A DNA stretch of 64,000 nt, taken from contig OY729428.2 of NCBI GenBank assembly GCA_963422375.2, positions 1,088,001 to 1,152,000 of the forward strand. The letters are read 5' to 3'. The DNA is from Bryobacterales bacterium (GTDB lineage: Bacteria; Acidobacteriota; Terriglobia; Bryobacterales; UBA6623). Shown here piece after piece: positions 1 through 64,000 of the stretch (position 1 is its first letter; each line of letters begins with the position of its first letter). Position numbers and translations under genes: made by a program. Under the pieces are notes generated by a model. That model was not told the origin of the DNA and did not search any database. It was given only the letters and a program-made list of their open reading frames with translations.

Positions 1-291
1 GGCATCGATGCGAAACCGGACTCGGTTCTGGCGGGCTTGGATCCCCCGGACGCGAACTACGTCATTCAAGAGCCGCACGTGCGCGACTTCCTGACCTGCA
101 TGCGCAGCCGCAAGCAGCCGCTGTCCAATCCCGAGGCAGCTCACCGGTCCCACACGATCGCGCACTGCGCGAATATATGCCTGCGCCTGGGACGAACCGT
201 CCGCTGGGATCCGCGGGCCGAGCGCTTCGAGGGAGACGCCGAAGCCAACAACATGCGCTATCGCACGATGCGCACGCCGTGGAGGGTATGA
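1..291 (+). CDS. Gfo/Idh/MocA-family oxidoreductase, C-terminal part (5' truncated by the window edge)
   Basis: Frame open from base 1. The sequence HVRDFLTCMRSRKQP...AHRSHTIAHCANICLRLGRTVRWDP...F.GD.EAN is the typical C-terminus of this family. Confidence 0.75.
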   Translation, partial: GIDAKPDSVLAGLDPPDANYVIQEPHVRDFLTCMRSRKQPLSNPEAAHRSHTIAHCANICLRLGRTVRWDPRAERFEGDAEANNMRYRTMRTPWRV

Positions 292-701
292 CCATGCTGC
301 GAGAGAGGATCCAAGAGGCCGCCCGAGCGGCCTCGTCTTATGACTTCGGCGAGTCCACCTCCGCCCTGTTCGAGATCGACCGCCTGATCAACGAATCGCA
401 CGGGGACAGCGAGGCGCGCTCCTTGATCGAGCAGGAGCTGGCCGCCCTGCTCGGAGCTCCGGCCAGCCTCGCCGCCAAGCAGGAGGCATGCCGGAGGCTG
501 TGGCGCATCGGCAGCGACAGGTCTCTGGACGCCCTGCGCCCGATGCTGGAATCGGAGGATCCGCGCGAGGTGGCCGCGGCCTGCTACGCCATCGGGCGAC
601 GGCCGTCAACGCGATCGGACGACCTCCTTTCGGCGGCCTTGAGGCGCGCCCCCGGGCCCTGCCGGGCACCGCTCGAGCACCTGATCGAAGACCGCCGCTG
701 A
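288..701 (+). CDS. HEAT-repeat-like helical protein
   Basis: ATGA overlap with the upstream stop. AKQEACRRLWRIGSDRSLDALRPML...AACYAIG is a HEAT/PBS-like pattern. Confidence 0.6.
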   Translation: MTMLRERIQEAARAASSYDFGESTSALFEIDRLINESHGDSEARSLIEQELAALLGAPASLAAKQEACRRLWRIGSDRSLDALRPMLESEDPREVAAACYAIGRRPSTRSDDLLSAALRRAPGPCRAPLEHLIEDRR

Positions 702-758
702 ACGTGCGCCACGGAAGGGGCGCTGGGCGTAGCGTCCGCGTGGGCAATAATCGGAACC

Positions 759-2228
759 ATGGAAGGTGTCGCGAACTATATTGGCGGACGGTGGGAAGCC
801 GCCACCGGTTCGGATGTCACGCCCGTAATCGATCCGTCGACCAACGAAACGATCGCGTCGGTTCCGCATGACGGCCGCGACGGTGTCGCGAAGGCGGTGG
901 CCGCGGCGTTCAAGGCCTTCCCTGCCTGGCGGGCCGTGCCGCCGGGAAACCGGATCCAGTTCCTATTCCGGTTCAAGCAGCTCCTAGAGGAGGACTTCGA
1001 GGGCATCGCGCGCACGATCTCGCTCGAGAACGGCAAGACCTACAGCGAGTCGGCCGGCGAACTCCGCCGCGGGATCGAGAACGTCGAGGTGGCCTGCGGC
1101 ATCCCGACCATGATGCAGGGCTACAACCTCGAGGACATCGCGCGCGGTATCGACGAGACGATGGTCCGGCAGCCGCTCGGCGTGGTCGGGATCATCACCC
1201 CCTTCAACTTCCCGGTGATGATTCCCCTGTGGTTCATCCCGTACGCGATAGCCTGCGGCAACACGGTGGTCGTCAAGCCGTCGGAAAAGGTGCCCCTGTC
1301 GATTCGGAAGGTAGTCGAAGTCTTGGAAAGGACCGGCCTGCCGGAGGGCGTCGTAAATCTCGCCAACGGCGGGCCGGCGGCGTCGGAGGCGCTCGTCGAG
1401 CATTCCGACGTGCGGGCCATCAGCTTCGTGGGATCGACTCCGGTCGCCAGGCAGATCTACGCGTCGGGGGCACTGCACGGGAAGCGCATGCAATGCCAGG
1501 GGGGCGCCAAGAACCATGTCGTGGTCATGCCCGACGCCGACCTCGAGACGACAACCAAGATTGTCGGGGACAGCGCGTTCGGGTGCGCCGGCCAGCGCTG
1601 CCTGGCGGTGTCGACGGTCGTGACGGTGGGCGAGGCGCACCGGCCGTTTCGCGACGCGATTGTCGAAGCCGCGCGATCGCTGCGCGTGGGCCCGGGCCTG
1701 GGCGACGGCGTCGAAATGGGCCCGGTCATCACCTCGGCCAGCCGGAGCCGCATCGAAGGGGCCATCGCCCGCGGCTCCGCCGACGGGGCCGAGGCGGTGC
1801 TGGACGGCCGCGGCCTCCGCGTCGACGGGAGCGAGAATGGCAACTTCGTGGGCCCGACGGTGCTCGATCGGGTCGATTCCGGGGGATTCATCGGAACCAC
1901 GGAGGTCTTCGGCCCGGTCCTAGGCCTCACGCCGGTCGGGAGCCTCGAGGAGGCGATCAAGGTCATTGCGCGCAGTCCGTTCGGCAATGCCTCGTCGATC
2001 TTTACGGCGAGCGGCGCGGCCGCCCGGAAGTTTCGCAGCGAGGTGCCCACCGGCAACGTCGGGATCAATATCGGCGTGGCCGCGCCGATGGCGTACTTCC
2101 CGTTTAGCGGCTGGAAGAACAGCTTCTTCGGAGTGATGCACGGCCAAGGCCGGGACGCGGTTGAGTTCTACACAGATAAGAAGGTCGTGGTCGAGCGCTG
2201 GCCACAGGAGTGGTCGCGCCGGTTCTAA
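759..2228 (+). CDS. mmsA: CoA-acylating methylmalonate-semialdehyde dehydrogenase
   Basis: ALDH motifs ITPFNFP, KPSE, SFVGST, GGAKNH, catalytic AGQRC and EVFGPV, plus the MMSDH-type tail FPFSGWKNSFFG. Confidence 0.9.
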   Translation: MEGVANYIGGRWEAATGSDVTPVIDPSTNETIASVPHDGRDGVAKAVAAAFKAFPAWRAVPPGNRIQFLFRFKQLLEEDFEGIARTISLENGKTYSESAGELRRGIENVEVACGIPTMMQGYNLEDIARGIDETMVRQPLGVVGIITPFNFPVMIPLWFIPYAIACGNTVVVKPSEKVPLSIRKVVEVLERTGLPEGVVNLANGGPAASEALVEHSDVRAISFVGSTPVARQIYASGALHGKRMQCQGGAKNHVVVMPDADLETTTKIVGDSAFGCAGQRCLAVSTVVTVGEAHRPFRDAIVEAARSLRVGPGLGDGVEMGPVITSASRSRIEGAIARGSADGAEAVLDGRGLRVDGSENGNFVGPTVLDRVDSGGFIGTTEVFGPVLGLTPVGSLEEAIKVIARSPFGNASSIFTASGAAARKFRSEVPTGNVGINIGVAAPMAYFPFSGWKNSFFGVMHGQGRDAVEFYTDKKVVVERWPQEWSRRF

Positions 2229-2291
2229 GACGGGGCGCTCGCACATCCACGCTCGCTGATCCCAAGCTAGGCGGCCGGGGTACGGCACGTT

Positions 2292-2795
2292 TCAGGGACG
2301 CATTGCCGAGGGCGGGACCTCCCAGTAGCGTTCGTGGCAGTCGTTGCAGGCGGTGTAGATTTCCCCGCCGGTGTCGAACACCGCCTCCGGATCGTGGTTG
2401 CTGGCCGCCTCGACGGCGAGGGACGCCGCGTCGATCAGCGCGGCCGCACTCTCCATCCACTCGCCGGAATCCTTGGCGCGCCCCTCCAGCATGAGCAGGT
2501 TGCCCGCCTCGGCCACCGTGAGGGCGCTCTGGAGTACCTGCTCCCATTCCTCGTGGCTGCGCGGGCGGATTTCGTTCGTGCCTTCCTTGGTGATGATCGT
2601 TCCGACCGAGTCCCACACGACGTCGGCGTGCGGGTAGATGACGTCGTGCATCAGGTCCTCGACCGAGGCGACCGGCTTGAACGGCGGTGACACCCCTTCG
2701 CCGGACCCGCCGCCTTGGCCGCAGGCGATCGCGAGGGCGAGAACCAAGCCGACGGGCGCCACCGCGACAGGTCTCCAAGGGCGTGCTCCGGGCAT
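2292..2795 (-). CDS. Putative lipoprotein c-type cytochrome (class II / cytochrome c'-like, C-terminal haem motif)
   Basis: Signal peptide with lipobox-like LAIAC, helical body and CNDCH near the C-terminus. Start chosen at the ATG at 2795. Confidence 0.65.
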   Translation of the reverse strand: MPGARPWRPVAVAPVGLVLALAIACGQGGGSGEGVSPPFKPVASVEDLMHDVIYPHADVVWDSVGTIITKEGTNEIRPRSHEEWEQVLQSALTVAEAGNLLMLEGRAKDSGEWMESAAALIDAASLAVEAASNHDPEAVFDTGGEIYTACNDCHERYWEVPPSAMRP

Positions 2796-3001
2796 CGGCA
2801 GTTCCTCCAGCTCACTCGGGCGGTCCGGACACGCACGGGCACCAAGCCCGCGGCCCGCAGCGTACCCGACGTCGCTACACTTTAGCGCGTGGGAGGAGCC
2901 GGCACCGCCCGAGGCAGCGCGAGCGCCTCGCTCTGCTAGAGTCTTGGTTTGCTCCTCGCGTCGGCCCGGGCGGCGGCTGATCGCGGAGGCCGTGCCGCAC
3001 A

Positions 3002-3499
3002 ATGTCTTTGCCGGCTTTCCTCGAGTGGCTCGAGGGCACGGGAGCGAGCGTCGCGATCCGCGAGTCGATTCTGCTGTACCCGATCGTGGAGACCACCCAC
3101 GTCCTCACGCTGTGCCTGTTTCTCGGCATGACCGCCACGTGGGATCTGCGGCTGGTCGGCGTCGCGATGCGCCGGGTGCCCGTTTCCGAAGTCGTGAACC
3201 GGCTGTTCCCATGGGCAATCGCCGGCTTCGCGGTGATGGTCGTCAGCGGCTCGATGCTCTTCCTGTCAAGTCCCGTCCGCGCCTCGCAGAACATCTTTTT
3301 CCAAGTGAAAATGGTGGCAATCGCGCTCGCCGGCCTGAACGCCTTCGTGTTCCACCGGACAGTCTTCCGCTGGGTCTCGCAATGGGACCAAGCCGACAGC
3401 ATCCCGTTCCGGGCCCGCGCCGCCGGATTCTGGTCGCTCGTGCTCTGGAGCGCCGTCGTCGTATGCGGGCGCATGCAGGCCTACAACTGGTTCGACTAG
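3002..3499 (+). CDS. DUF6644-like membrane protein
   Basis: About four hydrophobic segments with IRES..LYP..ET.H, DLRL.G and F..KM motifs. Confidence 0.7.
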   Translation: MSLPAFLEWLEGTGASVAIRESILLYPIVETTHVLTLCLFLGMTATWDLRLVGVAMRRVPVSEVVNRLFPWAIAGFAVMVVSGSMLFLSSPVRASQNIFFQVKMVAIALAGLNAFVFHRTVFRWVSQWDQADSIPFRARAAGFWSLVLWSAVVVCGRMQAYNWFD

Positions 3500-3511
3500 G
3501 CGCAGCGTCCC

Positions 3512-3988
3512 ATGGATCTGTTTCCGGTATTTCAGTGGCTCGAGGACACCTCGATCGGGGTCGCGATCCGCGAGTCGCTCTGGCTCTTCCCGGTCATAGA
3601 GGCGGTCCACCTCCTAGCCTTGGCGCTGACCGGGGGCACCATCCTGCTGGTGGACCTGCGCCTGCTGGGCTTCGGCTTGCGCAACCAAGCGGTCGCGCTG
3701 CTGGCCGAGAGCGTCCATCCCTGGCTGGTTGGCGGCCTCCTGACGATGGTCGCGACGGGCATCCCGATGTTCCTGTCGGAGGCGATCAAGTGCTACTACA
3801 GCCCGCCGTTCTGGTACAAGATGTTCTTCCTAGTCATCGCGACGGCCTTCACGTTCACCGTCCGCAAGCGGGTTACGGCGGCCGATCAAGCGCGGGTGGG
3901 GCCGGTGTGGGGCCGACTCTCGGCTGTGGCTTCGTTGGGACTCTGGTTCTGCGTTGGCTTCTCGGGGCGCTGGATCGCCTTCTACTAG
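3512..3988 (+). CDS. DUF6644-like membrane protein (tandem paralog)
   Basis: Same motifs (IRESLWLFPVIEAVH, DLRLLG, FWYKM, GRWIAF); lies 12 bp downstream of its paralog. Confidence 0.7.
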   Translation: MDLFPVFQWLEDTSIGVAIRESLWLFPVIEAVHLLALALTGGTILLVDLRLLGFGLRNQAVALLAESVHPWLVGGLLTMVATGIPMFLSEAIKCYYSPPFWYKMFFLVIATAFTFTVRKRVTAADQARVGPVWGRLSAVASLGLWFCVGFSGRWIAFY

Positions 3989-4022
3989 CGCGAGAGCCCG
4001 CGCCCCGCCCCAACGGCGCGAG

Positions 4023-4460
4023 CTAACGTCCCGGCTCCGTCGGGTCCCGCCCGTCGTGCGGGGCGCCCGTCCCGGACGAGCCCATGAACAGCTTGCTCCC
4101 GTCCTCAAACGTGAGGTTGCGCCCGTTCGCCTTCATCGTCCCGTCCTTGGCTTGGTAGCCGTCCACCAGGATCACCGTGCCGGGCAGCAGCGAACTCTTG
4201 GTGAAACCCCTGCGGAACAGGGTGTTGGGCGTGCCTCCCTCGACCATCCAGCGCTCGACGCCGCCATCGTCCTTGGTCACGTCGATGTGGATCCACGCGT
4301 GCGGGTTGATCCATTCCATCTTGGCTACCGCGCCCTTTAGCTGAACGGGGCGCTTCGCGTCGAACTCGGCTGAGAAGGCGTGGTGCCCCGCCAACGGCAG
4401 CGCTAGCAGCAGCACCCCCAGCGCTGCGGCGGCGGAAAGGCAGACTCGTTTGCGTGTCAT
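4023..4460 (-). CDS. DUF6152-like secreted protein
   Basis: Signal peptide followed by HHAFSAEFD, WINPH and W.VEGGTPN.L.R.G. Confidence 0.75.
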   Translation of the reverse strand: MTRKRVCLSAAAALGVLLLALPLAGHHAFSAEFDAKRPVQLKGAVAKMEWINPHAWIHIDVTKDDGGVERWMVEGGTPNTLFRRGFTKSSLLPGTVILVDGYQAKDGTMKANGRNLTFEDGSKLFMGSSGTGAPHDGRDPTEPGR

Positions 4461-4496
4461 GCGATCGCTCCCCGGTTGCAGTGTACCCGCACCCAG

Positions 4497-5501
4497 TCAG
4501 GGCAGGTTCGACCCGCTGTGCGGCTGGCCCGCCCGCTCCGCGGCCCTGGCTCCCTCCAGCATCGTGAACATGCTGTAGTTGCCCTCGTGGCAGGCGTATT
4601 CGAACATCGGCTGGTCCGTCTTCTTCATCGGAATCGCCGCCGTCCACGGCCGCTCGAAGGACTCCGGATCCTCGACGGTGTATTCGTAGACGATCCGGTC
4701 GGGGCCGACTCGCGTGAAGCGCTCGACCAAGCGCATGTTCCTGCCCGAGCCGCGGAAGGATGTCTTGCCCGTGAAGTTCGTCGACTCGACGACCAGCGTG
4801 TCGCCTTCCCAGCGGCCGCGGGGATCGCCGCGCCACTGGCGCATCCCCTGCGGGAGGTGCGGACGCCCGTCCAGCGGGACGATGCGAGCGTCGTTGACCA
4901 TCTCGATCAGCAGGACGGCGTAGCCCGGCGTTTGTAAGATATGCACGTTGTTGTTGTATGCGCTGGGACTGTACGGCGGTCCGGCGTTGAATCCCAGCAG
5001 GCAGCGCTCGGCCACGCCGCGATCCTCGGGACCGTGGGGCGGGCGGGCCCTGGCGGCCCGGATCGCGTCGTATCGCTGCCGCGCCGGAGCCGTGAGCGGC
5101 GGGATCCGACCGCCGGGCGGATCGACGATGAGGGAGGTGCGGCCGTCCTCGATCAGCTGCTCGCCGAAGTCCCACCAGAACTGGTTGTAGGCGTTGCGGA
5201 CATCCTGCTCGGCAGAGATCCCGTCGGAGGCGCGCCGGTCCTTGTTACGCCGCCTCAGCTCCTGCACGCGGAACTCCTCGGCTTCGGCGGCGTCGCTGAA
5301 AGTGTCCCGGTCGCCTAGGCTCCTCGGCCTCTCCAAGGGGGTGATCGTGCGAAAGTCCCACACTCCCCGCAGGTCTGGCTTCCCCCACGCTGTGCGGGGC
5401 GCTACCCACTCGTCGTGCTCGCCGCCGGCCGCCTCGGCAGCCTGGAGCGACGCCGCCAGGAAGGCGACCAGACCAACCGCGAGTCCTCGAACCGTCATCA
5501 T
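4497..5501 (-). CDS. Conserved secreted hypothetical protein (type B; DUF6152-associated)
   Basis: Signal peptide; WGKPDLRGVW, RTSLIVDPPGGRIP, ERCLLGFNAGPP, GRWEGDTLVVE, EYACHEGN. Paralog at 12696. Confidence 0.8.
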   Translation of the reverse strand: MMTVRGLAVGLVAFLAASLQAAEAAGGEHDEWVAPRTAWGKPDLRGVWDFRTITPLERPRSLGDRDTFSDAAEAEEFRVQELRRRNKDRRASDGISAEQDVRNAYNQFWWDFGEQLIEDGRTSLIVDPPGGRIPPLTAPARQRYDAIRAARARPPHGPEDRGVAERCLLGFNAGPPYSPSAYNNNVHILQTPGYAVLLIEMVNDARIVPLDGRPHLPQGMRQWRGDPRGRWEGDTLVVESTNFTGKTSFRGSGRNMRLVERFTRVGPDRIVYEYTVEDPESFERPWTAAIPMKKTDQPMFEYACHEGNYSMFTMLEGARAAERAGQPHSGSNLP

Positions 5502-5514
5502 TCCGCCTCCTCCG

Positions 5515-6342
5515 TCATTCGCTGTCCTTTTTGCGCAGGTGCCCGTACATCATCTCTTCGACGAACTCCACGCATTTGAATTCCAGCAGCTGCATGCCCT
5601 CTTCCATTCGCCGGTACAGAGGCATCCGGACCATCCAGGGCCGGGTGAAGACCTTTTCGTCTTCGATGGTGGCCTCGTACAGCAGGTGGTTGGGCCCCGT
5701 GAGGGTGTAGCGCTCGATCACTTTGAGCGAGTCCGAGTGAAAGTTGCCTGAACTGTCGAGCCAGGTGTCGGGCACGTGGTTCGTCACGTCGACCACCAAG
5801 GTCTGCCCGTCCCAGCGCCCGCGAGAGTGACCCATCCACGCGTCGCCCGGATGCTCGAAGTCGGGTCGATTCATGTAAATGACCCGGGAGGCGCTAGCGA
5901 ACTCGTACGCGATCAGGATGTGATCGGGAGTCTGGACGATCTGGAACGGGAAGGGCATGTAGGCGGCACGCGGGACGCCCGGCATGTAGCACTTGACGAC
6001 CGGATCCAGCTTGAGCCAGTCCTTCCGGTTCTGGTTGCGCTTCTCGAGGGCCCAAGGCTGGTAGGGGATCTCGCCGCCGACCACGACACCGAGCCCGCCC
6101 GGAATCGCGCCGAGAGCGCCCATCTCGACCACCGGACCCGATTCGGCCGAGTGGCCTTCCACGTTCCAGTGCGCCGAGCCCAGAGCCTGCCAGATGCCGT
6201 TCAGGTTGGGGTTGCCGTCCGGCGTCAGCGGCGCTTCGTGCTCCTGCGCCAGCCCGGCGGCCGAGAACGCGGCGAGCAGCACGGCGAGGATGGCCGGACA
6301 GCCTCGCACGTCCGTGGCTAGCGCTAGCACCAAGCTTCGCAT
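5515..6342 (-). CDS. Conserved secreted hypothetical protein (type A; DUF6152-associated)
   Basis: Signal peptide; PNLNGIWQA, DPVVKCYMPGVPR, GHSRGRWDGQTLVVDV, EFKCVEF. Paralog at 13792. Start uncertain. Confidence 0.8.
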   Translation of the reverse strand: MRSLVLALATDVRGCPAILAVLLAAFSAAGLAQEHEAPLTPDGNPNLNGIWQALGSAHWNVEGHSAESGPVVEMGALGAIPGGLGVVVGGEIPYQPWALEKRNQNRKDWLKLDPVVKCYMPGVPRAAYMPFPFQIVQTPDHILIAYEFASASRVIYMNRPDFEHPGDAWMGHSRGRWDGQTLVVDVTNHVPDTWLDSSGNFHSDSLKVIERYTLTGPNHLLYEATIEDEKVFTRPWMVRMPLYRRMEEGMQLLEFKCVEFVEEMMYGHLRKKDSE

Positions 6343-7129
6343 CTCGTTCGACTCCAACCAGATTCTACTACTCGCCCCCACCTGCGCGTTCGAATCGGGC
6401 CGGTCGCAATCGCAAGGTCACGCGTGGCGCGGTGCAACTTGCACGTGTCTGACGGCCGAGTCTCCGGCCTCGAGGGGCGCCTCGCCCAAGCAGCCCCCCC
6501 GGTCGACGGTACGGACCACGCCGGTCCCGAGGGAGCGGGGGATCGGCGTCGCGCACAATCGGGACTCACGCGACGCGCGGCCGGAATCGAGAGCCTCCTG
6601 CGCATCCGGGCACCGTGTTCGCGGCTGGCCTATACGTTCGGGTACGTTCGGGCGGAACGCGAATTGCAGATCGACCGGCTGGCTCAATGGGCCTGCGGCG
6701 CCGACCTCGCAACCGAGACATCCTACCTCGCACGGCGGCTATAGCACCAAGGCACGAAATCTCGTTTCGGGCCAAGATCCTTCCCAGAGGTACAATCCGG
6801 CCATGCCTCCCGATTACGGCAATCCATTCGAGGTGAATGGATAGCACACTCCGCGCATGAGAACTTCTCAACGAGCTTCATCAGATGACTTCTGGCAAAA
6901 GAATACTTGCACCATCTGTGGTATCTCTATCTAATCTCTCTCCAAGTCTATCTACTATACGATCCTTCGATCTGTGGACAATTCCGGTTCACTCATTTGC
7001 TTGCCATAGATTCTGATTTAAGGGTTTTTTTGGACTCTCTAACTCCTGTTAAGAAGAGCGAAGTCTTGATTAATTTCTGCTACAATCCCACTCATAATGG
7101 TTGGAAATATCTGTAGATTGTCGTCTGAT

Positions 7130-7494
7130 TACAACTTCTATTGCCTCCTATTGGGAGTCGATGCTGTATTCTGTCATCGCATGAGGGTCCGCATAGAGTA
7201 GCCTGTCAAGGACGCACACATCCGCTGACTGAACCGCGCACCTATCCAAAGAGCGATTCGTTCTCTTGGGTACGTCCCATTGTATTCTCGTCTTGGATCT
7301 GCGTCAATGCTGTAAGTGATGTTTCGTCAAGTAAGTCAATTGAGATCTAGACGGAATTGCGTGGGGGCTTGAATACTCGCCAAGGAATCGAGCTACTCCT
7401 CTTCGATTTATCTCTCTATAGTGCCGTCAAAGACGCCACGAACTACTCCTTCATCGTGGGAAATAGGTGTGGAGATCGCTCTGAATAATGTCAC
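7130..7494 (-). pseudogene. Decayed ART/RES-like toxin-fold gene (tentative)
   Basis: Manual translation ISHDEGVVRGVF...IPWRVFKPPRNSV*ISIDLLD...SLFG* has in-frame stops and an E..R / F / IS.D pattern. It starts directly after the 7497 ORF. Confidence 0.3.
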
Positions 7495-7496
7495 TC

Positions 7497-7856
7497 TCAC
7501 TTGGATGACCATGCCATCATCTTCCTAAGACTTAGACCCGGAATGACTGAAGAACTTGGGAATGGACGCTCAAATCTGATTCCTTGACCTGCCATGTAAA
7601 CCAATGCAGAGCCGTCCGCATCAAAGATTATCACGACAGTACCTCCGTAACTCTTGTTGCCCATTTGAATAGTTACGATTTGATCGTCATTCGGAAGTAT
7701 GATGTCGGGAGAAAGTTTCATTGACCGAGCCAATCTCTCAGACACTTCTCTCGCAGAATTTATTGCTGTCTCTGAGGGTGTCTCGCACTGGTTTGCCAAT
7801 GACTTCTCGACAAGCGTGTCTGCTTCGTGAGGCGATTCAGCAAGCCATTCATTCAT
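7497..7856 (-). CDS. Hypothetical protein (possibly 5' decayed)
   Basis: 119-aa ORF in the low-GC island, co-oriented with its neighbours. Confidence 0.4.
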   Translation of the reverse strand: MNEWLAESPHEADTLVEKSLANQCETPSETAINSAREVSERLARSMKLSPDIILPNDDQIVTIQMGNKSYGGTVVIIFDADGSALVYMAGQGIRFERPFPSSSVIPGLSLRKMMAWSSK

Positions 7857-8139
7857 TCATATTCGACGGACTTGAATCCGACTCAATTGCTTGGATCCAA
7901 CGGAGATTAATCCAACAATAAGAGTTTGAATTCCGAGACTATTGAAGTGAATAATAATCGAAAAAAGTAATCCGACAGGAGGAGTAGTGTTCCGTTAGCT
8001 GAACGCGACTAAGAGATCTCTTGAGTCGATCTTCATATTGATTTGAAGTCGATATGATTGACTGAGGATAAAAGTGGCTAACCTTGTGACTATTGTGCCA
8101 ACTCAAGCGGGTTTGAAACCATAGCCGATGCAGTGACTG

Positions 8140-8499
8140 TCACGCGACTTCTTCAAGGCTCTGAAGATGATTTCCCGGCCGAGAATAGAGTTGCTTGGCA
8201 GTGTCGAAGTTCATCATCACGTCAACTTCGACTTCTCGGTCGAAGCGGCTGCCTCCCGTACCAATGAACTGCTCCGGTTCCAAGATAATTCCATCGTCCT
8301 TAACACATCGAAATCCATGTTCCTGCAGAGCCGGGCGCTCGGCGTAGAGTGCCATCCGAAAGAGTCCGCGTGGCGTGAATTCCCCTATGGCACCGTCGCA
8401 ATAGACGACTCGGAACGAGCTGCCCCTGAGACAGCGGAATCCAATCCGGTCGACGCGCCCGTCGTCGGCAGCGCCCTTCGGCTGGTCTTGCTGTGCCAT
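8140..8499 (-). CDS. Conserved hypothetical protein (DUF3467-like pattern)
   Basis: FRVVYCDGAIG..TPRG...LYAERP...REVEVDVMM..TAK resembles a recurring small-protein family. Confidence 0.55.
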   Translation of the reverse strand: MAQQDQPKGAADDGRVDRIGFRCLRGSSFRVVYCDGAIGEFTPRGLFRMALYAERPALQEHGFRCVKDDGIILEPEQFIGTGGSRFDREVEVDVMMNFDTAKQLYSRPGNHLQSLEEVA

Positions 8500-8993
8500 G
8501 CCTCGTCACTCCGGTAGCCCATGGAATAGAGCATTTCCCTGATTCAAAGCGACAACGGGGTCAGCCTCGAACACGGGTCCGAGCCTCGCGTCGCCCATCG
8601 CTCGGCACAACACAGGCTGGGCCCTCGCAACTGTGTTACTAGCGTACATGCGATTCACGAGGCACCACCGGTCATAGGTGCCGGCACGCATATCCTGCTA
8701 GCTCTAGCGGACCGCATGTCAGCACGACGACGAGGGCTCAGTTCAATTCATCGGAACAGGGACCGGGCCCCGCCAGGGAAGGACCTCGTTGGACTGGCCG
8801 GCGCTGAACGCACGGATGCCTCACTGGTCCACTTTTCTATGCGGGCCCAGCTCAGGCCCCATCATGCGGCACGGGGCGCGGGAGCCGAGTCCGCACGTAC
8901 GCCGCTTGTCCGGGCGCGCACTCAAGGCAGGCCTCGTGAGTTATCATTCGAGGCGGCGATCGTAGATCAACCGAGGGGCTCGCTCTAGGTATC

Positions 8994-11105
8994 GTGTCGA
9001 ACGAGGTTTATGCCACCCAGAGGCTCCGGCTTCCCTCGCTCGCTCTCACGCTCTCGATTACGGTCGCGCTACCCGCCTCCGGCCAGCAGCTCCCGACGGA
9101 ACCGGCTGCCGCGCTGGTCGACGACAGGCGGATAGCCCGCATAGACGAGGAGGAACCCGGATCATGGCTCTCCTACGGGCGCAGCTACGACCAGCACCGC
9201 TTCTCGCCCCTCACGCAGATCAATCGCGAGACCGTCAAGGGCCTTGGGCTCGAGTGGACACGGAGGATCGAGGTGCGCCATCGCCTGCAGTCCTCCCCCG
9301 TCATCGTGGACGGTGTGATCTACTACACCGACAGCTGGAGCGTCGTGTCGGCGGTCGACGCCGACACCGGCGAGACCATCTGGACGTTCGATCCGAAGAC
9401 GCGCCGCCGATTCGCTCGCTGGTCGTGCTGCGGCGGTCCGATGAACCGAGGCGTGGCCGTCTACAAGGGACGGGTCTACACGGCCACCTTCGACGCCCGG
9501 CTGGTGGCAATCGACGCCGCGACCGGCAGGAAGGTCTGGGACGTGGACACCGCGGACTATCCCTCCCGGATCCCCTACACCATCTCAGGCGCACCTCTCG
9601 CGGCGGCGGGAAAGATCTACATCGGCAACAGCGGTTCCGAATGGGACCACCGCGGGTACGTGACCGCCTACGACGCCGAGACAGGAGCGAAGGCATGGCG
9701 CTTCTTCACCGTGCCCGGCGATCCGTCACTGCCGTTCGAGCATCCCGAGCTCGAGGAGGCCGCCAAGACCTGGAACGGCGAGTGGTGGAAGTTCGGAGGA
9801 GGCGGCACCGTGTGGAACGCCATCACGTACGACCCCGACCTTCACGCCGTCTATATCGGAGTCGGAAACGGCACGCCGTGGTCGCGCGTGATCCGCTCCC
9901 CCGGCGGCGGCGACAACCTGTTCCTGTCCTCGATCATCGCCCTCCACCCCGAGACCGGGCGCATGCAGTGGTACTACCAGACCACGCCGGGAGACAACTG
10001 GGACTACACCGCTACGCAGGACATCGTCCTGGCTGACGCGAATGTGGACGGCGAGAACCGCAAGGTGCTGATGCAGGCACCCAAGAACGGTTTCTTCTAC
10101 GTTCTGGACCGGCGGGACGGCGAGCTTCTGCGGGCGCACGCCTACGGAGCCATGACATGGGCCACGCACGTCGACATGGAGACCGGCCGACCGGTCGAGA
10201 ACCCGGCCGTCGTCTGGGAGGAAGAGCCGCAGTGGATTCTCCCCGGCAACACGGGCGCGCACAACTGGGAACCCATGGCGTACGATTCCGCCAAGGGCCT
10301 GATGTACATCCCGACCCACGACACGCCATTCTTCTTCGCCCTGCCGGAGGACTACCAGAAGACCGGCGCCTACTCGCCTCGCGAACGAACGATGAACCTA
10401 GGCGTGGCTCGGGGCACCTATCGCATGCAGCTGATTCGGAGGGCACCGCAGCCGCCCGAGGCGAAGGGGTTCCTCAAGGCGTTCGACCCGCTGACGGGCG
10501 AGACCGTCTGGAAGGTACGCAACAAGACCGCTCGCATTGGGGGCGTCCTGGCAACAGCCGGAGGGTTGGTCTTCCAAGGCGACGGAAGCGGGAAGTTGTC
10601 TGCCTACGACAACGATGACGGGAGGCTGCTGTGGGAGTTCGACTCGTACGGGTCGATCATCGCTCCTCCGGTCACGTATCAGGTGGGCGCGACTCAGTAC
10701 GTCGCCGTCGTGGCGGGATCCAGCTTCTCGTACTACGACTACGGCAAGCTGCTCGTGTTCACTCTGGGAGGCGACAAGAAGCTCGAGGTCCCGCCCTCGC
10801 GAGAACGCGCCATTCCCGAACAGCCTCCGGTCACGGCGTCGCCCGAGGAACTCGCACGAGGCGACAGGCTCTACCACGAGTTCTGCGCTTCCTGCCACGG
10901 CTACCAGGCCCGTGGCTACCGCAACGCGGACTTGCGCGCGATGAGCGGAGCAGTCCACGGCGCGTTCCAGAAGATCGTTCGCGACGGCCTGCTCCTCGAC
11001 CTCGGCATGGACAGCTTCGGCGACGACCTGGACGAAGAGGAGACCGAACTGGTCCGGCAGTACATCATTGCCCGAGCTAGGCGCGACCGCGACGCGACGC
11101 GATGA
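8994..11105 (+). CDS. PQQ-dependent quinohaemoprotein (type II) alcohol dehydrogenase
   Basis: Signal peptide; RFSPLTQIN, vicinal CC in WSCCGGPMNRG, GGGTVW, WYYQTTPGDNWDYT, QAPKNGFFYVLDR; C-terminal cytochrome c domain with CASCH. Confidence 0.92.
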   Translation: MSNEVYATQRLRLPSLALTLSITVALPASGQQLPTEPAAALVDDRRIARIDEEEPGSWLSYGRSYDQHRFSPLTQINRETVKGLGLEWTRRIEVRHRLQSSPVIVDGVIYYTDSWSVVSAVDADTGETIWTFDPKTRRRFARWSCCGGPMNRGVAVYKGRVYTATFDARLVAIDAATGRKVWDVDTADYPSRIPYTISGAPLAAAGKIYIGNSGSEWDHRGYVTAYDAETGAKAWRFFTVPGDPSLPFEHPELEEAAKTWNGEWWKFGGGGTVWNAITYDPDLHAVYIGVGNGTPWSRVIRSPGGGDNLFLSSIIALHPETGRMQWYYQTTPGDNWDYTATQDIVLADANVDGENRKVLMQAPKNGFFYVLDRRDGELLRAHAYGAMTWATHVDMETGRPVENPAVVWEEEPQWILPGNTGAHNWEPMAYDSAKGLMYIPTHDTPFFFALPEDYQKTGAYSPRERTMNLGVARGTYRMQLIRRAPQPPEAKGFLKAFDPLTGETVWKVRNKTARIGGVLATAGGLVFQGDGSGKLSAYDNDDGRLLWEFDSYGSIIAPPVTYQVGATQYVAVVAGSSFSYYDYGKLLVFTLGGDKKLEVPPSRERAIPEQPPVTASPEELARGDRLYHEFCASCHGYQARGYRNADLRAMSGAVHGAFQKIVRDGLLLDLGMDSFGDDLDEEETELVRQYIIARARRDRDATR

Positions 11106-11190
11106 CCCCGCCCCGGGGGTTGCCCGCTTGAACAGTCCCATGTAACCTAGAGTCCGGGAGAAGCCCGATTCGCTGGACTGGAGACCGTGG

Positions 11191-11631
11191 ATGACCCGCG
11201 ACCGCACCAGAGCCTTGCTCGCAGCAGCCGTGCTGGCCTCCGTTCCGGCGGCAGACGCCCACCATGCGTTCTCCGCCGAATTCGACGCGAACCTGCCGAT
11301 TCGAGTCACTGGCAAGGTCGTCAAGGTCGAGTGGATCAACCCGCACGCTTGGGTTCACGTCAAGAGCGACGAGGGCGAAGGGCTGGTCTGGGAACTCGAG
11401 GCGGGCACGCCGAACACCCTGCTGCGACGGGGCCTCACCCGGACCCTGCTACTGCCCGGAACGCCCGTGACGGTGCGCGGCTACCAGAGCAAGGACCGAG
11501 CCTGCGATCCCAGCTGCAAGGGCAGCGGGCGCGACATCACGTTCGCGGACGGCCGCAAGCTGTTCATGGGGTCCTCCGGAACGGGCGCGCCCCGCGACGG
11601 GGCTGACCCCACGGAGCAGAGGCTCCCCTGA
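11191..11631 (+). CDS. DUF6152-like secreted protein (second copy)
   Basis: ADA|HHAFSAEFD, WINPH and LFMGSSGTGAP; strongly similar to 4023..4460. Confidence 0.78.
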   Translation: MTRDRTRALLAAAVLASVPAADAHHAFSAEFDANLPIRVTGKVVKVEWINPHAWVHVKSDEGEGLVWELEAGTPNTLLRRGLTRTLLLPGTPVTVRGYQSKDRACDPSCKGSGRDITFADGRKLFMGSSGTGAPRDGADPTEQRLP

Positions 11632-11805
11632 TAGGTTCCCTTCTGCGGCGCGCGGTTCCCAGCTCTGCTGATCGCACGACGCATTGACGCGCCTAGCACG
11701 GCGGCACCATGTCACGAGGCCGTGTTCGGACATTGGTGCGCGGTCGTCAAATCGCAGCGACTCGATACGGTCTCGTGTTTCTTCGACTACAAGGACCAGC
11801 GGGTG

Positions 11806-11990
11806 CTACTTCTTCTTATCGAAGTTCGAGCGAAGCCATTCCAGTGCATTGCGCCGCTCGGAAACGGTTGCGCGCCTGATCTGAGTTAGGAGCCAAGTCC
11901 AAGACGGTGGCTCCTAGACAATGTTCTTGGCCCCTTGGTTACAGGTACCGCACAGGGCTCGCAACTTCGATAATGCGTTCCAATAGGGTC
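11806..11990 (-). pseudogene. C-terminal remnant of a KpnI-like HNH restriction endonuclease
   Basis: Manual translation LRALCGTCNQGAKNIV*EPPSWTWLLTQIRRATVSERRNALEWLRSNF, with an in-frame stop at 11914-11916. Confidence 0.6.
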
Positions 11991-12695
11991 GGTTGGCTCT
12001 CACCGTAGCACATGCATGAGGATCATTGTCTACAAGTAGGCATGCCAAGAAGCCGACTGATCATTTCACTTGGTGATCCAATCCCATTGATTCGGTCCTC
12101 TCGAAGAGACCTCAATATTCTCGCTAGATTGCCTGTCTAGGCGCGACACATTCAGCGGAGTCAAGTCTGCGCGGCCGATCAACCAGCCTCCCAGAAACGC
12201 TCGGTCTCGTGGTCGAGGAGCGCTAGGGGCATGTACAGGAGTACTGGACGGCAGCAGTCCTTGTAGGCCAGCAATAGGCCCGATCACAGTACGGGGGCGG
12301 CTCGCGAGGCCGTGCCGCCCCAGCCGCACGCCGCTCTCTCGCATGTGTGAAGCGTAGCTCTACTAGCGTCCTGTCACCGCGGAAACGACCACCAACAAAC
12401 CTCGGCGTTCTTGAAGGCCTGTCGCGCACATTGGACATTCCCTGGGATCTCCTCGCCGCGAGCTTTCCGGCGGTGCGACTCGGGCTGCTGGTTCCGCTAA
12501 TTCCCGCAAGCGGTCACACCCGGGACGCCGGTTGCCGGCCACCGACACCGAGCAAGAAGCGGACCGGCGATTCAACGCGCGAGACCTGCAGGCACGACGT
12601 CACGCTCGTGGCGGGGCCGCCGACTCTACACGGGCTCCCTCGAGTCGACCATGAATCGCGACGGCTTTGCCCGTGCGAAGCCGCCCCTTCCCTGA

Positions 12696-13772
12696 TCACT
12701 TCCCTTCGGCCGCAGTCGCCTCCTTGCCGAGCCGCTCTTCCGCGGCCTTGACCGCCTTCGACCCGCCGTACCAAGTGGCCAGCCAGTCGTCGCTGGTCTT
12801 GCCTTCCCGCTCCTGCGCTCTCGCTCCCGAGAGCATCAGGAACATCGAGCGGTTCCCCTCGTGGCACGCGTACTCGAGCAGGGGATCGGAAGTCTTCTTC
12901 ATCTCCACCGCGACGGACCACGGCCTCTCGAACGACTCGGGGTCGTCCACGGTGTACTCGTAGAGCAGGACGCCCTCGGAGGTCCGCGTGAAGCGCTCGG
13001 TCAGCAGCATGCCCGGACCCGAGCCGCGGAAGTTCGTGTGCTCCGTGAAGTTTCTCGTCGTCACCACCAAGGCGCCGCCTTCCCAGCGGCCTCGGGAATC
13101 GCCCTTCCAGAGCCGCACGCTATCCGGCACATGCGACCTCCCGTCGAGCGGGATGATGCGGTGATCATTGATCATCTCGTTCAGGATCGCCACGTGGTCC
13201 GGCGTCTGGAAGATCTCCACGAAGTTGTTGTAAGCGCCGGGATTCATCGGCGGCCCCGAATTGAAGCCCATGATGCAGCGCTCGAGCGGGTTGCGGTCCT
13301 CGGGCCCGGACGGAACGCCGCCCCAGCGGGCGTAGCGCTCGGCCGAGCGGCGCTTCGCCAGCTCCGTCTGCGCGGGCACGCGCCCGTCCGGCGGATCCAC
13401 GACCAACGATGTCCGCAGGGTCCCGGTCATCTTCTCGCCACGGTCCAGCCAGAACGCGTTGTAGCCTACGTCCACGTCGCCCTGGCCTTGGACCGGGTCC
13501 CGGTTCCGGCGCTCCGCGCGAGCCTTGCGCGTCCGCTCCTCCCACTCCGCGACTTCCGCCGCCGTCAGGAACTCCTTGTCGCCGAATTCCGCGGGGCGCT
13601 CGAACGGCGTGATGGACCGGAAATCCCACGTGCCCCGCAGGTCCGGCGCTCCCCAGCTCGTCGTAGGGATCTCCCCTGCCGCGGCGACGGACGTCAGCCC
13701 TGCCGCAACCAAAGCGACGGGCAGCGCGGTAAGCGCCGCCGACACCAACCGGCTCTCCCGGGCTGCTCGCAT
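12696..13772 (-). CDS. Conserved secreted hypothetical protein (type B paralog)
   Basis: WGAPDLRGTW, RTSLVVDPPDGRVP, ERCIMGFNSGPP, EYACHEGN. Confidence 0.8.
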   Translation of the reverse strand: MRAARESRLVSAALTALPVALVAAGLTSVAAAGEIPTTSWGAPDLRGTWDFRSITPFERPAEFGDKEFLTAAEVAEWEERTRKARAERRNRDPVQGQGDVDVGYNAFWLDRGEKMTGTLRTSLVVDPPDGRVPAQTELAKRRSAERYARWGGVPSGPEDRNPLERCIMGFNSGPPMNPGAYNNFVEIFQTPDHVAILNEMINDHRIIPLDGRSHVPDSVRLWKGDSRGRWEGGALVVTTRNFTEHTNFRGSGPGMLLTERFTRTSEGVLLYEYTVDDPESFERPWSVAVEMKKTSDPLLEYACHEGNRSMFLMLSGARAQEREGKTSDDWLATWYGGSKAVKAAEERLGKEATAAEGK

Positions 13773-13791
13773 GGCGATGCCTCTTCCCTTT

Positions 13792-14625
13792 CTACTTCCC
13801 CGCATCGCCGCCCGATTGCAAGCCTTCCGCAGGCTCGACACCCCGGCGGAGATGGCCGTAAACCGCCCCTTCCGCGAAAGGCACGCACTTGAACTCGAGG
13901 ATCTGGGCGTTCGGCTCCAGACGCCGGTACAGCGGCATGCTCATCTTCCAAGGGCGGGTGAAGACCTTTCGATCGTCGACGGTGACCTCGTAGCGCAGCG
14001 CGTTCGGCCCGGTCGGCGTGTAGCGTTCCTCGACCCGGAGCTCCTCGCTATGGAAGTTGCCCGAACTGTCGAACCAAGTGTCAGCGACCTGCGCGGTTAC
14101 GTCGACCACCAGCGTCTCGCCCTCCCAGCGACCCAGCGAGTAGCCCATCCACGACAGGGCGAGCGCCTCCGACCCGGGCCGATCCATGCGCACGACGCGA
14201 CTCGAGCTGGCGAACTCGTAGGCGAACAGGATCGACTCGGGCGTCTGGACGATCTGGAACGGGAACGGCATGTAGGTGGCTCGCGGTATGCCCGGCATGT
14301 AGCACTTCACCGCCGGATCCAGCTCGAGCCAGCTCGCCCGATTCTCGGCGCGCTTTCGCAGCGCCCAGTCCTGATAGGGGATCGCGCCGCTTTCGACCAC
14401 GCCCAGCCCGGCCGGAATCGCTCCCAGCGCTCCCAGCGCTTCGACGGGCCCGGGCCGGGCGGCGTGGGCCTCGAGATCCCAGTGCGCCGAACCCAGCGCC
14501 TGCCAGATGCCGTTCAGGTCCGGGATCCCGTCGGTCGTGCGCGTGGCGGCATACTGCCCACGCGCAGGTCCTGCCGCTCCCGCGACGATCATCAAGGCGA
14601 TTGCCAGCGCGGTTGCGTGCTTCAT
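13792..14625 (-). CDS. Conserved secreted hypothetical protein (type A paralog)
   Basis: PDLNGIWQA, DPAVKCYMPGIPR, EFKCVPF. Confidence 0.8.
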   Translation of the reverse strand: MKHATALAIALMIVAGAAGPARGQYAATRTTDGIPDLNGIWQALGSAHWDLEAHAARPGPVEALGALGAIPAGLGVVESGAIPYQDWALRKRAENRASWLELDPAVKCYMPGIPRATYMPFPFQIVQTPESILFAYEFASSSRVVRMDRPGSEALALSWMGYSLGRWEGETLVVDVTAQVADTWFDSSGNFHSEELRVEERYTPTGPNALRYEVTVDDRKVFTRPWKMSMPLYRRLEPNAQILEFKCVPFAEGAVYGHLRRGVEPAEGLQSGGDAGK

Positions 14626-14762
14626 CGTGCTCGCGGCCGACCGGGGCGAGCGCCGGCTTCTCGCTGGCAGCAGGGACGGCTCCGACCCGGGCTCTCCGGG
14701 CCATCAGAGTATACATGCCGCGGAAGCGCCTGCATGGGAGTGGCACCGAGGCGCGCCGTGCA

Positions 14763-17465
14763 TCAGAACGCCAGGCGCAGCATCAGGTTGAAGGTGCGCC
14801 CGTCGTTGAGGGTGTTGGTGATCTGGCCGAAGTTGGCGCCGGAAAGTTCGTTGCCGGGATAGGCGAACTGGGGCGTATTCAAGAAGTTGATGGACTCGGC
14901 GCGGAACGTCAGCGTGCTCTCGCTCGCGATCTTCCAGCTCCTCGACACGGAAAGGTTGATGTTTTGAATCCCGTCCTTGCGGAAGACGTTGCGACCTAGA
15001 TTCCCCGAAGGGCGGTCTGCCGGGACGAAGTCGAAGGCCGAGCGGGGCAGGAGCTCGCGCGACGTGTCGGGATGGCTGATGCTGCGTCCCAGGATCGAAG
15101 GATCCAGAAGCTGCGGACGATCGCCCATGACACCGTCGACGTTGCCGAATCCCGGCGCGTCGGAACCCGCGTACATGACGAACGGGGTGCCGCTCTTGAG
15201 CAGGGCCACCGAGTAGAGCTCCCAGCCGCCGAGGGCCTTGTTCCAAGCGGCGCCGGCCGAGCGGAGGGAAGGCGTGCGGTAAGTGGCCCGCGCGAGGACG
15301 GCGTGGGGCTGGTCGAAGTCGCTGAGGGACTTGACGTCCCCGTGCACTTCGAACTCGGTCTGGCTGCGCCCGGCGAACGCGTCGCGGACCGAGGCGTTGC
15401 TGGCGTAATGGGCTCCGAGATCGATCGCCTTGCTCAGCCAGTAGGAAAGGTCCAGCGTCAGGCCCTTCTTGTCCCGGACGCCCAGCGTGGCCTTGGCCGC
15501 GTCGAAGTAGGCCCGGGAGCCGTTGAGGATCCGGCGGACGTCGAAGTACCGCTGGTCCGGCCGGCGCTCGTTGACCGTCCGGGTGGTCCGCGGAATGCCG
15601 TCGACCTCGCGCGCCCGGTTCAGCACCCAGCCCGACAGCAGGCGATGCGAGCGGCTGCCGACGTAGCCGACCTGCGAGAACAGTCCCCCGGCAGTCGCCG
15701 CCTCCCAGCTGAAGTTGTACTGGTGCGAGTACGGAGCGACCAAATCCGGAGCGATCCGAATGATCGTCGTGCGGGCGTTCGGGTCCGCGACATCGACTAG
15801 GAAGCCGGCCAGAGGATCCAGCAAGTCCGGGGCGACGACGTTGAGGCGAATGTTGCCCGGGGGGTTGAAGCGCTCCTGCGTGTAGGTGGCCGTGAAGATC
15901 TCCCCGTACTGCAGGCCGTAGACCCCGCGCAGGACTCCGGCCGACGTCCTGTAGGCGAATCCGAAGGCCGGCGCGACGTTGTTGCAGTCGCAGCGGTAGG
16001 GCAGCGTCGACAGGCCGTTCACCTCGAGCGGTCTCGTCGTCGGCTCGAACCGGATGCCGAAGCTGAGGGTCAAGTCGCGACGGGCCCTCCACGTGTCCCC
16101 CGCGAAGTACTGCATGCGCCAGCGCCTGAAGCCCCTGCGCGGGGTCCCGATCGATTTCGAGATCCGGCTGGGCGTCCCCAGGCGCAGATTCGTGATCATG
16201 GCGCGACCGAAGTTCGCGCTGAACAGGATGAGGCCGGCATGACCGGAGCTCTCGATGCCGTTGAGCTGCTCCCGCGTCACCGCAAAGCCCGCGCTGAGGC
16301 GGTGGGCGCCCCTCGTCGTCGAGGCCAAGCCCGCGTAGCGGTAGAAGTTCTGGACGCGGTCGTAGGGGATGCTGGAGGTTCCGCCGATCGATTGCAGCTG
16401 GCGGCCCATCCAGATGACCGGGCCGAAGGCCGTCTCGTCCTGGACGATCAGAGAGGTCATGCGCCGGAAACCGGCGGAGAGCTGGCCGGTCGTCGCCGGC
16501 GACCAGTCGCGGGTCCATGTCAGTCGGCCGTCGTGGGAGCCGGTCGTGGTGTTGGGATTCTGGCCCTTGATGAGCTGGAACGCGTCAACCCGCTGCTTGC
16601 GGAACCTGTAGTCGGTCGCGACGCGGTCGCGGTCGCCGAGCGGCAGGTCGAACCGGCCGCCCGCCACGTCGTTGTCGATCTCCTGCGGGGCATTGGTGTT
16701 GTGCGCCCTAGGGTTGATGTCGGGCCGATTGGGCGCCTCCGCCGGGAAGGAATCCAGGATGCGGGACACGACCGCTCGCAGGGCCGGGTCGGTCGCCAGG
16801 GGAGTCCGCTCCTCCGGCCGCGGAATCAGCACGTTGCCGTTCACGTTGCCCCGGTTGCGCTGCTGGGACAGGTCGACGGTGAGAGCGGACTCCGCGAACA
16901 GGGGCAGCAGGAGATTCGCGCCGAAGTCGTTCGAGCGGGCCGGCTGCACGGCCCCGACTTGGAAGAACGAGCGCGCGGAAAGCGCGCTGTTGCCGTGGCT
17001 CTCGTAGAGCGACCCGTGCAAGCCCCGGGCGGAGGCCCGCTTGAGATGGATCTGCCGCATGGGCGGGTTACCGAACTCGCTGCCGAAGTAGCCCTGCGAG
17101 GGGGCGAACTCCCGCACGACCGTCGCGCTGGTGCCCATGCGGATGTTGATTTCCTTCTGGACGTTGTTGTCGACCAGCGTGAGCTGCACGTTCTCGTTCC
17201 GCCGGCTCTCCCCGGAGTCGGCGTCGACCTCCCCGAGCAGGTTCAGCTCGGTGCGGTCGGCCGCCGCCCAGCCGGCATCCTCGCCGGTCCCGGCCACCGC
17301 CTCGTCCGCGGCGACGGAAGGCTCGGAGGGCGCGGCGTCCTCGCTGGAGGCCGAGCGCCCGGAAGCTGCCTGGCCCGCGGCGGCGAGCCCGGCAACTAGG
17401 GCGAACGCGAGGGCCAGCCGGAAGGTCCGGCCGCCGGGCCTGGCGGTGCCGAGGTCGAGAAACAT
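14763..17465 (-). CDS. TonB-dependent receptor, Oar-like (acidobacterial type)
   Basis: Signal peptide; AGDTWR...LTLSFGIRFE, NNVAPAFGFAY, FRAESINFLNTPQF...FGQIT, and a terminal LRLAF beta-barrel signature. Confidence 0.85.
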   Translation of the reverse strand: MFLDLGTARPGGRTFRLALAFALVAGLAAAGQAASGRSASSEDAAPSEPSVAADEAVAGTGEDAGWAAADRTELNLLGEVDADSGESRRNENVQLTLVDNNVQKEINIRMGTSATVVREFAPSQGYFGSEFGNPPMRQIHLKRASARGLHGSLYESHGNSALSARSFFQVGAVQPARSNDFGANLLLPLFAESALTVDLSQQRNRGNVNGNVLIPRPEERTPLATDPALRAVVSRILDSFPAEAPNRPDINPRAHNTNAPQEIDNDVAGGRFDLPLGDRDRVATDYRFRKQRVDAFQLIKGQNPNTTTGSHDGRLTWTRDWSPATTGQLSAGFRRMTSLIVQDETAFGPVIWMGRQLQSIGGTSSIPYDRVQNFYRYAGLASTTRGAHRLSAGFAVTREQLNGIESSGHAGLILFSANFGRAMITNLRLGTPSRISKSIGTPRRGFRRWRMQYFAGDTWRARRDLTLSFGIRFEPTTRPLEVNGLSTLPYRCDCNNVAPAFGFAYRTSAGVLRGVYGLQYGEIFTATYTQERFNPPGNIRLNVVAPDLLDPLAGFLVDVADPNARTTIIRIAPDLVAPYSHQYNFSWEAATAGGLFSQVGYVGSRSHRLLSGWVLNRAREVDGIPRTTRTVNERRPDQRYFDVRRILNGSRAYFDAAKATLGVRDKKGLTLDLSYWLSKAIDLGAHYASNASVRDAFAGRSQTEFEVHGDVKSLSDFDQPHAVLARATYRTPSLRSAGAAWNKALGGWELYSVALLKSGTPFVMYAGSDAPGFGNVDGVMGDRPQLLDPSILGRSISHPDTSRELLPRSAFDFVPADRPSGNLGRNVFRKDGIQNINLSVSRSWKIASESTLTFRAESINFLNTPQFAYPGNELSGANFGQITNTLNDGRTFNLMLRLAF

Positions 17466-17590
17466 GCGGCTGGGGCGCGAGCCGCCCCGGACAGCCCGGG
17501 CACGCCGCCGCGACCCGGCGTGCCCGAACCCTGTCGATCTAGGATATCGCGCCCTCGCCGAGAGGCGCGCGCCTGCGAGAAAATGGGGCG

Positions 17591-18904
17591 ATGATCGCTC
17601 GCTACACTCGACCGGACCTAGCGCGCATCTGGTCCGACGAGAACAAGTACCGGCAGTGGCTGGAAGTCGAGATCACGACGACCGAGACGCTGTCCGACCT
17701 AGGCGAGGTCCCGGCCGACGCGGCCAGCGCCCTGCGCGCGCATGCCGACTTCGACCTAGGCCGGATCGAGGCAATCGAATCCGAGGTGCGCCACGACGTC
17801 ATCGCGTTCCTGACTTCGGTCTCGGAGAGGATGGCCGCCGCCGGCGCGGCCGAGCACTCGCGCTGGCTGCATTTCGGCCTGACTTCGAACGACGTGGTGG
17901 ACACCGCCCAGGCGCTGCTGCTGCAGCAGGCGTCAGAACCGATCGCGCGGCAGCTGCGGAAGCTGCACGGAATCCTCCGAGAGCGGGCCTTCGAGTTCCG
18001 GCACGCCGTGACGGTCGGGCGCACGCACGGCGTGCATGCGGAGCCGACCACGTTCGGGCTGAAGCTCGCCAACTGGCACAGCGAGGTCGGCAGGCAGATC
18101 GAGCGCTTCGGCGCGGCGCGGGAGGAGATGCGGGTGGGCAAGCTCTCGGGTGCCGTCGGGACTCTGGCTCACATCAGCCCTGAAGCCGAGGAGCGGATCT
18201 GCGCCAAGCTGGGCTTGCAGGCGGCGGCGGTCTCCACGCAGGTTATCCAGCGCGACCGCCACGCGCATTTCGTCTCCTCTCTGGCCAACATCGCGGCGAC
18301 GATCGAGAAGATCGCGGTCGAGGTCAGGCACCTGCAGCGCACGGAGGTCCGCGAGGCCCAGGAGTACTTCTCCAAGACCCAGAAGGGCAGCTCGGCCATG
18401 CCGCACAAGAAGAACCCGATCACGTCGGAACAGCTGAGCGGGCTGGCGCGGGTGGTGCGAGGGAACGCCGTCGCGGCCTTCGAGAACGTCGCGCTCTGGC
18501 ACGAGCGCGACATCTCCCACAGCTCGGTGGAACGGATCATCCTGGCCGACTCGACCACCCTGGTGGACTACATGCTGGCGAAGGCCTGCGACTTGGTCAG
18601 GCGGCTGCTCGTCTATCCCGACCGGATGCGCAAGAATCTCGAAGCCAACGGCGGCTTGGTCTATTCGGGCCAGCTGCTGTTGGAGATCGCGTCCAAGGGA
18701 GTGTTGCGAGAGACGGCATACCGCTGGGTCCAGCGCAACGCCTTGCGGGCGTGGGAGGAGGACGGCAGCTTCCGCGCGCTCGTGGAAGCCGACCCGGACA
18801 TCAGCGGCTTCCTCGCGCGCGCCGATTACGAGCGGGCGTTCTCGCTGCAGCGCCAGCTGCGCAACGTCGACGCGATCTTCGAGCGCGTGTTCGGACCCGC
18901 CTAG
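17591..18904 (+). CDS. purB: Adenylosuccinate lyase
   Basis: MIARYTR, RHDVIAF, HFGLTSND, GRTHGVHAEP and the fumarase-superfamily signature GSSAMPHKKNP. Confidence 0.97.
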   Translation: MIARYTRPDLARIWSDENKYRQWLEVEITTTETLSDLGEVPADAASALRAHADFDLGRIEAIESEVRHDVIAFLTSVSERMAAAGAAEHSRWLHFGLTSNDVVDTAQALLLQQASEPIARQLRKLHGILRERAFEFRHAVTVGRTHGVHAEPTTFGLKLANWHSEVGRQIERFGAAREEMRVGKLSGAVGTLAHISPEAEERICAKLGLQAAAVSTQVIQRDRHAHFVSSLANIAATIEKIAVEVRHLQRTEVREAQEYFSKTQKGSSAMPHKKNPITSEQLSGLARVVRGNAVAAFENVALWHERDISHSSVERIILADSTTLVDYMLAKACDLVRRLLVYPDRMRKNLEANGGLVYSGQLLLEIASKGVLRETAYRWVQRNALRAWEEDGSFRALVEADPDISGFLARADYERAFSLQRQLRNVDAIFERVFGPA

Positions 18905-18919
18905 CGCGGGTCGGGGCGC

Positions 18920-19813
18920 CTACGGTTCGACCACGACTCCGGCGAGCTCCTCGAAGAGCTTGAAGGCCGCGATGATGTCCTCGTCGCCGTGGCCGCGCGC
19001 GACGCCCGCCGTGAAGAGTTCGTGCACCAAGCCGGTTGACGGCAGCGGCACGCCGAGCTCCCGCCCCGACTCGAGCATGAGGCCGATGTCCTTGCGCATC
19101 CACTTCAGCGGGAACGCCGCGCCGAAGTCCCGCTTGAACACGTAAGGCGCCTTGAAGGCGATGAGGCCGGACTTGGCTGCCGAGTTGTCGAGGATGTCGA
19201 ACATCAGGTCGGGCGGCACGCCCGCCTTGGTCGCCAGCACCATGCCCTCTACGAAGCCTTGGAGCGTGTTGGCCAGCACGAGGTTCTGGGAGAGCTTGGC
19301 ATGCAAGCCCATGCCCTGGCCTCCGCAGTAGTACAGGTTCGTGCCCATGCACTCGAAGAAGGGTCGCGCGGTCTCGAAGACCTGCTCGTCGCCTCCGATC
19401 ATGAAGGTCAGCGTCCCGCCCTTGGCCCCAGGCGTGGAACCGGTGCAGGGGCTGTCCAGGTAGTGGCAGCCCTTGGCCTCGAACTTGGCCGCGATGCGGC
19501 GGGCCGTGCTAGGGCCGATCGTCGAGCAGTCGGCGACCACGGTCCCCGCGCCCGCCCCCGAGAGCACGCCGTTCTCGCCCGTGAGGACTTCCTCGGACAT
19601 GGCCGAGTCGCCGACGCAAAGGAAGATGCAGTCGGCGAACTCGCCCACCTCGGCGGGAGACCGGCAGAACCGGCCCGCGGGATCCGACGCAGCGAGGTCG
19701 CGGGCCTTGGATTCCGTGTGGCTCCAAAGGGCCACCTCGTGGCCGCCCGCCAGAAGGTGCTCGGCCATGGGCCTGCCCATGAGGCCGAGTCCGAGAAAAC
19801 CGAGTCTCGCCAT
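18920..19813 (-). CDS. NAD(P)-dependent beta-hydroxyacid dehydrogenase (3-hydroxyisobutyrate / tartronate-semialdehyde reductase family)
   Basis: GFLGLGLMGRPMA, DCSTIGP, LDSPCTGS and catalytic AKL.QN. Confidence 0.88.
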   Translation of the reverse strand: MARLGFLGLGLMGRPMAEHLLAGGHEVALWSHTESKARDLAASDPAGRFCRSPAEVGEFADCIFLCVGDSAMSEEVLTGENGVLSGAGAGTVVADCSTIGPSTARRIAAKFEAKGCHYLDSPCTGSTPGAKGGTLTFMIGGDEQVFETARPFFECMGTNLYYCGGQGMGLHAKLSQNLVLANTLQGFVEGMVLATKAGVPPDLMFDILDNSAAKSGLIAFKAPYVFKRDFGAAFPLKWMRKDIGLMLESGRELGVPLPSTGLVHELFTAGVARGHGDEDIIAAFKLFEELAGVVVEP

Positions 19814-20006
19814 ATCCGAGAATTGTACTGAACGCCGAGAGTCGGGCCGCCGCGCGGAGGGGGAGCGCGGGCGGCGATCCCGACAGCGGCCGCCACGCCT
19901 GTTAACGGAAGCCTGTTCCGGAGCGTCCAAGCAGGCAAGCGGCAGGACGCCGGAGAGCGGCGCGCAAGCTCGCGCCCGAGCGAATCCCGCCGAGAGGAGC
20001 ATCACA

Positions 20007-20768
20007 GTGCATCGAAAGCATCTCATCGTGGCGATCCTGGCCAGCGCGGCGTTGCTGGCTGCCGTCGCGTGCGACAGCGCGATCGGCTCGTCCTTTCGCG
20101 AGACCGAGCGACTGGAGCGCTCGTTCGCGCTCGAGCCGGGCGGGACCGTGGCGGTCAAGAACACCAACGGTTCCGTGCAGGTGACCGCTTCAGACGGCGA
20201 TGGCGTGGTCCTCCGCGCCACCAAGTCGGCACGGCGCAAGGACGATCTGGACAGGATCACCATCGCGATCGACACCTCGCCGGACAGGCTCGAAATCGAA
20301 ACCGAGATTCCGCGGGGTGCCAGGGGCAGCGTCTCCTACGATCTGGCCGTGCCGCGCGGGGCGAGGGTCGAAGCCGCCTCGGTCAACGGTTCCGTCCGGA
20401 TTCTCGGCACTGCGGCCGGGACCCGCGCCAGGACAGTCAACGGAGCGCTTACGATCTCGGAGATAGCCGGCAACCTGACGGCGAGAACCGTGAACGGCTC
20501 CCTGAGAGTGGAGTGGGCTAGCGTCGCCGGATCCACGAAGAACACCCTGCAAACCGTGAACGGCTCCCTGAAGGTCTGGCTGCCCGGCGACACGACCGGA
20601 GACTTCGAGGCGAAGACCGTGAACGGCTCGATTCGGACGGACCTTCCGCTGGAGATCCGCAAGGGACGCTGGGGTCGGCGTCCGTCCATCAACGACAGGA
20701 TCGGCGACGGCGGCCCGACCTTTGCGCTGTCCACGGTCAACGGCTCGATCAGCATCCTGAAGAACTGA
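20007..20768 (+). CDS. DUF4097-like beta-strand repeat lipoprotein
   Basis: GAGGAG then GTG start; lipobox-like AVAC; repeated TVNGS motifs. Confidence 0.8.
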   Translation: MHRKHLIVAILASAALLAAVACDSAIGSSFRETERLERSFALEPGGTVAVKNTNGSVQVTASDGDGVVLRATKSARRKDDLDRITIAIDTSPDRLEIETEIPRGARGSVSYDLAVPRGARVEAASVNGSVRILGTAAGTRARTVNGALTISEIAGNLTARTVNGSLRVEWASVAGSTKNTLQTVNGSLKVWLPGDTTGDFEAKTVNGSIRTDLPLEIRKGRWGRRPSINDRIGDGGPTFALSTVNGSISILKN

Positions 20769-20821
20769 CCGGCCCGCGGAAACGGCGGAGGGCGCACGGC
20801 GATCCACAAGCGGTTGCGGGC

Positions 20822-21817
20822 GTGTGCGAAAATGCCACCGCCGTGCCCCAGTCGGTCCTCGTCAGCCAGCACGTCTACCGAGAGGCCGTCGATTTCCTAG
20901 CCGAGCGGTTCGACCTGGACTACAACGATTCCGACGAGAGCCTTCCGCCCGCCAGCTTGCGGGCGCGCCTGGCAAGCAAGCACGGTCTCCTCTGCCAGCT
21001 CACCGACCGCGTGGACGCGCCGCTGATGGACGCGGTTCCGAGCGTGAGGGTGGTCTCGAACGTGGCGGTCGGATTCGACAACATCGACCTACCCGCGGCG
21101 ACCGAGCGAGGCATCATCGTCACCAACACGCCAGGCGTACTGACCAACACCACGGCGGACCTGGCATTCGCACTGATCCTCGGAGCCGGCAGGCGTCTGG
21201 GGGAGGCCGAGCGGTACCTGCGGTCGGGGCGCTACCGGCAGTGGCGGATCGACCTCATGACGGGCTGGGACATCTGGGGCTCCACACTCGGAGTCTTCGG
21301 CATGGGGCGCATCGGGCAGGCGGTGGCTCGGCGGGCGCGCGGCTTCAGCATGCGCGTGCTGTACTACGATCCGTTCCGGCAGGCCGAGGAGGTCGAGCGG
21401 GAGCTCGGCGTCGAGTACGCGTCGAAGGAGGAGATTCTAGGGCAGGCCGACTTCCTGACCCTGCACTGCGCGCTGAGCCCTGCGACCCGGCACCTAATCG
21501 GCGGCGCCGAGCTGCAAGCGATGAAGCCGACAGCGGTCCTCGTGAACACCTCACGGGGTCCGGCCGTGGACGAGTCCGCGCTCGCCGACGCCCTGGAGGC
21601 CGGGTCGATCGCAGCGGCCGGCCTCGACGTGTTCGAGCACGAGCCGCGAGTGCATCCGAAGCTGCTCGAGCTCGAGAACGCGCTGATCGTGCCGCATATC
21701 GCCAGCGCTTCCGTGGCCACGCGCACCCGCATGTGCCTGCTCGCCGCCGAGAACATGGCCGCCGGTCTCGCCGAGCAGGCCCCTCCCAACATCGTCAACC
21801 CCTCCGTGCTGGGCTGA
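20822..21817 (+). CDS. D-glycerate dehydrogenase / glyoxylate reductase (D-2-hydroxyacid dehydrogenase family)
   Basis: AVGFDNID, NTPGVLT, GMGRIG, NTSRG, LDVFEHEP, PHIASA. Confidence 0.9.
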   Translation: MCENATAVPQSVLVSQHVYREAVDFLAERFDLDYNDSDESLPPASLRARLASKHGLLCQLTDRVDAPLMDAVPSVRVVSNVAVGFDNIDLPAATERGIIVTNTPGVLTNTTADLAFALILGAGRRLGEAERYLRSGRYRQWRIDLMTGWDIWGSTLGVFGMGRIGQAVARRARGFSMRVLYYDPFRQAEEVERELGVEYASKEEILGQADFLTLHCALSPATRHLIGGAELQAMKPTAVLVNTSRGPAVDESALADALEAGSIAAAGLDVFEHEPRVHPKLLELENALIVPHIASASVATRTRMCLLAAENMAAGLAEQAPPNIVNPSVLG

Positions 21818-21823
21818 CGCGCG

Positions 21824-23143
21824 GTGATGACGGTGAAGGATACGCTCGTTCGCCTGTTCCGCGAGACCTTGGAGGAGGCCTCCGTGCCGCGCGTTATGGC
21901 AGCCAAGGTCCGGCGCGACGGCGGAACGCTGGTCGCCGGCACCGAGCGGGCCGACCTGGACGCCGCGAGCCGCATCTTCGTAGCGGCCATCGGCAAGGCT
22001 GCCCTTCCCATGAGCGACGCACTGGCGGCAGCCCTGGCGGCGGGCAGGGCGACCTTCGACGTCGTCGCGCCGAATGTGGCGAGCTCGTTCGATCCGGCCT
22101 TCCGGACGTTCCAAGGGGGCCATCCCTATCCCTCCTCGGAAAGCGAGGCCGCGGCCAAGCACGTCCTGGCGCGGGCGACCAGCCTAGGGCCTCAGGACCT
22201 CTTCATCTGCCTGCTCTCCGGAGGCGGGTCTGCGATCTGCGAGGCCCCGCTGGACCCGCGCATCTCGCTCCGCGACATGCGACGCTTCTACGAGGTCCTA
22301 GTCACCTGCGGCGCGAACATCGTCGAGATGAACGTGCTGCGCAAGCACCTGTCCCTGATCAAGGGCGGCCGTCTGGCGCAGGCCGCCAGCCCGGCCCGGC
22401 AGCTGACGCTGTACGTCTCGGACGTTCCTCCGGGGGAGCCATCCACGGTGGCGTCCGGGCCCACCATGCCGGATGAGTCCACCTGCGAGGACGCGTACGC
22501 CATCGCCGAGCGCTTGGGAATCGTCTCGCGGCTGCCGAGGTCGGTCAGGGCGCTCTTCAGGGGGCGCGGCCTCCCTGAAACGCCCAAGCCGGGCAGCGTG
22601 GCGTTCGAGCGCAGCCAGTGGGCCTGCCTGCTCGACAACGCCGAGGTCCTGGACCGTCTAGAAGCCCGGGCGCGGGCGCTGGGCTGGTTGGCGGAGCGCG
22701 ACCTGAGCGTGGACGACCTCGAGGTCCAAGCGGCGGCCGACACGCTGCTCGACAGGCTGGACGCCTTGCGGCGGGCCCATCCCGGACGGACGGTCGCGGT
22801 CACCACGGGTGGCGAGCTGAGCAGCCCGGTGAAGGGGTCGGGGATGGGAGGCCGTAACCAAGCATTCGTGCTCTGGGCGGTCAAGAAGGCTGCGGAGCGC
22901 GGCATGCGCGCCGCCGTTCTCAGCGCGGGCACTGACGGGATCGACGGCAACTCGACGGCAGCGGGGGCGGTAGCGGACGAGGTCACGGCGCGGCGGGCCG
23001 CGACCCTCGGAATGGACCTGATGGACCACGAGCGGCGGTCTGACTCGTACCGGTTCTTCCAGCGCCTCGGCGACGCGATCGTGACCGGCCCGACCGGAAA
23101 CAACGTGCGCGACTTGCGGATGCTAGTCGCGGGTTACTCGTGA
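21824..23143 (+). CDS. Glycerate 2-kinase (DUF4147/MOFRL, TtuD-like)
   Basis: GKAA, GHPYP, LSGGGSA, RKHLS.IKGG, SGPT, GGRNQ, GTDGIDG, TGPTGNNVRD. Confidence 0.92.
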   Translation: MMTVKDTLVRLFRETLEEASVPRVMAAKVRRDGGTLVAGTERADLDAASRIFVAAIGKAALPMSDALAAALAAGRATFDVVAPNVASSFDPAFRTFQGGHPYPSSESEAAAKHVLARATSLGPQDLFICLLSGGGSAICEAPLDPRISLRDMRRFYEVLVTCGANIVEMNVLRKHLSLIKGGRLAQAASPARQLTLYVSDVPPGEPSTVASGPTMPDESTCEDAYAIAERLGIVSRLPRSVRALFRGRGLPETPKPGSVAFERSQWACLLDNAEVLDRLEARARALGWLAERDLSVDDLEVQAAADTLLDRLDALRRAHPGRTVAVTTGGELSSPVKGSGMGGRNQAFVLWAVKKAAERGMRAAVLSAGTDGIDGNSTAAGAVADEVTARRAATLGMDLMDHERRSDSYRFFQRLGDAIVTGPTGNNVRDLRMLVAGYS

Positions 23144-23262
23144 GCGCCGTGCGACGGGCGCGGGCCGGGCGGCAGCCAAGTGCTGCAATGGATTGGCGAG
23201 GCCGCCCGGGCGCATATCATGCTCCGGTTCCCGGCCGGCCCGCGACCCTCAGGAGGATGAAC

Positions 23263-24651
23263 ATGCGGAATCTGACACTGGCCCTGACGCTGGCCCTTGC
23301 CTGCGTCGCCACCGCGGCGGGCAAGCCGAATCTCGTGCTGATATTCGTCGACGACCTCGGCTACGCCGACATCGGCCCGTTCGGATCGACCCTTCACCGG
23401 ACGCCGCATCTGGACCGCATGGCGGCCGAGGGCCGCAAGCTAACGGGCTTCTACGTAAGCGCGAACGTCTGCACGCCGTCCCGCAGCTCCCTGATGACCG
23501 GCAGGTATCCCCGCCGGGTCGGCCTCGACGAGAACGAGAAGGGCCAGTGGGTGCTGTTCCCCGGGAACCGGGAGGGCCTGCATCCGGACGAGGTCACGAT
23601 GGCCGAGGTGCTGAAGGAGGCCGGCTACCGGACCGCCTGCGTCGGCAAGTGGCATCTGGGCGACCAGCGGGAATTCCTCCCCACGCGGCAGGGATTCGAC
23701 GCGTACTTCGGCATTCCGTACTCGAACGACATGGGCCACGACTCCCGCAGGCAGCCCTACCGCTATCCGCCGCTGCCCCTGCTGCGCATGGAGGAGGTGA
23801 TCGAGAGCGAGCCCGACCAGAGGTACATCACCAAGCGGTACACGGAGGAGGCTCTCGACTTCATCGAGCGCAACAAGGACGGGCCGTTCTTCCTGTACCT
23901 GGCCCACACGATGCCGCACTGGCCGCAGTACGCCTCGGAGGCGTTCGCCGGCAAGTCGCGGAACGGCGCGTGGGGGGACTCGGTCGAGGAGCTCGACTGG
24001 TCGACCGGCCAGGTTCTGGCCAAGCTGGCGGAGCTGGGCATCGACGGCAACACCCTTGTCGTGTTCACGTCCGACAACGGCGGAGCGACCCGCCACGGCG
24101 CGAGCAACGCGCCGCTCCGCGGCGGCAAGGGCACGACCTGGGAGGGCGGGCACCGGGTCTGCTTCCTTGCCCGCTGGCCGGGGCGCATACCGGCCGGCAC
24201 CGCCAGCGACGAGCTGGCCGTGTCATTCGACCTCCTGCCTACGTTCGCGAAGCTCGCGGGCGCGCAGCTCCCAGCGGACCGGATCATCGACGGCAAGGAC
24301 ATCGGCCCGCTGCTGGAAGGCGAGCCGGGCATCCCCACGCCGCACGTCGCGTACTACTACTTCTACATGGCGCACCTCAACGCGGTGCGCAGCGGGCGCT
24401 GGAAGCTGCACGTAGCGAGGAAAGGCGGGCGCCACCCGGAATACGAGCCGAATCCGGTCCTCGAGCTCTACGACCTCGCGACGGACATCGGGGAATCCCG
24501 GAACGTCGCGGGGGCCTACCCGCAGGTGGTGGAGCGCCTCCGGGCGCTCGCGGAAGCGGCAAGGGCGGATCTCGGCGACGGGCGCAGGGCGGGCACGAAC
24601 ACCCAGCCGCCGGGAGTCGTGAAGCGCGCGGAGACGCTCACCTCGAACTGA
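23263..24651 (+). CDS. Formylglycine-dependent sulfatase
   Basis: AGGAGG ribosome site and signal peptide; DDLGY, CTPSRSSLMTG (CxPxR), GKWHLG, SDNG. Confidence 0.93.
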   Translation: MRNLTLALTLALACVATAAGKPNLVLIFVDDLGYADIGPFGSTLHRTPHLDRMAAEGRKLTGFYVSANVCTPSRSSLMTGRYPRRVGLDENEKGQWVLFPGNREGLHPDEVTMAEVLKEAGYRTACVGKWHLGDQREFLPTRQGFDAYFGIPYSNDMGHDSRRQPYRYPPLPLLRMEEVIESEPDQRYITKRYTEEALDFIERNKDGPFFLYLAHTMPHWPQYASEAFAGKSRNGAWGDSVEELDWSTGQVLAKLAELGIDGNTLVVFTSDNGGATRHGASNAPLRGGKGTTWEGGHRVCFLARWPGRIPAGTASDELAVSFDLLPTFAKLAGAQLPADRIIDGKDIGPLLEGEPGIPTPHVAYYYFYMAHLNAVRSGRWKLHVARKGGRHPEYEPNPVLELYDLATDIGESRNVAGAYPQVVERLRALAEAARADLGDGRRAGTNTQPPGVVKRAETLTSN

Positions 24652-24859
24652 AGCCGCGCGACAGGACGGAGAGAGAGCGGCGATATCGGAGGACGCCCAG
24701 CGCTTTCTCCGCCGAGCGCTGTAGGGTCGCCAAGAGCCGAATCGCGATGCCGTGAATTCTCGGATGATCGCTACTCGCCTTGACCGCCACTGCCTGCACT
24801 GGGAATCATGCCGACTGTTGCCGCCCGGAACTGAGGGCTAGGCGAGCCCGCTAACGGGA

Positions 24860-26880
24860 AACACTCCTGAGGTCATCCTCAACGCCGAACTTGCGGCATC
24901 GCTGCGGCAACGGGGGCTAGAGGCCGAATCGGAACAATCGCTGCAAGCCGGCACTCGGCGCCATCAAATCGACGTGCTGGTGGAACTCGGCGAATTCGCC
25001 GTGCCAATCGAGGCGGAGTTCGCACCTGCTCGCGCCGTTCGAGAGGACACGGAAAAGCGCCTGCCAAGGTTTCCGCTACTATGGCGAGGCCTTGCCATTG
25101 ATTTCGTATTCGCGGTGGTCTACCCGGAGCAATTCAAGCGAATCCCAGAGAGCCGCGCGAAGGACAAACTGGCCAGTTGCGATTCGCTCGAATTCGAGAG
25201 ACTGTACCGAAGAGAGCAGACCGGCACATCGGAATCCCGGCCAGGTCACGTGTCGGGGACCCGGCAGCGACGCTCGGTTGCCACCTTGGCCGAGTACCTG
25301 CACCACCTGTGGATCGGTAGCGCCAAGAGCGGTTCGGTGAAGGAGACGGTCAGCAAAGCCTCTTCCCCCATCGGGCAGGCCCGCGACATGCTCAGGCCAG
25401 AGTCCCAGTCTCACCCTTTCTCGGCAGTCGACGGCGATCCCGAGTCAACCACCGCTCTGGTCTGGCTGAACGCCGTGTTGTTCCAAGAATTGCTGGCCGA
25501 GCATCGTGACGCGTCACATTTGCCCCGCGCCCTCCGCGACATCCGTATCCCGAAGCCTGATCCCGAAGGCCGGCCGACTGTCCTGCTCGGTCAATGGAAG
25601 ACGATCCTTCGCGTCAACTGGTGACCGGTAATCCAAGTGGCGCACGAGGCATTGAATGTCACCCCTTCGAGGCAGGCTTCGCTCGCGCTACGAGAGCTCG
25701 TCGAGACAGCTTCGGAGATCGCGAGCCAGGGAGTGACCCGAAGGCACACTATTGCAGGCAGAATCTTCCTTAGGCTTCTCGGCACGAGGAAGTTCCTAGC
25801 CACCAACTACACTAGTGCCCGTGACAAAACTCGTATCCCCTTGACAACAAAGGTGTTAGGTCCAATCTCTCAAGGCGAAGATTTCGCTGGAATGCTACGA
25901 CTAATCCGAAATCCTGGCGATTCTGGGTAGAGCGCGGAAATCTTCGCGATTGGCGTCTGAGTAACTTCCGACCTTGGGCCCTATATATTGTGTTTGGAGA
26001 TCCATCCGACCTCAGGATGTAGTATGAAATGCTGATCGGGCCAGAATTCAGGGGTTTTGTCACAAGCACTACACTACGATCCCCGCCGCAGTCCTGCACG
26101 CCGGGAGGGCGGGCGGCCGGATCGCGCTTGTGCTGCCGGCAACCGTACTGACGGGGAGCCGATGGGCTCCGATCCGCGCAACGCTTCTCGCGGAATTCGA
26201 CGTTGAGTGGGTGGTAGTGAGCCATGACAGCAGGCACCGGTCCGGGAAAGGCGATCTACGGGGAAGACATTGGGTCGCTTTCTCGGAATCGACCCGGATG
26301 GCCGACGCGCTGATCATTGCCAAGAAGAGGCGTTCGGGAGGGTGCCGGGAGACACGCGTCACGCGCTTAGTCAACCTTCGGCGCAACCCGGACGAGGTAA
26401 TTGACGCGATGGCGATCACGAGAGCGCTGCTCGAGAACTCCAGACGTGCCACAGTCGGCCCGCAGGCCGAAATCCTTGTCGGTGATCAGACATGGGGCGA
26501 GATTCTCGCGGTCACGCAGTCGCATCTCGGCAAGGGGCCGTGGACCGACGGGACGTTCTCACAGGGTCGCTTGGTCAAGACTTCTCCGGATCCTGCATGC
26601 AAACAGCCCGTACCTAGGACGAAGCTCGCTTCCCCATCAACTCGCCCGACACCTTCCCGTCCTGCACTTGGGCTCGCTGACGGAATCGCAACGGCAGGCA
26701 GCAGCCGGCCTGTTCGAAGATCTGAAGCACAGGAAGCTGGAAGCCTTCGCGACCTTGGCCAGCGACATGACCCGGAGGGAACTCGACCGCCGGCTGTTCT
26801 CCGAGGTTCTCGGCCAGGAGGCCGGGCCCGAGCTAGACCGGCTGGCCAGCACCCCGAACAAGGAACCCGCAATGACCACG
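24860..26880 (+). pseudogene. Decayed fused (type IIG-like) restriction-modification enzyme
   Basis: N-terminal IDVLV...IEAEF nuclease-like motif; stop at 25622; KFLATNYT|TIPAAVL split by a MITE; the SAM-binding and NPPF core appears deleted; GGRIALVLP...FSEST and a C-terminal tail remain in different frames. Confidence 0.65.
25813..26071. mobile_element. 259-bp MITE, copy 1
   Basis: Terminal inverted repeats TAGTGCCCGTGACAAAAC / GTTTTGTCACAAGCACTA, duplicated flank (TACACTA on both sides), near-identical copy at 54060. Confidence 0.9.
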
Positions 26881-26941
26881 AGGCATCCGAACTCGCTGCC
26901 GACGCTCTCGCGGCACCCAAGCCGAACGGGTGCCTCGGGCG

Positions 26942-29395
26942 TCACTCGTAGGTCACGAAGAACGGCGACGTCCATGCGATCTCGGGGTCCCCGCCGGATG
27001 CCTCGGTGTCCCGTTGGAACACACGGACGTAGTAGTAGGTCTCGCCCGGTTCGGGCTCGGCGTCCTTGTACGACAGCGTCGCCTTCCGCCCTCCGGGCCT
27101 CTGCGTGTAAACGTACTCGCCGTTCTTGACCACGTCGATTCGCAGGATCTCGTCCGGGGCCTCCACCTCGACCGCGATCTCGGGCGGCGCCGAGACGCTC
27201 GCCGACAACTCTTGGCCGACCATGCGCCCGTCCGCCGTGGCTCTGACCAGGATCTCGTCGCTCGCGGCGTACGTGCGCCTCGCGAGCATGGCGTCAAACA
27301 GGGACGCGCGCGAAGCCTCCTCGGCCCATACGGCGGCCCACGAGTTGTGCGTCGAACCGTGGTCGCTGAACGAGACGAAGCCGTAGCGATGGCCCTTGTT
27401 CAGGGCGTCCTGGGCGAAGTGCCCGGGCTGGTCCGTCTGCGTGCCGCCGCGCTTCTCGCCGTCCGGCGCCTGCCAGCGCTCGTAGCTCCCGCGGGCCCCC
27501 TGGTACAGCTCTAGCAGGCAGTCCATCGGGGCCGGCGTCCAATTCCAGTCTGCGAGAGGGCCGGCGGCGAACGTGTGCGGCACAATCACCGTCTTCTGGC
27601 CGTTCCGGGACAAGACCTTCTCGCGCATCCACTCCCACATCGTGGGCGGGGAATTATCGGGCGCATCGCGACCCTTCGCGCGGTCGATGGGCCGCAGCGG
27701 GCCGCCGCGCTGCAGGTACAGCACGTTGCGGTGCCCGCCCGGACGCATCATCGAGTGCTCGTAGGTGTAGATGCCCCAGAACTTCGGCGCGTGCGTGTAG
27801 ACGTCGACCAGCTTTTGCGCGTACCACCACTGGTAGTCGCGCAGGGAGTCCGGCCAGCGACCGCCGAAGACCTCGTTATGATCACTCGGGCCGACGAAGT
27901 CCATGCTCGCCGCGTCCAGCGCGTAGCGGTAGGTATCCTCGATCGACCCGTCCACGGCGCTGTGGCCGCGCACGTCGGTGTGGCGGTGGCAGTCGCCCAG
28001 CAGCAGCGAATAGGTCTTCCCGCCGGCGGTCATGCGCGCCCGCGCGCGGTGCTCGTAGCCCTTTCCGGGGGCGGCCACGTCTACCGGAACGAGCGTCGGC
28101 CCCGATGACTGCGCCTGCTCCAGCGAAGCCGCGTAGACGTTGTAGTGCAGCGCGTGCATCTGGCTGGTCGGCAGGTTCTCCGGCGACCGCAGGTCGCTGG
28201 AAAAGGCCAGCTGCAGCGTGCCGTCCGGAGCGGTGTCGACCGAAGTGCGCTGCGTGTTGCGGCCCGAACTGTTCTCCATCAGAACGGGATCCGTCCAGCC
28301 CTCGTCTCCCAGCCGGGTCGCGTACACGTGATACATCTCGTGGGGCTTGCGGATCGTCCAGTGCCGGAAGACAACCCAGACGGAGCCCCCTCCGTCGACG
28401 GCCACGGTCGGCAGTTCGGCGAACCGGGTCATGCGGCCCGCGAGAATCTCGCGGATGTCGGCCGCCGGCGCGGAGACACGGCCGCCGGAGTAGACGCGCA
28501 GCCCGAGACCTCTTCTGGCGTGCAGCCCCTCGCTGCCCTCGACCTCGCTGGAGGTGGAGTAGTCCTTGCCCCAGTTCTCGCGTGCGGTGTCGTAGGCGAC
28601 CCAAACGCGGTCCGTCGAATCGACAGCGACACTGGAGTGGAATTGCGCCTGCGGGCCCGTCGCGACCGCGACCGGCTCCCCAGCCTGCCGCCCGTCGAAC
28701 GATGCGAGGAACACGTCGTAATTACCCGCGTGGTAGCTGTCCCAGGCAATCCAGGCCGTGCCCGTGCCGTCGATCGCCAGGGCCGGCTCCCAGTCGTTGG
28801 CACCTGACGGAGAGATTCTGACCTCGGGACCCCATCCGGACTTGGTGCGCCGTCGGGCGTAGATCTCCCCTTGGAGCTCTCGGAACGATTGCCAAGCGAC
28901 CGTCACGTCGCCGCTCGAGTCGGCCGCCGCCGTGGCGTGGAAGTCGCTGTGGTCGCCGGACGCGACGCTCTCGACCGGGCCGACCGCGCCGCTGTCGCGG
29001 ACCATGGCGGCGAACAGGTCAAAGCTTCCGCCCTTCCCGCCCGACCAGACGACCAAGGCTCCGCCGGGCACGGCCGCAATGTCCGGCAGGTAGTGATCCC
29101 AGTTGCCGTCGTCAAGACGCACCGGCGCGCCCCAAGCTCCGTCGGGGTCCCGCCGACGAACGACAACGGTATCGGCGGCGTCACCGTCCCATTCCACATA
29201 AGCCAGCCAGAGGCTGCCGTCCGCCCCGCTGGCGACGGCGGGCCAGTCCGCCGTCTTGCCGGCCTCCGAGACCCTATCGGAGGGTACTTCGCCAGCGATC
29301 TCGGCAGGGGGCAGATCGGCTTGCGGGACCTCGACCTCAACCCGCTCGCAGGTCGCGAGAGGAAACGCTAGGGCAACCAAGGCTAGGACTCGCAT
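26942..29395 (-). CDS. Secreted beta-propeller plus PHP-like (DUF3604 / CehA-McbA-like) metallohydrolase
   Basis: Lipoprotein-like N-terminus; repeated P.(V/L)A.D..G..W.AW blades; GDCHRHT, SDHN, GHRN, PHT and SDH metal-ligand motifs. Confidence 0.75.
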   Translation of the reverse strand: MRVLALVALAFPLATCERVEVEVPQADLPPAEIAGEVPSDRVSEAGKTADWPAVASGADGSLWLAYVEWDGDAADTVVVRRRDPDGAWGAPVRLDDGNWDHYLPDIAAVPGGALVVWSGGKGGSFDLFAAMVRDSGAVGPVESVASGDHSDFHATAAADSSGDVTVAWQSFRELQGEIYARRRTKSGWGPEVRISPSGANDWEPALAIDGTGTAWIAWDSYHAGNYDVFLASFDGRQAGEPVAVATGPQAQFHSSVAVDSTDRVWVAYDTARENWGKDYSTSSEVEGSEGLHARRGLGLRVYSGGRVSAPAADIREILAGRMTRFAELPTVAVDGGGSVWVVFRHWTIRKPHEMYHVYATRLGDEGWTDPVLMENSSGRNTQRTSVDTAPDGTLQLAFSSDLRSPENLPTSQMHALHYNVYAASLEQAQSSGPTLVPVDVAAPGKGYEHRARARMTAGGKTYSLLLGDCHRHTDVRGHSAVDGSIEDTYRYALDAASMDFVGPSDHNEVFGGRWPDSLRDYQWWYAQKLVDVYTHAPKFWGIYTYEHSMMRPGGHRNVLYLQRGGPLRPIDRAKGRDAPDNSPPTMWEWMREKVLSRNGQKTVIVPHTFAAGPLADWNWTPAPMDCLLELYQGARGSYERWQAPDGEKRGGTQTDQPGHFAQDALNKGHRYGFVSFSDHGSTHNSWAAVWAEEASRASLFDAMLARRTYAASDEILVRATADGRMVGQELSASVSAPPEIAVEVEAPDEILRIDVVKNGEYVYTQRPGGRKATLSYKDAEPEPGETYYYVRVFQRDTEASGGDPEIAWTSPFFVTYE

Positions 29396-30764
29396 GGCGC
29401 ACCCAATTTATCCCGGATATCGCCGGTGTTCCCGGGCGCGGCACGAGGAACACGCGGCGCGCCCCCGCTGGGGGACGCGGCCTAGACCGGCCCTCCGCTG
29501 ATTCGCGACGGCCCGAAGAGGCCGGGGAGGAACAACCGTTCCAGTGCCGCCAATAAGGTCGGCCGGCCCCGTCGAGGCACGAGGCTCGCGAGGAGACAGC
29601 GGCGCACGCCGAGACAGTCCGGGCCTGCGTCCATCCTCAGCACTGGCAAGAGTGGAGTCAGGAATCCTCGGTCCGTGACTCTTGGCGCGCTCGGCAGCAG
29701 CCACTGCCCCGCACGCCAGCTCCCGAGCAAGATCCCGACCAAGGCCTCAGTCGGACCAACAAGGGCCCTGCTGCCTCAACGGGGGGTGCCGACCCTAGCT
29801 CGCGCGCCGCAGCCTCCGTTCAGGTCATCACCCTGCGGGGGTCAGCAGGGCTCCTCTTACGGCGCTTCGGGACTCGTTCGCATCGCGCCTGCGCTTGAGC
29901 GGCAGGTCGGAAGTCCCCTTGTCCCGGGATCCCGTCCCTAGCAATTGTGCGGGACGGCCCGCCTTCGAACGCGAGCGTGACGGACGTCGCGGTGGCCGAG
30001 CTGAATCGGTAATGGAATCGCCGGACACGTTGCGCAGCCGCAGGCTTGCAGAGCCGTACGACGGTCCGTGTGGCATGGGACACCGTTCCCCGCAGGACCC
30101 AGTCCGCCTTGGCCGCGGCCTTCGGCGAAGTGACTGCCAGCAACTAGGCAGGTATCCACAGGCCGGCACTGAGGCTTATTCCGCCCTTGCACCTGCGGAA
30201 GAATTCCTTGATCGCCTTGTCCACGCGTGCGAGCGTGCCCCCGACAACCTTGCTCCGAGCGCTGCACGGCTCGTCGGGCTCGGATTCTCGCAGCGCCGGC
30301 ATCCTACCGCACTGGTCGAACCAGCCGACGCGATCCTTGCGCCTTCCGGCACCTTGGTGTCAAGCCAGCGCAACCACCCCAGCGCCCCTTCGATGCCAGC
30401 GGAGCCCGACGTCCGGCTGTGCCCGTGCCCTTGATTGGTGCCTCCGACGGTCGCAACTTCATCATTCGGCGGCGACGTTCCGCTGCCAAGCGGCGGTCGG
30501 AGCCTTGCACGACGACTCCTGACGCTCTCCGAAGAGCCGCCTGCGGAGGTACCGCAGTCCGCAGAAGTCTGCGCCCCTGCAGTCGCGCCGAGCAGCCAGA
30601 GTTCTGCCGTTGGTCCGTCCGGCAGGGCGTATCCGGCATGGCTGCCTTGCGTTGCCCTTGAAGCGCTCTGCAACCGCCCTTCGCAGCACGCGCCCGGTGG
30701 CAGGAGATAGGGGCGCCCGCCCGGCAAGGGACCGCATTCTCGGACTGGTTGGCGCGGCCTCTCG

Positions 30765-32300
30765 TCACTGCGTCGCGCAAGCGCTCGGATCCGCGAGCGT
30801 CCGACCCGCTAGCCTGCCGCGCAACTCGTCGGCGGCGAGGTCGAACAGCGACGCCATCTGTCGGCGATGGTCCTCGGATGCGTAACTCCCGTTCTCGACG
30901 TAGAAGTCCTTCTGCCGGGCCAAGCTCTCGAGCAGCGCTTCGGCGTCGGCGGACGACCGGATCGGGTCGGTTCCGACCAGGACCCGGACGGCCGCCGTAT
31001 GCGCGACCTCGGCACCCCCGGGGACGACGCCCTCGCGGCCATGCCCCCGGACCGCCAGCCACGTGCTTCGATGGACCGGCAGCCTAGTCTCGAGAGCGAC
31101 CGAGAACACGTCGCCGTCGCGTTCAATCACGTCCGACGAAACCGCGACCCTGCCGGCTTGCACGAGTTCGACGACCTGCAGCTCGCGAGGGCTCCGCATC
31201 CGGATCCTCACCTTGACCTCGCCGCCTGCCTCCGGCAGGCACACGAGACCTCCTGGACCGGCGCTGTCGACCTCGAAGTCGATGCTCGGACCGTTCGTGA
31301 CGAAGGTCTCGCCCCGCTTGACGGCGGCGTTCCAAGCGGCCGACCCAATCCGGCCGCCGGTCCTGGCGTACATTCGCATCCCACCACCTAGGAAGGGCTG
31401 CCAAGGCTCCCGCCACGGGTTGTTGGGGAGGTCGCTCCCCGCTGTCGGCGCCAGGACGTAGCCGCAGTTCAGCAGGCGGTACCAATTCGGCAGAGGCCAT
31501 AAGCCGGTGACCCAGTTCGCGATTTCGATGAATTCGAGTTTGCCGAGCAGCGCGTCGAGAAAGACCGTCGGACTGCGTCCGAGCGTACCGCCGTGAGCAA
31601 CCCCGGCCAGCGCGCCCAATTCGCGGGCCCGGTCGAGCACGCCCGGGAAGAGGGGGTAGTTGCGGGGCGCATCCCGGACGCCAGCCATGATGGGCTGGAT
31701 CACTTCGCGCAGCCCGAAGAGGAGCAAGTGCCCCTGCAGTTGGTCGCGGTACTCCTCTCCGGCCACGATCGTGCGGCCGTCGCCGGACGTCTCGCCGGCC
31801 GGGCCGTAGGCGAACTGACGCGCCCACACCCCGGGGACCATGCCGCCCTTGAGCACCATGAACTGGGCGTGGGCGATGTCGCCCCCGTCCATCATCGCCA
31901 GCCAGTCGCGGTCGCCGGCTGCATCGACGCGGTCGTAGTGGAGGTGCGCGTCGGCGGCCCGCCACCCTTGCTCGCGAAGCCGATTCCAGCGCCGCAGCCG
32001 CAGGGCGACTTCGACTCTCTCGCCTTCCACGCGGACCTCGCCGGAGGCCGGGAGGTAGTCCAGTCCCTTCGCCGCGTCGACACGCACCCTGGCGGCGCCG
32101 GCATCGAGCGGGATCCAGACGGGCCCGGTCCCGCGGGCGTAGGCGACGATCTCGCTCTGGCGCTTGCTCACGTGGACCGAAGCGAAGCGCAGGCCGTGCG
32201 GCCCGACTGCATCCCCACGATCCCGACCGACCCGGCGTAATATCGGCGCAGCCTCCATGCCTCGCGCCGGCACGCAACCCTTCGATCCGACGACACGCAT
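30765..32300 (-). CDS. CehA/McbA-family PHP-like metallohydrolase
   Basis: GWRAADAHLH, GEEYR...GH, AHG, WYRLLNCG...AGSD, FVTNGP, AHT. Start uncertain. Confidence 0.75.
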   Translation of the reverse strand: MRVVGSKGCVPARGMEAAPILRRVGRDRGDAVGPHGLRFASVHVSKRQSEIVAYARGTGPVWIPLDAGAARVRVDAAKGLDYLPASGEVRVEGERVEVALRLRRWNRLREQGWRAADAHLHYDRVDAAGDRDWLAMMDGGDIAHAQFMVLKGGMVPGVWARQFAYGPAGETSGDGRTIVAGEEYRDQLQGHLLLFGLREVIQPIMAGVRDAPRNYPLFPGVLDRARELGALAGVAHGGTLGRSPTVFLDALLGKLEFIEIANWVTGLWPLPNWYRLLNCGYVLAPTAGSDLPNNPWREPWQPFLGGGMRMYARTGGRIGSAAWNAAVKRGETFVTNGPSIDFEVDSAGPGGLVCLPEAGGEVKVRIRMRSPRELQVVELVQAGRVAVSSDVIERDGDVFSVALETRLPVHRSTWLAVRGHGREGVVPGGAEVAHTAAVRVLVGTDPIRSSADAEALLESLARQKDFYVENGSYASEDHRRQMASLFDLAADELRGRLAGRTLADPSACATQ

Positions 32301-32411
32301 GCCTCGAGCGCCCCGCGCCGCGGGCCGTACAATACGGGCAGATGAAGAGTCAGCCTAAGGGCCGGGGGCGAGGCGCGGGTCACGGCCGAGAAGGAGGCCG
32401 CACCCCGGCGC

Positions 32412-33353
32412 GTGGACTACGACGGGGCCTACAAGGTCCTCTTCTCCACGGCGCGGATGGTGGTCGACCTGGTGCGCGGCTACGCCAGGGAACTCGATCT
32501 CGACGAGATCGACTACACGACCTTGGAGCCCGCGAGCCCCTCCTACCTCGGCGCGGAGGCCGTCAAGCGCTACGGGGACCTGCTGTGGAAGGTGCAAACG
32601 AAGGGCGGGCGGCCGGTGTACGTCCTCGTGCTGCTGGAGTTCCAGTCGAGCGTGCAGGACTACATGGCGGTGCGCCTGATGACCTACGTGGGCCTGCTGT
32701 ACGAGTCGCTGTGCCAGCGGCAGGGGTTCCCCCCGCTGCCCATCCTGGTGCCGGTGGTGCTGTACTGCGGCCGGGACAGGTGGACGGCCGCGGACAGCGT
32801 GCGCCCGCTGGTGCTAGCCGAGCCGGCGGCCCTGGCGGGCTTCGTGCCGGGGTTCCGCTACATTCTGATCGACGAGCGACGCTGCGAGCTACTGGGCCTG
32901 GAGCAGCGCAACTTGGTGGACGCGATGATTCGCTGCGGGCGGGCGGCGTCGGCGCCGGCGGCGTCGGAAGAGGTGCTGCGGCTGCAGGAGTGGCTGCGGG
33001 GGGACGCGAACGCCGCGCTGCGGCGGGCCTTCGTGACCTGGCTCGACATCGTGCTGATTCGGCCGCAGTTCCCCGAAGTGAAGCTGAAGGCCGGAGACGG
33101 CCTAGTGGAGGTGGCGAAGGTGCTGGGAAACTCTATGACTTGGATCGAGCAGGCGGAGACGGAGGGCCGCGAGGAGGCGCTGAGGGACACGTTCCAGCGC
33201 GTGGTCCGAAACCGGTTCGGGGAACCCGTCGCCGAGGCCGTGGCTTCCCTGAGCCGGCCGTTCGAGTCGGGCGAGACCTTCGCCCGAGCCCTGGACCGGG
33301 CCTACGTCTGCCGAAGCGAAGACGAGCTCCTCTCCAAGCTGGCCACGCTCTGA
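32412..33353 (+). CDS. Rpn family recombination-promoting nuclease / YhgA-like PD-(D/E)XK protein
   Basis: DGAYKVLFS, GDLLWKV, LLEFQS, MAVRLMTY, PVVLYCG..RW and a C-terminal EGREE/RFG tail. Confidence 0.85.
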   Translation: MDYDGAYKVLFSTARMVVDLVRGYARELDLDEIDYTTLEPASPSYLGAEAVKRYGDLLWKVQTKGGRPVYVLVLLEFQSSVQDYMAVRLMTYVGLLYESLCQRQGFPPLPILVPVVLYCGRDRWTAADSVRPLVLAEPAALAGFVPGFRYILIDERRCELLGLEQRNLVDAMIRCGRAASAPAASEEVLRLQEWLRGDANAALRRAFVTWLDIVLIRPQFPEVKLKAGDGLVEVAKVLGNSMTWIEQAETEGREEALRDTFQRVVRNRFGEPVAEAVASLSRPFESGETFARALDRAYVCRSEDELLSKLATL

Positions 33354-33440
33354 GGCGGCGCAGGCGAGTGCGCCTTGGCGGGCGGATCCGCTGCCGACTT
33401 GGCTGGGTCGCGCGCTCCCGGCAGCGTCAGCCTCGCCTAG

Positions 33441-35350
33441 CCCGCATTATTCATGGATGCGGCGCAGGCTCATGGATCCGGTTTCCGGGCCCTCGATGGC
33501 CGCCGAATCTGCTTCCGAATCGCCTGCGGGCGGGGCTTGCGGGACGTCTCGCGAGCGGCGTGCGGGCCTCGGGCACCTCGGCGGCGGCGTCCGCCCGGGA
33601 GACAGGCACGGTTTCCCCCGGCGGCGCCCCGCGCCTGCCGACGCACTCTCCCGAGTGACCCGGCCCGGGGTCATATCGGCGCGGCCCCAAGCCCCGCGCC
33701 ACCACCACCCAGGCGTCCCGGAACGGTGCCGTCCGCGGCACTCGCAGCACGATCCGCTTCGCCGTGACCGCGACCCGCGCCCCCGGCTTCGGCAGGCCGA
33801 GGCGCAACCCGTCCACCCGGCGCTTCCGCAGCGGCGTGTCCCGTGCCTGCCAGCGCAGTTCCTGCATGATCACGCAGGCCGCCGCCGCGAGCGGCACGCG
33901 GAACCGGTTCGCCGCGAAGCTCGTGCAGCTGGCGCGGTCCATCCGCATCCCTTGCTTGAGCTCCTTGATGCGGTTCTCCACGTCTCCCCGCAGGCAGTGG
34001 ATCCGCTCGTAGAGGCGCTGCGGGCTGCCGCCCGCGTTGGTCACCGCGTAGCGCGGGTGCCACTGCGGGGCGCGCCCGGGAAACTCGCTCACGTCCGCCT
34101 TGACGATCACCCGCCGCGCCCGCGACCGGCGGCCCGCCCGGTAGACGAACTGCCCGTACAGCGGGCCCGGCCGGCCCCCCTGCGTGCCGGCTCCCAGCCG
34201 CGCGTACTTCGCCCGCAACTGCTCCAGGCGGGTCCCCCGGGGCCGCCCCTTCCCCGCCGGGGTCCGTGCCCGGGATGCCGCCGGGCGCGCGCCGGGCCTC
34301 GACGGCCGCCCGCAACGGGGCCGCGCGCCGCTCCGGCACCGCGTTCTTCTGCAGGCACGCCACGTACTCCAGGCCCTCGCGCTCGCCATAGGCCAGCAGC
34401 TCGTCCCCTTGGAAGCCCGCGTCCAGGCGCAGGCGCAGCGTCGCCCGCGGGAAGAATTCCCGCAGCAGCGGCAGCAAGCGGTCCAGCAGCGGCAGCAAGC
34501 CCTCCGCGGCCGCCGCCGTGCCCGAGCGCAGCAGCGCCGCCACGAGATGCCGCTCGCGCTCGTCGTCGAAGCGCACCGCGCCCACCAGCGGCAAGTAGCA
34601 AGGCAAGTAGCAATGCGTGTCGTAGAAGCCGTTGCACAGCGCCAGCTGCCGGCCCCCGTGCGTCGGCTCGCAGGTCGGGTCGAAGTCCAGCTCGACGATC
34701 CTCGTCTCGGGGCGCCGCTCGTGCCGGCGCCGCACGACGCAGCGGGCCGGTACCGCGGACAGCGCGCTCGGCGCGTCCGCGGTGCCGGCGTTCTCGAAGC
34801 GCGACAGGGTGGGCCGGGACGGCAGGTCGCGACCCTGCCAGGGGTCGCGCCCGAGCGGCAGCTTGAACACGGGGTCGCCGCCGAGGCGCCCGGCGTCGTT
34901 GCAGTCCTCGCAGCCGCAGGCGAGGCCGTAGATGCGCTGGCCGAGCATGTCGGCGAGGGAGTGGAGCACCTCGGAGGGCTGGCGCCGGTCGCGCAGGCAG
35001 TCGGCGAACGCCGCGGTGAGGCCGAGAGCGCGGTCGGCGATCACGACCGGGACAGCGCCGCCGTCGGAGCTGCTGCGCTCGTGATCGAAGCGGACGGCGA
35101 CGGGGCGACGGCGCGGATTGCGGGACGGAAGGCCTTGGGAGCCTGCGGCTGCGACCATGGATTCAATAGCACCTACCGGCTGAAAACAGTTGCAGTCAAT
35201 TGACTTGGATCTCACCCGAACCGGGCCGGGGTTGCCGCCGGGGATCGCAGGGCACTCGTGGGAGCGAGGATCGCGCTGGACCGGAGGCCCTCACGGCCCG
35301 GGCGGAGGGACCGGACTATGGCCCTCCGGGCTACTCATGAATTATCCGGG
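33441..35350 (-). mobile_element. IS1380-family insertion sequence
   Basis: Inverted ends CCCGCATTATTCATG / CATGAATTATCCGGG; CTAG on both sides (33437-33440 and 35351-35354); encloses a transposase. Confidence 0.88.
33671..35215 (-). pseudogene. IS1380 DDE transposase, frameshifted
   Basis: SSDGG, EDCND, PTLSRFEN, LDFD, CYLPL and RLDAGF in one frame; RGDVENRIKELK in another frame; CYLP duplicated. Confidence 0.85.
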
Positions 35351-35411
35351 CTAGGACGCATCCCTCAACGGCTCGATGTCGATGCGTCGCAGGCGAAAAG
35401 CGACGCGACAC

Positions 35412-35753
35412 TCAGTCGAAGTGCTCGTCCAGAGGATCGAACGCCGGAATCGGGATGTTGAGAATCCGCAGGTTCCCGCTAGCGCGGTGCCTGCAGCCGG
35501 GCCGGATCATCACCGACGTCAGCGGCCGCAGAGGGTAGGTGCGTCCGTCGAGCTCGATGCTGCCCTCGCCCTCCAGCACGACGTAAATCTCCGTCATGCC
35601 CTTGTGGTAGTGCGTCTGCGAGTCGGCGCTGATATCGGTCAGATGCACTGTCGCGACATCGTTGCCCGGCCCCGCGAATGCTCGCCGCGCCTGCCCGCAA
35701 GGGCAGGCGACGGGCGGGACCTCGTCCAGCTGGGCGATGCGAAATCTTGCCAT
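35412..35753 (-). CDS. Cupin domain protein
   Basis: CPCG, HYHKGMTEIYVVLEG and PGCRH cupin metal motifs. Confidence 0.82.
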   Translation of the reverse strand: MARFRIAQLDEVPPVACPCGQARRAFAGPGNDVATVHLTDISADSQTHYHKGMTEIYVVLEGEGSIELDGRTYPLRPLTSVMIRPGCRHRASGNLRILNIPIPAFDPLDEHFD

Positions 35754-35886
35754 GGAGGTCCCTTCTGCAACCTGCCGGCCTATCATACCTATCGCTGTCC
35801 CGCCCGCGGCCCGACCGAGGCACGCACCGCGCGTTCCGGCGTCGCCGCAGTCAGAACCCGAGAGAAGCGAGCCGAGGGGGCGACTC

Positions 35887-36741
35887 TCACCGGAAGCTGC
35901 GCCAAGCGTCGTCGCATTCCAAGCATCCCGAACCGCGCTCGTGCAGGAAGACGGTCGCATCCCGCTCCAGCTCCCGCCGGACCGCGTCGACGATGTCCCG
36001 AGAAGCTGCGAGTCACGCGGGCGCGTATCCGACCCTCCCCTCGGCCTGCCGACCATCCGTCCGCAACCAGTCGCCCGCGAGACTGAACCGGCTGCAGCAG
36101 TGGTCGTTCTCCTCGTAGTCGACACGAAGCGCGACGCCTCTCGAGATCACGGTGCAGTGCCTTGCCATGCGGTACGGCACGCCGGCCAGGATCTCGGCCA
36201 GGTGGATCGTGGTGTTCGATTCGTGCCCGACGCCCGCGAGCAGCAGCTTGCCTTGCAACTCCAGGACCCGACCGACGGGGCTCTTCATGCCGTGAGGGGG
36301 AAAGCAGATCGGATCCGCCGTGACGGCCGCTGCCTTCGGCCCCGCCGCGGCGAAGGCAAAGGGGTGGTCGCTGCGCTCAACGCACGGCAAGCGCCAGAAC
36401 GTGTCGGCGACAGCTCCTAGATCCGGGTTGGCCGGGGTGACGCCGGTATAAAACGGGGCGTCGTCGTTGCCGGTGTACGACGGCATCACCAGCGTGCCGT
36501 CCGGACCAAGCGCCTGGAGCAGGCCGGCGATCAGGCCGGCAGGCCCTCCCGCGGCCGGCCGGATCGCGCGGTACGAGGCGTGAAACAGGAGCGTCTCCCC
36601 GTCCCGGACACCCAACGCGCGAAGTTGCGCGGCCACCTCCGACGGGGGAAGCGACCGCTTGGCCTGCCAGTCCCGATCCGCAGGCGTGCGTCTTGGGGCG
36701 TGGGCGGTCCGCCTCACGGCGTCGCGTAGCGAAGTTCCCAT
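35887..36741 (-). pseudogene. AAC(3)-family (AAC(3)-IV-like) N-acetyltransferase with a premature stop
   Basis: LLFHASY, GTLVMPS, RSDHPFAF, NTTIHLAE, ENDHCC. The TGA at 36013-36015 is followed in frame by LAASRDIV...FLHERGSGCLECDDA. Confidence 0.8.
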
Positions 36742-38819
36742 CGGTCCGGGTCCCCGGTGCAGGCCGCCGCCAGCGACCTCAGCGGGGCTCTGGCCTTGAG
36801 GACCATCTCGTCAAACTCGGCGCGCGGGTCCGACAGAGCTACGATTCCGCCACCAGCGCCGATGGTCGCGCGCGAGCGGTCCGTGACAATAGCCCGGATC
36901 ACGATGCTCAGGTCCATCCGGTCGCCGTACGACAGGAAGCCGAGGGCTCCGGAATACGGTCCCCGGGCGCGGCGCTCCAAGCGGTCGATGATCGCCAGCG
37001 TGCGCTGCTTCGGTGCGCCCGTCATCGATCCGCCCGGAAACGCGGACTCCAGCAGGTCGAGGCAGTCCCGATCCGGCCGGAGCCTGCCCGTCACGGTGCT
37101 CACGAGGTGGTGGACAGTGCTGTACGACTCGACATCGATCAGCTTCGGGACCCGGACCGACCCGACCGCTGCGACACGCCCGATGTCGTTCCTCAGGAGG
37201 TCCGCGATCATCAGGTTCTCCGAGCGCGACTTCTCGTCGGACCGGAGCCATGCGGCCAAGCTCGCGTCACTGGCGCTGTCCGCGCCGCGGGCGCAGGTGC
37301 CCTTGATCGGCTTCGCGGACACGATCCGGTCGCGCGACACCCGCAGGAAGCGCTCCGGCGAGGAGCTGAGCACCGCGAAATCGCCGAATCGCAGATAGGC
37401 GGCGTGCGGAGCCGGGTTGAGATCACGCAGTCGGAGGTAGGCATCGTACGGCGCGAGCTCGAAGTCGGCCGAGAATTCGCTGGTCAGGCAGATTTGATAC
37501 GAGTCGCCTGCCGCCAGGTGGTCTAGACAATCGCGGATCTTGCACCGGTACGCGCTCGGACCGTCGGCCAGCCGCACTATCAATCGTTCTGCGCCGGGCC
37601 GGGCCCGGCATGGGGCCTCGACCGGGTCGCTCAGCCGTTGCGCGATCCAGTCGAACCACGGCGCAACCTCCTCCTCGGGCCTCTCGGCGCTGGCGACAAG
37701 CAGCACCTGGCGCTCTTCGTGGTCGAAGACCACGCAGCGGTCGGCGTCTATGAAGGCGGCGTCCGGCAGGCGCGATGCCCTGCTCGCGGGCGAGCCGAGC
37801 TCGTTGCGCATTTCGTAGCCGAAAAACCCCACTAGGCCGGTCTGGCAGTCGAACGGCAGCGCCTCGTCAAGACGCATCGGCCGCGCGAGGCGCGCACGGA
37901 GCTCCGAGACCAGCGATTCGACCGGTCGCGTCCGAAAGAGCGAGCCTCGACCGACCGCTAGCGTGCGGTCTGAGCACCTGTAGCGGAGCACTTCGCTCCT
38001 CGGGCCGGAGTCGTCGCCCATCACGCTGAACCTCGAGACACCCGGCACGAAGGCGGAGCTGTCGAGCCAAAAACTGTTCGCCGACTGGCGATACAAGAGC
38101 TCGAAGGCTCGCTGCGGGGGAATCCAGCGCTCCAAGAGGCGCGAGGCGATTCGGCACTTCCGGCCCTTGCGAAAGGCAGGCCTTGCTACAGCAGCAGGCC
38201 CGGCCGCGGCCCGATCACGGGGACGGGGCGCCAGCCCGCCGGATGCAAGGCGAAGGAAGTTGCGGATCAGCCGCTCGCCGTACTCCGCCGACACGGACTC
38301 CGGGTGGAACTGGACCCCAAACTGCGGCCGATGCCTGTGACTCACCGCCATCGGGATTCCGTCCGCAGTCGAGGCCGTCACTTCGAGACAGCCCGGAATC
38401 GAGTCGCTGTCCAAGCAGAGCGAGTGGTACCTCACCGCGTCAAACGACTGCGGGATTCCGTCGAACAAGGCACCCCCGTAGTGAGTGACCCGCGAGCTGC
38501 GCCCGTGCATCGGCACCGGCGCTCGCTGCACTCTCGCCCCGTAAGCATGGCCGAGCCCTTGGTGGCCCAGGCATACACCGAGCAGCGGAACGTCCGATTC
38601 GAGGATCAAATCCAAGCAGGTGCCGAAATCGGACCGCCTTGCCGGAGTTCCCGGGCCCGGCGAGATCAGAACCGCTTGGACCTTGTGCCGACCGACTATG
38701 TCCCTCCATCCCGTGCAGTTGTTCGGCACGACGATCGGCTGGGAAGTGGTGACCGAGGCAACGACCTGGCTCAGATTGAACGTGAAAGAGCCCCGGTTAT
38801 CAACGATCAGGACGTTCAT
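36714..38819 (-). CDS. pabB: Fused aminodeoxychorismate synthase (PabA-PabB)
   Basis: GATase motifs ISPGPG, GVCLGHQ and QFHPES; chorismate-binding motifs SSPERF, KPIKGT, ENLMIADL and FPGGSMTGAPK. Confidence 0.88.
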   Translation of the reverse strand: MNVLIVDNRGSFTFNLSQVVASVTTSQPIVVPNNCTGWRDIVGRHKVQAVLISPGPGTPARRSDFGTCLDLILESDVPLLGVCLGHQGLGHAYGARVQRAPVPMHGRSSRVTHYGGALFDGIPQSFDAVRYHSLCLDSDSIPGCLEVTASTADGIPMAVSHRHRPQFGVQFHPESVSAEYGERLIRNFLRLASGGLAPRPRDRAAAGPAAVARPAFRKGRKCRIASRLLERWIPPQRAFELLYRQSANSFWLDSSAFVPGVSRFSVMGDDSGPRSEVLRYRCSDRTLAVGRGSLFRTRPVESLVSELRARLARPMRLDEALPFDCQTGLVGFFGYEMRNELGSPASRASRLPDAAFIDADRCVVFDHEERQVLLVASAERPEEEVAPWFDWIAQRLSDPVEAPCRARPGAERLIVRLADGPSAYRCKIRDCLDHLAAGDSYQICLTSEFSADFELAPYDAYLRLRDLNPAPHAAYLRFGDFAVLSSSPERFLRVSRDRIVSAKPIKGTCARGADSASDASLAAWLRSDEKSRSENLMIADLLRNDIGRVAAVGSVRVPKLIDVESYSTVHHLVSTVTGRLRPDRDCLDLLESAFPGGSMTGAPKQRTLAIIDRLERRARGPYSGALGFLSYGDRMDLSIVIRAIVTDRSRATIGAGGGIVALSDPRAEFDEMVLKARAPLRSLAAACTGDPDRWELRYATP

Positions 38820-39289
38820 GGAGTCCGGGCGTTCGCTCGCATATGCACGGGACGCGTTGGCTTGCAGTCCAGAGGATCGCCGAACGGCAGCAACACGGAA
38901 GGCGGTAAGTGCACTGACCTGTCTGCAGGCGGGCATCAAGCGGCTCCGCAAGGCCGCTAGGCGCGAGGTCAGGAACGCCCGCGCGAAGACAGGTTACGGA
39001 GCGGAGCCCTCGAGGACGGAAGCGGCCCATGCCCGGAACTCCCTCTGCGTCACCCGCTAAGTGTTCCATCATTCCAACGATTGCCGGTGCGGCGGACGAC
39101 TCGTGCAGGCACCGTTTCTCGCGACCCGAGTGCCGGTTGCAGGGCTTTGCATCGGGGAGTCAGCAGCTCCCTCAGTCCCTACCAGGCGGGAAGGCGAGGT
39201 GTCCCTCCATTTATTATTCTGCACGGAAGCGGCTCGCCGGTTCTCGGCGGGAACCGGAGCGGACGGTGAGGCAGCGCGGTCATCCGCCC

Positions 39290-40277
39290 GATCCGCATTC
39301 CAGTCCGGAGCCGGTACCCGCTCCCGCCACTGCTGCAAGCGCTCGGCGACGATGGACCGTATGTCGCCGTCCGGGAGGCGCAGCACGTACTGCCGATGCA
39401 CTTAGAGACCGAAGTGCTCCAAGTCGGAATAGCTCACGCCGTGTAGACGCTCGGCCAGCGCCGTCAGCGAGTGGCCCAGTCTTGACTCGAGTCGCTGTTC
39501 CAAGAGTCGAAACCTCTCAGCTGCAAGCGCCACCGTCGGAGGTGGCAGCGTCCACCGCACCTGGAACCGACGCCAGACCGCTCGATCGAGCAGCTCCGGT
39601 TGGTTCGTCGCCGCAACCGCGACGACATGACTCGGCACGGCATCGATCTGCAGGAGGAGAGATCCGACAACCCTTTTTATCTCGCCCGTTTCGCGGAGGT
39701 CACCGCGCTCCTTGCCGACTAGGTCGAACTCGTCGAACAACAACACGCATTGACGGGTGCGGACCTGATCGAACAGTTGCGAGCAACGCACTGCGGTCTC
39801 TCCGGGATGACTGGCGAGCACGGATTCATTGCGGACGGTCAGCAGCGGGACAGCCAGCTCCGTCGCGAGCGCTTCCGCCAGCGCAGTCTTGCCGTTGCCG
39901 GGAGGGCCGGTGAGCAGGACGCGGTGCCTCGGCTCCAGACCGTGTGCCCGCAGCAGGTCAGCGCGCCGATACTCCTCAATCAGTTCCCTGGCGGCCCGCG
40001 CCACCGCGTCAGGGAGCACGAGTTCGTGCAGCCGCCGTTCCGGCGACGTCTCGCTGTACAGGTCGACGTCCGGTACGTCGCGCCGATTGGCTGGCGCCGC
40101 ACGGTCCGCCTGGCGAGCGCTGGTCGGTTGACGATGCGCCGCGAGTCGGTCCGCCAGCACATGGTGCTGCTTGGCGCGTTCGTCGGCGACAAGGGCTTCC
40201 AATGACTTGCGAAACCCCGCTCGGTCACCGCGCGCACCTGCGCGAACGAGATCCAGCAGTTGACCCGAACGTGCCAT
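39290..40277 (-). pseudogene. AAA ATPase of the IetA-like (S8-protease-associated) type with a premature stop
   Basis: Walker A GPPGNGKT, FDEFD, GEIKRVV, ATN..ELLDRAVWRRF. The TAA at 39402-39404 is followed in frame by VHRQYVLRLPDGDIRSIVAERLQQW. Confidence 0.75.
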
Positions 40278-40669
40278 GCCAGGAGATCTCCGCCGGGAGG
40301 GCTCGAACGCGTTCGGAGACTATCCCGGCCATCATTGATCAGCCGAATCCCTCAAGCAGATCCGGCCTGCCTACATCCAGTCTCGCATCCTCCGATCCGG
40401 CTCCCGAAGCCGGCGTCGCACCGACCGAAATCCCGCCGACAACGCGAGAGAGACCGGCGAGGGCGTTCGCAATGGAGCATGAATCATTCAAAGCGACGTA
40501 ATGGCAGACCATATCCTCAGTTATCCTCAGTTGAATCTAGATTGCATGGCGTAACAGCGAGGCTCCTATTCAAGCTAAACTTGCATTTGGTCGGAAGCGG
40601 GCAGGCGGGCACGCGATGGAATCCAGTTCCGAACGGCTGTGATAGCCTACTGGGAAAGTCACGCGCCCG

Positions 40670-42175
40670 ATGGCTATCCCCGCTCGATTGCCCAAGATTT
40701 GCACCTGCGTCGGCCACGCCGACGCCTCCGTCGCGGCCGAAATCGCCATCGCGACGTGCGAACAAGGCGGTGCGCTGCTCGAGCTGCGGACCGACCTGCT
40801 GGCCGATCCCTGCTCCGGCTCGGGAGTCATTCGCGAGGTCCTGGGCAGACATCCCGGCACCGCGTTTCTCGCAACCTGTCGCAGGCGGGGCAACGGAGGG
40901 CGCTTCGCCGGGACCGTCGAGCAACAGGTGGAGGTGCTGCAGGCGGCGGTCCGGGCGGGAGCCGCCATAGTCGACCTGGAGATCGAGAGCCTCGAGGCAG
41001 CGCCCCGCGCCTTGGAAGAGTTTCCGAAGCAGGTCACGACTCTCGCCTCGTACCACGACTTCAAGCGGACTCCGGACTTGCTCCCCGTGGTGCGCCGGCT
41101 GCGGTCCACCGACGCAGACATCCTCAAGGTCGCCACGAGAGTCGTCCGGCCGAGCGACAACCTGAGACTCCTCGGCCTGTGTCGCGACCTGCCCAACGTC
41201 GTCGTGGCGGGCATGGGCGAGACCGGAGCTCCCGCGCGCCTGCTCGCGCCGCAGCACGGCGGGCTCTTCACCTACGCCGCGCCGGATGCCGATGGCGGTC
41301 GGGTCGAGCCGACAGCGCCCGGCCAGATCGCGACGTCAGCGGCTCGGGACCTCTACCGGATGCAGGACCGCACGACCGCGACCAAGGTGTACGCGGTCGT
41401 CGCCAAGCCCGTCGGCCACTCGAAGTCCCCGCTAATCCACAACCGGGCGTTCCAGGCCGCGGGCTTCGACGGGATTTACCTCCCGCTGCTCGTCGAGCCC
41501 GGGCACGTGGAGGACTTCTTCCGGACGTTGCGCGAACTGCCCCTGTCCGGAGCCAGCGTCACGATCCCCCACAAGCAGGCCGTGATGCCGCACCTCGACA
41601 AGGTGGACGCCGAATCCAGGGGCATCGGCGCCGTCAACACGATCTACTGGGACGAGGGTCGGGTCTGCGGGACCAACACGGACGCGGCCGGCGTCGCGGC
41701 TCCCCTGAGCAAGCGAGTCCGGCTCGACCGCTCCCGAGTGCTGGTAGTCGGCAACGGGGGCGCGGCCAGGGCCGCGCTCGTAGCGCTCCACCGGCGCGGT
41801 TCGCGGATCGCGGTAACCGGCCGGAATCCCGAGCGAGTCTCGCGCCTGGCGCTGCGGCACGGCGTGGAGGCGGTCCGCCTCGAGGATCTGGACGGGCGCT
41901 ATTTCGACGCGCTCGTCCAAGCCACCTCGGTCGGCATGCTGCCCAACTCCGACGACTGCCTCTTTCCCGGCCGCATCCCCGCCGACGTGGTCTTCGACTT
42001 GGTGTACAACCCGCTGGAGACCGCCCTGCTCCGGCACGCGGCGGACGAAGGCAAGACCGTAATCAGCGGCATCGAGATGTTCGTGGAGCAGGCCGCCGCC
42101 CAGTTCCGGATCTGGACGGGCCTGGACGCTCCACGCGGGGTCATGCGCGAGGCTGTCCTCGCCCGCGGAGATTAG
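40670..42175 (+). CDS. aroE: Bifunctional type I 3-dehydroquinate dehydratase / shikimate dehydrogenase
   Basis: ELRTD, ATCRR and SYHDF (AroD); HSKSP.IHN, SVTIPHK, GAVNT, NTD, GNGGAA and DLVYNP (AroE). Confidence 0.9.
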   Translation: MAIPARLPKICTCVGHADASVAAEIAIATCEQGGALLELRTDLLADPCSGSGVIREVLGRHPGTAFLATCRRRGNGGRFAGTVEQQVEVLQAAVRAGAAIVDLEIESLEAAPRALEEFPKQVTTLASYHDFKRTPDLLPVVRRLRSTDADILKVATRVVRPSDNLRLLGLCRDLPNVVVAGMGETGAPARLLAPQHGGLFTYAAPDADGGRVEPTAPGQIATSAARDLYRMQDRTTATKVYAVVAKPVGHSKSPLIHNRAFQAAGFDGIYLPLLVEPGHVEDFFRTLRELPLSGASVTIPHKQAVMPHLDKVDAESRGIGAVNTIYWDEGRVCGTNTDAAGVAAPLSKRVRLDRSRVLVVGNGGAARAALVALHRRGSRIAVTGRNPERVSRLALRHGVEAVRLEDLDGRYFDALVQATSVGMLPNSDDCLFPGRIPADVVFDLVYNPLETALLRHAADEGKTVISGIEMFVEQAAAQFRIWTGLDAPRGVMREAVLARGD

Positions 42176-42299
42176 TCGCGGGCGGGCGGCGCCGGGAATC
42201 GCAGGGTCGCGGCCAGCCCCTCGATCCCCCCAATCGCGCCGCCCCGAGGACCCGGGAACGGTTGCCGTACAGTGAAGGAGGCGGGCGCAGGCTCCCGGC

Positions 42300-43772
42300 A
42301 TGGCGAATCCCGATCTCCAAGCGTTTCGGGCACTGGTCGGCGGCGGGAATCTGGTGCCGGTGTGGAAGGTCCTCGCGGCGGACCTCGAGACACCCGTCTC
42401 CGCCTATCTGAAGCTCGCCGAGGGTCGCGACTACGCGTTCCTGCTGGAGAGCGTGGAGGGTGGCGAGCGCATCGGGCGCTACACCTACGTCGGCGCGGCG
42501 CCCTACATGACCGTCACGGCCTGGGGGGACGACGTAGAGGTCCGCCAAGGGGATGCGGTCAGCCGTCGGCGCGGTGACTTCTTCGCCATCCTGAAGGAAC
42601 TGACGCAGAGGTTCCGGCCGGCGGGCACGGACGGGCTGCCCCCGTTCAGCGCCGGCGCAGTGGGTTATGCGGCCTACGACCTCGTCCGGCGGATCGAGCC
42701 CCGCGTGCCCCCGTTTCGCGAGGACGATGTGGGGGCCCCCGACGCGGTATTCATGTTCTTCACCTCGGTGCTCGTGTTTGATCACGTCAGGCACCAGGTC
42801 TACGCCATCGCGAACGCCCGCCTTGACGACGGACAGGATCCGGACGAGGCCTACCGGCGCGCCTGCGGCGAGGTCGAGGCATTGGAAGCCTGCCTGTCCA
42901 AGCCGGTCTCCCTGCCGCGGCGAGCGTCCTGCACCGGCCCCCTCGAACTGCGCTCGAACATCGGCCGGGAAGCGTACTGCGCCGCTGTCGAGAAGGCGCG
43001 CGAGTACATCCTGGCCGGCGACATTTTCCAAGTCGTGCTCTCGCAGCGCCTCGAGATGCGGGCGGGCGTGCATCCGTTCCAGATCTACAGGGCGCTGCGC
43101 ACAGTCAACCCCTCCCCGTATCTCTTCTACCTGCAAATGGGGGAGACCGCGGTGGTCGGGAGCTCCCCCGAGATGCTGGTCAAGGTTGACGGCCGGGACA
43201 TCGAGTACCGCCCGATCGCCGGCACGCGCCGACGCGGCTCCAGCCCTGAGGCGGACCGCGCTCTGGCGGAAGACCTCCTCTCGGACCAGAAGGAACTCGC
43301 CGAGCACGTCATGCTGGTCGACCTCGGCCGCAACGATGTGGGACGGGTGGCGGAATACGGCTCGATTCGAGTCCCGGAATTCAAGATCATCGAGAACTAC
43401 TCCCATGTGATGCATATCGCCTCGAGCGTGCTCGGCACGCTGCGGGACGGGCTGGATGCCTTCGACGCGCTCATGGCGTGCTTCCCGGCGGGGACGGTGT
43501 CCGGCGCGCCGAAGGTGCGCGCGATGGAAATCATCGCGGAGCTCGAGCCCACCAAGCGCGGCGTCTATTCGGGCAGCGTGATGTACCTGGACTTCTCGGG
43601 CGCGCTCACGTCCGCCATCGCGATCCGCACGATGTTCATCCGCGGCGAGCGCGCCTACCTGCAGGTCGGGGCCGGCATCGTAGCGGACTCCGTTCCCGAA
43701 CGGGAGTGGGACGAGACCATGAACAAGGCCGGCGCCCTGCTCAAGGCAGTCGAGACGGCGCGCGAGCTGTAG
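42300..43772 (+). CDS. trpE: Anthranilate synthase component I
   Basis: DLETPVSAY, LLESVEGGE, NPSPY, PIAGTR, EHVMLVDLGRND, FPAGTVSGAPK, GAGIVADS. Confidence 0.95.
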   Translation: MANPDLQAFRALVGGGNLVPVWKVLAADLETPVSAYLKLAEGRDYAFLLESVEGGERIGRYTYVGAAPYMTVTAWGDDVEVRQGDAVSRRRGDFFAILKELTQRFRPAGTDGLPPFSAGAVGYAAYDLVRRIEPRVPPFREDDVGAPDAVFMFFTSVLVFDHVRHQVYAIANARLDDGQDPDEAYRRACGEVEALEACLSKPVSLPRRASCTGPLELRSNIGREAYCAAVEKAREYILAGDIFQVVLSQRLEMRAGVHPFQIYRALRTVNPSPYLFYLQMGETAVVGSSPEMLVKVDGRDIEYRPIAGTRRRGSSPEADRALAEDLLSDQKELAEHVMLVDLGRNDVGRVAEYGSIRVPEFKIIENYSHVMHIASSVLGTLRDGLDAFDALMACFPAGTVSGAPKVRAMEIIAELEPTKRGVYSGSVMYLDFSGALTSAIAIRTMFIRGERAYLQVGAGIVADSVPEREWDETMNKAGALLKAVETAREL

Positions 43773-43795
43773 GCGGGTCGGGCGAGCGCAGGATT

Positions 43796-46700
43796 TCAGT
43801 CCCGCCGGAGACCCGGCAGCAGCGGAGCCCGCAGCGAGAGCGCCGCGGCCGCGGCACCGGCGAGCAAGCCCGCACCCGTGATCGCGCCCAGCGTGAGCAC
43901 GAGAGGCAGCCAAGGCGGGTCCGCGGCGCCGCTCGCCAGGTGGGGCGCGACCGCGATGAGCGCTGCCAGCGCGCCCGCTCCCACGCCGAACAGGAGCAGG
44001 AACGCGTTCTCGGCGACAATCAGTCGCGCGATCGGTCCCTTGGCGAAGCCCAAGGCCTCGAGCAGCGCCAGCTCGCCGCGGCGCTCCAGCACGCTCCGCA
44101 CCATTGCCACGGCCAGGCCTAATGTGCCCAGCAGCAGGCCCAGCCCGCCGAGAGTACGGAAGGTGCTGAGATAGGTATTCTCCACGACTAGGAATCCCGC
44201 CAGCCGCTCCGACGTGCGGACGGCGTCAAGGCCCTCGTCGGCGAAGGCTTCCTCCAAGGAAACCGCCGTTTCGTTGGCGTCTGTATCGACCAGCAGGGCT
44301 TGGTACCCGCTGTGATCTGGGTAGAGTTCCAGAAACCTCCCCTCGGAGAGCAGGAGTTCGGACTGAAAGATGCTCCTCGAGAGAATGCCGGCGAGAACGA
44401 GGCGGCGGGCGCCGCCGTCGCCGCCCCGCACGGTCAGCTCGTCGCCGACGCCCAAGTGCAGGATCCACGTCGCCGAGTTGGCGTCCCCGAACACCGGGAT
44501 CGCGCCGGCGAAGTCCTTTTCGAGCAGAAGCCAGGGGTTGTTCCGCTCGGCGTCGGTCTCCGCGAGCGTCCGCTGGAAGGCGAAGCCGCCCCGCCGGATC
44601 ATGCCGGGCGGGACCCCCGCCAGGGTCGGTTCCTTGGGCTGGTAGAGGTTCAGGCAGCTGGCGTCCTCGCCCGCCCGGACCCGCAGCGGGACGATCCCCG
44701 CGATCGCGGGCAGCCCGCCCGCCACCTCGTCGATCCTGTCCCGGAAGAGCGGCGCCGTGGCCTCGGCAACCAGGCGGTAGCCCCCGTCGCCGGAGTCGAA
44801 CCGCGGTTCCTCCGCGCCGACGTCGTGCCGGTTCATGGCGACCGTCACGATCATGAAGGAGGCGCAAGCGACCAGCGCCGTCGACAGGACGCTGCGCGTG
44901 GGGTTGCGAGCGCCGTTGCGAATGCCCAGCTGCGCGATTCCCGCGACCGCGCCGCCGCCGCGCCGGGGGGCCAGCAGCGAGGCGCGGAACAGGACGAGCG
45001 ACGCGGCCAGCGCCAGGCTCCCTGCACCGAAGAACGCAGCGAGGCGGGCCGCCGGACCGCCTCCCAGAGAGCCCGCGAGAAGCGCGGCCGCCAGCGCGGC
45101 CCCCGCGGCCGAGAGGCGCCGCAAGCGACGGGCCCTGCGGAGCTGGCCGGGCGAGCCGGCCGCTTCCTCAACCTTCCCCGCCAGCAGCGCGCGCGGCGAC
45201 AGCGCCGCCAGGCGCCGGACGGACAGCCAGATGGAAGCCAGCATCAGGACCTGCGCGGCCGCGGCGCCGGCGACAGCGTCGAGCCAGCTGAAGTGGAGCT
45301 CCAGAAAGGAGCCTCCGACCGCCCCGCTCCACCACGTGTTGAGGCCGAGGATCATGAGCTTCGCGTAGAGGAAGCCTCCCGGGATCCCGACCAAGCAGCC
45401 GGCGGAAGCCAGCAGAACCCCCTCCGCCAGAAGCAGCCGTCGCACCGCCCCCGGCGCGAGCCCGGCGGCAAGAAGCGCGCCGATCTCGCGGGAGCGGCGC
45501 TCGACCCCCAAGCGGAAAAGCAGCGCGACCAGGATGGCCGCCGAGGCGATCAGGAACAGACTGAAACCGACGAAGAGCCCCGAGAAGTCCGTAGCGCCGG
45601 CCGCAGCGTCCAGCCCGGCCTGCTTGACGGGCTGGACAGCGAGTCCGAACGCCTGCGGATCCAAGAGCTCGTCCAAGGCCTTGCGGAACGCCGCGAGCGC
45701 CTGCTCGCCCGGATCGCCGGGCGGCGGCCCGAGCCGGATCGAGGTGAGCTGACCGAAGCGGCTGGTCCAAAGATCCTTCGCCTCGGGCAAGCCCACGAAG
45801 GCCTTGGGCGCGGCCCGGTAGCGATTCCAGTAGTCCTCGTCTCTCGGGCGGATGAGACGCAGGTCCATCGGGAACGGCGGATCCCAGTCCGAAATGCGCG
45901 TCCGGTCCGTCATGCCCTTGAAGGCCGGCGCATAGTCCCGGTCCGTCGCGGCACCCTCCATGCGCGCGATTCCCGCCAGCCGGAATGAGTGCTCGGCCGT
46001 CTCGAGCGTGGAACCAGGACCGACGACGTAGTAGGACAGCCTGACTTCCTGCCCGGCCCGAGCCCCGAGATCCCTCGCCGTCCATTCGTTCAGCACGATC
46101 TCGCCCCGCTCCGGGCCGGCGGCGGGCTGGCCGCGAGCCGGGCGCAGCCCGGACGGCCATGCCTCGAGCGCCGTAACGATGGAGTAAGGCACCGCGCGGC
46201 CATTCGCCTCGATCGAATTCGCCAGGTACGTCAGAATCTCGCTCGACGCCATTCCGGCCCGGGCAGCCGCCGCCCGAACGGCCTCGGCGGCCGGCACGTC
46301 GAGAACGACGCGCTCGGACTCGACGAGGAATCCCCGGCCTCCGGAAAGCGTCCGCAACGCGAGGGCGGCGTCCTCCGCCCCGAACGCGGATCGCCAGGCT
46401 GCCGACACCGACTCCAGCGTGCCTCCCGCGACGAACAGCGCGTTCGCCTTGCCCGCCTGCTCGAGGGCGCGCTGCAGCGCCTCCCGCTGCACGAAGGCGT
46501 TGAGCGGGCGCTGCTGCCGGGGAGAGAGGCCGAAGCGCGCGGCGCCCCGGTCGCCTAGAACGCTTGCGACCCGCAGCCGCAGCAGTCGCACGCTGTCGCT
46601 CTTGCGGCCCATGACCGACTCCGCCGGCACCAAGGCGTCCGTCCGGATCCGCAGGAGCACGCTGTCCCCCTCGACCGCCCCGATCTCGTCGGCCAGACGG

Positions 46701-47095
46701 CGGTTGATCGCGATCTCGCGGGGCCCGATGCCGGGAGGCTCGGCGTCATGGAAGCCCCAGAACGTCCGGTCGACTGCGTGAACGCCGACCTTGGACGAGC
46801 GCGCGCCCGAATCGGCGTGCTCGGCGCTGGCGAGTACAACGAGGCCCGCGGCGGCGCGCACGGGACCGTCGAAGCGCTCGACGGCAGACTCGCGGAAGTA
46901 GCGGTCGCCCGCTACGGCGAAATCGATCGCCCCGAGCCGGTCCAAGGTGAGACCGCGCAGGCTGCCGCGCACGGACGTGCCGACCATCAGGGCGCCGGTC
47001 AGAATGGCCGCGCCGATCGCGACGCCGAGCGCCACGGCCACATTGACCGAGCGATAGTGCAACAGGCTGCGCGAGAGCAGCCGGCGGGCCGTCAT
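43796..47095 (-). CDS. Large ABC transporter permease (FtsX/MacB-like, duplicated)
   Basis: Two FtsX-type TM blocks (ERRSREIG.L.A.G and ERRGELALL.ALGF) with large periplasmic domains. Confidence 0.85.
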   Translation of the reverse strand: MTARRLLSRSLLHYRSVNVAVALGVAIGAAILTGALMVGTSVRGSLRGLTLDRLGAIDFAVAGDRYFRESAVERFDGPVRAAAGLVVLASAEHADSGARSSKVGVHAVDRTFWGFHDAEPPGIGPREIAINRRLADEIGAVEGDSVLLRIRTDALVPAESVMGRKSDSVRLLRLRVASVLGDRGAARFGLSPRQQRPLNAFVQREALQRALEQAGKANALFVAGGTLESVSAAWRSAFGAEDAALALRTLSGGRGFLVESERVVLDVPAAEAVRAAAARAGMASSEILTYLANSIEANGRAVPYSIVTALEAWPSGLRPARGQPAAGPERGEIVLNEWTARDLGARAGQEVRLSYYVVGPGSTLETAEHSFRLAGIARMEGAATDRDYAPAFKGMTDRTRISDWDPPFPMDLRLIRPRDEDYWNRYRAAPKAFVGLPEAKDLWTSRFGQLTSIRLGPPPGDPGEQALAAFRKALDELLDPQAFGLAVQPVKQAGLDAAAGATDFSGLFVGFSLFLIASAAILVALLFRLGVERRSREIGALLAAGLAPGAVRRLLLAEGVLLASAGCLVGIPGGFLYAKLMILGLNTWWSGAVGGSFLELHFSWLDAVAGAAAAQVLMLASIWLSVRRLAALSPRALLAGKVEEAAGSPGQLRRARRLRRLSAAGAALAAALLAGSLGGGPAARLAAFFGAGSLALAASLVLFRASLLAPRRGGGAVAGIAQLGIRNGARNPTRSVLSTALVACASFMIVTVAMNRHDVGAEEPRFDSGDGGYRLVAEATAPLFRDRIDEVAGGLPAIAGIVPLRVRAGEDASCLNLYQPKEPTLAGVPPGMIRRGGFAFQRTLAETDAERNNPWLLLEKDFAGAIPVFGDANSATWILHLGVGDELTVRGGDGGARRLVLAGILSRSIFQSELLLSEGRFLELYPDHSGYQALLVDTDANETAVSLEEAFADEGLDAVRTSERLAGFLVVENTYLSTFRTLGGLGLLLGTLGLAVAMVRSVLERRGELALLEALGFAKGPIARLIVAENAFLLLFGVGAGALAALIAVAPHLASGAADPPWLPLVLTLGAITGAGLLAGAAAAALSLRAPLLPGLRRD

Positions 47096-47583
47096 CGATT
47101 CCTGATCTGGGGCTCCGTGCCCGAGGTCGCGAGCGGCAGCTGGCCCGCTGATACCTGCAGCCGCTCGAGCCGCTTGCGGACCGACCGCGCCCTCTTCCCG
47201 AGGGCCTCGATGCCTAGGTACCGCGAATAGGCGTCGATCGCCTCGCGAGGCTTGCCGAGCCTCTCCTGGGCCATGCCGAGCCGCCAGTAGGCCTCGGCGA
47301 AGTTAGAGTCCCAGCGCGTGGCCTCCTCGTAGCGCCCGGCGGCGGCGCGGTGGCTGCCCTTCTTCGCGTAGTAGTTGCCGACCTTGAGCTCGTTACGGGC
47401 CTGCACGGGGTTGAAGGCGTACTCCTGCCGTCGCGGAGCGAACTGCTCGTCCTCATCCACCAACTCGCCGTACTCGGCGGGCCGCTCGGCGAACGCGCCC
47501 CAGGACCCGTCCTCTTCCTGCGCGAGGGCCGGCGAGACCGGAAGCAACAGCGCGACTGCCGCGGCCAGCCTCACGGCCACCAT
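47092..47583 (-). CDS. Secreted TPR protein
   Basis: Signal peptide; VGNYYAKKG..AA.RY and AEAYWRLG TPR pattern; ATGA overlap with the permease. Start uncertain. Confidence 0.75.
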   Translation of the reverse strand: MVAVRLAAAVALLLPVSPALAQEEDGSWGAFAERPAEYGELVDEDEQFAPRRQEYAFNPVQARNELKVGNYYAKKGSHRAAAGRYEEATRWDSNFAEAYWRLGMAQERLGKPREAIDAYSRYLGIEALGKRARSVRKRLERLQVSAGQLPLATSGTEPQIRNR

Positions 47584-47789
47584 TGTAGCGCCCGCGACGG
47601 ACCGGCGCTCATCCGCGGGGAGGGACGGGTTGCGGAGAACGGCGCGGGTATCGTAAAGTCCCAATTGGACCAAGGCTTAGCCACACGGCCGGTCGGGCGG
47701 CCGGAAAGATCCTAGCGCGGAGCCTAGCCGGTAACCGCAGCGTCAAGCTACGATGAGTGGATTGCACTTAGTCACGGGGTAGGTAGGAA

Positions 47790-49424
47790 GTGCCGGACAA
47801 GGACGCGGTAGTTTTAGGGCTCGACTTCGGGACGGAGTCCGTCCGGGCTCTCTTGGTCGGGCTGGACGGCAGCGAGCGCGCTTCCTCGAACGCGCGTTTC
47901 TCTCGCGGCCAGATTACCGCCAAGCTGCCGGGCACGGGCGAGAAGCTGCCCTCCGACTTCGCCCTGCAGCATCCGTCAGACTGGCTCGAGTCGGCCGCCC
48001 GGGCGACGCGCAGCGCCTGGCGGCGCGCCGCCGACGCGGACACGCGGCTCGTCGGAATCGGCGTCGACTTCACGAGCTGCACGGTGCTGCCGTCGCTGGC
48101 GGACGGCACCCCCCTGTGCCTGCTGCCCGAGTACAAGGGCAACCCGCAGGCGTGGCCCAAGCTTTGGAAGCACCACGGCGCAAAGACCCAGACCGAGCGC
48201 ATCGACCGCCTGGCGCACGAGCGCCAGGAAGAGTTCCTCGAGCAGTACGGCGGGTCGATCGGGCTGGAGTGGTTCTTCCCGAAGGTGCTCGAGACGCTGG
48301 AGGAGGCGCCGGAGGTCTACCGCGCTGCCGAAGTGTGGGTCGAGGCTGGCGATTGGATCGTGTGGCGGCTGGTGGGCTGCCCCGCGGAAGAGATGGCTCG
48401 GTCGACCTGCCAAGCCGGCTACAAGGGGATGTGGACGTCGAATGACGGGTTTCCCTCGAAGACGTTCCTGCGCGCCCTGCACCCCGATCTGGTCGATATC
48501 GTCAAGACCAAGATGCCGGGCCGCATGATGGCACCCGGGCAGCAGGCCGGCCGCCTGTCCGCCAAGATGGCCCGGAAGCTGGGCTTCGAGGAAGGGATCC
48601 CGGTCAGCACGGCGATCATCGACGCCCACGCGGGCGTGCCCGGCGTGGGCGCGGCGGACGCGGGCACCTTGGTCATGGTTTGCGGCACCAGCTCCTGCCA
48701 CATGCTGAACTCGGCGGACTACCACCGGGTCCCGGGAGTGGCCGGCGTGGTCCGGGACGGCATCTTGCAGGGGATGTTCGGCTACGAGACCGGGCAGGCG
48801 GCCGTCGGGGACGCCTTCGACTGGCTGCGCCGGCTGACCGGGAACAAGCACTTCACCCCGCTGGCCAACAAGGCCGCCCCCTTGGCGCCCGGCGCGGACG
48901 GGGTGCTGTGCGTGGACTGGTTCAACGGCTGCAGGACGCCCCTAATGGACGGCAACCTCGCCGGGGCCTTCACCGGCCTGGCACTACGCCACGGCCCGCA
49001 CCATCTCTACCGGGCGATGCTCGAAGCGACCGCCTACGGCCTGCGCTGGATCGTCGAGATGCTCCGCGAGCACGACGTGCCGGTCAAGAAATTCATAGCC
49101 ACGGGAGGCCTGCCGCACCACAACCCGCTGTTCGTGCAGGTTGCGGCGGACGTGCTGGGCGAGAGCATCCTCGTGCATCCGTCCAAGCAGGGGCCCGCGC
49201 TAGGAGCGGCCATTCTCGGCGCGGTGGCGGCGGGCAAGCGGGCGAGCGGCTTCAGCACGGTGCGGTCTGCGGTGCGCACGATCGGGGGCGTGCGCAAGGA
49301 CATTGACGGCCGCCGGGGAGTGCTGGTCACCCCCGACAAGGCCAACACCAAGCGATACGACCCCTTGTACAAGCGCTACCGCGAGACGGCGCAGTTCCTG
49401 CAATCGAACGGCAAGGTGCTGTAA
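47790..49424 (+). CDS. araB: Ribulokinase (FGGY family)
   Basis: GLDFGTESVRA, ALQHP.D, GVDFTSCT, KLWKHH, IIDAHA, GTSSCH, DWFNG.RTP. Confidence 0.9.
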   Translation: MPDKDAVVLGLDFGTESVRALLVGLDGSERASSNARFSRGQITAKLPGTGEKLPSDFALQHPSDWLESAARATRSAWRRAADADTRLVGIGVDFTSCTVLPSLADGTPLCLLPEYKGNPQAWPKLWKHHGAKTQTERIDRLAHERQEEFLEQYGGSIGLEWFFPKVLETLEEAPEVYRAAEVWVEAGDWIVWRLVGCPAEEMARSTCQAGYKGMWTSNDGFPSKTFLRALHPDLVDIVKTKMPGRMMAPGQQAGRLSAKMARKLGFEEGIPVSTAIIDAHAGVPGVGAADAGTLVMVCGTSSCHMLNSADYHRVPGVAGVVRDGILQGMFGYETGQAAVGDAFDWLRRLTGNKHFTPLANKAAPLAPGADGVLCVDWFNGCRTPLMDGNLAGAFTGLALRHGPHHLYRAMLEATAYGLRWIVEMLREHDVPVKKFIATGGLPHHNPLFVQVAADVLGESILVHPSKQGPALGAAILGAVAAGKRASGFSTVRSAVRTIGGVRKDIDGRRGVLVTPDKANTKRYDPLYKRYRETAQFLQSNGKVL

Positions 49425-49462
49425 ACTGCAAAGGCGGCGAGGCGCCGTCGCGAGGATCGACC

Positions 49463-51388
49463 ATGCATTCATCCCGTCCCGGGCAAGCGGCTAGTCTCGC
49501 CACGGCGTGCCTGCTGGTCTCGGCCGGCACCCTCCTGGCGAAGTCCAACGGTGCGCCGAGCGGCCACACGGGCGGCCCGTTCCCTGGCGAGCAGAGCTGC
49601 ACCGTCTGCCACGGCGGCTCCGAGATCAACTCCGGGAGCGGCACGCTCGCGATTTTGGTCGACGGCGCGCCCGCTTCGGAGTACCGGTACACGCCTGGCG
49701 AGACCGTGTCGCTGATCATCAATTTCAGCGACCCGGACGCGCAGCGCAGCGGCTTTCAGGTCACCGCCCGCTTTGCCGACGAAGGCTGCGGCCAAGCCGG
49801 CAGCTTGGCCCCCGGCCCCTCCCCGAGCACCTCCCCCGTGAAGATGGTCAGCGGAAGCTGCGGCGCCGGCAACGTGCAGTGGGCGACGCAGCGCAGGGCC
49901 GCGAGCGGATCCTCGGCCACCTGGGACGTAGCGTGGACCGCACCGAGCGAGGACATCGGGCCGGTCACGTTCGCCGTCGCCGCGAACGGCGCGAACGGCA
50001 ACGCGTCGACCTCGGGCGACAGCATCTACCAGATCCGAGCAACGGTCGAACCGGAGGCGGCAGCCGCGCCGCCGGCGATTTCCGACGCGGGAGTCGTGCT
50101 CGCGGACCTGCGCAGCGCGACAGCGAAGGGCGCTCCGAACGCTTTGGCGACCGCCCGCGGGTCGGGTTTCGCGGCGGCGACGGTCGTGGGCTCAAGCGGC
50201 GTCTTGGAGGCGGCAGGAAGGGTCAGCACGGTTCTCGAGGGCTCGTGCGTCGAAGTCAACCAGCAGCGGGCCCCGCTCGTCCGTATCGCGCATGACGAGG
50301 CCACCTTCCAGATCCCGTCGGCGGCCGGCCTCGGGGCGGCCACGGTGCAGGTCATCCGGGGCTGCGACACGCCGGAGGGAGCGCGCAGCAACAGCATCGC
50401 GTTCCCGATCTCTGCCGCGCAGCCGGTCCTGTTCCAGTTCTCCGAAGAGGACGAGGGCACGTCGGCGCTACTGCCGGACCTGTCGCTGGCCGCGCCGGCC
50501 GCCGACACGGGCACGCTGCGGCGCCCGGCCCTGCCGGGCGAGGTAGTGACCTTCCTCGGCACGGGATTCGGATTGACGGCACCGCCGCTTGAGACTGGCG
50601 AGATATCGCCACTGCCGCGACGGCTCGCGACGGCCAGCATCCGCCCGATGATCGGCCAGTTCGAGGTGCAGGCCGACCACATCCTGTACGCCGGTGCGTC
50701 TCCGGGCTTCGCCGGCTTGTACGAGCTGAGCCTGCGCCTCCCGGACAACGTACCCGCCGGCTCCCATGCGTTCGGCGTGCTGGTCAACGGCGTGGCCTCC
50801 GCGACGGGTCCGAAGCTGGAAGTAGGCGCGCTCCCAGCGCCTCCGCCGGTCACCGGCCCGACTACCGAGGTCGAGTGCGCGGTCGGCTTGGTCGTCAAGC
50901 CCGGCGGGCGCTGCACGGCAACGGTCGCCGGGATCGAAGCCTCGTTCGAAGTGCACGCGACGACCGGCCAAGGCTGCATCGCGGCCGGAGCGGTGAGCAC
51001 TTGCGATGCCTCGAAGCTAGCGGCCAACGGAGCCGAGGCGTCGAAGAATGCCGACGGCAGCTGGACACTTCACAAGATGCCGACAGCCCCGCCTCCGGAT
51101 AAGCCGGCGACCGACGAACCCGTCACCTGCAACAAGGACATGGTGCTCGGGCCGGGCCAGAGCTGCAACGCAACGGTCGACACACCCACTTTCGGCGTGA
51201 TCACCGGCCGCTTGGACGTTGACGCGGGCGGCAACGCGTGCGTGGAGGCGCTGCAGGGCTTGATCAAGGCGTGCGGCATGAAGGACATCAACGCCAACCT
51301 AGGCATCATTGGGGGCGAGGTCAAGGACAACGGCGACGGCACGTGGACTATTACCAAGCTGCCTCCGCCGCCGGAACCCTCGCCGTAA
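49463..51388 (+). CDS. Secreted multidomain protein: Reeler-like domain with CxxCH, TIGR03437-like domain and two Cys-rich C-terminal repeats
   Basis: SCTVCH, GFQVTA, WTAP, NGANGN...GD.IY; PGEVVTFLGTGFG...YAG.SPGFAGLY; two repeats ending DG(S/T)WT..K.P. Confidence 0.78.
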   Translation: MHSSRPGQAASLATACLLVSAGTLLAKSNGAPSGHTGGPFPGEQSCTVCHGGSEINSGSGTLAILVDGAPASEYRYTPGETVSLIINFSDPDAQRSGFQVTARFADEGCGQAGSLAPGPSPSTSPVKMVSGSCGAGNVQWATQRRAASGSSATWDVAWTAPSEDIGPVTFAVAANGANGNASTSGDSIYQIRATVEPEAAAAPPAISDAGVVLADLRSATAKGAPNALATARGSGFAAATVVGSSGVLEAAGRVSTVLEGSCVEVNQQRAPLVRIAHDEATFQIPSAAGLGAATVQVIRGCDTPEGARSNSIAFPISAAQPVLFQFSEEDEGTSALLPDLSLAAPAADTGTLRRPALPGEVVTFLGTGFGLTAPPLETGEISPLPRRLATASIRPMIGQFEVQADHILYAGASPGFAGLYELSLRLPDNVPAGSHAFGVLVNGVASATGPKLEVGALPAPPPVTGPTTEVECAVGLVVKPGGRCTATVAGIEASFEVHATTGQGCIAAGAVSTCDASKLAANGAEASKNADGSWTLHKMPTAPPPDKPATDEPVTCNKDMVLGPGQSCNATVDTPTFGVITGRLDVDAGGNACVEALQGLIKACGMKDINANLGIIGGEVKDNGDGTWTITKLPPPPEPSP

Positions 51389-51807
51389 GCCCTTACGACT
51401 CATTGCCAGAGGCTCGATCCGGTTCCTGCACGACGAGTGGCAGGCGGTGACCGGGCCGAGGAGCGACTGGACATTGACGCGCGCATTGGACGACGAGCCA
51501 AGCGCACGTTGAGCGCTGGATGCCTCAGAGCGGCGTTTCTCGCCCACCGCTCCCCGTTCGAACCGATCGCGCGTCGGTCGCTCGGAGACAATCCTCGACC
51601 GTATCCTTTCCGCGCCTGACGGTCCAGCGTAAGTCTATCGGGTCAAGACCGTGGGCACGCGACGCGATTCTGGTATAGTCGACGCGGACGAGAATGGTAT
51701 TGGCTGGGCTGCGGTCATGGGTGAAACGTCTTTGGCCTTTCACAAGGAAACCCCCATCGCCTGCAAGCCCCGTCTCCTAGGATCCCGTTTCCGAACCTTC
51801 GCCGACC

Positions 51808-54006
51808 ATGGCGGGCTCGCACTCCGAGCAACCACAGGCAGGAGATACTCCCCGCGATGGACTTTCCGATAGTCAATCTGAGACCGGGCCACTGGTCAAT
51901 AAAACCAGGCCTGCCGAGTCGAGCCCCACTCCTGCCGAACCTCCATCCGATCACGCCGCTCCCGAAAACGAACATCCTTGCCCGACCGACGATGCCGACG
52001 ATCAAGTTCCGCTCGATTCGGAAGGAACCGAACCCCACGAGACGTCCACCGGCGCCCCACCAGCCGATGACGACGGGCAACACTCTCCACCGAAAACCGG
52101 CAACTTCCGGGAAAGCGGCAACCCGGACGGCAGTAGCGGGAGCAATGCGAGCGCAGGTAAATCACCGAATACGAATCGCACCGGGAGACGAGGCCGACAG
52201 TCCGGCAATCCGGGATCGGAGCGCCGAGAATCTCCATCATTCCGCCCTGGACTGATTTGCCGGTTAAGTTCCCGCATCCGCGATATGGGAGGTCTTCCTG
52301 TTCGAGGACGAGCGGTGGCCGGTGGCGGCGGTGCGTCTCGGAGACACTCCTCTGGAAGTCACAGGCCGACGCTGCCGTCTCCCTTCGCTCAGCGGCTGCC
52401 TGAGCGTTTTCTTCCGGGACGGACAGGAACGCGCCGTTCCGCTGTTCGAGGGCGAGCCCTTGATCTTCAAGCTGCGTAAGAACTGGACGGGCGAGGGGCG
52501 CAGAATCGCCCGGACTACGACCGGTCACTTCATCGTCATCGCGCCGCATACGTGGGAAGGGACGGGGCATGCACCGGTTGAAGCGCACGGTTGTGCGGAT
52601 CCGGCATTCCGGGCACACTATTTTCACCGGGACCCAACTGCGTCGGACGGGAACGGCGACGGATTCCGCGAGTGGAGTCCTTTCCTGTCTGCCGCAAGCA
52701 TCGAACTGACCGGGCACCGCATCTTCGACGATTCGAGCGACGAAGATCTCTTCTTTGGCGACCCGCCCGGTCTGGAATCCTCACCGGAATTTGAGTGGTC
52801 GCGGGTCAGAGAGGAGGCCGAACACGGATAGGGACAGAACTTCCGGCCCGACCGGGAGTCTCTTCCGGAAGTTCTGGCTGGCAGAGAAGGCCGCTCTTAT
52901 CTCCGCGGTTACGACCCGGAAGTCAGCCTGCTCGACAGTGTGGCGTTCCGGTATGTGCGCAATTTGAGCCGGATCGAAGTCGATGGGTCGGAATATGCTC
53001 AAGACACGGTGCTCGTGCCGACGAAGACGGGCTATCCGCGCACGCAGGTACGCTTCATCGGCACCGATGGCACATCACGTACTCCGGTACTACTGCCGGC
53101 CGAAGCACACCAAGCCATAGCGCCGTCGGGCGCGGTCATCGTTCCGTCGCACCCGGACGCGGACCCAATAAAGTGCAGTCTTGGATCGGGCGGCGATACC
53201 GTGAACATCGTCCTGAACCTTCCCCGAATCTGGTGGCGGCTGGAGGACGGACGGCCCCGTACGGACGAGTGGCGCGACACGCAGCTCGTCATGACACGTG
53301 AGGAGTTCAAGAACCACGCCTACGCGGGAGCGAGGCTCTCACTCTTGTCGAAACGGGAGGCATCGGTTCGCGCAGGGTTCGACGATGAACCGGGCCAAGA
53401 GTACAGCCGAACAATCGAGGAGAAGCGCATCGCGATTCCCCTAGCACACTTCGTCGACCACGCTCAGATCGACCGGAGACTGAGCGTCGATGCGCATTTC
53501 AACGTCGAATGGGCCGGAGAGATTGTCCCGCTCATGGTGATTCGCGCCGACCCCATACCCGAGATCGTGTCCTTCACCGCGGAACCGGAGGCGGTGTTCG
53601 GCGGTCAGGAGGCGATTCTGGAGAGTGGACGACCCGGAACGCCAGCGAAGCCCTCGTGGCCATAGATCCAGACATAGGCGTGGTCGGAAGCAATGGAACC
53701 TTTACCGTCCGCCCCACTGAAACGACCCGATACGCGCTCACCTTGGCCGTTTCCGACACCAACGATATCTGCAGGACCGTAACGGTTAGCGTCGATTCGC
53801 TGCCTGGGTCCGGAAAGCGACCAGCCGCTCGCGTTATGTCTACCGGAGGCGGATGGAGAGTCGGTAAGGGGTTCAGTCGCCTTGAACTCAAGAGCGTCGG
53901 CCTGACAGTGCCGGAGGCAGCGGATCGTTCGATCCCCGTTGACAGGCGCCGGCAAACCTCACACCGGGTCAACGTAGATGCAATCAGGAGCATGCTCGAT
54001 GCCTGA
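51808..54006 (+). pseudogene. Decayed large protein upstream of the helicase (DruH-like position), ending in an Ig-like domain and an eL13-like domain
   Basis: Four ORF pieces join through a frameshift near 52280, a TAG at 52829 and an AG duplication near 53622. C-terminus is RVGKGFSRLELKSVGL...IPVDRRRQTSHRVNV. Confidence 0.7.
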
Positions 54007-57000
54007 GATCGACATTCGGGATTGGCCGGAGAGAGTCCGGGAACGCTATGAGAACTACCTAGTGCCCGTGACAAAACTCGTATGCCCTTGACAACAAAGG
54101 CGTTAGGTCCAATCTCTCAAGGCGAAGATTTCGCTGGAATGCTACGACTAATCCGAAATCCTGGCGATTCTGGGTAGAGCGCGGAAATCTTCGCGATTGG
54201 CGGCTGAGCAACTTCCGACCTTGGGCCCTATATGTTGTGTTTGGAGATCCATCCGACATCAGGATGTAGTATGAAATGCTGATCAGGCCAGAATTCAGGG
54301 GTTTTGTCACAAGCACTACCTAAAGACCTCCTTCTACTTCAAGGAACGCCCCCTCCGGTCATCCTTCGAGAAAGCCCTGCGCAAAGAGGGAAGACTCCTG
54401 AAGGGGCCTTTTCCGGAACGCCACCGTGGGTTCGCGACAGGCATGGCCGCGCGGGCGCTGGCGGCCGAGTGTTTCCGCGGCGGGGCCGAGGGTCTCTTGC
54501 CAGCGCTGATCGACGGCCCGTTGTATACGCATCAAGAACGCGCCATCCGCACCACGCATGTCGAAGCACTGAACGTGGTGGTCGCCACCGGCAGCGGCAA
54601 AACGGAGAGCTTCATCTACCCCGTCTTGTTTGAACTCTACCGCCAGCATCTCGCCGGAGAGCTCGAAGAGCCGGGGGTGAGGGCCATGATTCTCTACCCG
54701 ATGAACGCGCTCGCGAACGATCAGCGCGAGCGTCTGGGCAAGATCTGCAGGGACTTGAAGGAGGCCGGATCCGAATTTGAACCGACATTCGGGCAATACA
54801 TCGGCCAGACGCCGGAGAATGCCGGGGACAGACGGCGCTATGCCGCCGCACGCTATGAAGCTTGCTTGCCGGGGGAGCTTGTCTTTCGCGAAGAGATGCG
54901 CCGGTTCCCGCCGCATGTCCTGCTGACCAACTACTCCATGCTGGAGTATCTTCTCATCCGTCCCGACGACAGCCTTCTGTTCGACGGCGGGCGAGGCACG
55001 CATTGGCAGTTCGTCGTGCTCGACGAGGCGCATCAGTATCGCGGCGCACGGGCATCGAAATGGGGATGCTGGTCCGGCGCCTCAAGCAGCGCCTGCGCGA
55101 CGGGGGACGGCAAGATCCGTTCCGATGCATCGCCACCAGCGCGACGATTACCACCAGCCAGGACGACGAAGACAGGCAGGCGGTTGCGGAATTCGCGAGA
55201 GAACTTTTCGGGGAGCCCTTCTCAGGACGCGCTATCGTCTTCGGCGAATCGCGTCCGTCCGGCGACGATGGAGCTCCCCGGCGCTTCCACGCGTTTCTCC
55301 GCGCACTTGAAGGCGCCTTCCTCGTTCACCAAGAAGACGCGGATACCGTGGTGCTCAATCGAAAGAGCGAGGGCGGACCTGGCGCGGCCGGGAAGCCCTT
55401 GGAAATCGCGCTCTGTCGAGAGTGCGGCCAGCATTACTATGTCGGCCGGGAACATGGGGGTCGGTTGCGAGAGGCCGTTCGCGATCCGAGCGATCCGGGT
55501 TTCGGTGTCGATTACTACCTTCCGACGGACGATGGAGACCATTCGCCATGCAGACACTGCGGCATCCTGTCAAGGTCCACGCCCGGCTGCGACTGCGGTG
55601 CAACGATTCCGGTGATGAAATGCGACTCCGACGCACAGAAGCCCGACCAACTAAAGCGGTGCGAGTTCTGTGGCTATCGGCGCGGCGGGGTCGGCGATCC
55701 CGTTCAGGAAATCGTGCATGGATCGGACGGGCCGAACTCCGTGATCGCGACCGCCCTTCACGAACTGCTTCCGGAAGGCCGGCGCAAGGTTCTCGCTTTC
55801 GCCGACAGCCGCCAGGAGGCGGCGTTCTTCGCTTGGTACGCCGAGGATTCCTACGAAAAGCTACGCGACCAAAACTTCATCCTGCGGGCCATTAAGTCCG
55901 AACCCGTAGCTGAGGAAGGGCTGTCCATCGACGACCTCCGGAACCGCCTGCTCCGGCAGTGGGACGAGGCCGGGCTCTTCAGCGAAGCGGATACACGGGA
56001 GCAGCGAACCCGCCGTGTTCTCACGTCCATCCTGCGAGAGGCGTTGACCGAGGAGAAGAGACTGTCCCTGGCCGGCGTCGGCTTGGTCAGATGGTTCATC
56101 GCACTGCCCCAAGACCTGCGTATGCCGGGCATTGTGGGGCGCTCGCCATGGAATTTCACCGAGATCGAGGCGCGCGCGCTGGTCGGCTACCTGCTGAACG
56201 AGATGCGTCAGCGCCGCGCGATGAGCCTGCCCGGGGGCGCCGATACGCCGCCATGGAACGACATCTCACCCTGGCCGCAAGAGGCATTCGGGAACGCGCC
56301 GCCGAAAAGTCGACGCCACATCGTGCAGTGGGACGGCCCCCAATCCGCGATCGTCAGTCACTTCCTTCGAAGGCTCCTCGCGCATAGCGGCCTGTCCAAG
56401 GACAGGAAGCGATGCGCGTCGACGGAACTGATGACGGCGTTATGGCGCGCATTGCGCGAATATACCGACGATCCCGTACTAAAGCCTGCGAAGGTAAACG
56501 GCACGTTCCATCTCGATTCGCGCTGGCTCCGGATCAAGCCCGCCCGCCTCGACGATGTCCGGGAGTGCGACACCTGCGCCACTCTTGCGAACCACGACGT
56601 TCGAGGCGTCTGCCCCCGAAACAAGTGCCCAGGCACGCTCTCGCCGGCCCGTCGCGACCACCCCGACGGGAACCACTATCGAATCCTCTATGAGAGTTCT
56701 GGATTGCCCCCGGCTCTGCGCGCGGAAGAACACACCGCTCAGATCGATGCCGACGAGGCGCGCAAGAGGCAGGAGCGCTTCAAGACCGGCGAAATCCACC
56801 TCCTAAGCTCCTCCACCACGTTCGAGGTCGGCGTCGACCTTGGCGACTTGGAGTCCGTGTTTTTCCGCAACGTCCCCCCGGAATCGTTCAACTACGCTCA
56901 GTGCGCCGGTCGGGCCGGTCAGCGGGACACACCCGGGCTGGTGCTGACCTACTGCCGCCGAAATCCCCACGACCTCTATCACTATGAGAGTCCCGTCGAC

Positions 57001-58059
57001 CGAGTGATCGAGGGTGCGATTCATCCGTCGCGCTTTCGCATGACGAACGAGAAAATCTTCCTGCGGCACATGGTCGCCGTCGCCTTGGCTGAATTCTTCA
57101 AGAAAGACACTGTCAGGTTCCAGAACATCGAGACCTTTGTCGGTGACCGGCATGCACCTCAGGCGAGAAGCGACCTTTTCACATTCTGCGAAGATAACGG
57201 TGCGTTGAAGGAGACCATGTTCCGCATCGTTCCGGAGAACATGCATGGGCACATCGGTCTCGAGGACGAAGCTTGGATTGTCAACATCGCCGGCAAGAAG
57301 AGCCGCCTTGCCTTGGCAGAGACGGACGTGTGCGCGGACTACACTGAAATGGAGGCCCGTCCCAGGCAATGCTTCGAGCAGGGCAGAGATAGCTGGGTCG
57401 GGCGCATCGGCAAGCGCATGAAGACCATCGCGGAGGAACGGACGCTCAATTTCCTTTCCCGAAAGGCCGTCATTCCAAAGTACGGATTTTCGGTGGATGT
57501 CGTGGAGCTCGATGTCCGTTCCACCGATGGACAAGCGACTGGCGTCGCGCTCCAGCGGGACCTGTCGCAGGCGATCGCCGAGTACGATCCCGGCGGCAAG
57601 GTGGTTGCCAACAAGCTCGAGTGGAAGTCATGGGCGTCAAGGCGGTTGCCGGCAAGGCATGCCCGGTGCGCCATTACCGTTACGACGACGCACGCAACTT
57701 CAAGCAATGGAACGAAGGCAATGCAGAGGCACGACCGCATGAACGGAAGTACCTCATTCCCGAGTTCGGCTTCGTGACAGACCTATTCTAGAAACCCTCC
57801 GAGCCGAAGGGACGGGCGCGCCGCTTGTACACAACGCGGCCATTCTTCAGGGGGTTCGAGGAGCAGCCTACAAGCAAGACCATGTTCGGCGGCGTGCAGA
57901 TGACGCAGGCCGTACCCGGTATGCTAGTCATCCTTTGCGAAGGCAGGAACCGGGAGGGCTTCTACATCTGCCGTTCCTGCGGCAGACACATGGCCAAGCC
58001 GCAGGTAGCCCACAAATCTCCGTCGGACTCCGACTGTACTGAGGGGCGCAAAAGTCTTT
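53999..58059 (+). pseudogene. DEAH-box helicase with Zn ribbons (Druantia DruE / DUF1998-helicase-like), disrupted
   Basis: GSGKTESF, YPMNALANDQ, LTNYSMLEY, DEAH, FADSRQEAA, EEHTAQ, STTFEVGVDLG, QCAGRAG. Disrupted by a MITE at 54060, frameshifts near 55050 and 57630, a stop at 57789, and ends at the IS1595. Confidence 0.85.
54060..54318. mobile_element. 259-bp MITE, copy 2
   Basis: Same terminal repeats as copy 1; flank TACCTA duplicated; removing it restores ...ERYENYLKTSFYF. Confidence 0.92.
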
Positions 58060-58990
58060 CCTGATTACCCACAAGACTCAGCCAAGGTTAGGAGGCGGTA
58101 AGGCATGGGTGAGGTGCGCACGGAGGCGTGGAGCAGGCGGGGGACCAGCGCCTCCAGGTCGTAGCGGCGGTTGAAGCGGTAGCGGAACTCGGCGAGGTAC
58201 CGCGGCACGTGCTCGCAGCCGGCGCCGGCCACGCCCCGCAAGCAGGCCGGGCCGTCGGAATGCACCTCCGTGCCGGGCTGCAAGTGCCGCCCGGCCCACG
58301 CTGCCAGCGTCTTCTTGCGCAAGCCCGCCACGCTGCTCAGGCGCATCCTTGCCGGCTGGCCGGCGGCGGTGACCTGCACGGCGGCGACGAACGGCGTCTT
58401 GCCCGCCGCGCCGCGCCCGCGCTTGCCGCCGCTCCGCTCCCCGCCCCAGTAGGCCCCAGTAGGCGTCGTCCACTTGCACGATGCCGTGCAGCGGCACGCG
58501 CTCGTCGCGCTCCTTCAGCACTGGCAGGAGCTTGTGCTGCACCTTCCAGGCCGTGTCTTCCAGGCCGTGTTCCGGCTGACCTCCAGCTGCCGCGCCAGTT
58601 CCAGCGACGAAACGCCGTGCTGGCCCTGCGTCAGCGGGTGGATCGCCGGGAACCAGACGGTCAGCGGCAGCTTGGTGGCGGCCAAGATCGTGCCGGCGAC
58701 GAGGGAGGTCCGGCGGTGGCAGGCATTGCACTGCCGGAGCTTGCGGGAGCGGATGCGGCAGTGCCGGCGGGAGCCGCACTCCGGGTAGCGGAAGCCGTCC
58801 GGCCAGCGGGCGTTGAAGACGGCGTGCTCGCATGGCCCCTCGCTGCCGTAGCGCTGCAGGAACTTGCCCAGGCTGAGTCCCTTCTGGAATTGCACGCGAT
58901 TGCGTTTCATCTGCTATCTCCTTTCATATCATAGATTTCTAACCTCCTTCAGTATAGCATATCCTCGGCTGACGTTCGTTGGTAATCAGG
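58060..58990 (-). mobile_element. IS1595-family element (defective, internal deletion)
   Basis: Ends CCTGATTACC...GGTAATCAGG; transposase with Zn ribbon, VQVDDAY, HSDG and YLAEFRYRFNRR, frameshifted. Confidence 0.9.
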
Positions 58991-59222
58991 AAATATTTTC
59001 GGATCGGCCAGGCCAGAATGTACTGGCAACTGGGTTCCCAAGAAGTCTGCTAAGAAGGAGATATTCCAAATTCAAGTACGCAATATACTGTGTAGATAGT
59101 TACGGTATATCACAATATAAAGGCCTAAGTTCGAGAATTCAAGACTCTATCTCTGCGCTGCTATGATGACAGCCTGAATCGGAAGTCGACTGAGTATGGC
59201 CCGTATCTTGGGAAAAGACTTT

Positions 59223-60265
59223 CCTGATTACCAACGAATGTCAGCCGAGGATATGCTATACTGAAGAAGGTAGGAAGTCTCTGATAAGAAAGGAGATAGC
59301 AGATGAAACGCAATCGCGTGCAATGCCAGCAGGGACTCAGCCTGGGCAAGTTCCTGCAGCGCTACGGCAGCGAGGGGCCATGCGAGCAGGCCGTCTTCAA
59401 CGCCCGCTGGCCGGACGGCTTCCGCTGCCCGGAGTGCGGCTCCCGCCGGCACTGCCGCATCCGCTCCCGCAAGCTCCGGCAGTGCAATGCCTGCCACCGC
59501 CGGACCTCCCTCGTCGCCGGCACGATCTTCGCCGCCACCAAGCTGCCGCTGACCGTCTGGTTCCTAGCGCTCCACCTGCTGACGCAGGGCCAGCACGGCG
59601 TTTCGTCGCTGGAACTGGCGCGGCAGCTGGGCGTAAGCCGGAATACGGCCTGGAAGACACGGCCTGGAAGGTGCAGCACAAGCTCCTGCAAGTGCTGAAG
59701 GAGCGCGACGAGCGCGTGCCGCTGCACGGCATCGTGCAAGTGGACGACGCCTACTGGGGCCTACGGGGGCGGGGAGCGGACCGGCGGGCAAGACGCCGTT
59801 CGTCGCCGCCGTGCAGGTCACCCAGGTCACCGCCGACGGCAAGCCGGCAAGGATGCGCCTGAGCAGCGTGGCGGGCTTGCGCAAGAAGACGCTGGCAGCG
59901 TGGGCCGGGCGGCACTTGCAGCCCGGCACGGAGGTGCATTCCGACGGCCCGGCCTGCTTGCGGGGCGTGGCCGGCGCCGGCTGCGAGCACGTGCCGACCG
60001 TCACCGGAGGCGGGCAGCGGAGCTGCGCGGATTCCCGCTTCGTCCGGGTCAGCAGGATGCTGGCGAACGTCAAGCAGTCCCTGGCGGGAACCTGCCATGC
60101 GCTCGACGGCAAGCACCTGCCGCGCTACCTCGCCGAGTTCCGCTACCGCTTCAACCGCCGCTACGATCTCGAGGCGCTGGTCCTCCGCCTGCTCCACGCC
60201 TCCGTGCGCACCCCGTCCATGCCTTACCGCCTCCTAACCTTGGCTGAGTCTTGTGGGTAATCAGG
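59223..60265 (+). mobile_element. IS1595-family element (defective), inverted copy
   Basis: Same ends and near-identical frameshifted transposase in the opposite orientation. Confidence 0.9.
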
Positions 60266-60266
60266 A

Positions 60267-60731
60267 TTCGTTATCAAGGACGAAATCGAATGGGTCGGCG
60301 TGATCCGGACGAAAACAGGGCGGCATCGTTTCGAGCGTTGTCCGATAGTGAAGTTTCGTGGTCTTGAATGGCCCGTCCCTGTCAAGAGTCTGGGAGATGG
60401 CCCGAAGCGAGTATTCTCGTTAGGCATAGCTTTGGCGAATGCTTCGAATAGATTCCTGCTGATCGATGAAGTCGAGAATGGGATACACCATTCTTCGCAA
60501 CTCTCCTACTGGAATATGATTTTCTCGCTAGCGCGGCGCAACTCAATCCAGATTATTGTAACGACACACAGTTACGATGCCGTTGTCGGTTTCGCTCGGA
60601 CTGCGAGAGAGTATGAAAGCAAAGACAGTGCATTTATACGGCTCCAAAGGAAGAATGGTATTCTCAGTACAATAGAATACTTTCACGAGGAACTGATGAC
60701 GGCTACAAAGTACGAAGTTGAAGTCAGGTAG
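60267..60731 (+). pseudogene. C-terminal fragment of an ABC-type (AAA_15/AAA_21-like) ATPase
   Basis: SLGDG, LLIDEVENGIH, TTHS and terminal EVR; the Walker A half is missing and the fragment abuts the IS1595 end. Confidence 0.8.
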
Positions 60732-62233
60732 TTTGTCGAAACCAGATGCGTAGCTGGTGATTCATGCCGACAATTCTCGGCGCAATTGCGGCAATACCCG
60801 CAATTCCGACCCGGTACTCTGCGATGCCGACTCCAAAGTGTAGATTTTTCTTGAAGTTCACCGCCATGGCTCGCTCGTGCACCCGCCTCATTCCGCTTCA
60901 AGCTCGCGAGTCTAGGGCTCGTGGGCCGTATCGACAGATCGCGACCCTTTCTTCAATCGGTGGCGACCATGCTGACTGGTGATCTCGCAGGAGTCGGCGA
61001 GGTGCGGTCGGCGTTCCCGACTTCGAGACATCTTGATGCTAGGCTTTGGCATGGTTTGACCCGTGCATCCGACCACAGTGCCGACCGACCAGTCCCCGCC
61101 GGACGCCAGTGGGTTGCCTGGAGCCCCGCCATGCCTGCGCCCGGGTATGAAGCTCAAGCCGGGGGCTTCGACGATGCACTTGGAAAGTTGATGCCTGGCT
61201 TGGACGGCAGTCCGCTTGGCTGACCGCAGCGAAGGAGAAGAAGGAAGCGGATGCGCTTCCACTTCCGAGTCGGCTGCGTGCGCCACCAGTACCGCCCCGT
61301 CCGCAAGGCAAAGCGCGATGAGTAGTGGTAGGAAGGACAGCAAGCACCCGTGGGGATTACCAAGGGCGATTCCCCACTAGGAAAGATGACATTCGGCTCC
61401 ACGGCGAATCGTGCCAAGGTGGCCGCACTCGCGGAGAAGGGGAATGCGGCGTCAAGTCCAGTGGCGACTGCTCGTACTCCTTGCTCTGACGGCGGCGGGC
61501 TTCGACTGTACGCACACGCGCGGCCCGTACACAGTTCGCAGACTGGATCCGGACTGGGTCGAGAACGCGCCGCGCCGCGGTATTCTCGCTGCACGACTGC
61601 TTGGGCGAGTCTCGGCCGTTCCATTGCGAATCGCGTATTGCGCAGCAGTATCAAGGCACGAGCGAAGTCGGCCCGCTGACAGTTTCCGGTCAAACTTTCC
61701 GCTGACGAGATCAGCGAGAGGCGGCGGGTGTCGAAGCAGCGACACTGCATGACCGAGCAGATGCAATGCGCGAGTGCCGTGCGCGCGGGCTTGGCCGCAG
61801 TCAACGCTGCGGTTCGGAGTTGCTCAATCCGGCAACTGCTCTCCAGATCGTTCCCGACCGGTCAAACTTACCCCGAGAATGCTGGATGCTCGACGTTCAG
61901 ACCGCCAATTGGGATGTCTGGACAGATGGAGCAGTCAGACTGCAAACAGGCTGCGGAACGCAGCAAGCGAATACTTCCCTTGCAGGAACTAGGCGACAGG
62001 CGGGAGCAAGGCCACTAGTAGCAGCAACTGAACCTTCCTGATCGTCATGCCGAGCTTCCGTTTCCGTATCAGTGGGTGGTGGCGTACACAATTGGCAGCG
62101 CGTTGGGCCCCGCGACGAGCTTCCCGCGCTCCAGCGAACGCTCCTTCGGGTGCCGCTTCGAAGTAGCTGTCGGATGCTGCCACACCCTCCCCCGCGCCGG
62201 ATGCGGCGCATTCTGGCGTGATAGGGTTGCGAA

Positions 62234-63523
62234 ATGGCCGATTCCACCCAGGCAGCGGTGCTCCTAGTCGCGACTGTCGGCGGTTCGCCGGAACCTCTCG
62301 TCGCGAGCATCCTGCATTGGAAGCCGCAACGGATCCTGTTCGTGCCCTCCGTGACGTCCGCCGATCAAGTCGACGGCATTCGCGTTGCGCTGCAAGAGCG
62401 CGGACACGAACTGCCGCCCGGCACCTACGAGGCGATTCCCGTGTCCGATCCTCAGGATCTCGCCAAGTGCGTGCGAGAGATGCGTCGCGGCTTGGAGGAA
62501 GACGCAGCGAAATGGTGCGGCCGCGGGGAGCACTTCCGCTGCGTGGTCGACTTCACCGGTGGCACCAAGTGCATGACGGCTGCGCTGTCGAATCTCGCCC
62601 GCTACTGGCCGCGTGTCGAATTCTCGTTCGTCGGGGGCTTCGTGCGCGACAAGGGCGGAGTCGGCATCGTCCAGTCCGGAACGGAGCAAGTGGTCTCGGC
62701 CGCCAATCCATGGGCCGTCTTCGGGCATCAGGCGGTCGAGGATGCGATCGTCGCGTTCGACCACCACGACTACCACGAGGCCACCGCCTGGCTACGAGCC
62801 GCGATTCCTAAGGTCCGTTCCGATCCGGCCCGAGCGAGCGAGCTGAGCGCGCTGGCGACATTCGTGGAGGGATACGACCTCTGGGACCGGACCGAGTACA
62901 GCGAGGCGTACGGGAAGTTCGGGCAGTGCTCGAAGAAGCTGAACGACCTCTCCGCGGCATTGCTGCACATGGGTCCCGAATGCCTCAGAAGGTATGTCGG
63001 CGCCGCGCGGGAAAAGTTGGAAGCGCTGAAGAGAGATACCGGGCGACCGACTCGGGCGCTGCTCGAGGACTTGCTCGCGAACGCCGCGCGGCGCAAGGAC
63101 GAAGGGCGTCACGTGGACGCCGTGGCCCGTCTGTACCGGGCGATCGAGCTCGCGGCGCAGCTGCGATTGCTCGAGGGGTTCGGGATCCGAACCGCCGCCG
63201 TTCCGGTTGCCGAACTGCCGGAAACGCTCGCCGATAGCGTCAAGCGGAGGGCGGCTGACGGCTCCGTGACACTGGGCCTGCAGGATGCCTACGCCTTGCT
63301 GCGCCACAGGGGCGACCCGCTGGGCGAGCGGTTCTTCGCCCTGAACTGGAACGGCCGCCGGTCGCCCCTGGCCGGGCGCAACGATTCCATCGCCGGGCAT
63401 GGGTTCGCGCCGGTCCCGAAGGAGACTTGCGCCCAACTCTGGGAAGGCGCCCTCGCCCTCGCCGGCCTGCGTGCCGACGAGGTGTTCCAATTCCCGACGC
63501 TCGGACTGGGCAGGCGCTCCTGA
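62234..63523 (+). CDS. TIGR02710-like CRISPR-associated CARF protein with a HEPN-like C-terminus
   Basis: ATVGGSPEP, VDFTGGTKCM, DAVARLYRAIEL.AQ and RNDSIAGHG. Confidence 0.85.
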   Translation: MADSTQAAVLLVATVGGSPEPLVASILHWKPQRILFVPSVTSADQVDGIRVALQERGHELPPGTYEAIPVSDPQDLAKCVREMRRGLEEDAAKWCGRGEHFRCVVDFTGGTKCMTAALSNLARYWPRVEFSFVGGFVRDKGGVGIVQSGTEQVVSAANPWAVFGHQAVEDAIVAFDHHDYHEATAWLRAAIPKVRSDPARASELSALATFVEGYDLWDRTEYSEAYGKFGQCSKKLNDLSAALLHMGPECLRRYVGAAREKLEALKRDTGRPTRALLEDLLANAARRKDEGRHVDAVARLYRAIELAAQLRLLEGFGIRTAAVPVAELPETLADSVKRRAADGSVTLGLQDAYALLRHRGDPLGERFFALNWNGRRSPLAGRNDSIAGHGFAPVPKETCAQLWEGALALAGLRADEVFQFPTLGLGRRS

Positions 63524-63642
63524 TCGCCGCCGATGGCACGGAAGCGAGGCGTAAAGGCCCGAATAGGCCCCGCTAGCGCCCGCGTCTCGGATAGAATGGC
63601 CGACAGACGGATCGAGACGCCCCCTGTCTCGCCCGCAGGTCA

Positions 63643-64000
63643 ATGAACCGCATTCACGGAGCGGCGTGGGCATTCGTCGGGGTCTTTGCGCTTGGCGCTT
63701 GGGCCGCCGCCATGGCCGCCCCGGCCCTACCCGACGAATTCACGCCCCAGCAACGCGCGTACTGGGCGTTCCAGCCGGTCTTGCACCCAGCTGCCCCCGT
63801 CCTGGCAGGCGCGGAGTGGGGGCGCAACGCGATCGACGGATTCGTGCTGCGCGCATTGAGGGAGAAGGGCCTGCAGCCATCCCCGCCCGCTGGCAGGATC
63901 ACGCTGATGCGGCGGGCCTACTTCGACCTGGTCGGCCTGCCTCCCGAGCCCGAGGACGCGCGCGAGTTCCTCGCCGACGACTCCCCCCGAGCCTACGAGC
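63643..64000 (+). CDS. DUF1549 (PSCyt2)-domain protein, 3' truncated by the window edge
   Basis: Manual translation: signal peptide, YWAFQP, NAIDGFV, TLMRRAYFDLVGLPP, FLAD....AYE. Confidence 0.85.
   Translation, partial: MNRIHGAAWAFVGVFALGAWAAAMAAPALPDEFTPQQRAYWAFQPVLHPAAPVLAGAEWGRNAIDGFVLRALREKGLQPSPPAGRITLMRRAYFDLVGLPPEPEDAREFLADDSPRAYE

Follow-up and report, generated by a model that had tools for sequence, protein, structure and literature searches.

We show here that the partner protein of a DruE-type helicase, termed X, ends in a tail that, judging from its relatives, is an exchangeable slot, repeatedly overwritten by proteins or domains of the transcription and translation machineries. 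In one relative, a host gene, rpoZ, was captured into this slot. The usual occupant is a core of the ribosomal protein eL13, and the exchangeable slot is the new point. The earlier note on this DNA, which was made from the sequence alone, knew of no description of an eL13 fusion in a helicase partner, and our literature search likewise found none in print.

A dead two-gene module and its intact relatives

The copy in the window (the whole 64,000-nucleotide stretch of DNA analyzed here) occupies 51694-58064 on the forward strand and is a dead two-gene module, in which partner gene X precedes a helicase of the YprA/DruE type. Its features and the mobile elements around it are as follows.

51694..54006 (+): partner gene X, pseudogene (ATG at 51694, stop at 54004-54006)
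51694..52263 (+): N-terminal helix of X (MVLAGLRSWVKRLWPF), then a long acidic Pro/Ser-rich linker (alignment A1, AF2 model of relative P0004)
52268..53820 (+): conserved all-beta core of X, predicted as several beta-sandwich domains (core alignment A2, AF2 model)
53626-53820 (+): clear Ig-like module, the last of the core domains of X
53821..54003 (+): eL13-core tail of X (PF01294 stretch at 53857-53964)
53999..58064 (+): DruE-type (YprA-family) helicase, pseudogene, 3'-truncated (PADLOC, Pfam)
54062..54322 (+): MITE of 261 bp, after helicase codon 21 (inverted and direct repeats)
58065..58910 (-): IS1595-family transposase remnant cutting off the helicase 3' end (Pfam DDE_Tnp_IS1595 at 58065-58379, Zn_ribbon_IS1595 at 58515-58910)
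59303..60260 (+): second IS1595-family copy, in inverted orientation (Pfam Zn_ribbon_IS1595 at 59303-59698, DDE_Tnp_IS1595 at 59811-60260)

X is interrupted by two TAG stops and by two frameshifts, which lie near 52264-52268 and near 53623. When the intact protein of relative L001 is searched against the window with tblastn, its residues 2-208 match 51682-52263 in frame 1, residues 210-660 match 52268-53623 in frame 2, and residues 660-785 match 53623-54000 again in frame 1. The second TAG (52829-52831) stands where relatives have Trp, while the first (51778-51780) falls, by codon reading, between the ATG at 51694 and position 51808. The earlier note had started X at 51808 and counted three lesions in it; all three are real, but the true start is the upstream ATG, with an N-terminal helix that is conserved in relatives, and the fourth lesion, the TAG upstream of 51808, had been overlooked. 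The C-terminal sequence of X reads RVGKGFSRLELKSVGL...VDRRRQTSHRVNVDAIRSML, and the ORF at 53509-54006 ends in GGGWRVGKGFSRLELKSVGLTVPEAADRSIPVDRRRQTSHRVNVDAIRSMLDA followed by its stop. As had been noticed before, this stop overlaps the start of the helicase, the shared stretch being ATGCCTGA at 53999-54006.

Damage to the helicase is more extensive than was first described, and includes the MITE, two frameshifts, a TAG and a 3' truncation. Its coding sequence is spread over 53999-54061, 54308-55066 (frame 2), 55051-57666 (frame 1) and 57624-58037 (frame 0), with frameshifts near 55047-55066 and near 57632 and a TAG at 57789-57791. At approximately 58064 the gene is cut by the IS1595-family element, so that about 138 C-terminal residues are missing, the MrfA Zn-binding domain among them. 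The remaining pieces match the PADLOC models DruE3 and DruE1 (E 3e-42 to 9e-55) and the Pfam families DEAD and Helicase_C. The MITE is bounded by inverted repeats at 54060-54077 and 54301-54318 and by the direct repeats AGAACTACCTA and AGCACTACCTA; 40 copies were scored at 95-100% identity in the source genome, from 113 candidates, and public-run depth is about 100-fold higher in MITE bins.

Given that 51600-54012 is reproduced with 0 differences and 0 gaps in contigs of three public runs from two studies, one run possibly being the source sample, the lesions of X are not errors of one assembly. Recoding of TAG was considered and rejected: all three in-frame stops of X and the helicase are TAG, but the corresponding residues are Trp and Lys in relatives. 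Because of these residues, and because four frameshifts, the MITE and the IS cut lie alongside, decay explains the in-frame stops. The source genome holds no intact copy of X, the sole matches in a search with X being the broken copy, whose match contains one TAG, and an unrelated Ig-like match. The first reading of this copy as a pseudogene is thus borne out by its TAGs and frameshifts, the MITE and the IS truncation.

Intact relatives, which the earlier note had looked to, do exist and are common, with 146 family representatives within the best 150 hits of a whole-library search, which gives about 1,300 representatives in all at E<=1e-30. X-helicase pairs occur in MAGs of many phyla, and in 38 of 40 genome loci X is followed immediately by the helicase, so that the proposed pairing with a helicase is indeed conserved; the two exceptions are L022, on a 4.4-kb contig ending after X, and L007, in which X is truncated. 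No conserved third gene was found in the 36 loci with a called helicase ORF, where the largest neighbor cluster was present in five. The assignment of the helicase as DruE-like likewise stands: in PADLOC an intact relative's helicase matches DruE1 at 3e-152 and DruE3 at 6e-141, and the intact 1403-aa helicase of L001 (L001:12060-16271) contains the Pfam families DEAD, Helicase_C and MZB. The closest solved chains are 9tu7_Y, a 2108-aa DEAD/DEAH helicase (1.6e-70), and YprA (6znp, 5e-22). X relatives were not found on viral contigs (0 in 104 candidate stretches). Metagenome contigs yielded eight X loci, six of them with complete tails, all eL13.

In these relatives the N-terminal helix of X is conserved and the linker variable (alignment A1). 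The AF2 model of P0004 places the helix at residues 3-36, falls below pLDDT 50 up to residue 155, and is built nearly entirely of strands over residues 159-676, mostly at pLDDT 70-95; its eL13 tail is again below 50.

The eL13 core at the end of X

Profile comparisons argue strongly that the usual tail of X is genuinely homologous to the core of eL13; it is a related domain and not a ribosomal protein. The eL13 motif reported earlier at 53821-54003 is present, and in the Pfam Ribosomal_L13e search proposed at that time the 61-aa tail in the window matches PF01294 with E 2.8e-6 and 27.8 bits, above the gathering cut-off of 24.9, and covers positions 63-98 of the 180 in the profile. Pfam L13e is matched at E<=0.01 by 16 of 20 aligned relatives (best 2.3e-8). 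The intact tail of L001 matches the archaeal L13e model NF008914 of NCBIfam over positions 26-73 of 83, its 49 bits falling short of the equivalog cut-off of 96 bits. A profile built from 26 tails retrieves 70 distinct PDB sequences at E<=0.01, and, with E between 1e-18 and 1e-12, small L13e proteins of archaea. The residues that are invariant among the tails, F, S, E, D, R and N in GKGFS..E...D.RR....N, coincide with those of the eL13 core. X and eL13 (PF01294; NF008914) thus share the core G[KR]GFS..EL..AG....A....I.VD.RR..H..N, with profile matches significant in both directions. They differ in that X has the core only, corresponding to profile positions ~61-98 of 180 or 26-73 of 83, not the full-length stand-alone protein, and has it as the C-terminus of a ~780-aa protein in bacterial MAGs, in hosts whose ribosomes are without eL13.

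It is extremely improbable that this resemblance arose by chance or by convergence on a short motif, without homology. Such a reading could draw on the length of the match, only ~36-50 residues, and on Legionella IcmE/DotG, in which the GFSxxELKxAG part recurs as a tandem repeat and which heads the PDB list of the tail profile through many weak repeats. However, no DotG stretch passes by itself, whereas a single 50-residue stretch comprising both motif halves matches solved eL13 (best chain 9e6q_AH, E 3.7e-14), and the NCBIfam match of the L001 tail reaches 3.2e-13. In addition, eL13 accounts for 58 of the 60 solved sequences listed, and PF01294 is found in 120 of 120 short proteins among the matches listed for the tail profile.

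Replacement of the tail

Among 146 representatives, 112 carry an eL13 tail, 2 a cut eL13, 2 an eL13 with an insert, 20 another tail, and 10 a short or unclassified one. The 20 others carry 12 tail kinds between them. Matches to Pfam/NCBIfam identify the tail of L031 as Ribosomal_S17 (uS17, E 2.2e-28), that of L023 as RNA_pol_Rpb6/omega (E 7.3e-9) and that of L032 as TrcR (E 1.7e-11), while the tail of P0244 is an RpoA N-terminal domain (NCBIfam, E 6.8e-66) and that of P0169 is uS5 (E 4.9e-28), as is that of P0233. P0227 ends in a likeness of the NusA C-terminal repeat (E 1.7e-7, below the family cut-off). P0239 carries a MacB/ADOP periplasmic domain, which is off the gene-expression theme.

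Five tail kinds, found in 12 of the 20 other representatives, have no assigned family. The second commonest tail, 'YYRG' (16 of 120 relatives in the first relative set), has no Pfam or NCBIfam match and no usable hit in the ESM Atlas; its AF2 model, made from four sequences (pLDDT 66.7), gave a best Z of 4.2 and none at Z>=5 when compared with 48,161 chains by VIA-align. Tail 'T4' (P0193 type) is likewise without a Pfam or NCBIfam match or a usable ESM Atlas hit. Assignments of tail T6 (P0139, P0182) to bS6 and of tail T7 (P0188, P0266) to HARE-HTH were dropped, having no Pfam or NCBIfam support. We note that a capture mechanism favoring highly expressed genes could account for the ribosomal and RNA-polymerase bias of the tails without selection for function.

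That tails have been replaced repeatedly is suggested by a tree of the core only. In this tree of 144 rows, built with FastTree alone and with 10 loci added by hand, 5 of them picked for their odd tails, the other tails are nested in eL13 clades and 20 tail changes are needed, at least 12 of which are forced by well-supported branches.

One replacement can be followed at the level of DNA. The omega tail of L023 is identical to the same genome's own rpoZ product in 96 of 96 residues, and the two DNA sequences match over a stretch that runs from 5 nt upstream of the ATG to ~12 nt beyond the stop and contains four differences, all synonymous. Behind omega, the second half of the eL13 tail is left (QLTPIDKRRRSAHQRNIEMLGRLMDA, followed by a stop), still overlapping the helicase ATG; behind the uS17 tail of L031, a decayed remnant is also retained. 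With their own genomes' copies, the uS17 and TrcR tails share no more than 52% and 60% identity, respectively, so we speak of a copy of the host's own protein for omega alone.

These events could also be explained without any role for the tails, if the slot were a mutational hot spot into which nucleic acid, DNA or RNA, from highly expressed genes is accidentally inserted, only the core and the helicase being of importance. Ribosomal and RNA-polymerase genes such as those captured rank among the most highly expressed of any cell. With the omega insertion, one half of the eL13 was lost and the overlapping stop and start became uncoupled, yet both genes are open, and a further insert or short extra stretch occurs at the same place within the eL13 tail in P0166, P0250 and L057. 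Nevertheless, we regard this explanation as improbable, since eL13 with its invariant core residues is kept in ~79% of representatives, over cores only ~30% identical, and since all four differences between omega and rpoZ are synonymous. Moreover, the alternative tails stay open and are conserved as much as the core between diverged members, tail identity tracking core identity (61% against 56% for the uS5 members, 50% against 44% for those with 'T4'). On these sequence comparisons, the replaced tails appear to be kept by selection.

Relation to Druantia and the proposed role of the tail

As described in the available parts of two sources (PMC12458937; 10.64898/2026.05.13.724758), compact Druantia III (III-B, or type III-like) is built like the present module, with two genes, the partner first and a YprA-family DruE second. 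Table S1 of PMC12458937 classes the helicase on the L005 contig as 'Druantia Type III-B-like', and the neighbor of that helicase, OXF56_01355, is the X relative P0113. The III-B-like branch is, in the same available text, most often without a nuclease, and its helicases share with those of this module DEAD, Helicase_C and the MrfA Zn-binding domain without a PLD nuclease. In contrast to Druantia III-A, whose DruE has C-terminal PLD domains, the 1403-aa L001 helicase contains no PLD family (Pfam, E<=0.1), and it therefore fits the III-B-like branch. Two differences set X apart from the partner in Druantia III: X is shorter, with ~500 structured residues against ~1100, and X alone has an apparently exchangeable C-terminal domain from the ribosome or RNA polymerase, of which the available portions of the Druantia literature make no mention.

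The earlier likening of the upstream protein to DruH is borne out by none of the tests made here. PADLOC finds neither DruH nor any other family in five intact X proteins at E<=1, or in the X pieces of the window at E<=0.01, and the DruH3 model PDLC00038 has no match in the source genome. Aligned by hhalign with two DruH3-type proteins, the X profiles gave probabilities of 1.9% and 0.1%, in a comparison that uses single sequences as templates and does not cover very remote homology. Structure gave no closer link: Foldseek matches of the whole P0004 model are generic multi-Ig arrays only (E ~1e-8, TM ~0.1), with no DruH-like chain among them, and the core profile A2 found nothing in PDB sequences apart from a spurious 0.046. 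From the available accounts of E. coli Druantia III-A, DruH resembles X in its operon position, in its largely Ig/Fn3-like beta-sandwich domains and in having a distinct C-terminal part. However, there is no detectable sequence relationship, and the two proteins differ at both ends: in DruH the N-terminal domain is globular and the C-terminal domain, which binds ssDNA, is fixed, whereas X begins with a helix and a disordered linker and ends in its variable tail.

On balance we lean toward the view that the module is the wreck of a self-contained, Druantia III-B-like defense pair, in which X is a sensor and its tail a bait or a dock. A defense function is suggested by the homology of the helicase and by that only. 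The effector would be this compact YprA/DruE helicase of ~1400 aa, which combines DEAD, Helicase_C and MrfA Zn-binding domains, lacks a nuclease domain and, by analogy with characterized DruE, would load onto the invader's 3' single-stranded DNA and unwind it. X would take the place of DruH as a sensor or adaptor subunit. In the available text of the respective reports, DruH of Druantia III is proposed to be an infection sensor switched on by late phage proteins (10.64898/2026.05.12.724681), and E. coli DruE is tied to DruH through host proteins, which leave on infection (10.64898/2026.05.13.724758). A sensor role for X would be transferred by position, not homology, because no relationship between X and DruH is detected.

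X as predicted consists of the N-terminal helix, the disordered acidic linker, the beta-sandwich array and a small C-terminal slot, which usually holds an archaeal-type eL13 core, swapped in places for uS17, uS5, the RpoA N-terminal domain, omega, a NusA-like repeat or TrcR. We infer that this tail most likely serves the sensor subunit as a bait or as a docking module. As the specificity end, it would be a bait bound or modified by phage factors aimed at the ribosome or RNA polymerase; alternatively, it would be a dock that parks the system on either machine.

The earlier proposal of an RNA-binding sensor or adaptor survives in part, the sensor or adaptor role being still our reading, whereas plain RNA binding is disfavored because the slot also accepts the RpoA N-terminal domain and omega. 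Alternatively, the tail would be a small domain for binding nucleic acid, ssDNA or RNA, that holds the strand exposed by the helicase, for which any small basic binder would serve. eL13, uS17 and uS5 are rRNA-binding proteins, and a NusA-like helix-hairpin-helix repeat and an N-terminal piece of TrcR are also found as tails. In the available text on E. coli DruH, the C-terminal region binds ssDNA, held between Ig5 and the C-terminal domain (10.64898/2026.05.12.722862). We nevertheless consider this reading unlikely: the RpoA N-terminal domain and omega are RNA polymerase assembly modules and not nucleic-acid binders, the MacB/ADOP periplasmic domain occupies the same slot, and the capture of a whole, identical host gene would be left without a reason.

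All but one of the identified tails are subunits able to assemble into the ribosome or RNA polymerase, which might suggest that the tail itself is the effector, the fused subunit entering or competing for assembly of either machine and shutting down expression in an abortive response. This is highly improbable, given that assembly of such machines is slow relative to an infection cycle and that eL13 has no site in bacterial ribosomes. Furthermore, characterized Druantia III clears phage without growth arrest, according to the available text of its description (10.64898/2026.05.13.724758).

Within the bait reading, a more specific proposal, which we hold only tentatively and with considerable doubt, is that X is a bacterial immune sensor resembling the integrated-decoy receptors of plants. 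Captured omega, alpha N-domain, uS5, uS17, NusA-like and TrcR tails would be baits, the helicase would be tripped by phage factors that take over the ribosome or RNA polymerase, and an ancestral eL13 derived from archaea would be the default bait or dock. Integrated decoy domains are known from plant and fungal NLR immune receptors, which carry a variable extra domain copied from a host protein. X resembles these receptors in its conserved scaffold with a variable domain and in the identity of the omega tail with the host's own protein, but it belongs to another protein family and kingdom, and its commonest tail is not a host protein. A host origin of the integrated domain was found for the omega of L023 and not for eL13, the uS17 and TrcR tails being as diverged from their own genomes' copies as given above. 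Indeed, eL13 cannot serve as decoy for any host protein, because to our knowledge it has no counterpart in bacterial ribosomes, on which we know of no docking site for it. Nor do we know of any pathogen effector that targets the tails of X.

The partner protein is the suspected infection sensor of Druantia-type systems, and the family offers a natural experiment in which the same helicase and scaffold appear to have had their tail swapped many times among recognizable proteins of the ribosome and RNA polymerase. With one swap caught in the act, that of host rpoZ in L023, the question of specificity can be put to a direct test by exchanging tails. Should the tails prove to be baits, they would constitute the first bacterial counterpart of integrated decoys and would indicate that phages target proteins of the ribosome and subunits of RNA polymerase. 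Independent of function, a piece of an archaeal/eukaryotic ribosomal protein appears to be fixed and widespread in bacteria.

A relic gene pair and its surroundings

Two broken genes of the same orientation lie between 51694 and 58064 on the + strand of the window, and we located their parts by tblastn, using as queries the intact proteins encoded at locus L001, a close relative, and by reading the three frames. The upstream gene encodes the partner protein, X, and the downstream gene a YprA/DruE-type helicase.

Features of the dead pair and its neighbours (window positions)
49463-51388, + strand: ORF of 641 aa, signal-like at the N-terminus, that contains a CxxCH motif
51694, + strand: ATG start of X; the encoded N-terminus, MVLAGLRSWVKRLWPF, is the conserved N-terminal helix of relatives
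51778-51780, + strand: TAG, in-frame stop in X
near 52264-52268, + strand: frameshift in X (tblastn with the L001 protein, frame reading)
52829-52831, + strand: TAG in X, where relatives have Trp
near 53623, + strand: frameshift in X (tblastn with the L001 protein, frame reading)
54004-54006, + strand: stop of X, overlapping the helicase start as ATGCCTGA
54062-54322: MITE of 261 bp in the helicase, after codon 21, with 18-nt terminal inverted repeats
near 55047-55066, + strand: frameshift in the helicase (tblastn with the L001 protein)
near 57632, + strand: frameshift in the helicase (tblastn with the L001 protein)
57789, + strand: TAG in the helicase (codon reading)
about 58064: 3' cut of the helicase, with an IS1595-family element in place of about the last 138 codons, Zn-binding domain included
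58065-58934, - strand: IS1595-family copy 1, truncating the helicase
59303-60260, + strand: IS1595-family copy 2, inverted relative to copy 1
62234-63523, + strand: Csm6-like protein (Csm6 HEPN domain, E 1.3e-30; Csm6 6H domain)

The window copy of the pair is thus a relic. The earlier note had counted three lesions in X, all of them correct, but had begun the gene at 51808; the match to the N-terminal helix of relatives puts the true start at 51694, so that a fourth lesion, at 51778-51780, had fallen before its start. All three in-frame stops of the pair (51778, 52829, 57789) are TAG; since they replace different residues (Trp, Lys) in relatives, we read them as decay rather than recoding. 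Although one of them may be the source sample, three public runs, belonging to two studies, contain contigs that match window positions 51600-54012 with 0 differences and 0 gaps, and the lesions of X are therefore not a quirk of one assembly. Related copies of the helicase, 90% alike or more, occur in these runs too; they have one more G near 55047-55049 or one more C at 57632, so that the frame is unshifted at those points, and the summed depth of these copies (window 54949-55104 and 57540-57632; runs labelled X1-X3 and X6) is higher than that of the window version. Other community members therefore carry versions without these frameshifts. No second copy of X was found in the own genome.

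The MITE (257-261 bp) occurs in at least 40 copies at 95-100% identity across all three contigs of the genome, from 113 first-look candidates, and another copy lies in the window at about 25815-26072 (G000:C2:1113815-1114072). In both IS1595-family copies the Zn-ribbon and DDE parts are in separate ORFs. The 641-aa ORF matches no Pfam family at E<=0.001. Csm6 is an ancillary nuclease of type III CRISPR systems, and with a Csm6-like gene 4 kb past the dead module the stretch has the look of a corner for defence genes or mobile elements.

The helicase and its partner across genomes

A search with a 241-aa middle piece of X returned 170 longer proteins, the 120 listed being 43-75% identical. When 1.84 billion representatives were scored with a profile of the X core, tails omitted, 1,299 proteins reached E<=1e-30, although giant Ig-repeat proteins unrelated to the family inflate this figure; every one of the top 150 matches falls below 1e-136, and the family accounts for 146 of these. 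Searching one genome per species yielded 40 loci, all in MAGs, with record titles naming Gamma- and Alphaproteobacteria, Rhodothermales, Bryobacterales, Terriglobia, Binatia, Dehalococcoidia, Nitrospinales and others. Proteins of different phyla are often 55-69% identical, which speaks for horizontal spread of the family. Intact relatives, which the earlier note had called for, are among these loci (e.g. the L001 pair), and the pairing that it described is kept: the helicase directly follows X in 38 of 40 loci, and in the two others the contig ends (L022) or X is truncated (L007). No further neighbour is conserved, the largest cluster occurring in 5 of the 36 loci with a called helicase ORF. 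At one locus (L012) the helicase match is split: the ORF ends at 13895 and the match resumes at 15087, as would fit an inserted piece of some 1-2 kb or a break of another kind. Extra N-terminal domains, PIN in P0186 (E 1.4e-5) and DUF4389 in P0137 (E 1.3e-17), may be real fusions or merged gene calls.

The helicase had been taken as Druantia-like, and an intact relative of 1403 aa bears this out: it has DEAD, Helicase_C and MrfA Zn-binding domains and no nuclease domain, matches the PADLOC models DruE1 (3e-152) and DruE3 (6e-141), and also matches solved DruE-size helicases (9tu7_Y at 1.6e-70). This helicase branch is already in print as III-B-like; PMC12458937 reports that branch to be most often without a nuclease, as is the 1403-aa relative. 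The gene before the III-B-like helicase of that paper, OXF56_01355, is our P0113 and is annotated only as 'hypothetical protein'.

The assignment of X to DruH did not hold. Five intact X proteins gave no PADLOC match at E<=1. Nothing in the own genome matched the DruH3 model PDLC00038, which did find two genes of DruH3 type when 401 genomes from this phylum were searched, and hhalign of X profiles against the two encoded proteins returned probabilities of 1.9% and 0.1%. As far as testable by sequence comparison, X is not DruH. The AF2 model of the relative P0004 (20 sequences, mean pLDDT 69) begins with a helix, continues through some 120 disordered residues into an all-beta region modelled with confidence (159-676) and ends in a low-confidence tail, and Foldseek retrieved generic Ig arrays only. 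For DruH, one report describes a globular domain at the N-terminus, six Ig-like subdomains and a C-terminal domain (10.64898/2026.05.12.722862), and another describes ten domains, several of them Fn3/Ig-like (10.64898/2026.05.13.724758). The two proteins are thus alike in operon position and in their string of beta-sandwiches, whereas PADLOC and hhalign detected no sequence homology between them.

An eL13-like tail in an exchangeable slot

On profile evidence the eL13 likeness of the X tail, which the earlier note had proposed, is real. The 61-residue tail (53821-54003) matches Pfam Ribosomal_L13e, the check that had been suggested, at E 2.8e-6 and 27.8 bits (cut-off 24.9). The same model is matched at E<=0.01 by 16 of 20 aligned relatives (best 2.3e-8), the remaining four having a different tail, and the L001 tail matches NF008914, the model for archaeal L13e, at E 3.2e-13. 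When all PDB chain sequences were searched with a profile built from 26 tails, 70 distinct sequences reached E<=0.01, and 58 of the 60 listed belong to eL13 in solved ribosomes; among these, 9e6q_AH scores best (157 aa, E 3.7e-14, 50 residues aligned), and eukaryotic eL13 scores 1.9e-10 to 2.8e-6 (yeast residues 59-120). The top two rows are Legionella IcmE/DotG (9ngw_A, 7muc_AG), in which tandem GFSxxELKxAG repeats, equal to the first half of the eL13 core motif, sum up and no single stretch passes alone; homology or convergence may explain this likeness. Small L13e proteins of archaea are retrieved by the tail profile as well, at E 1e-18 to 1e-12, under the source names Bathyarchaeia, Thaumarchaeota, Methanomethylicota, Desulfurococcales and Staphylothermus, and all 120 small proteins listed carry PF01294. 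Several archaeal L13e proteins of about 130 aa (P0273, P0283, P0287, P0288, P0292, P0299 and others) have a C-terminal helix-hairpin-helix (HHH_5) behind the eL13 core, one of them named Bathyarchaeia L13e. As only the conserved core is present in X, its tail is best described as a homologous domain and not as a ribosomal protein; to our knowledge, bacterial ribosomes lack eL13.

The main result beyond the earlier note is that the tail of X is an exchangeable slot. We read the C-termini of X in the 40 loci.

Tails of X in 40 loci
32 loci: eL13 type, six of them a divergent NKRFS...VD.RR version (four tested with Pfam: three weak, E 6.5e-5, 1.7e-4 and 0.066; one without a match)
4 loci: tail with a YYRG motif
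1 locus (L031): full-length Ribosomal_S17, E 2.2e-28
1 locus (L023): RNA_pol_Rpb6/omega, E 7.3e-9
1 locus (L032): first 46 positions of TrcR, E 1.7e-11
1 locus (L007): incomplete C-terminus

Among the 146 family members in the best 150 matches, 112 have an eL13 tail, 2 a cut eL13, 2 an eL13 with an insert, 20 another tail and 10 a short or unclassified end, the 20 others sharing 12 kinds. These include the RpoA N-terminal domain (P0244; NCBIfam rpoA 6.8e-66, positions 8-230 of 320), uS5 in P0169 (4.9e-28) and P0233, a C-terminal repeat of NusA (P0227, E 1.7e-7, under its cut-off) and a MacB/ADOP periplasmic domain (P0239); several representative tails match no Pfam or NCBIfam family. The eL13 domain of P0166 and P0250 is divided by an insert of about 60 residues that follows the GFS..EL..AG helix and precedes the D.RRR segment, and L057 has a short addition at this same point. 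A FastTree phylogeny of 144 cores, built with tails excluded and with incomplete-core and unclassified-tail rows dropped, included ten hand-added loci, five of them picked for odd tails. In this tree the other tails are scattered within eL13 clades and 20 state changes are needed, at least 12 of them forced by well-supported branches. The eL13 tail therefore looks ancestral and many times overwritten.

Host-gene capture and a possible role of the tails

One overwriting can be traced directly. The genome of L023 contains two equal-score omega matches, its own rpoZ (96 codons, about 733 kb away on the same contig) and the X tail, which are identical in 96/96 residues, initiator Met included. Their DNA likeness extends from 5 nt upstream of the ATG to some 12 nt beyond the stop, with four differences between the omega copies, all synonymous. 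Directly behind the inserted omega stop, in another frame, QLTPIDKRRRSAHQRNIEMLGRLMDA* is the latter half of an eL13 tail and keeps its overlap with the helicase ATG; a host gene has thus taken the place of the first half. X, with 815 codons, and the helicase, with 1420 (stop to stop), have both stayed open. At L031 a decayed remnant, DARIASSHEVNLNALKGTRDA*, lies behind the uS17 tail, which is 52% identical to the product of the genome's own rpsQ in its usual L16-L29-S17-L14-L24 row, and the TrcR tail of L032 is 60% identical over 47 residues to TrcR of its own genome. Where diverged members share a tail, its identity is similar to that of the core, as in uS5 (61% vs 56%), insert-bearing eL13 (61% vs 57%) and the family-less T4 (50% vs 44%) and YYRG (40-63% vs 46-73%) tails, all of them open. 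This comparison of identities, rather than a formal test for selection, argues against the new tails being junk.

According to three reports, DruE unwinds DNA 3'-to-5' from a 3' single-stranded region (10.64898/2026.05.12.722862; 10.64898/2026.05.13.724758; 10.64898/2026.05.12.724681), and DruH is an ssDNA binder (10.64898/2026.05.12.722862), a scaffold that meets DruE via host proteins released on infection (10.64898/2026.05.13.724758) or a sensor activated by late phage proteins (10.64898/2026.05.12.724681). By its operon position X would be the sensing or adapting subunit, with the slot as its specificity end. Six of the seven nameable non-eL13 tail kinds (uS17, uS5, RpoA-N, omega, NusA-like, TrcR; Pfam/NCBIfam) come from the ribosome, RNA polymerase or transcription factors. 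Genes of these classes make up a few per cent of a genome, and the choice of tails is thus not random. That the tails are generic nucleic-acid binders seems unlikely to us, since RpoA-N and omega bind proteins, not nucleic acids. For this reason, and given the six gene-expression kinds, we lean slightly towards the tail being a bait or dock for gene-expression machinery, a leaning that takes in the identities assigned to the tails. Against this reading, however, eL13 does not belong to bacteria, MacB/ADOP among the named tails is a periplasmic domain, five tail kinds match no named family, and capture that favours highly expressed genes could account for the bias with no function for the tails.

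Domain identity and helicase linkage, as first read from the DNA, have therefore stood, and DruH has not. The fusion had also been thought undescribed: a full-text literature search found no published work joining eL13 with Druantia, titles on integrated decoys and anti-phage defence showed none on this family, and the portion of the supplementary tables of PMC12458937 available contains no L13e, PF01294 or eL13 term beyond a locus tag. As far as seen, X and its tails are not in print. The X-helicase family would thus represent a new, testable variant of Druantia-type defence, its defence role being predicted.
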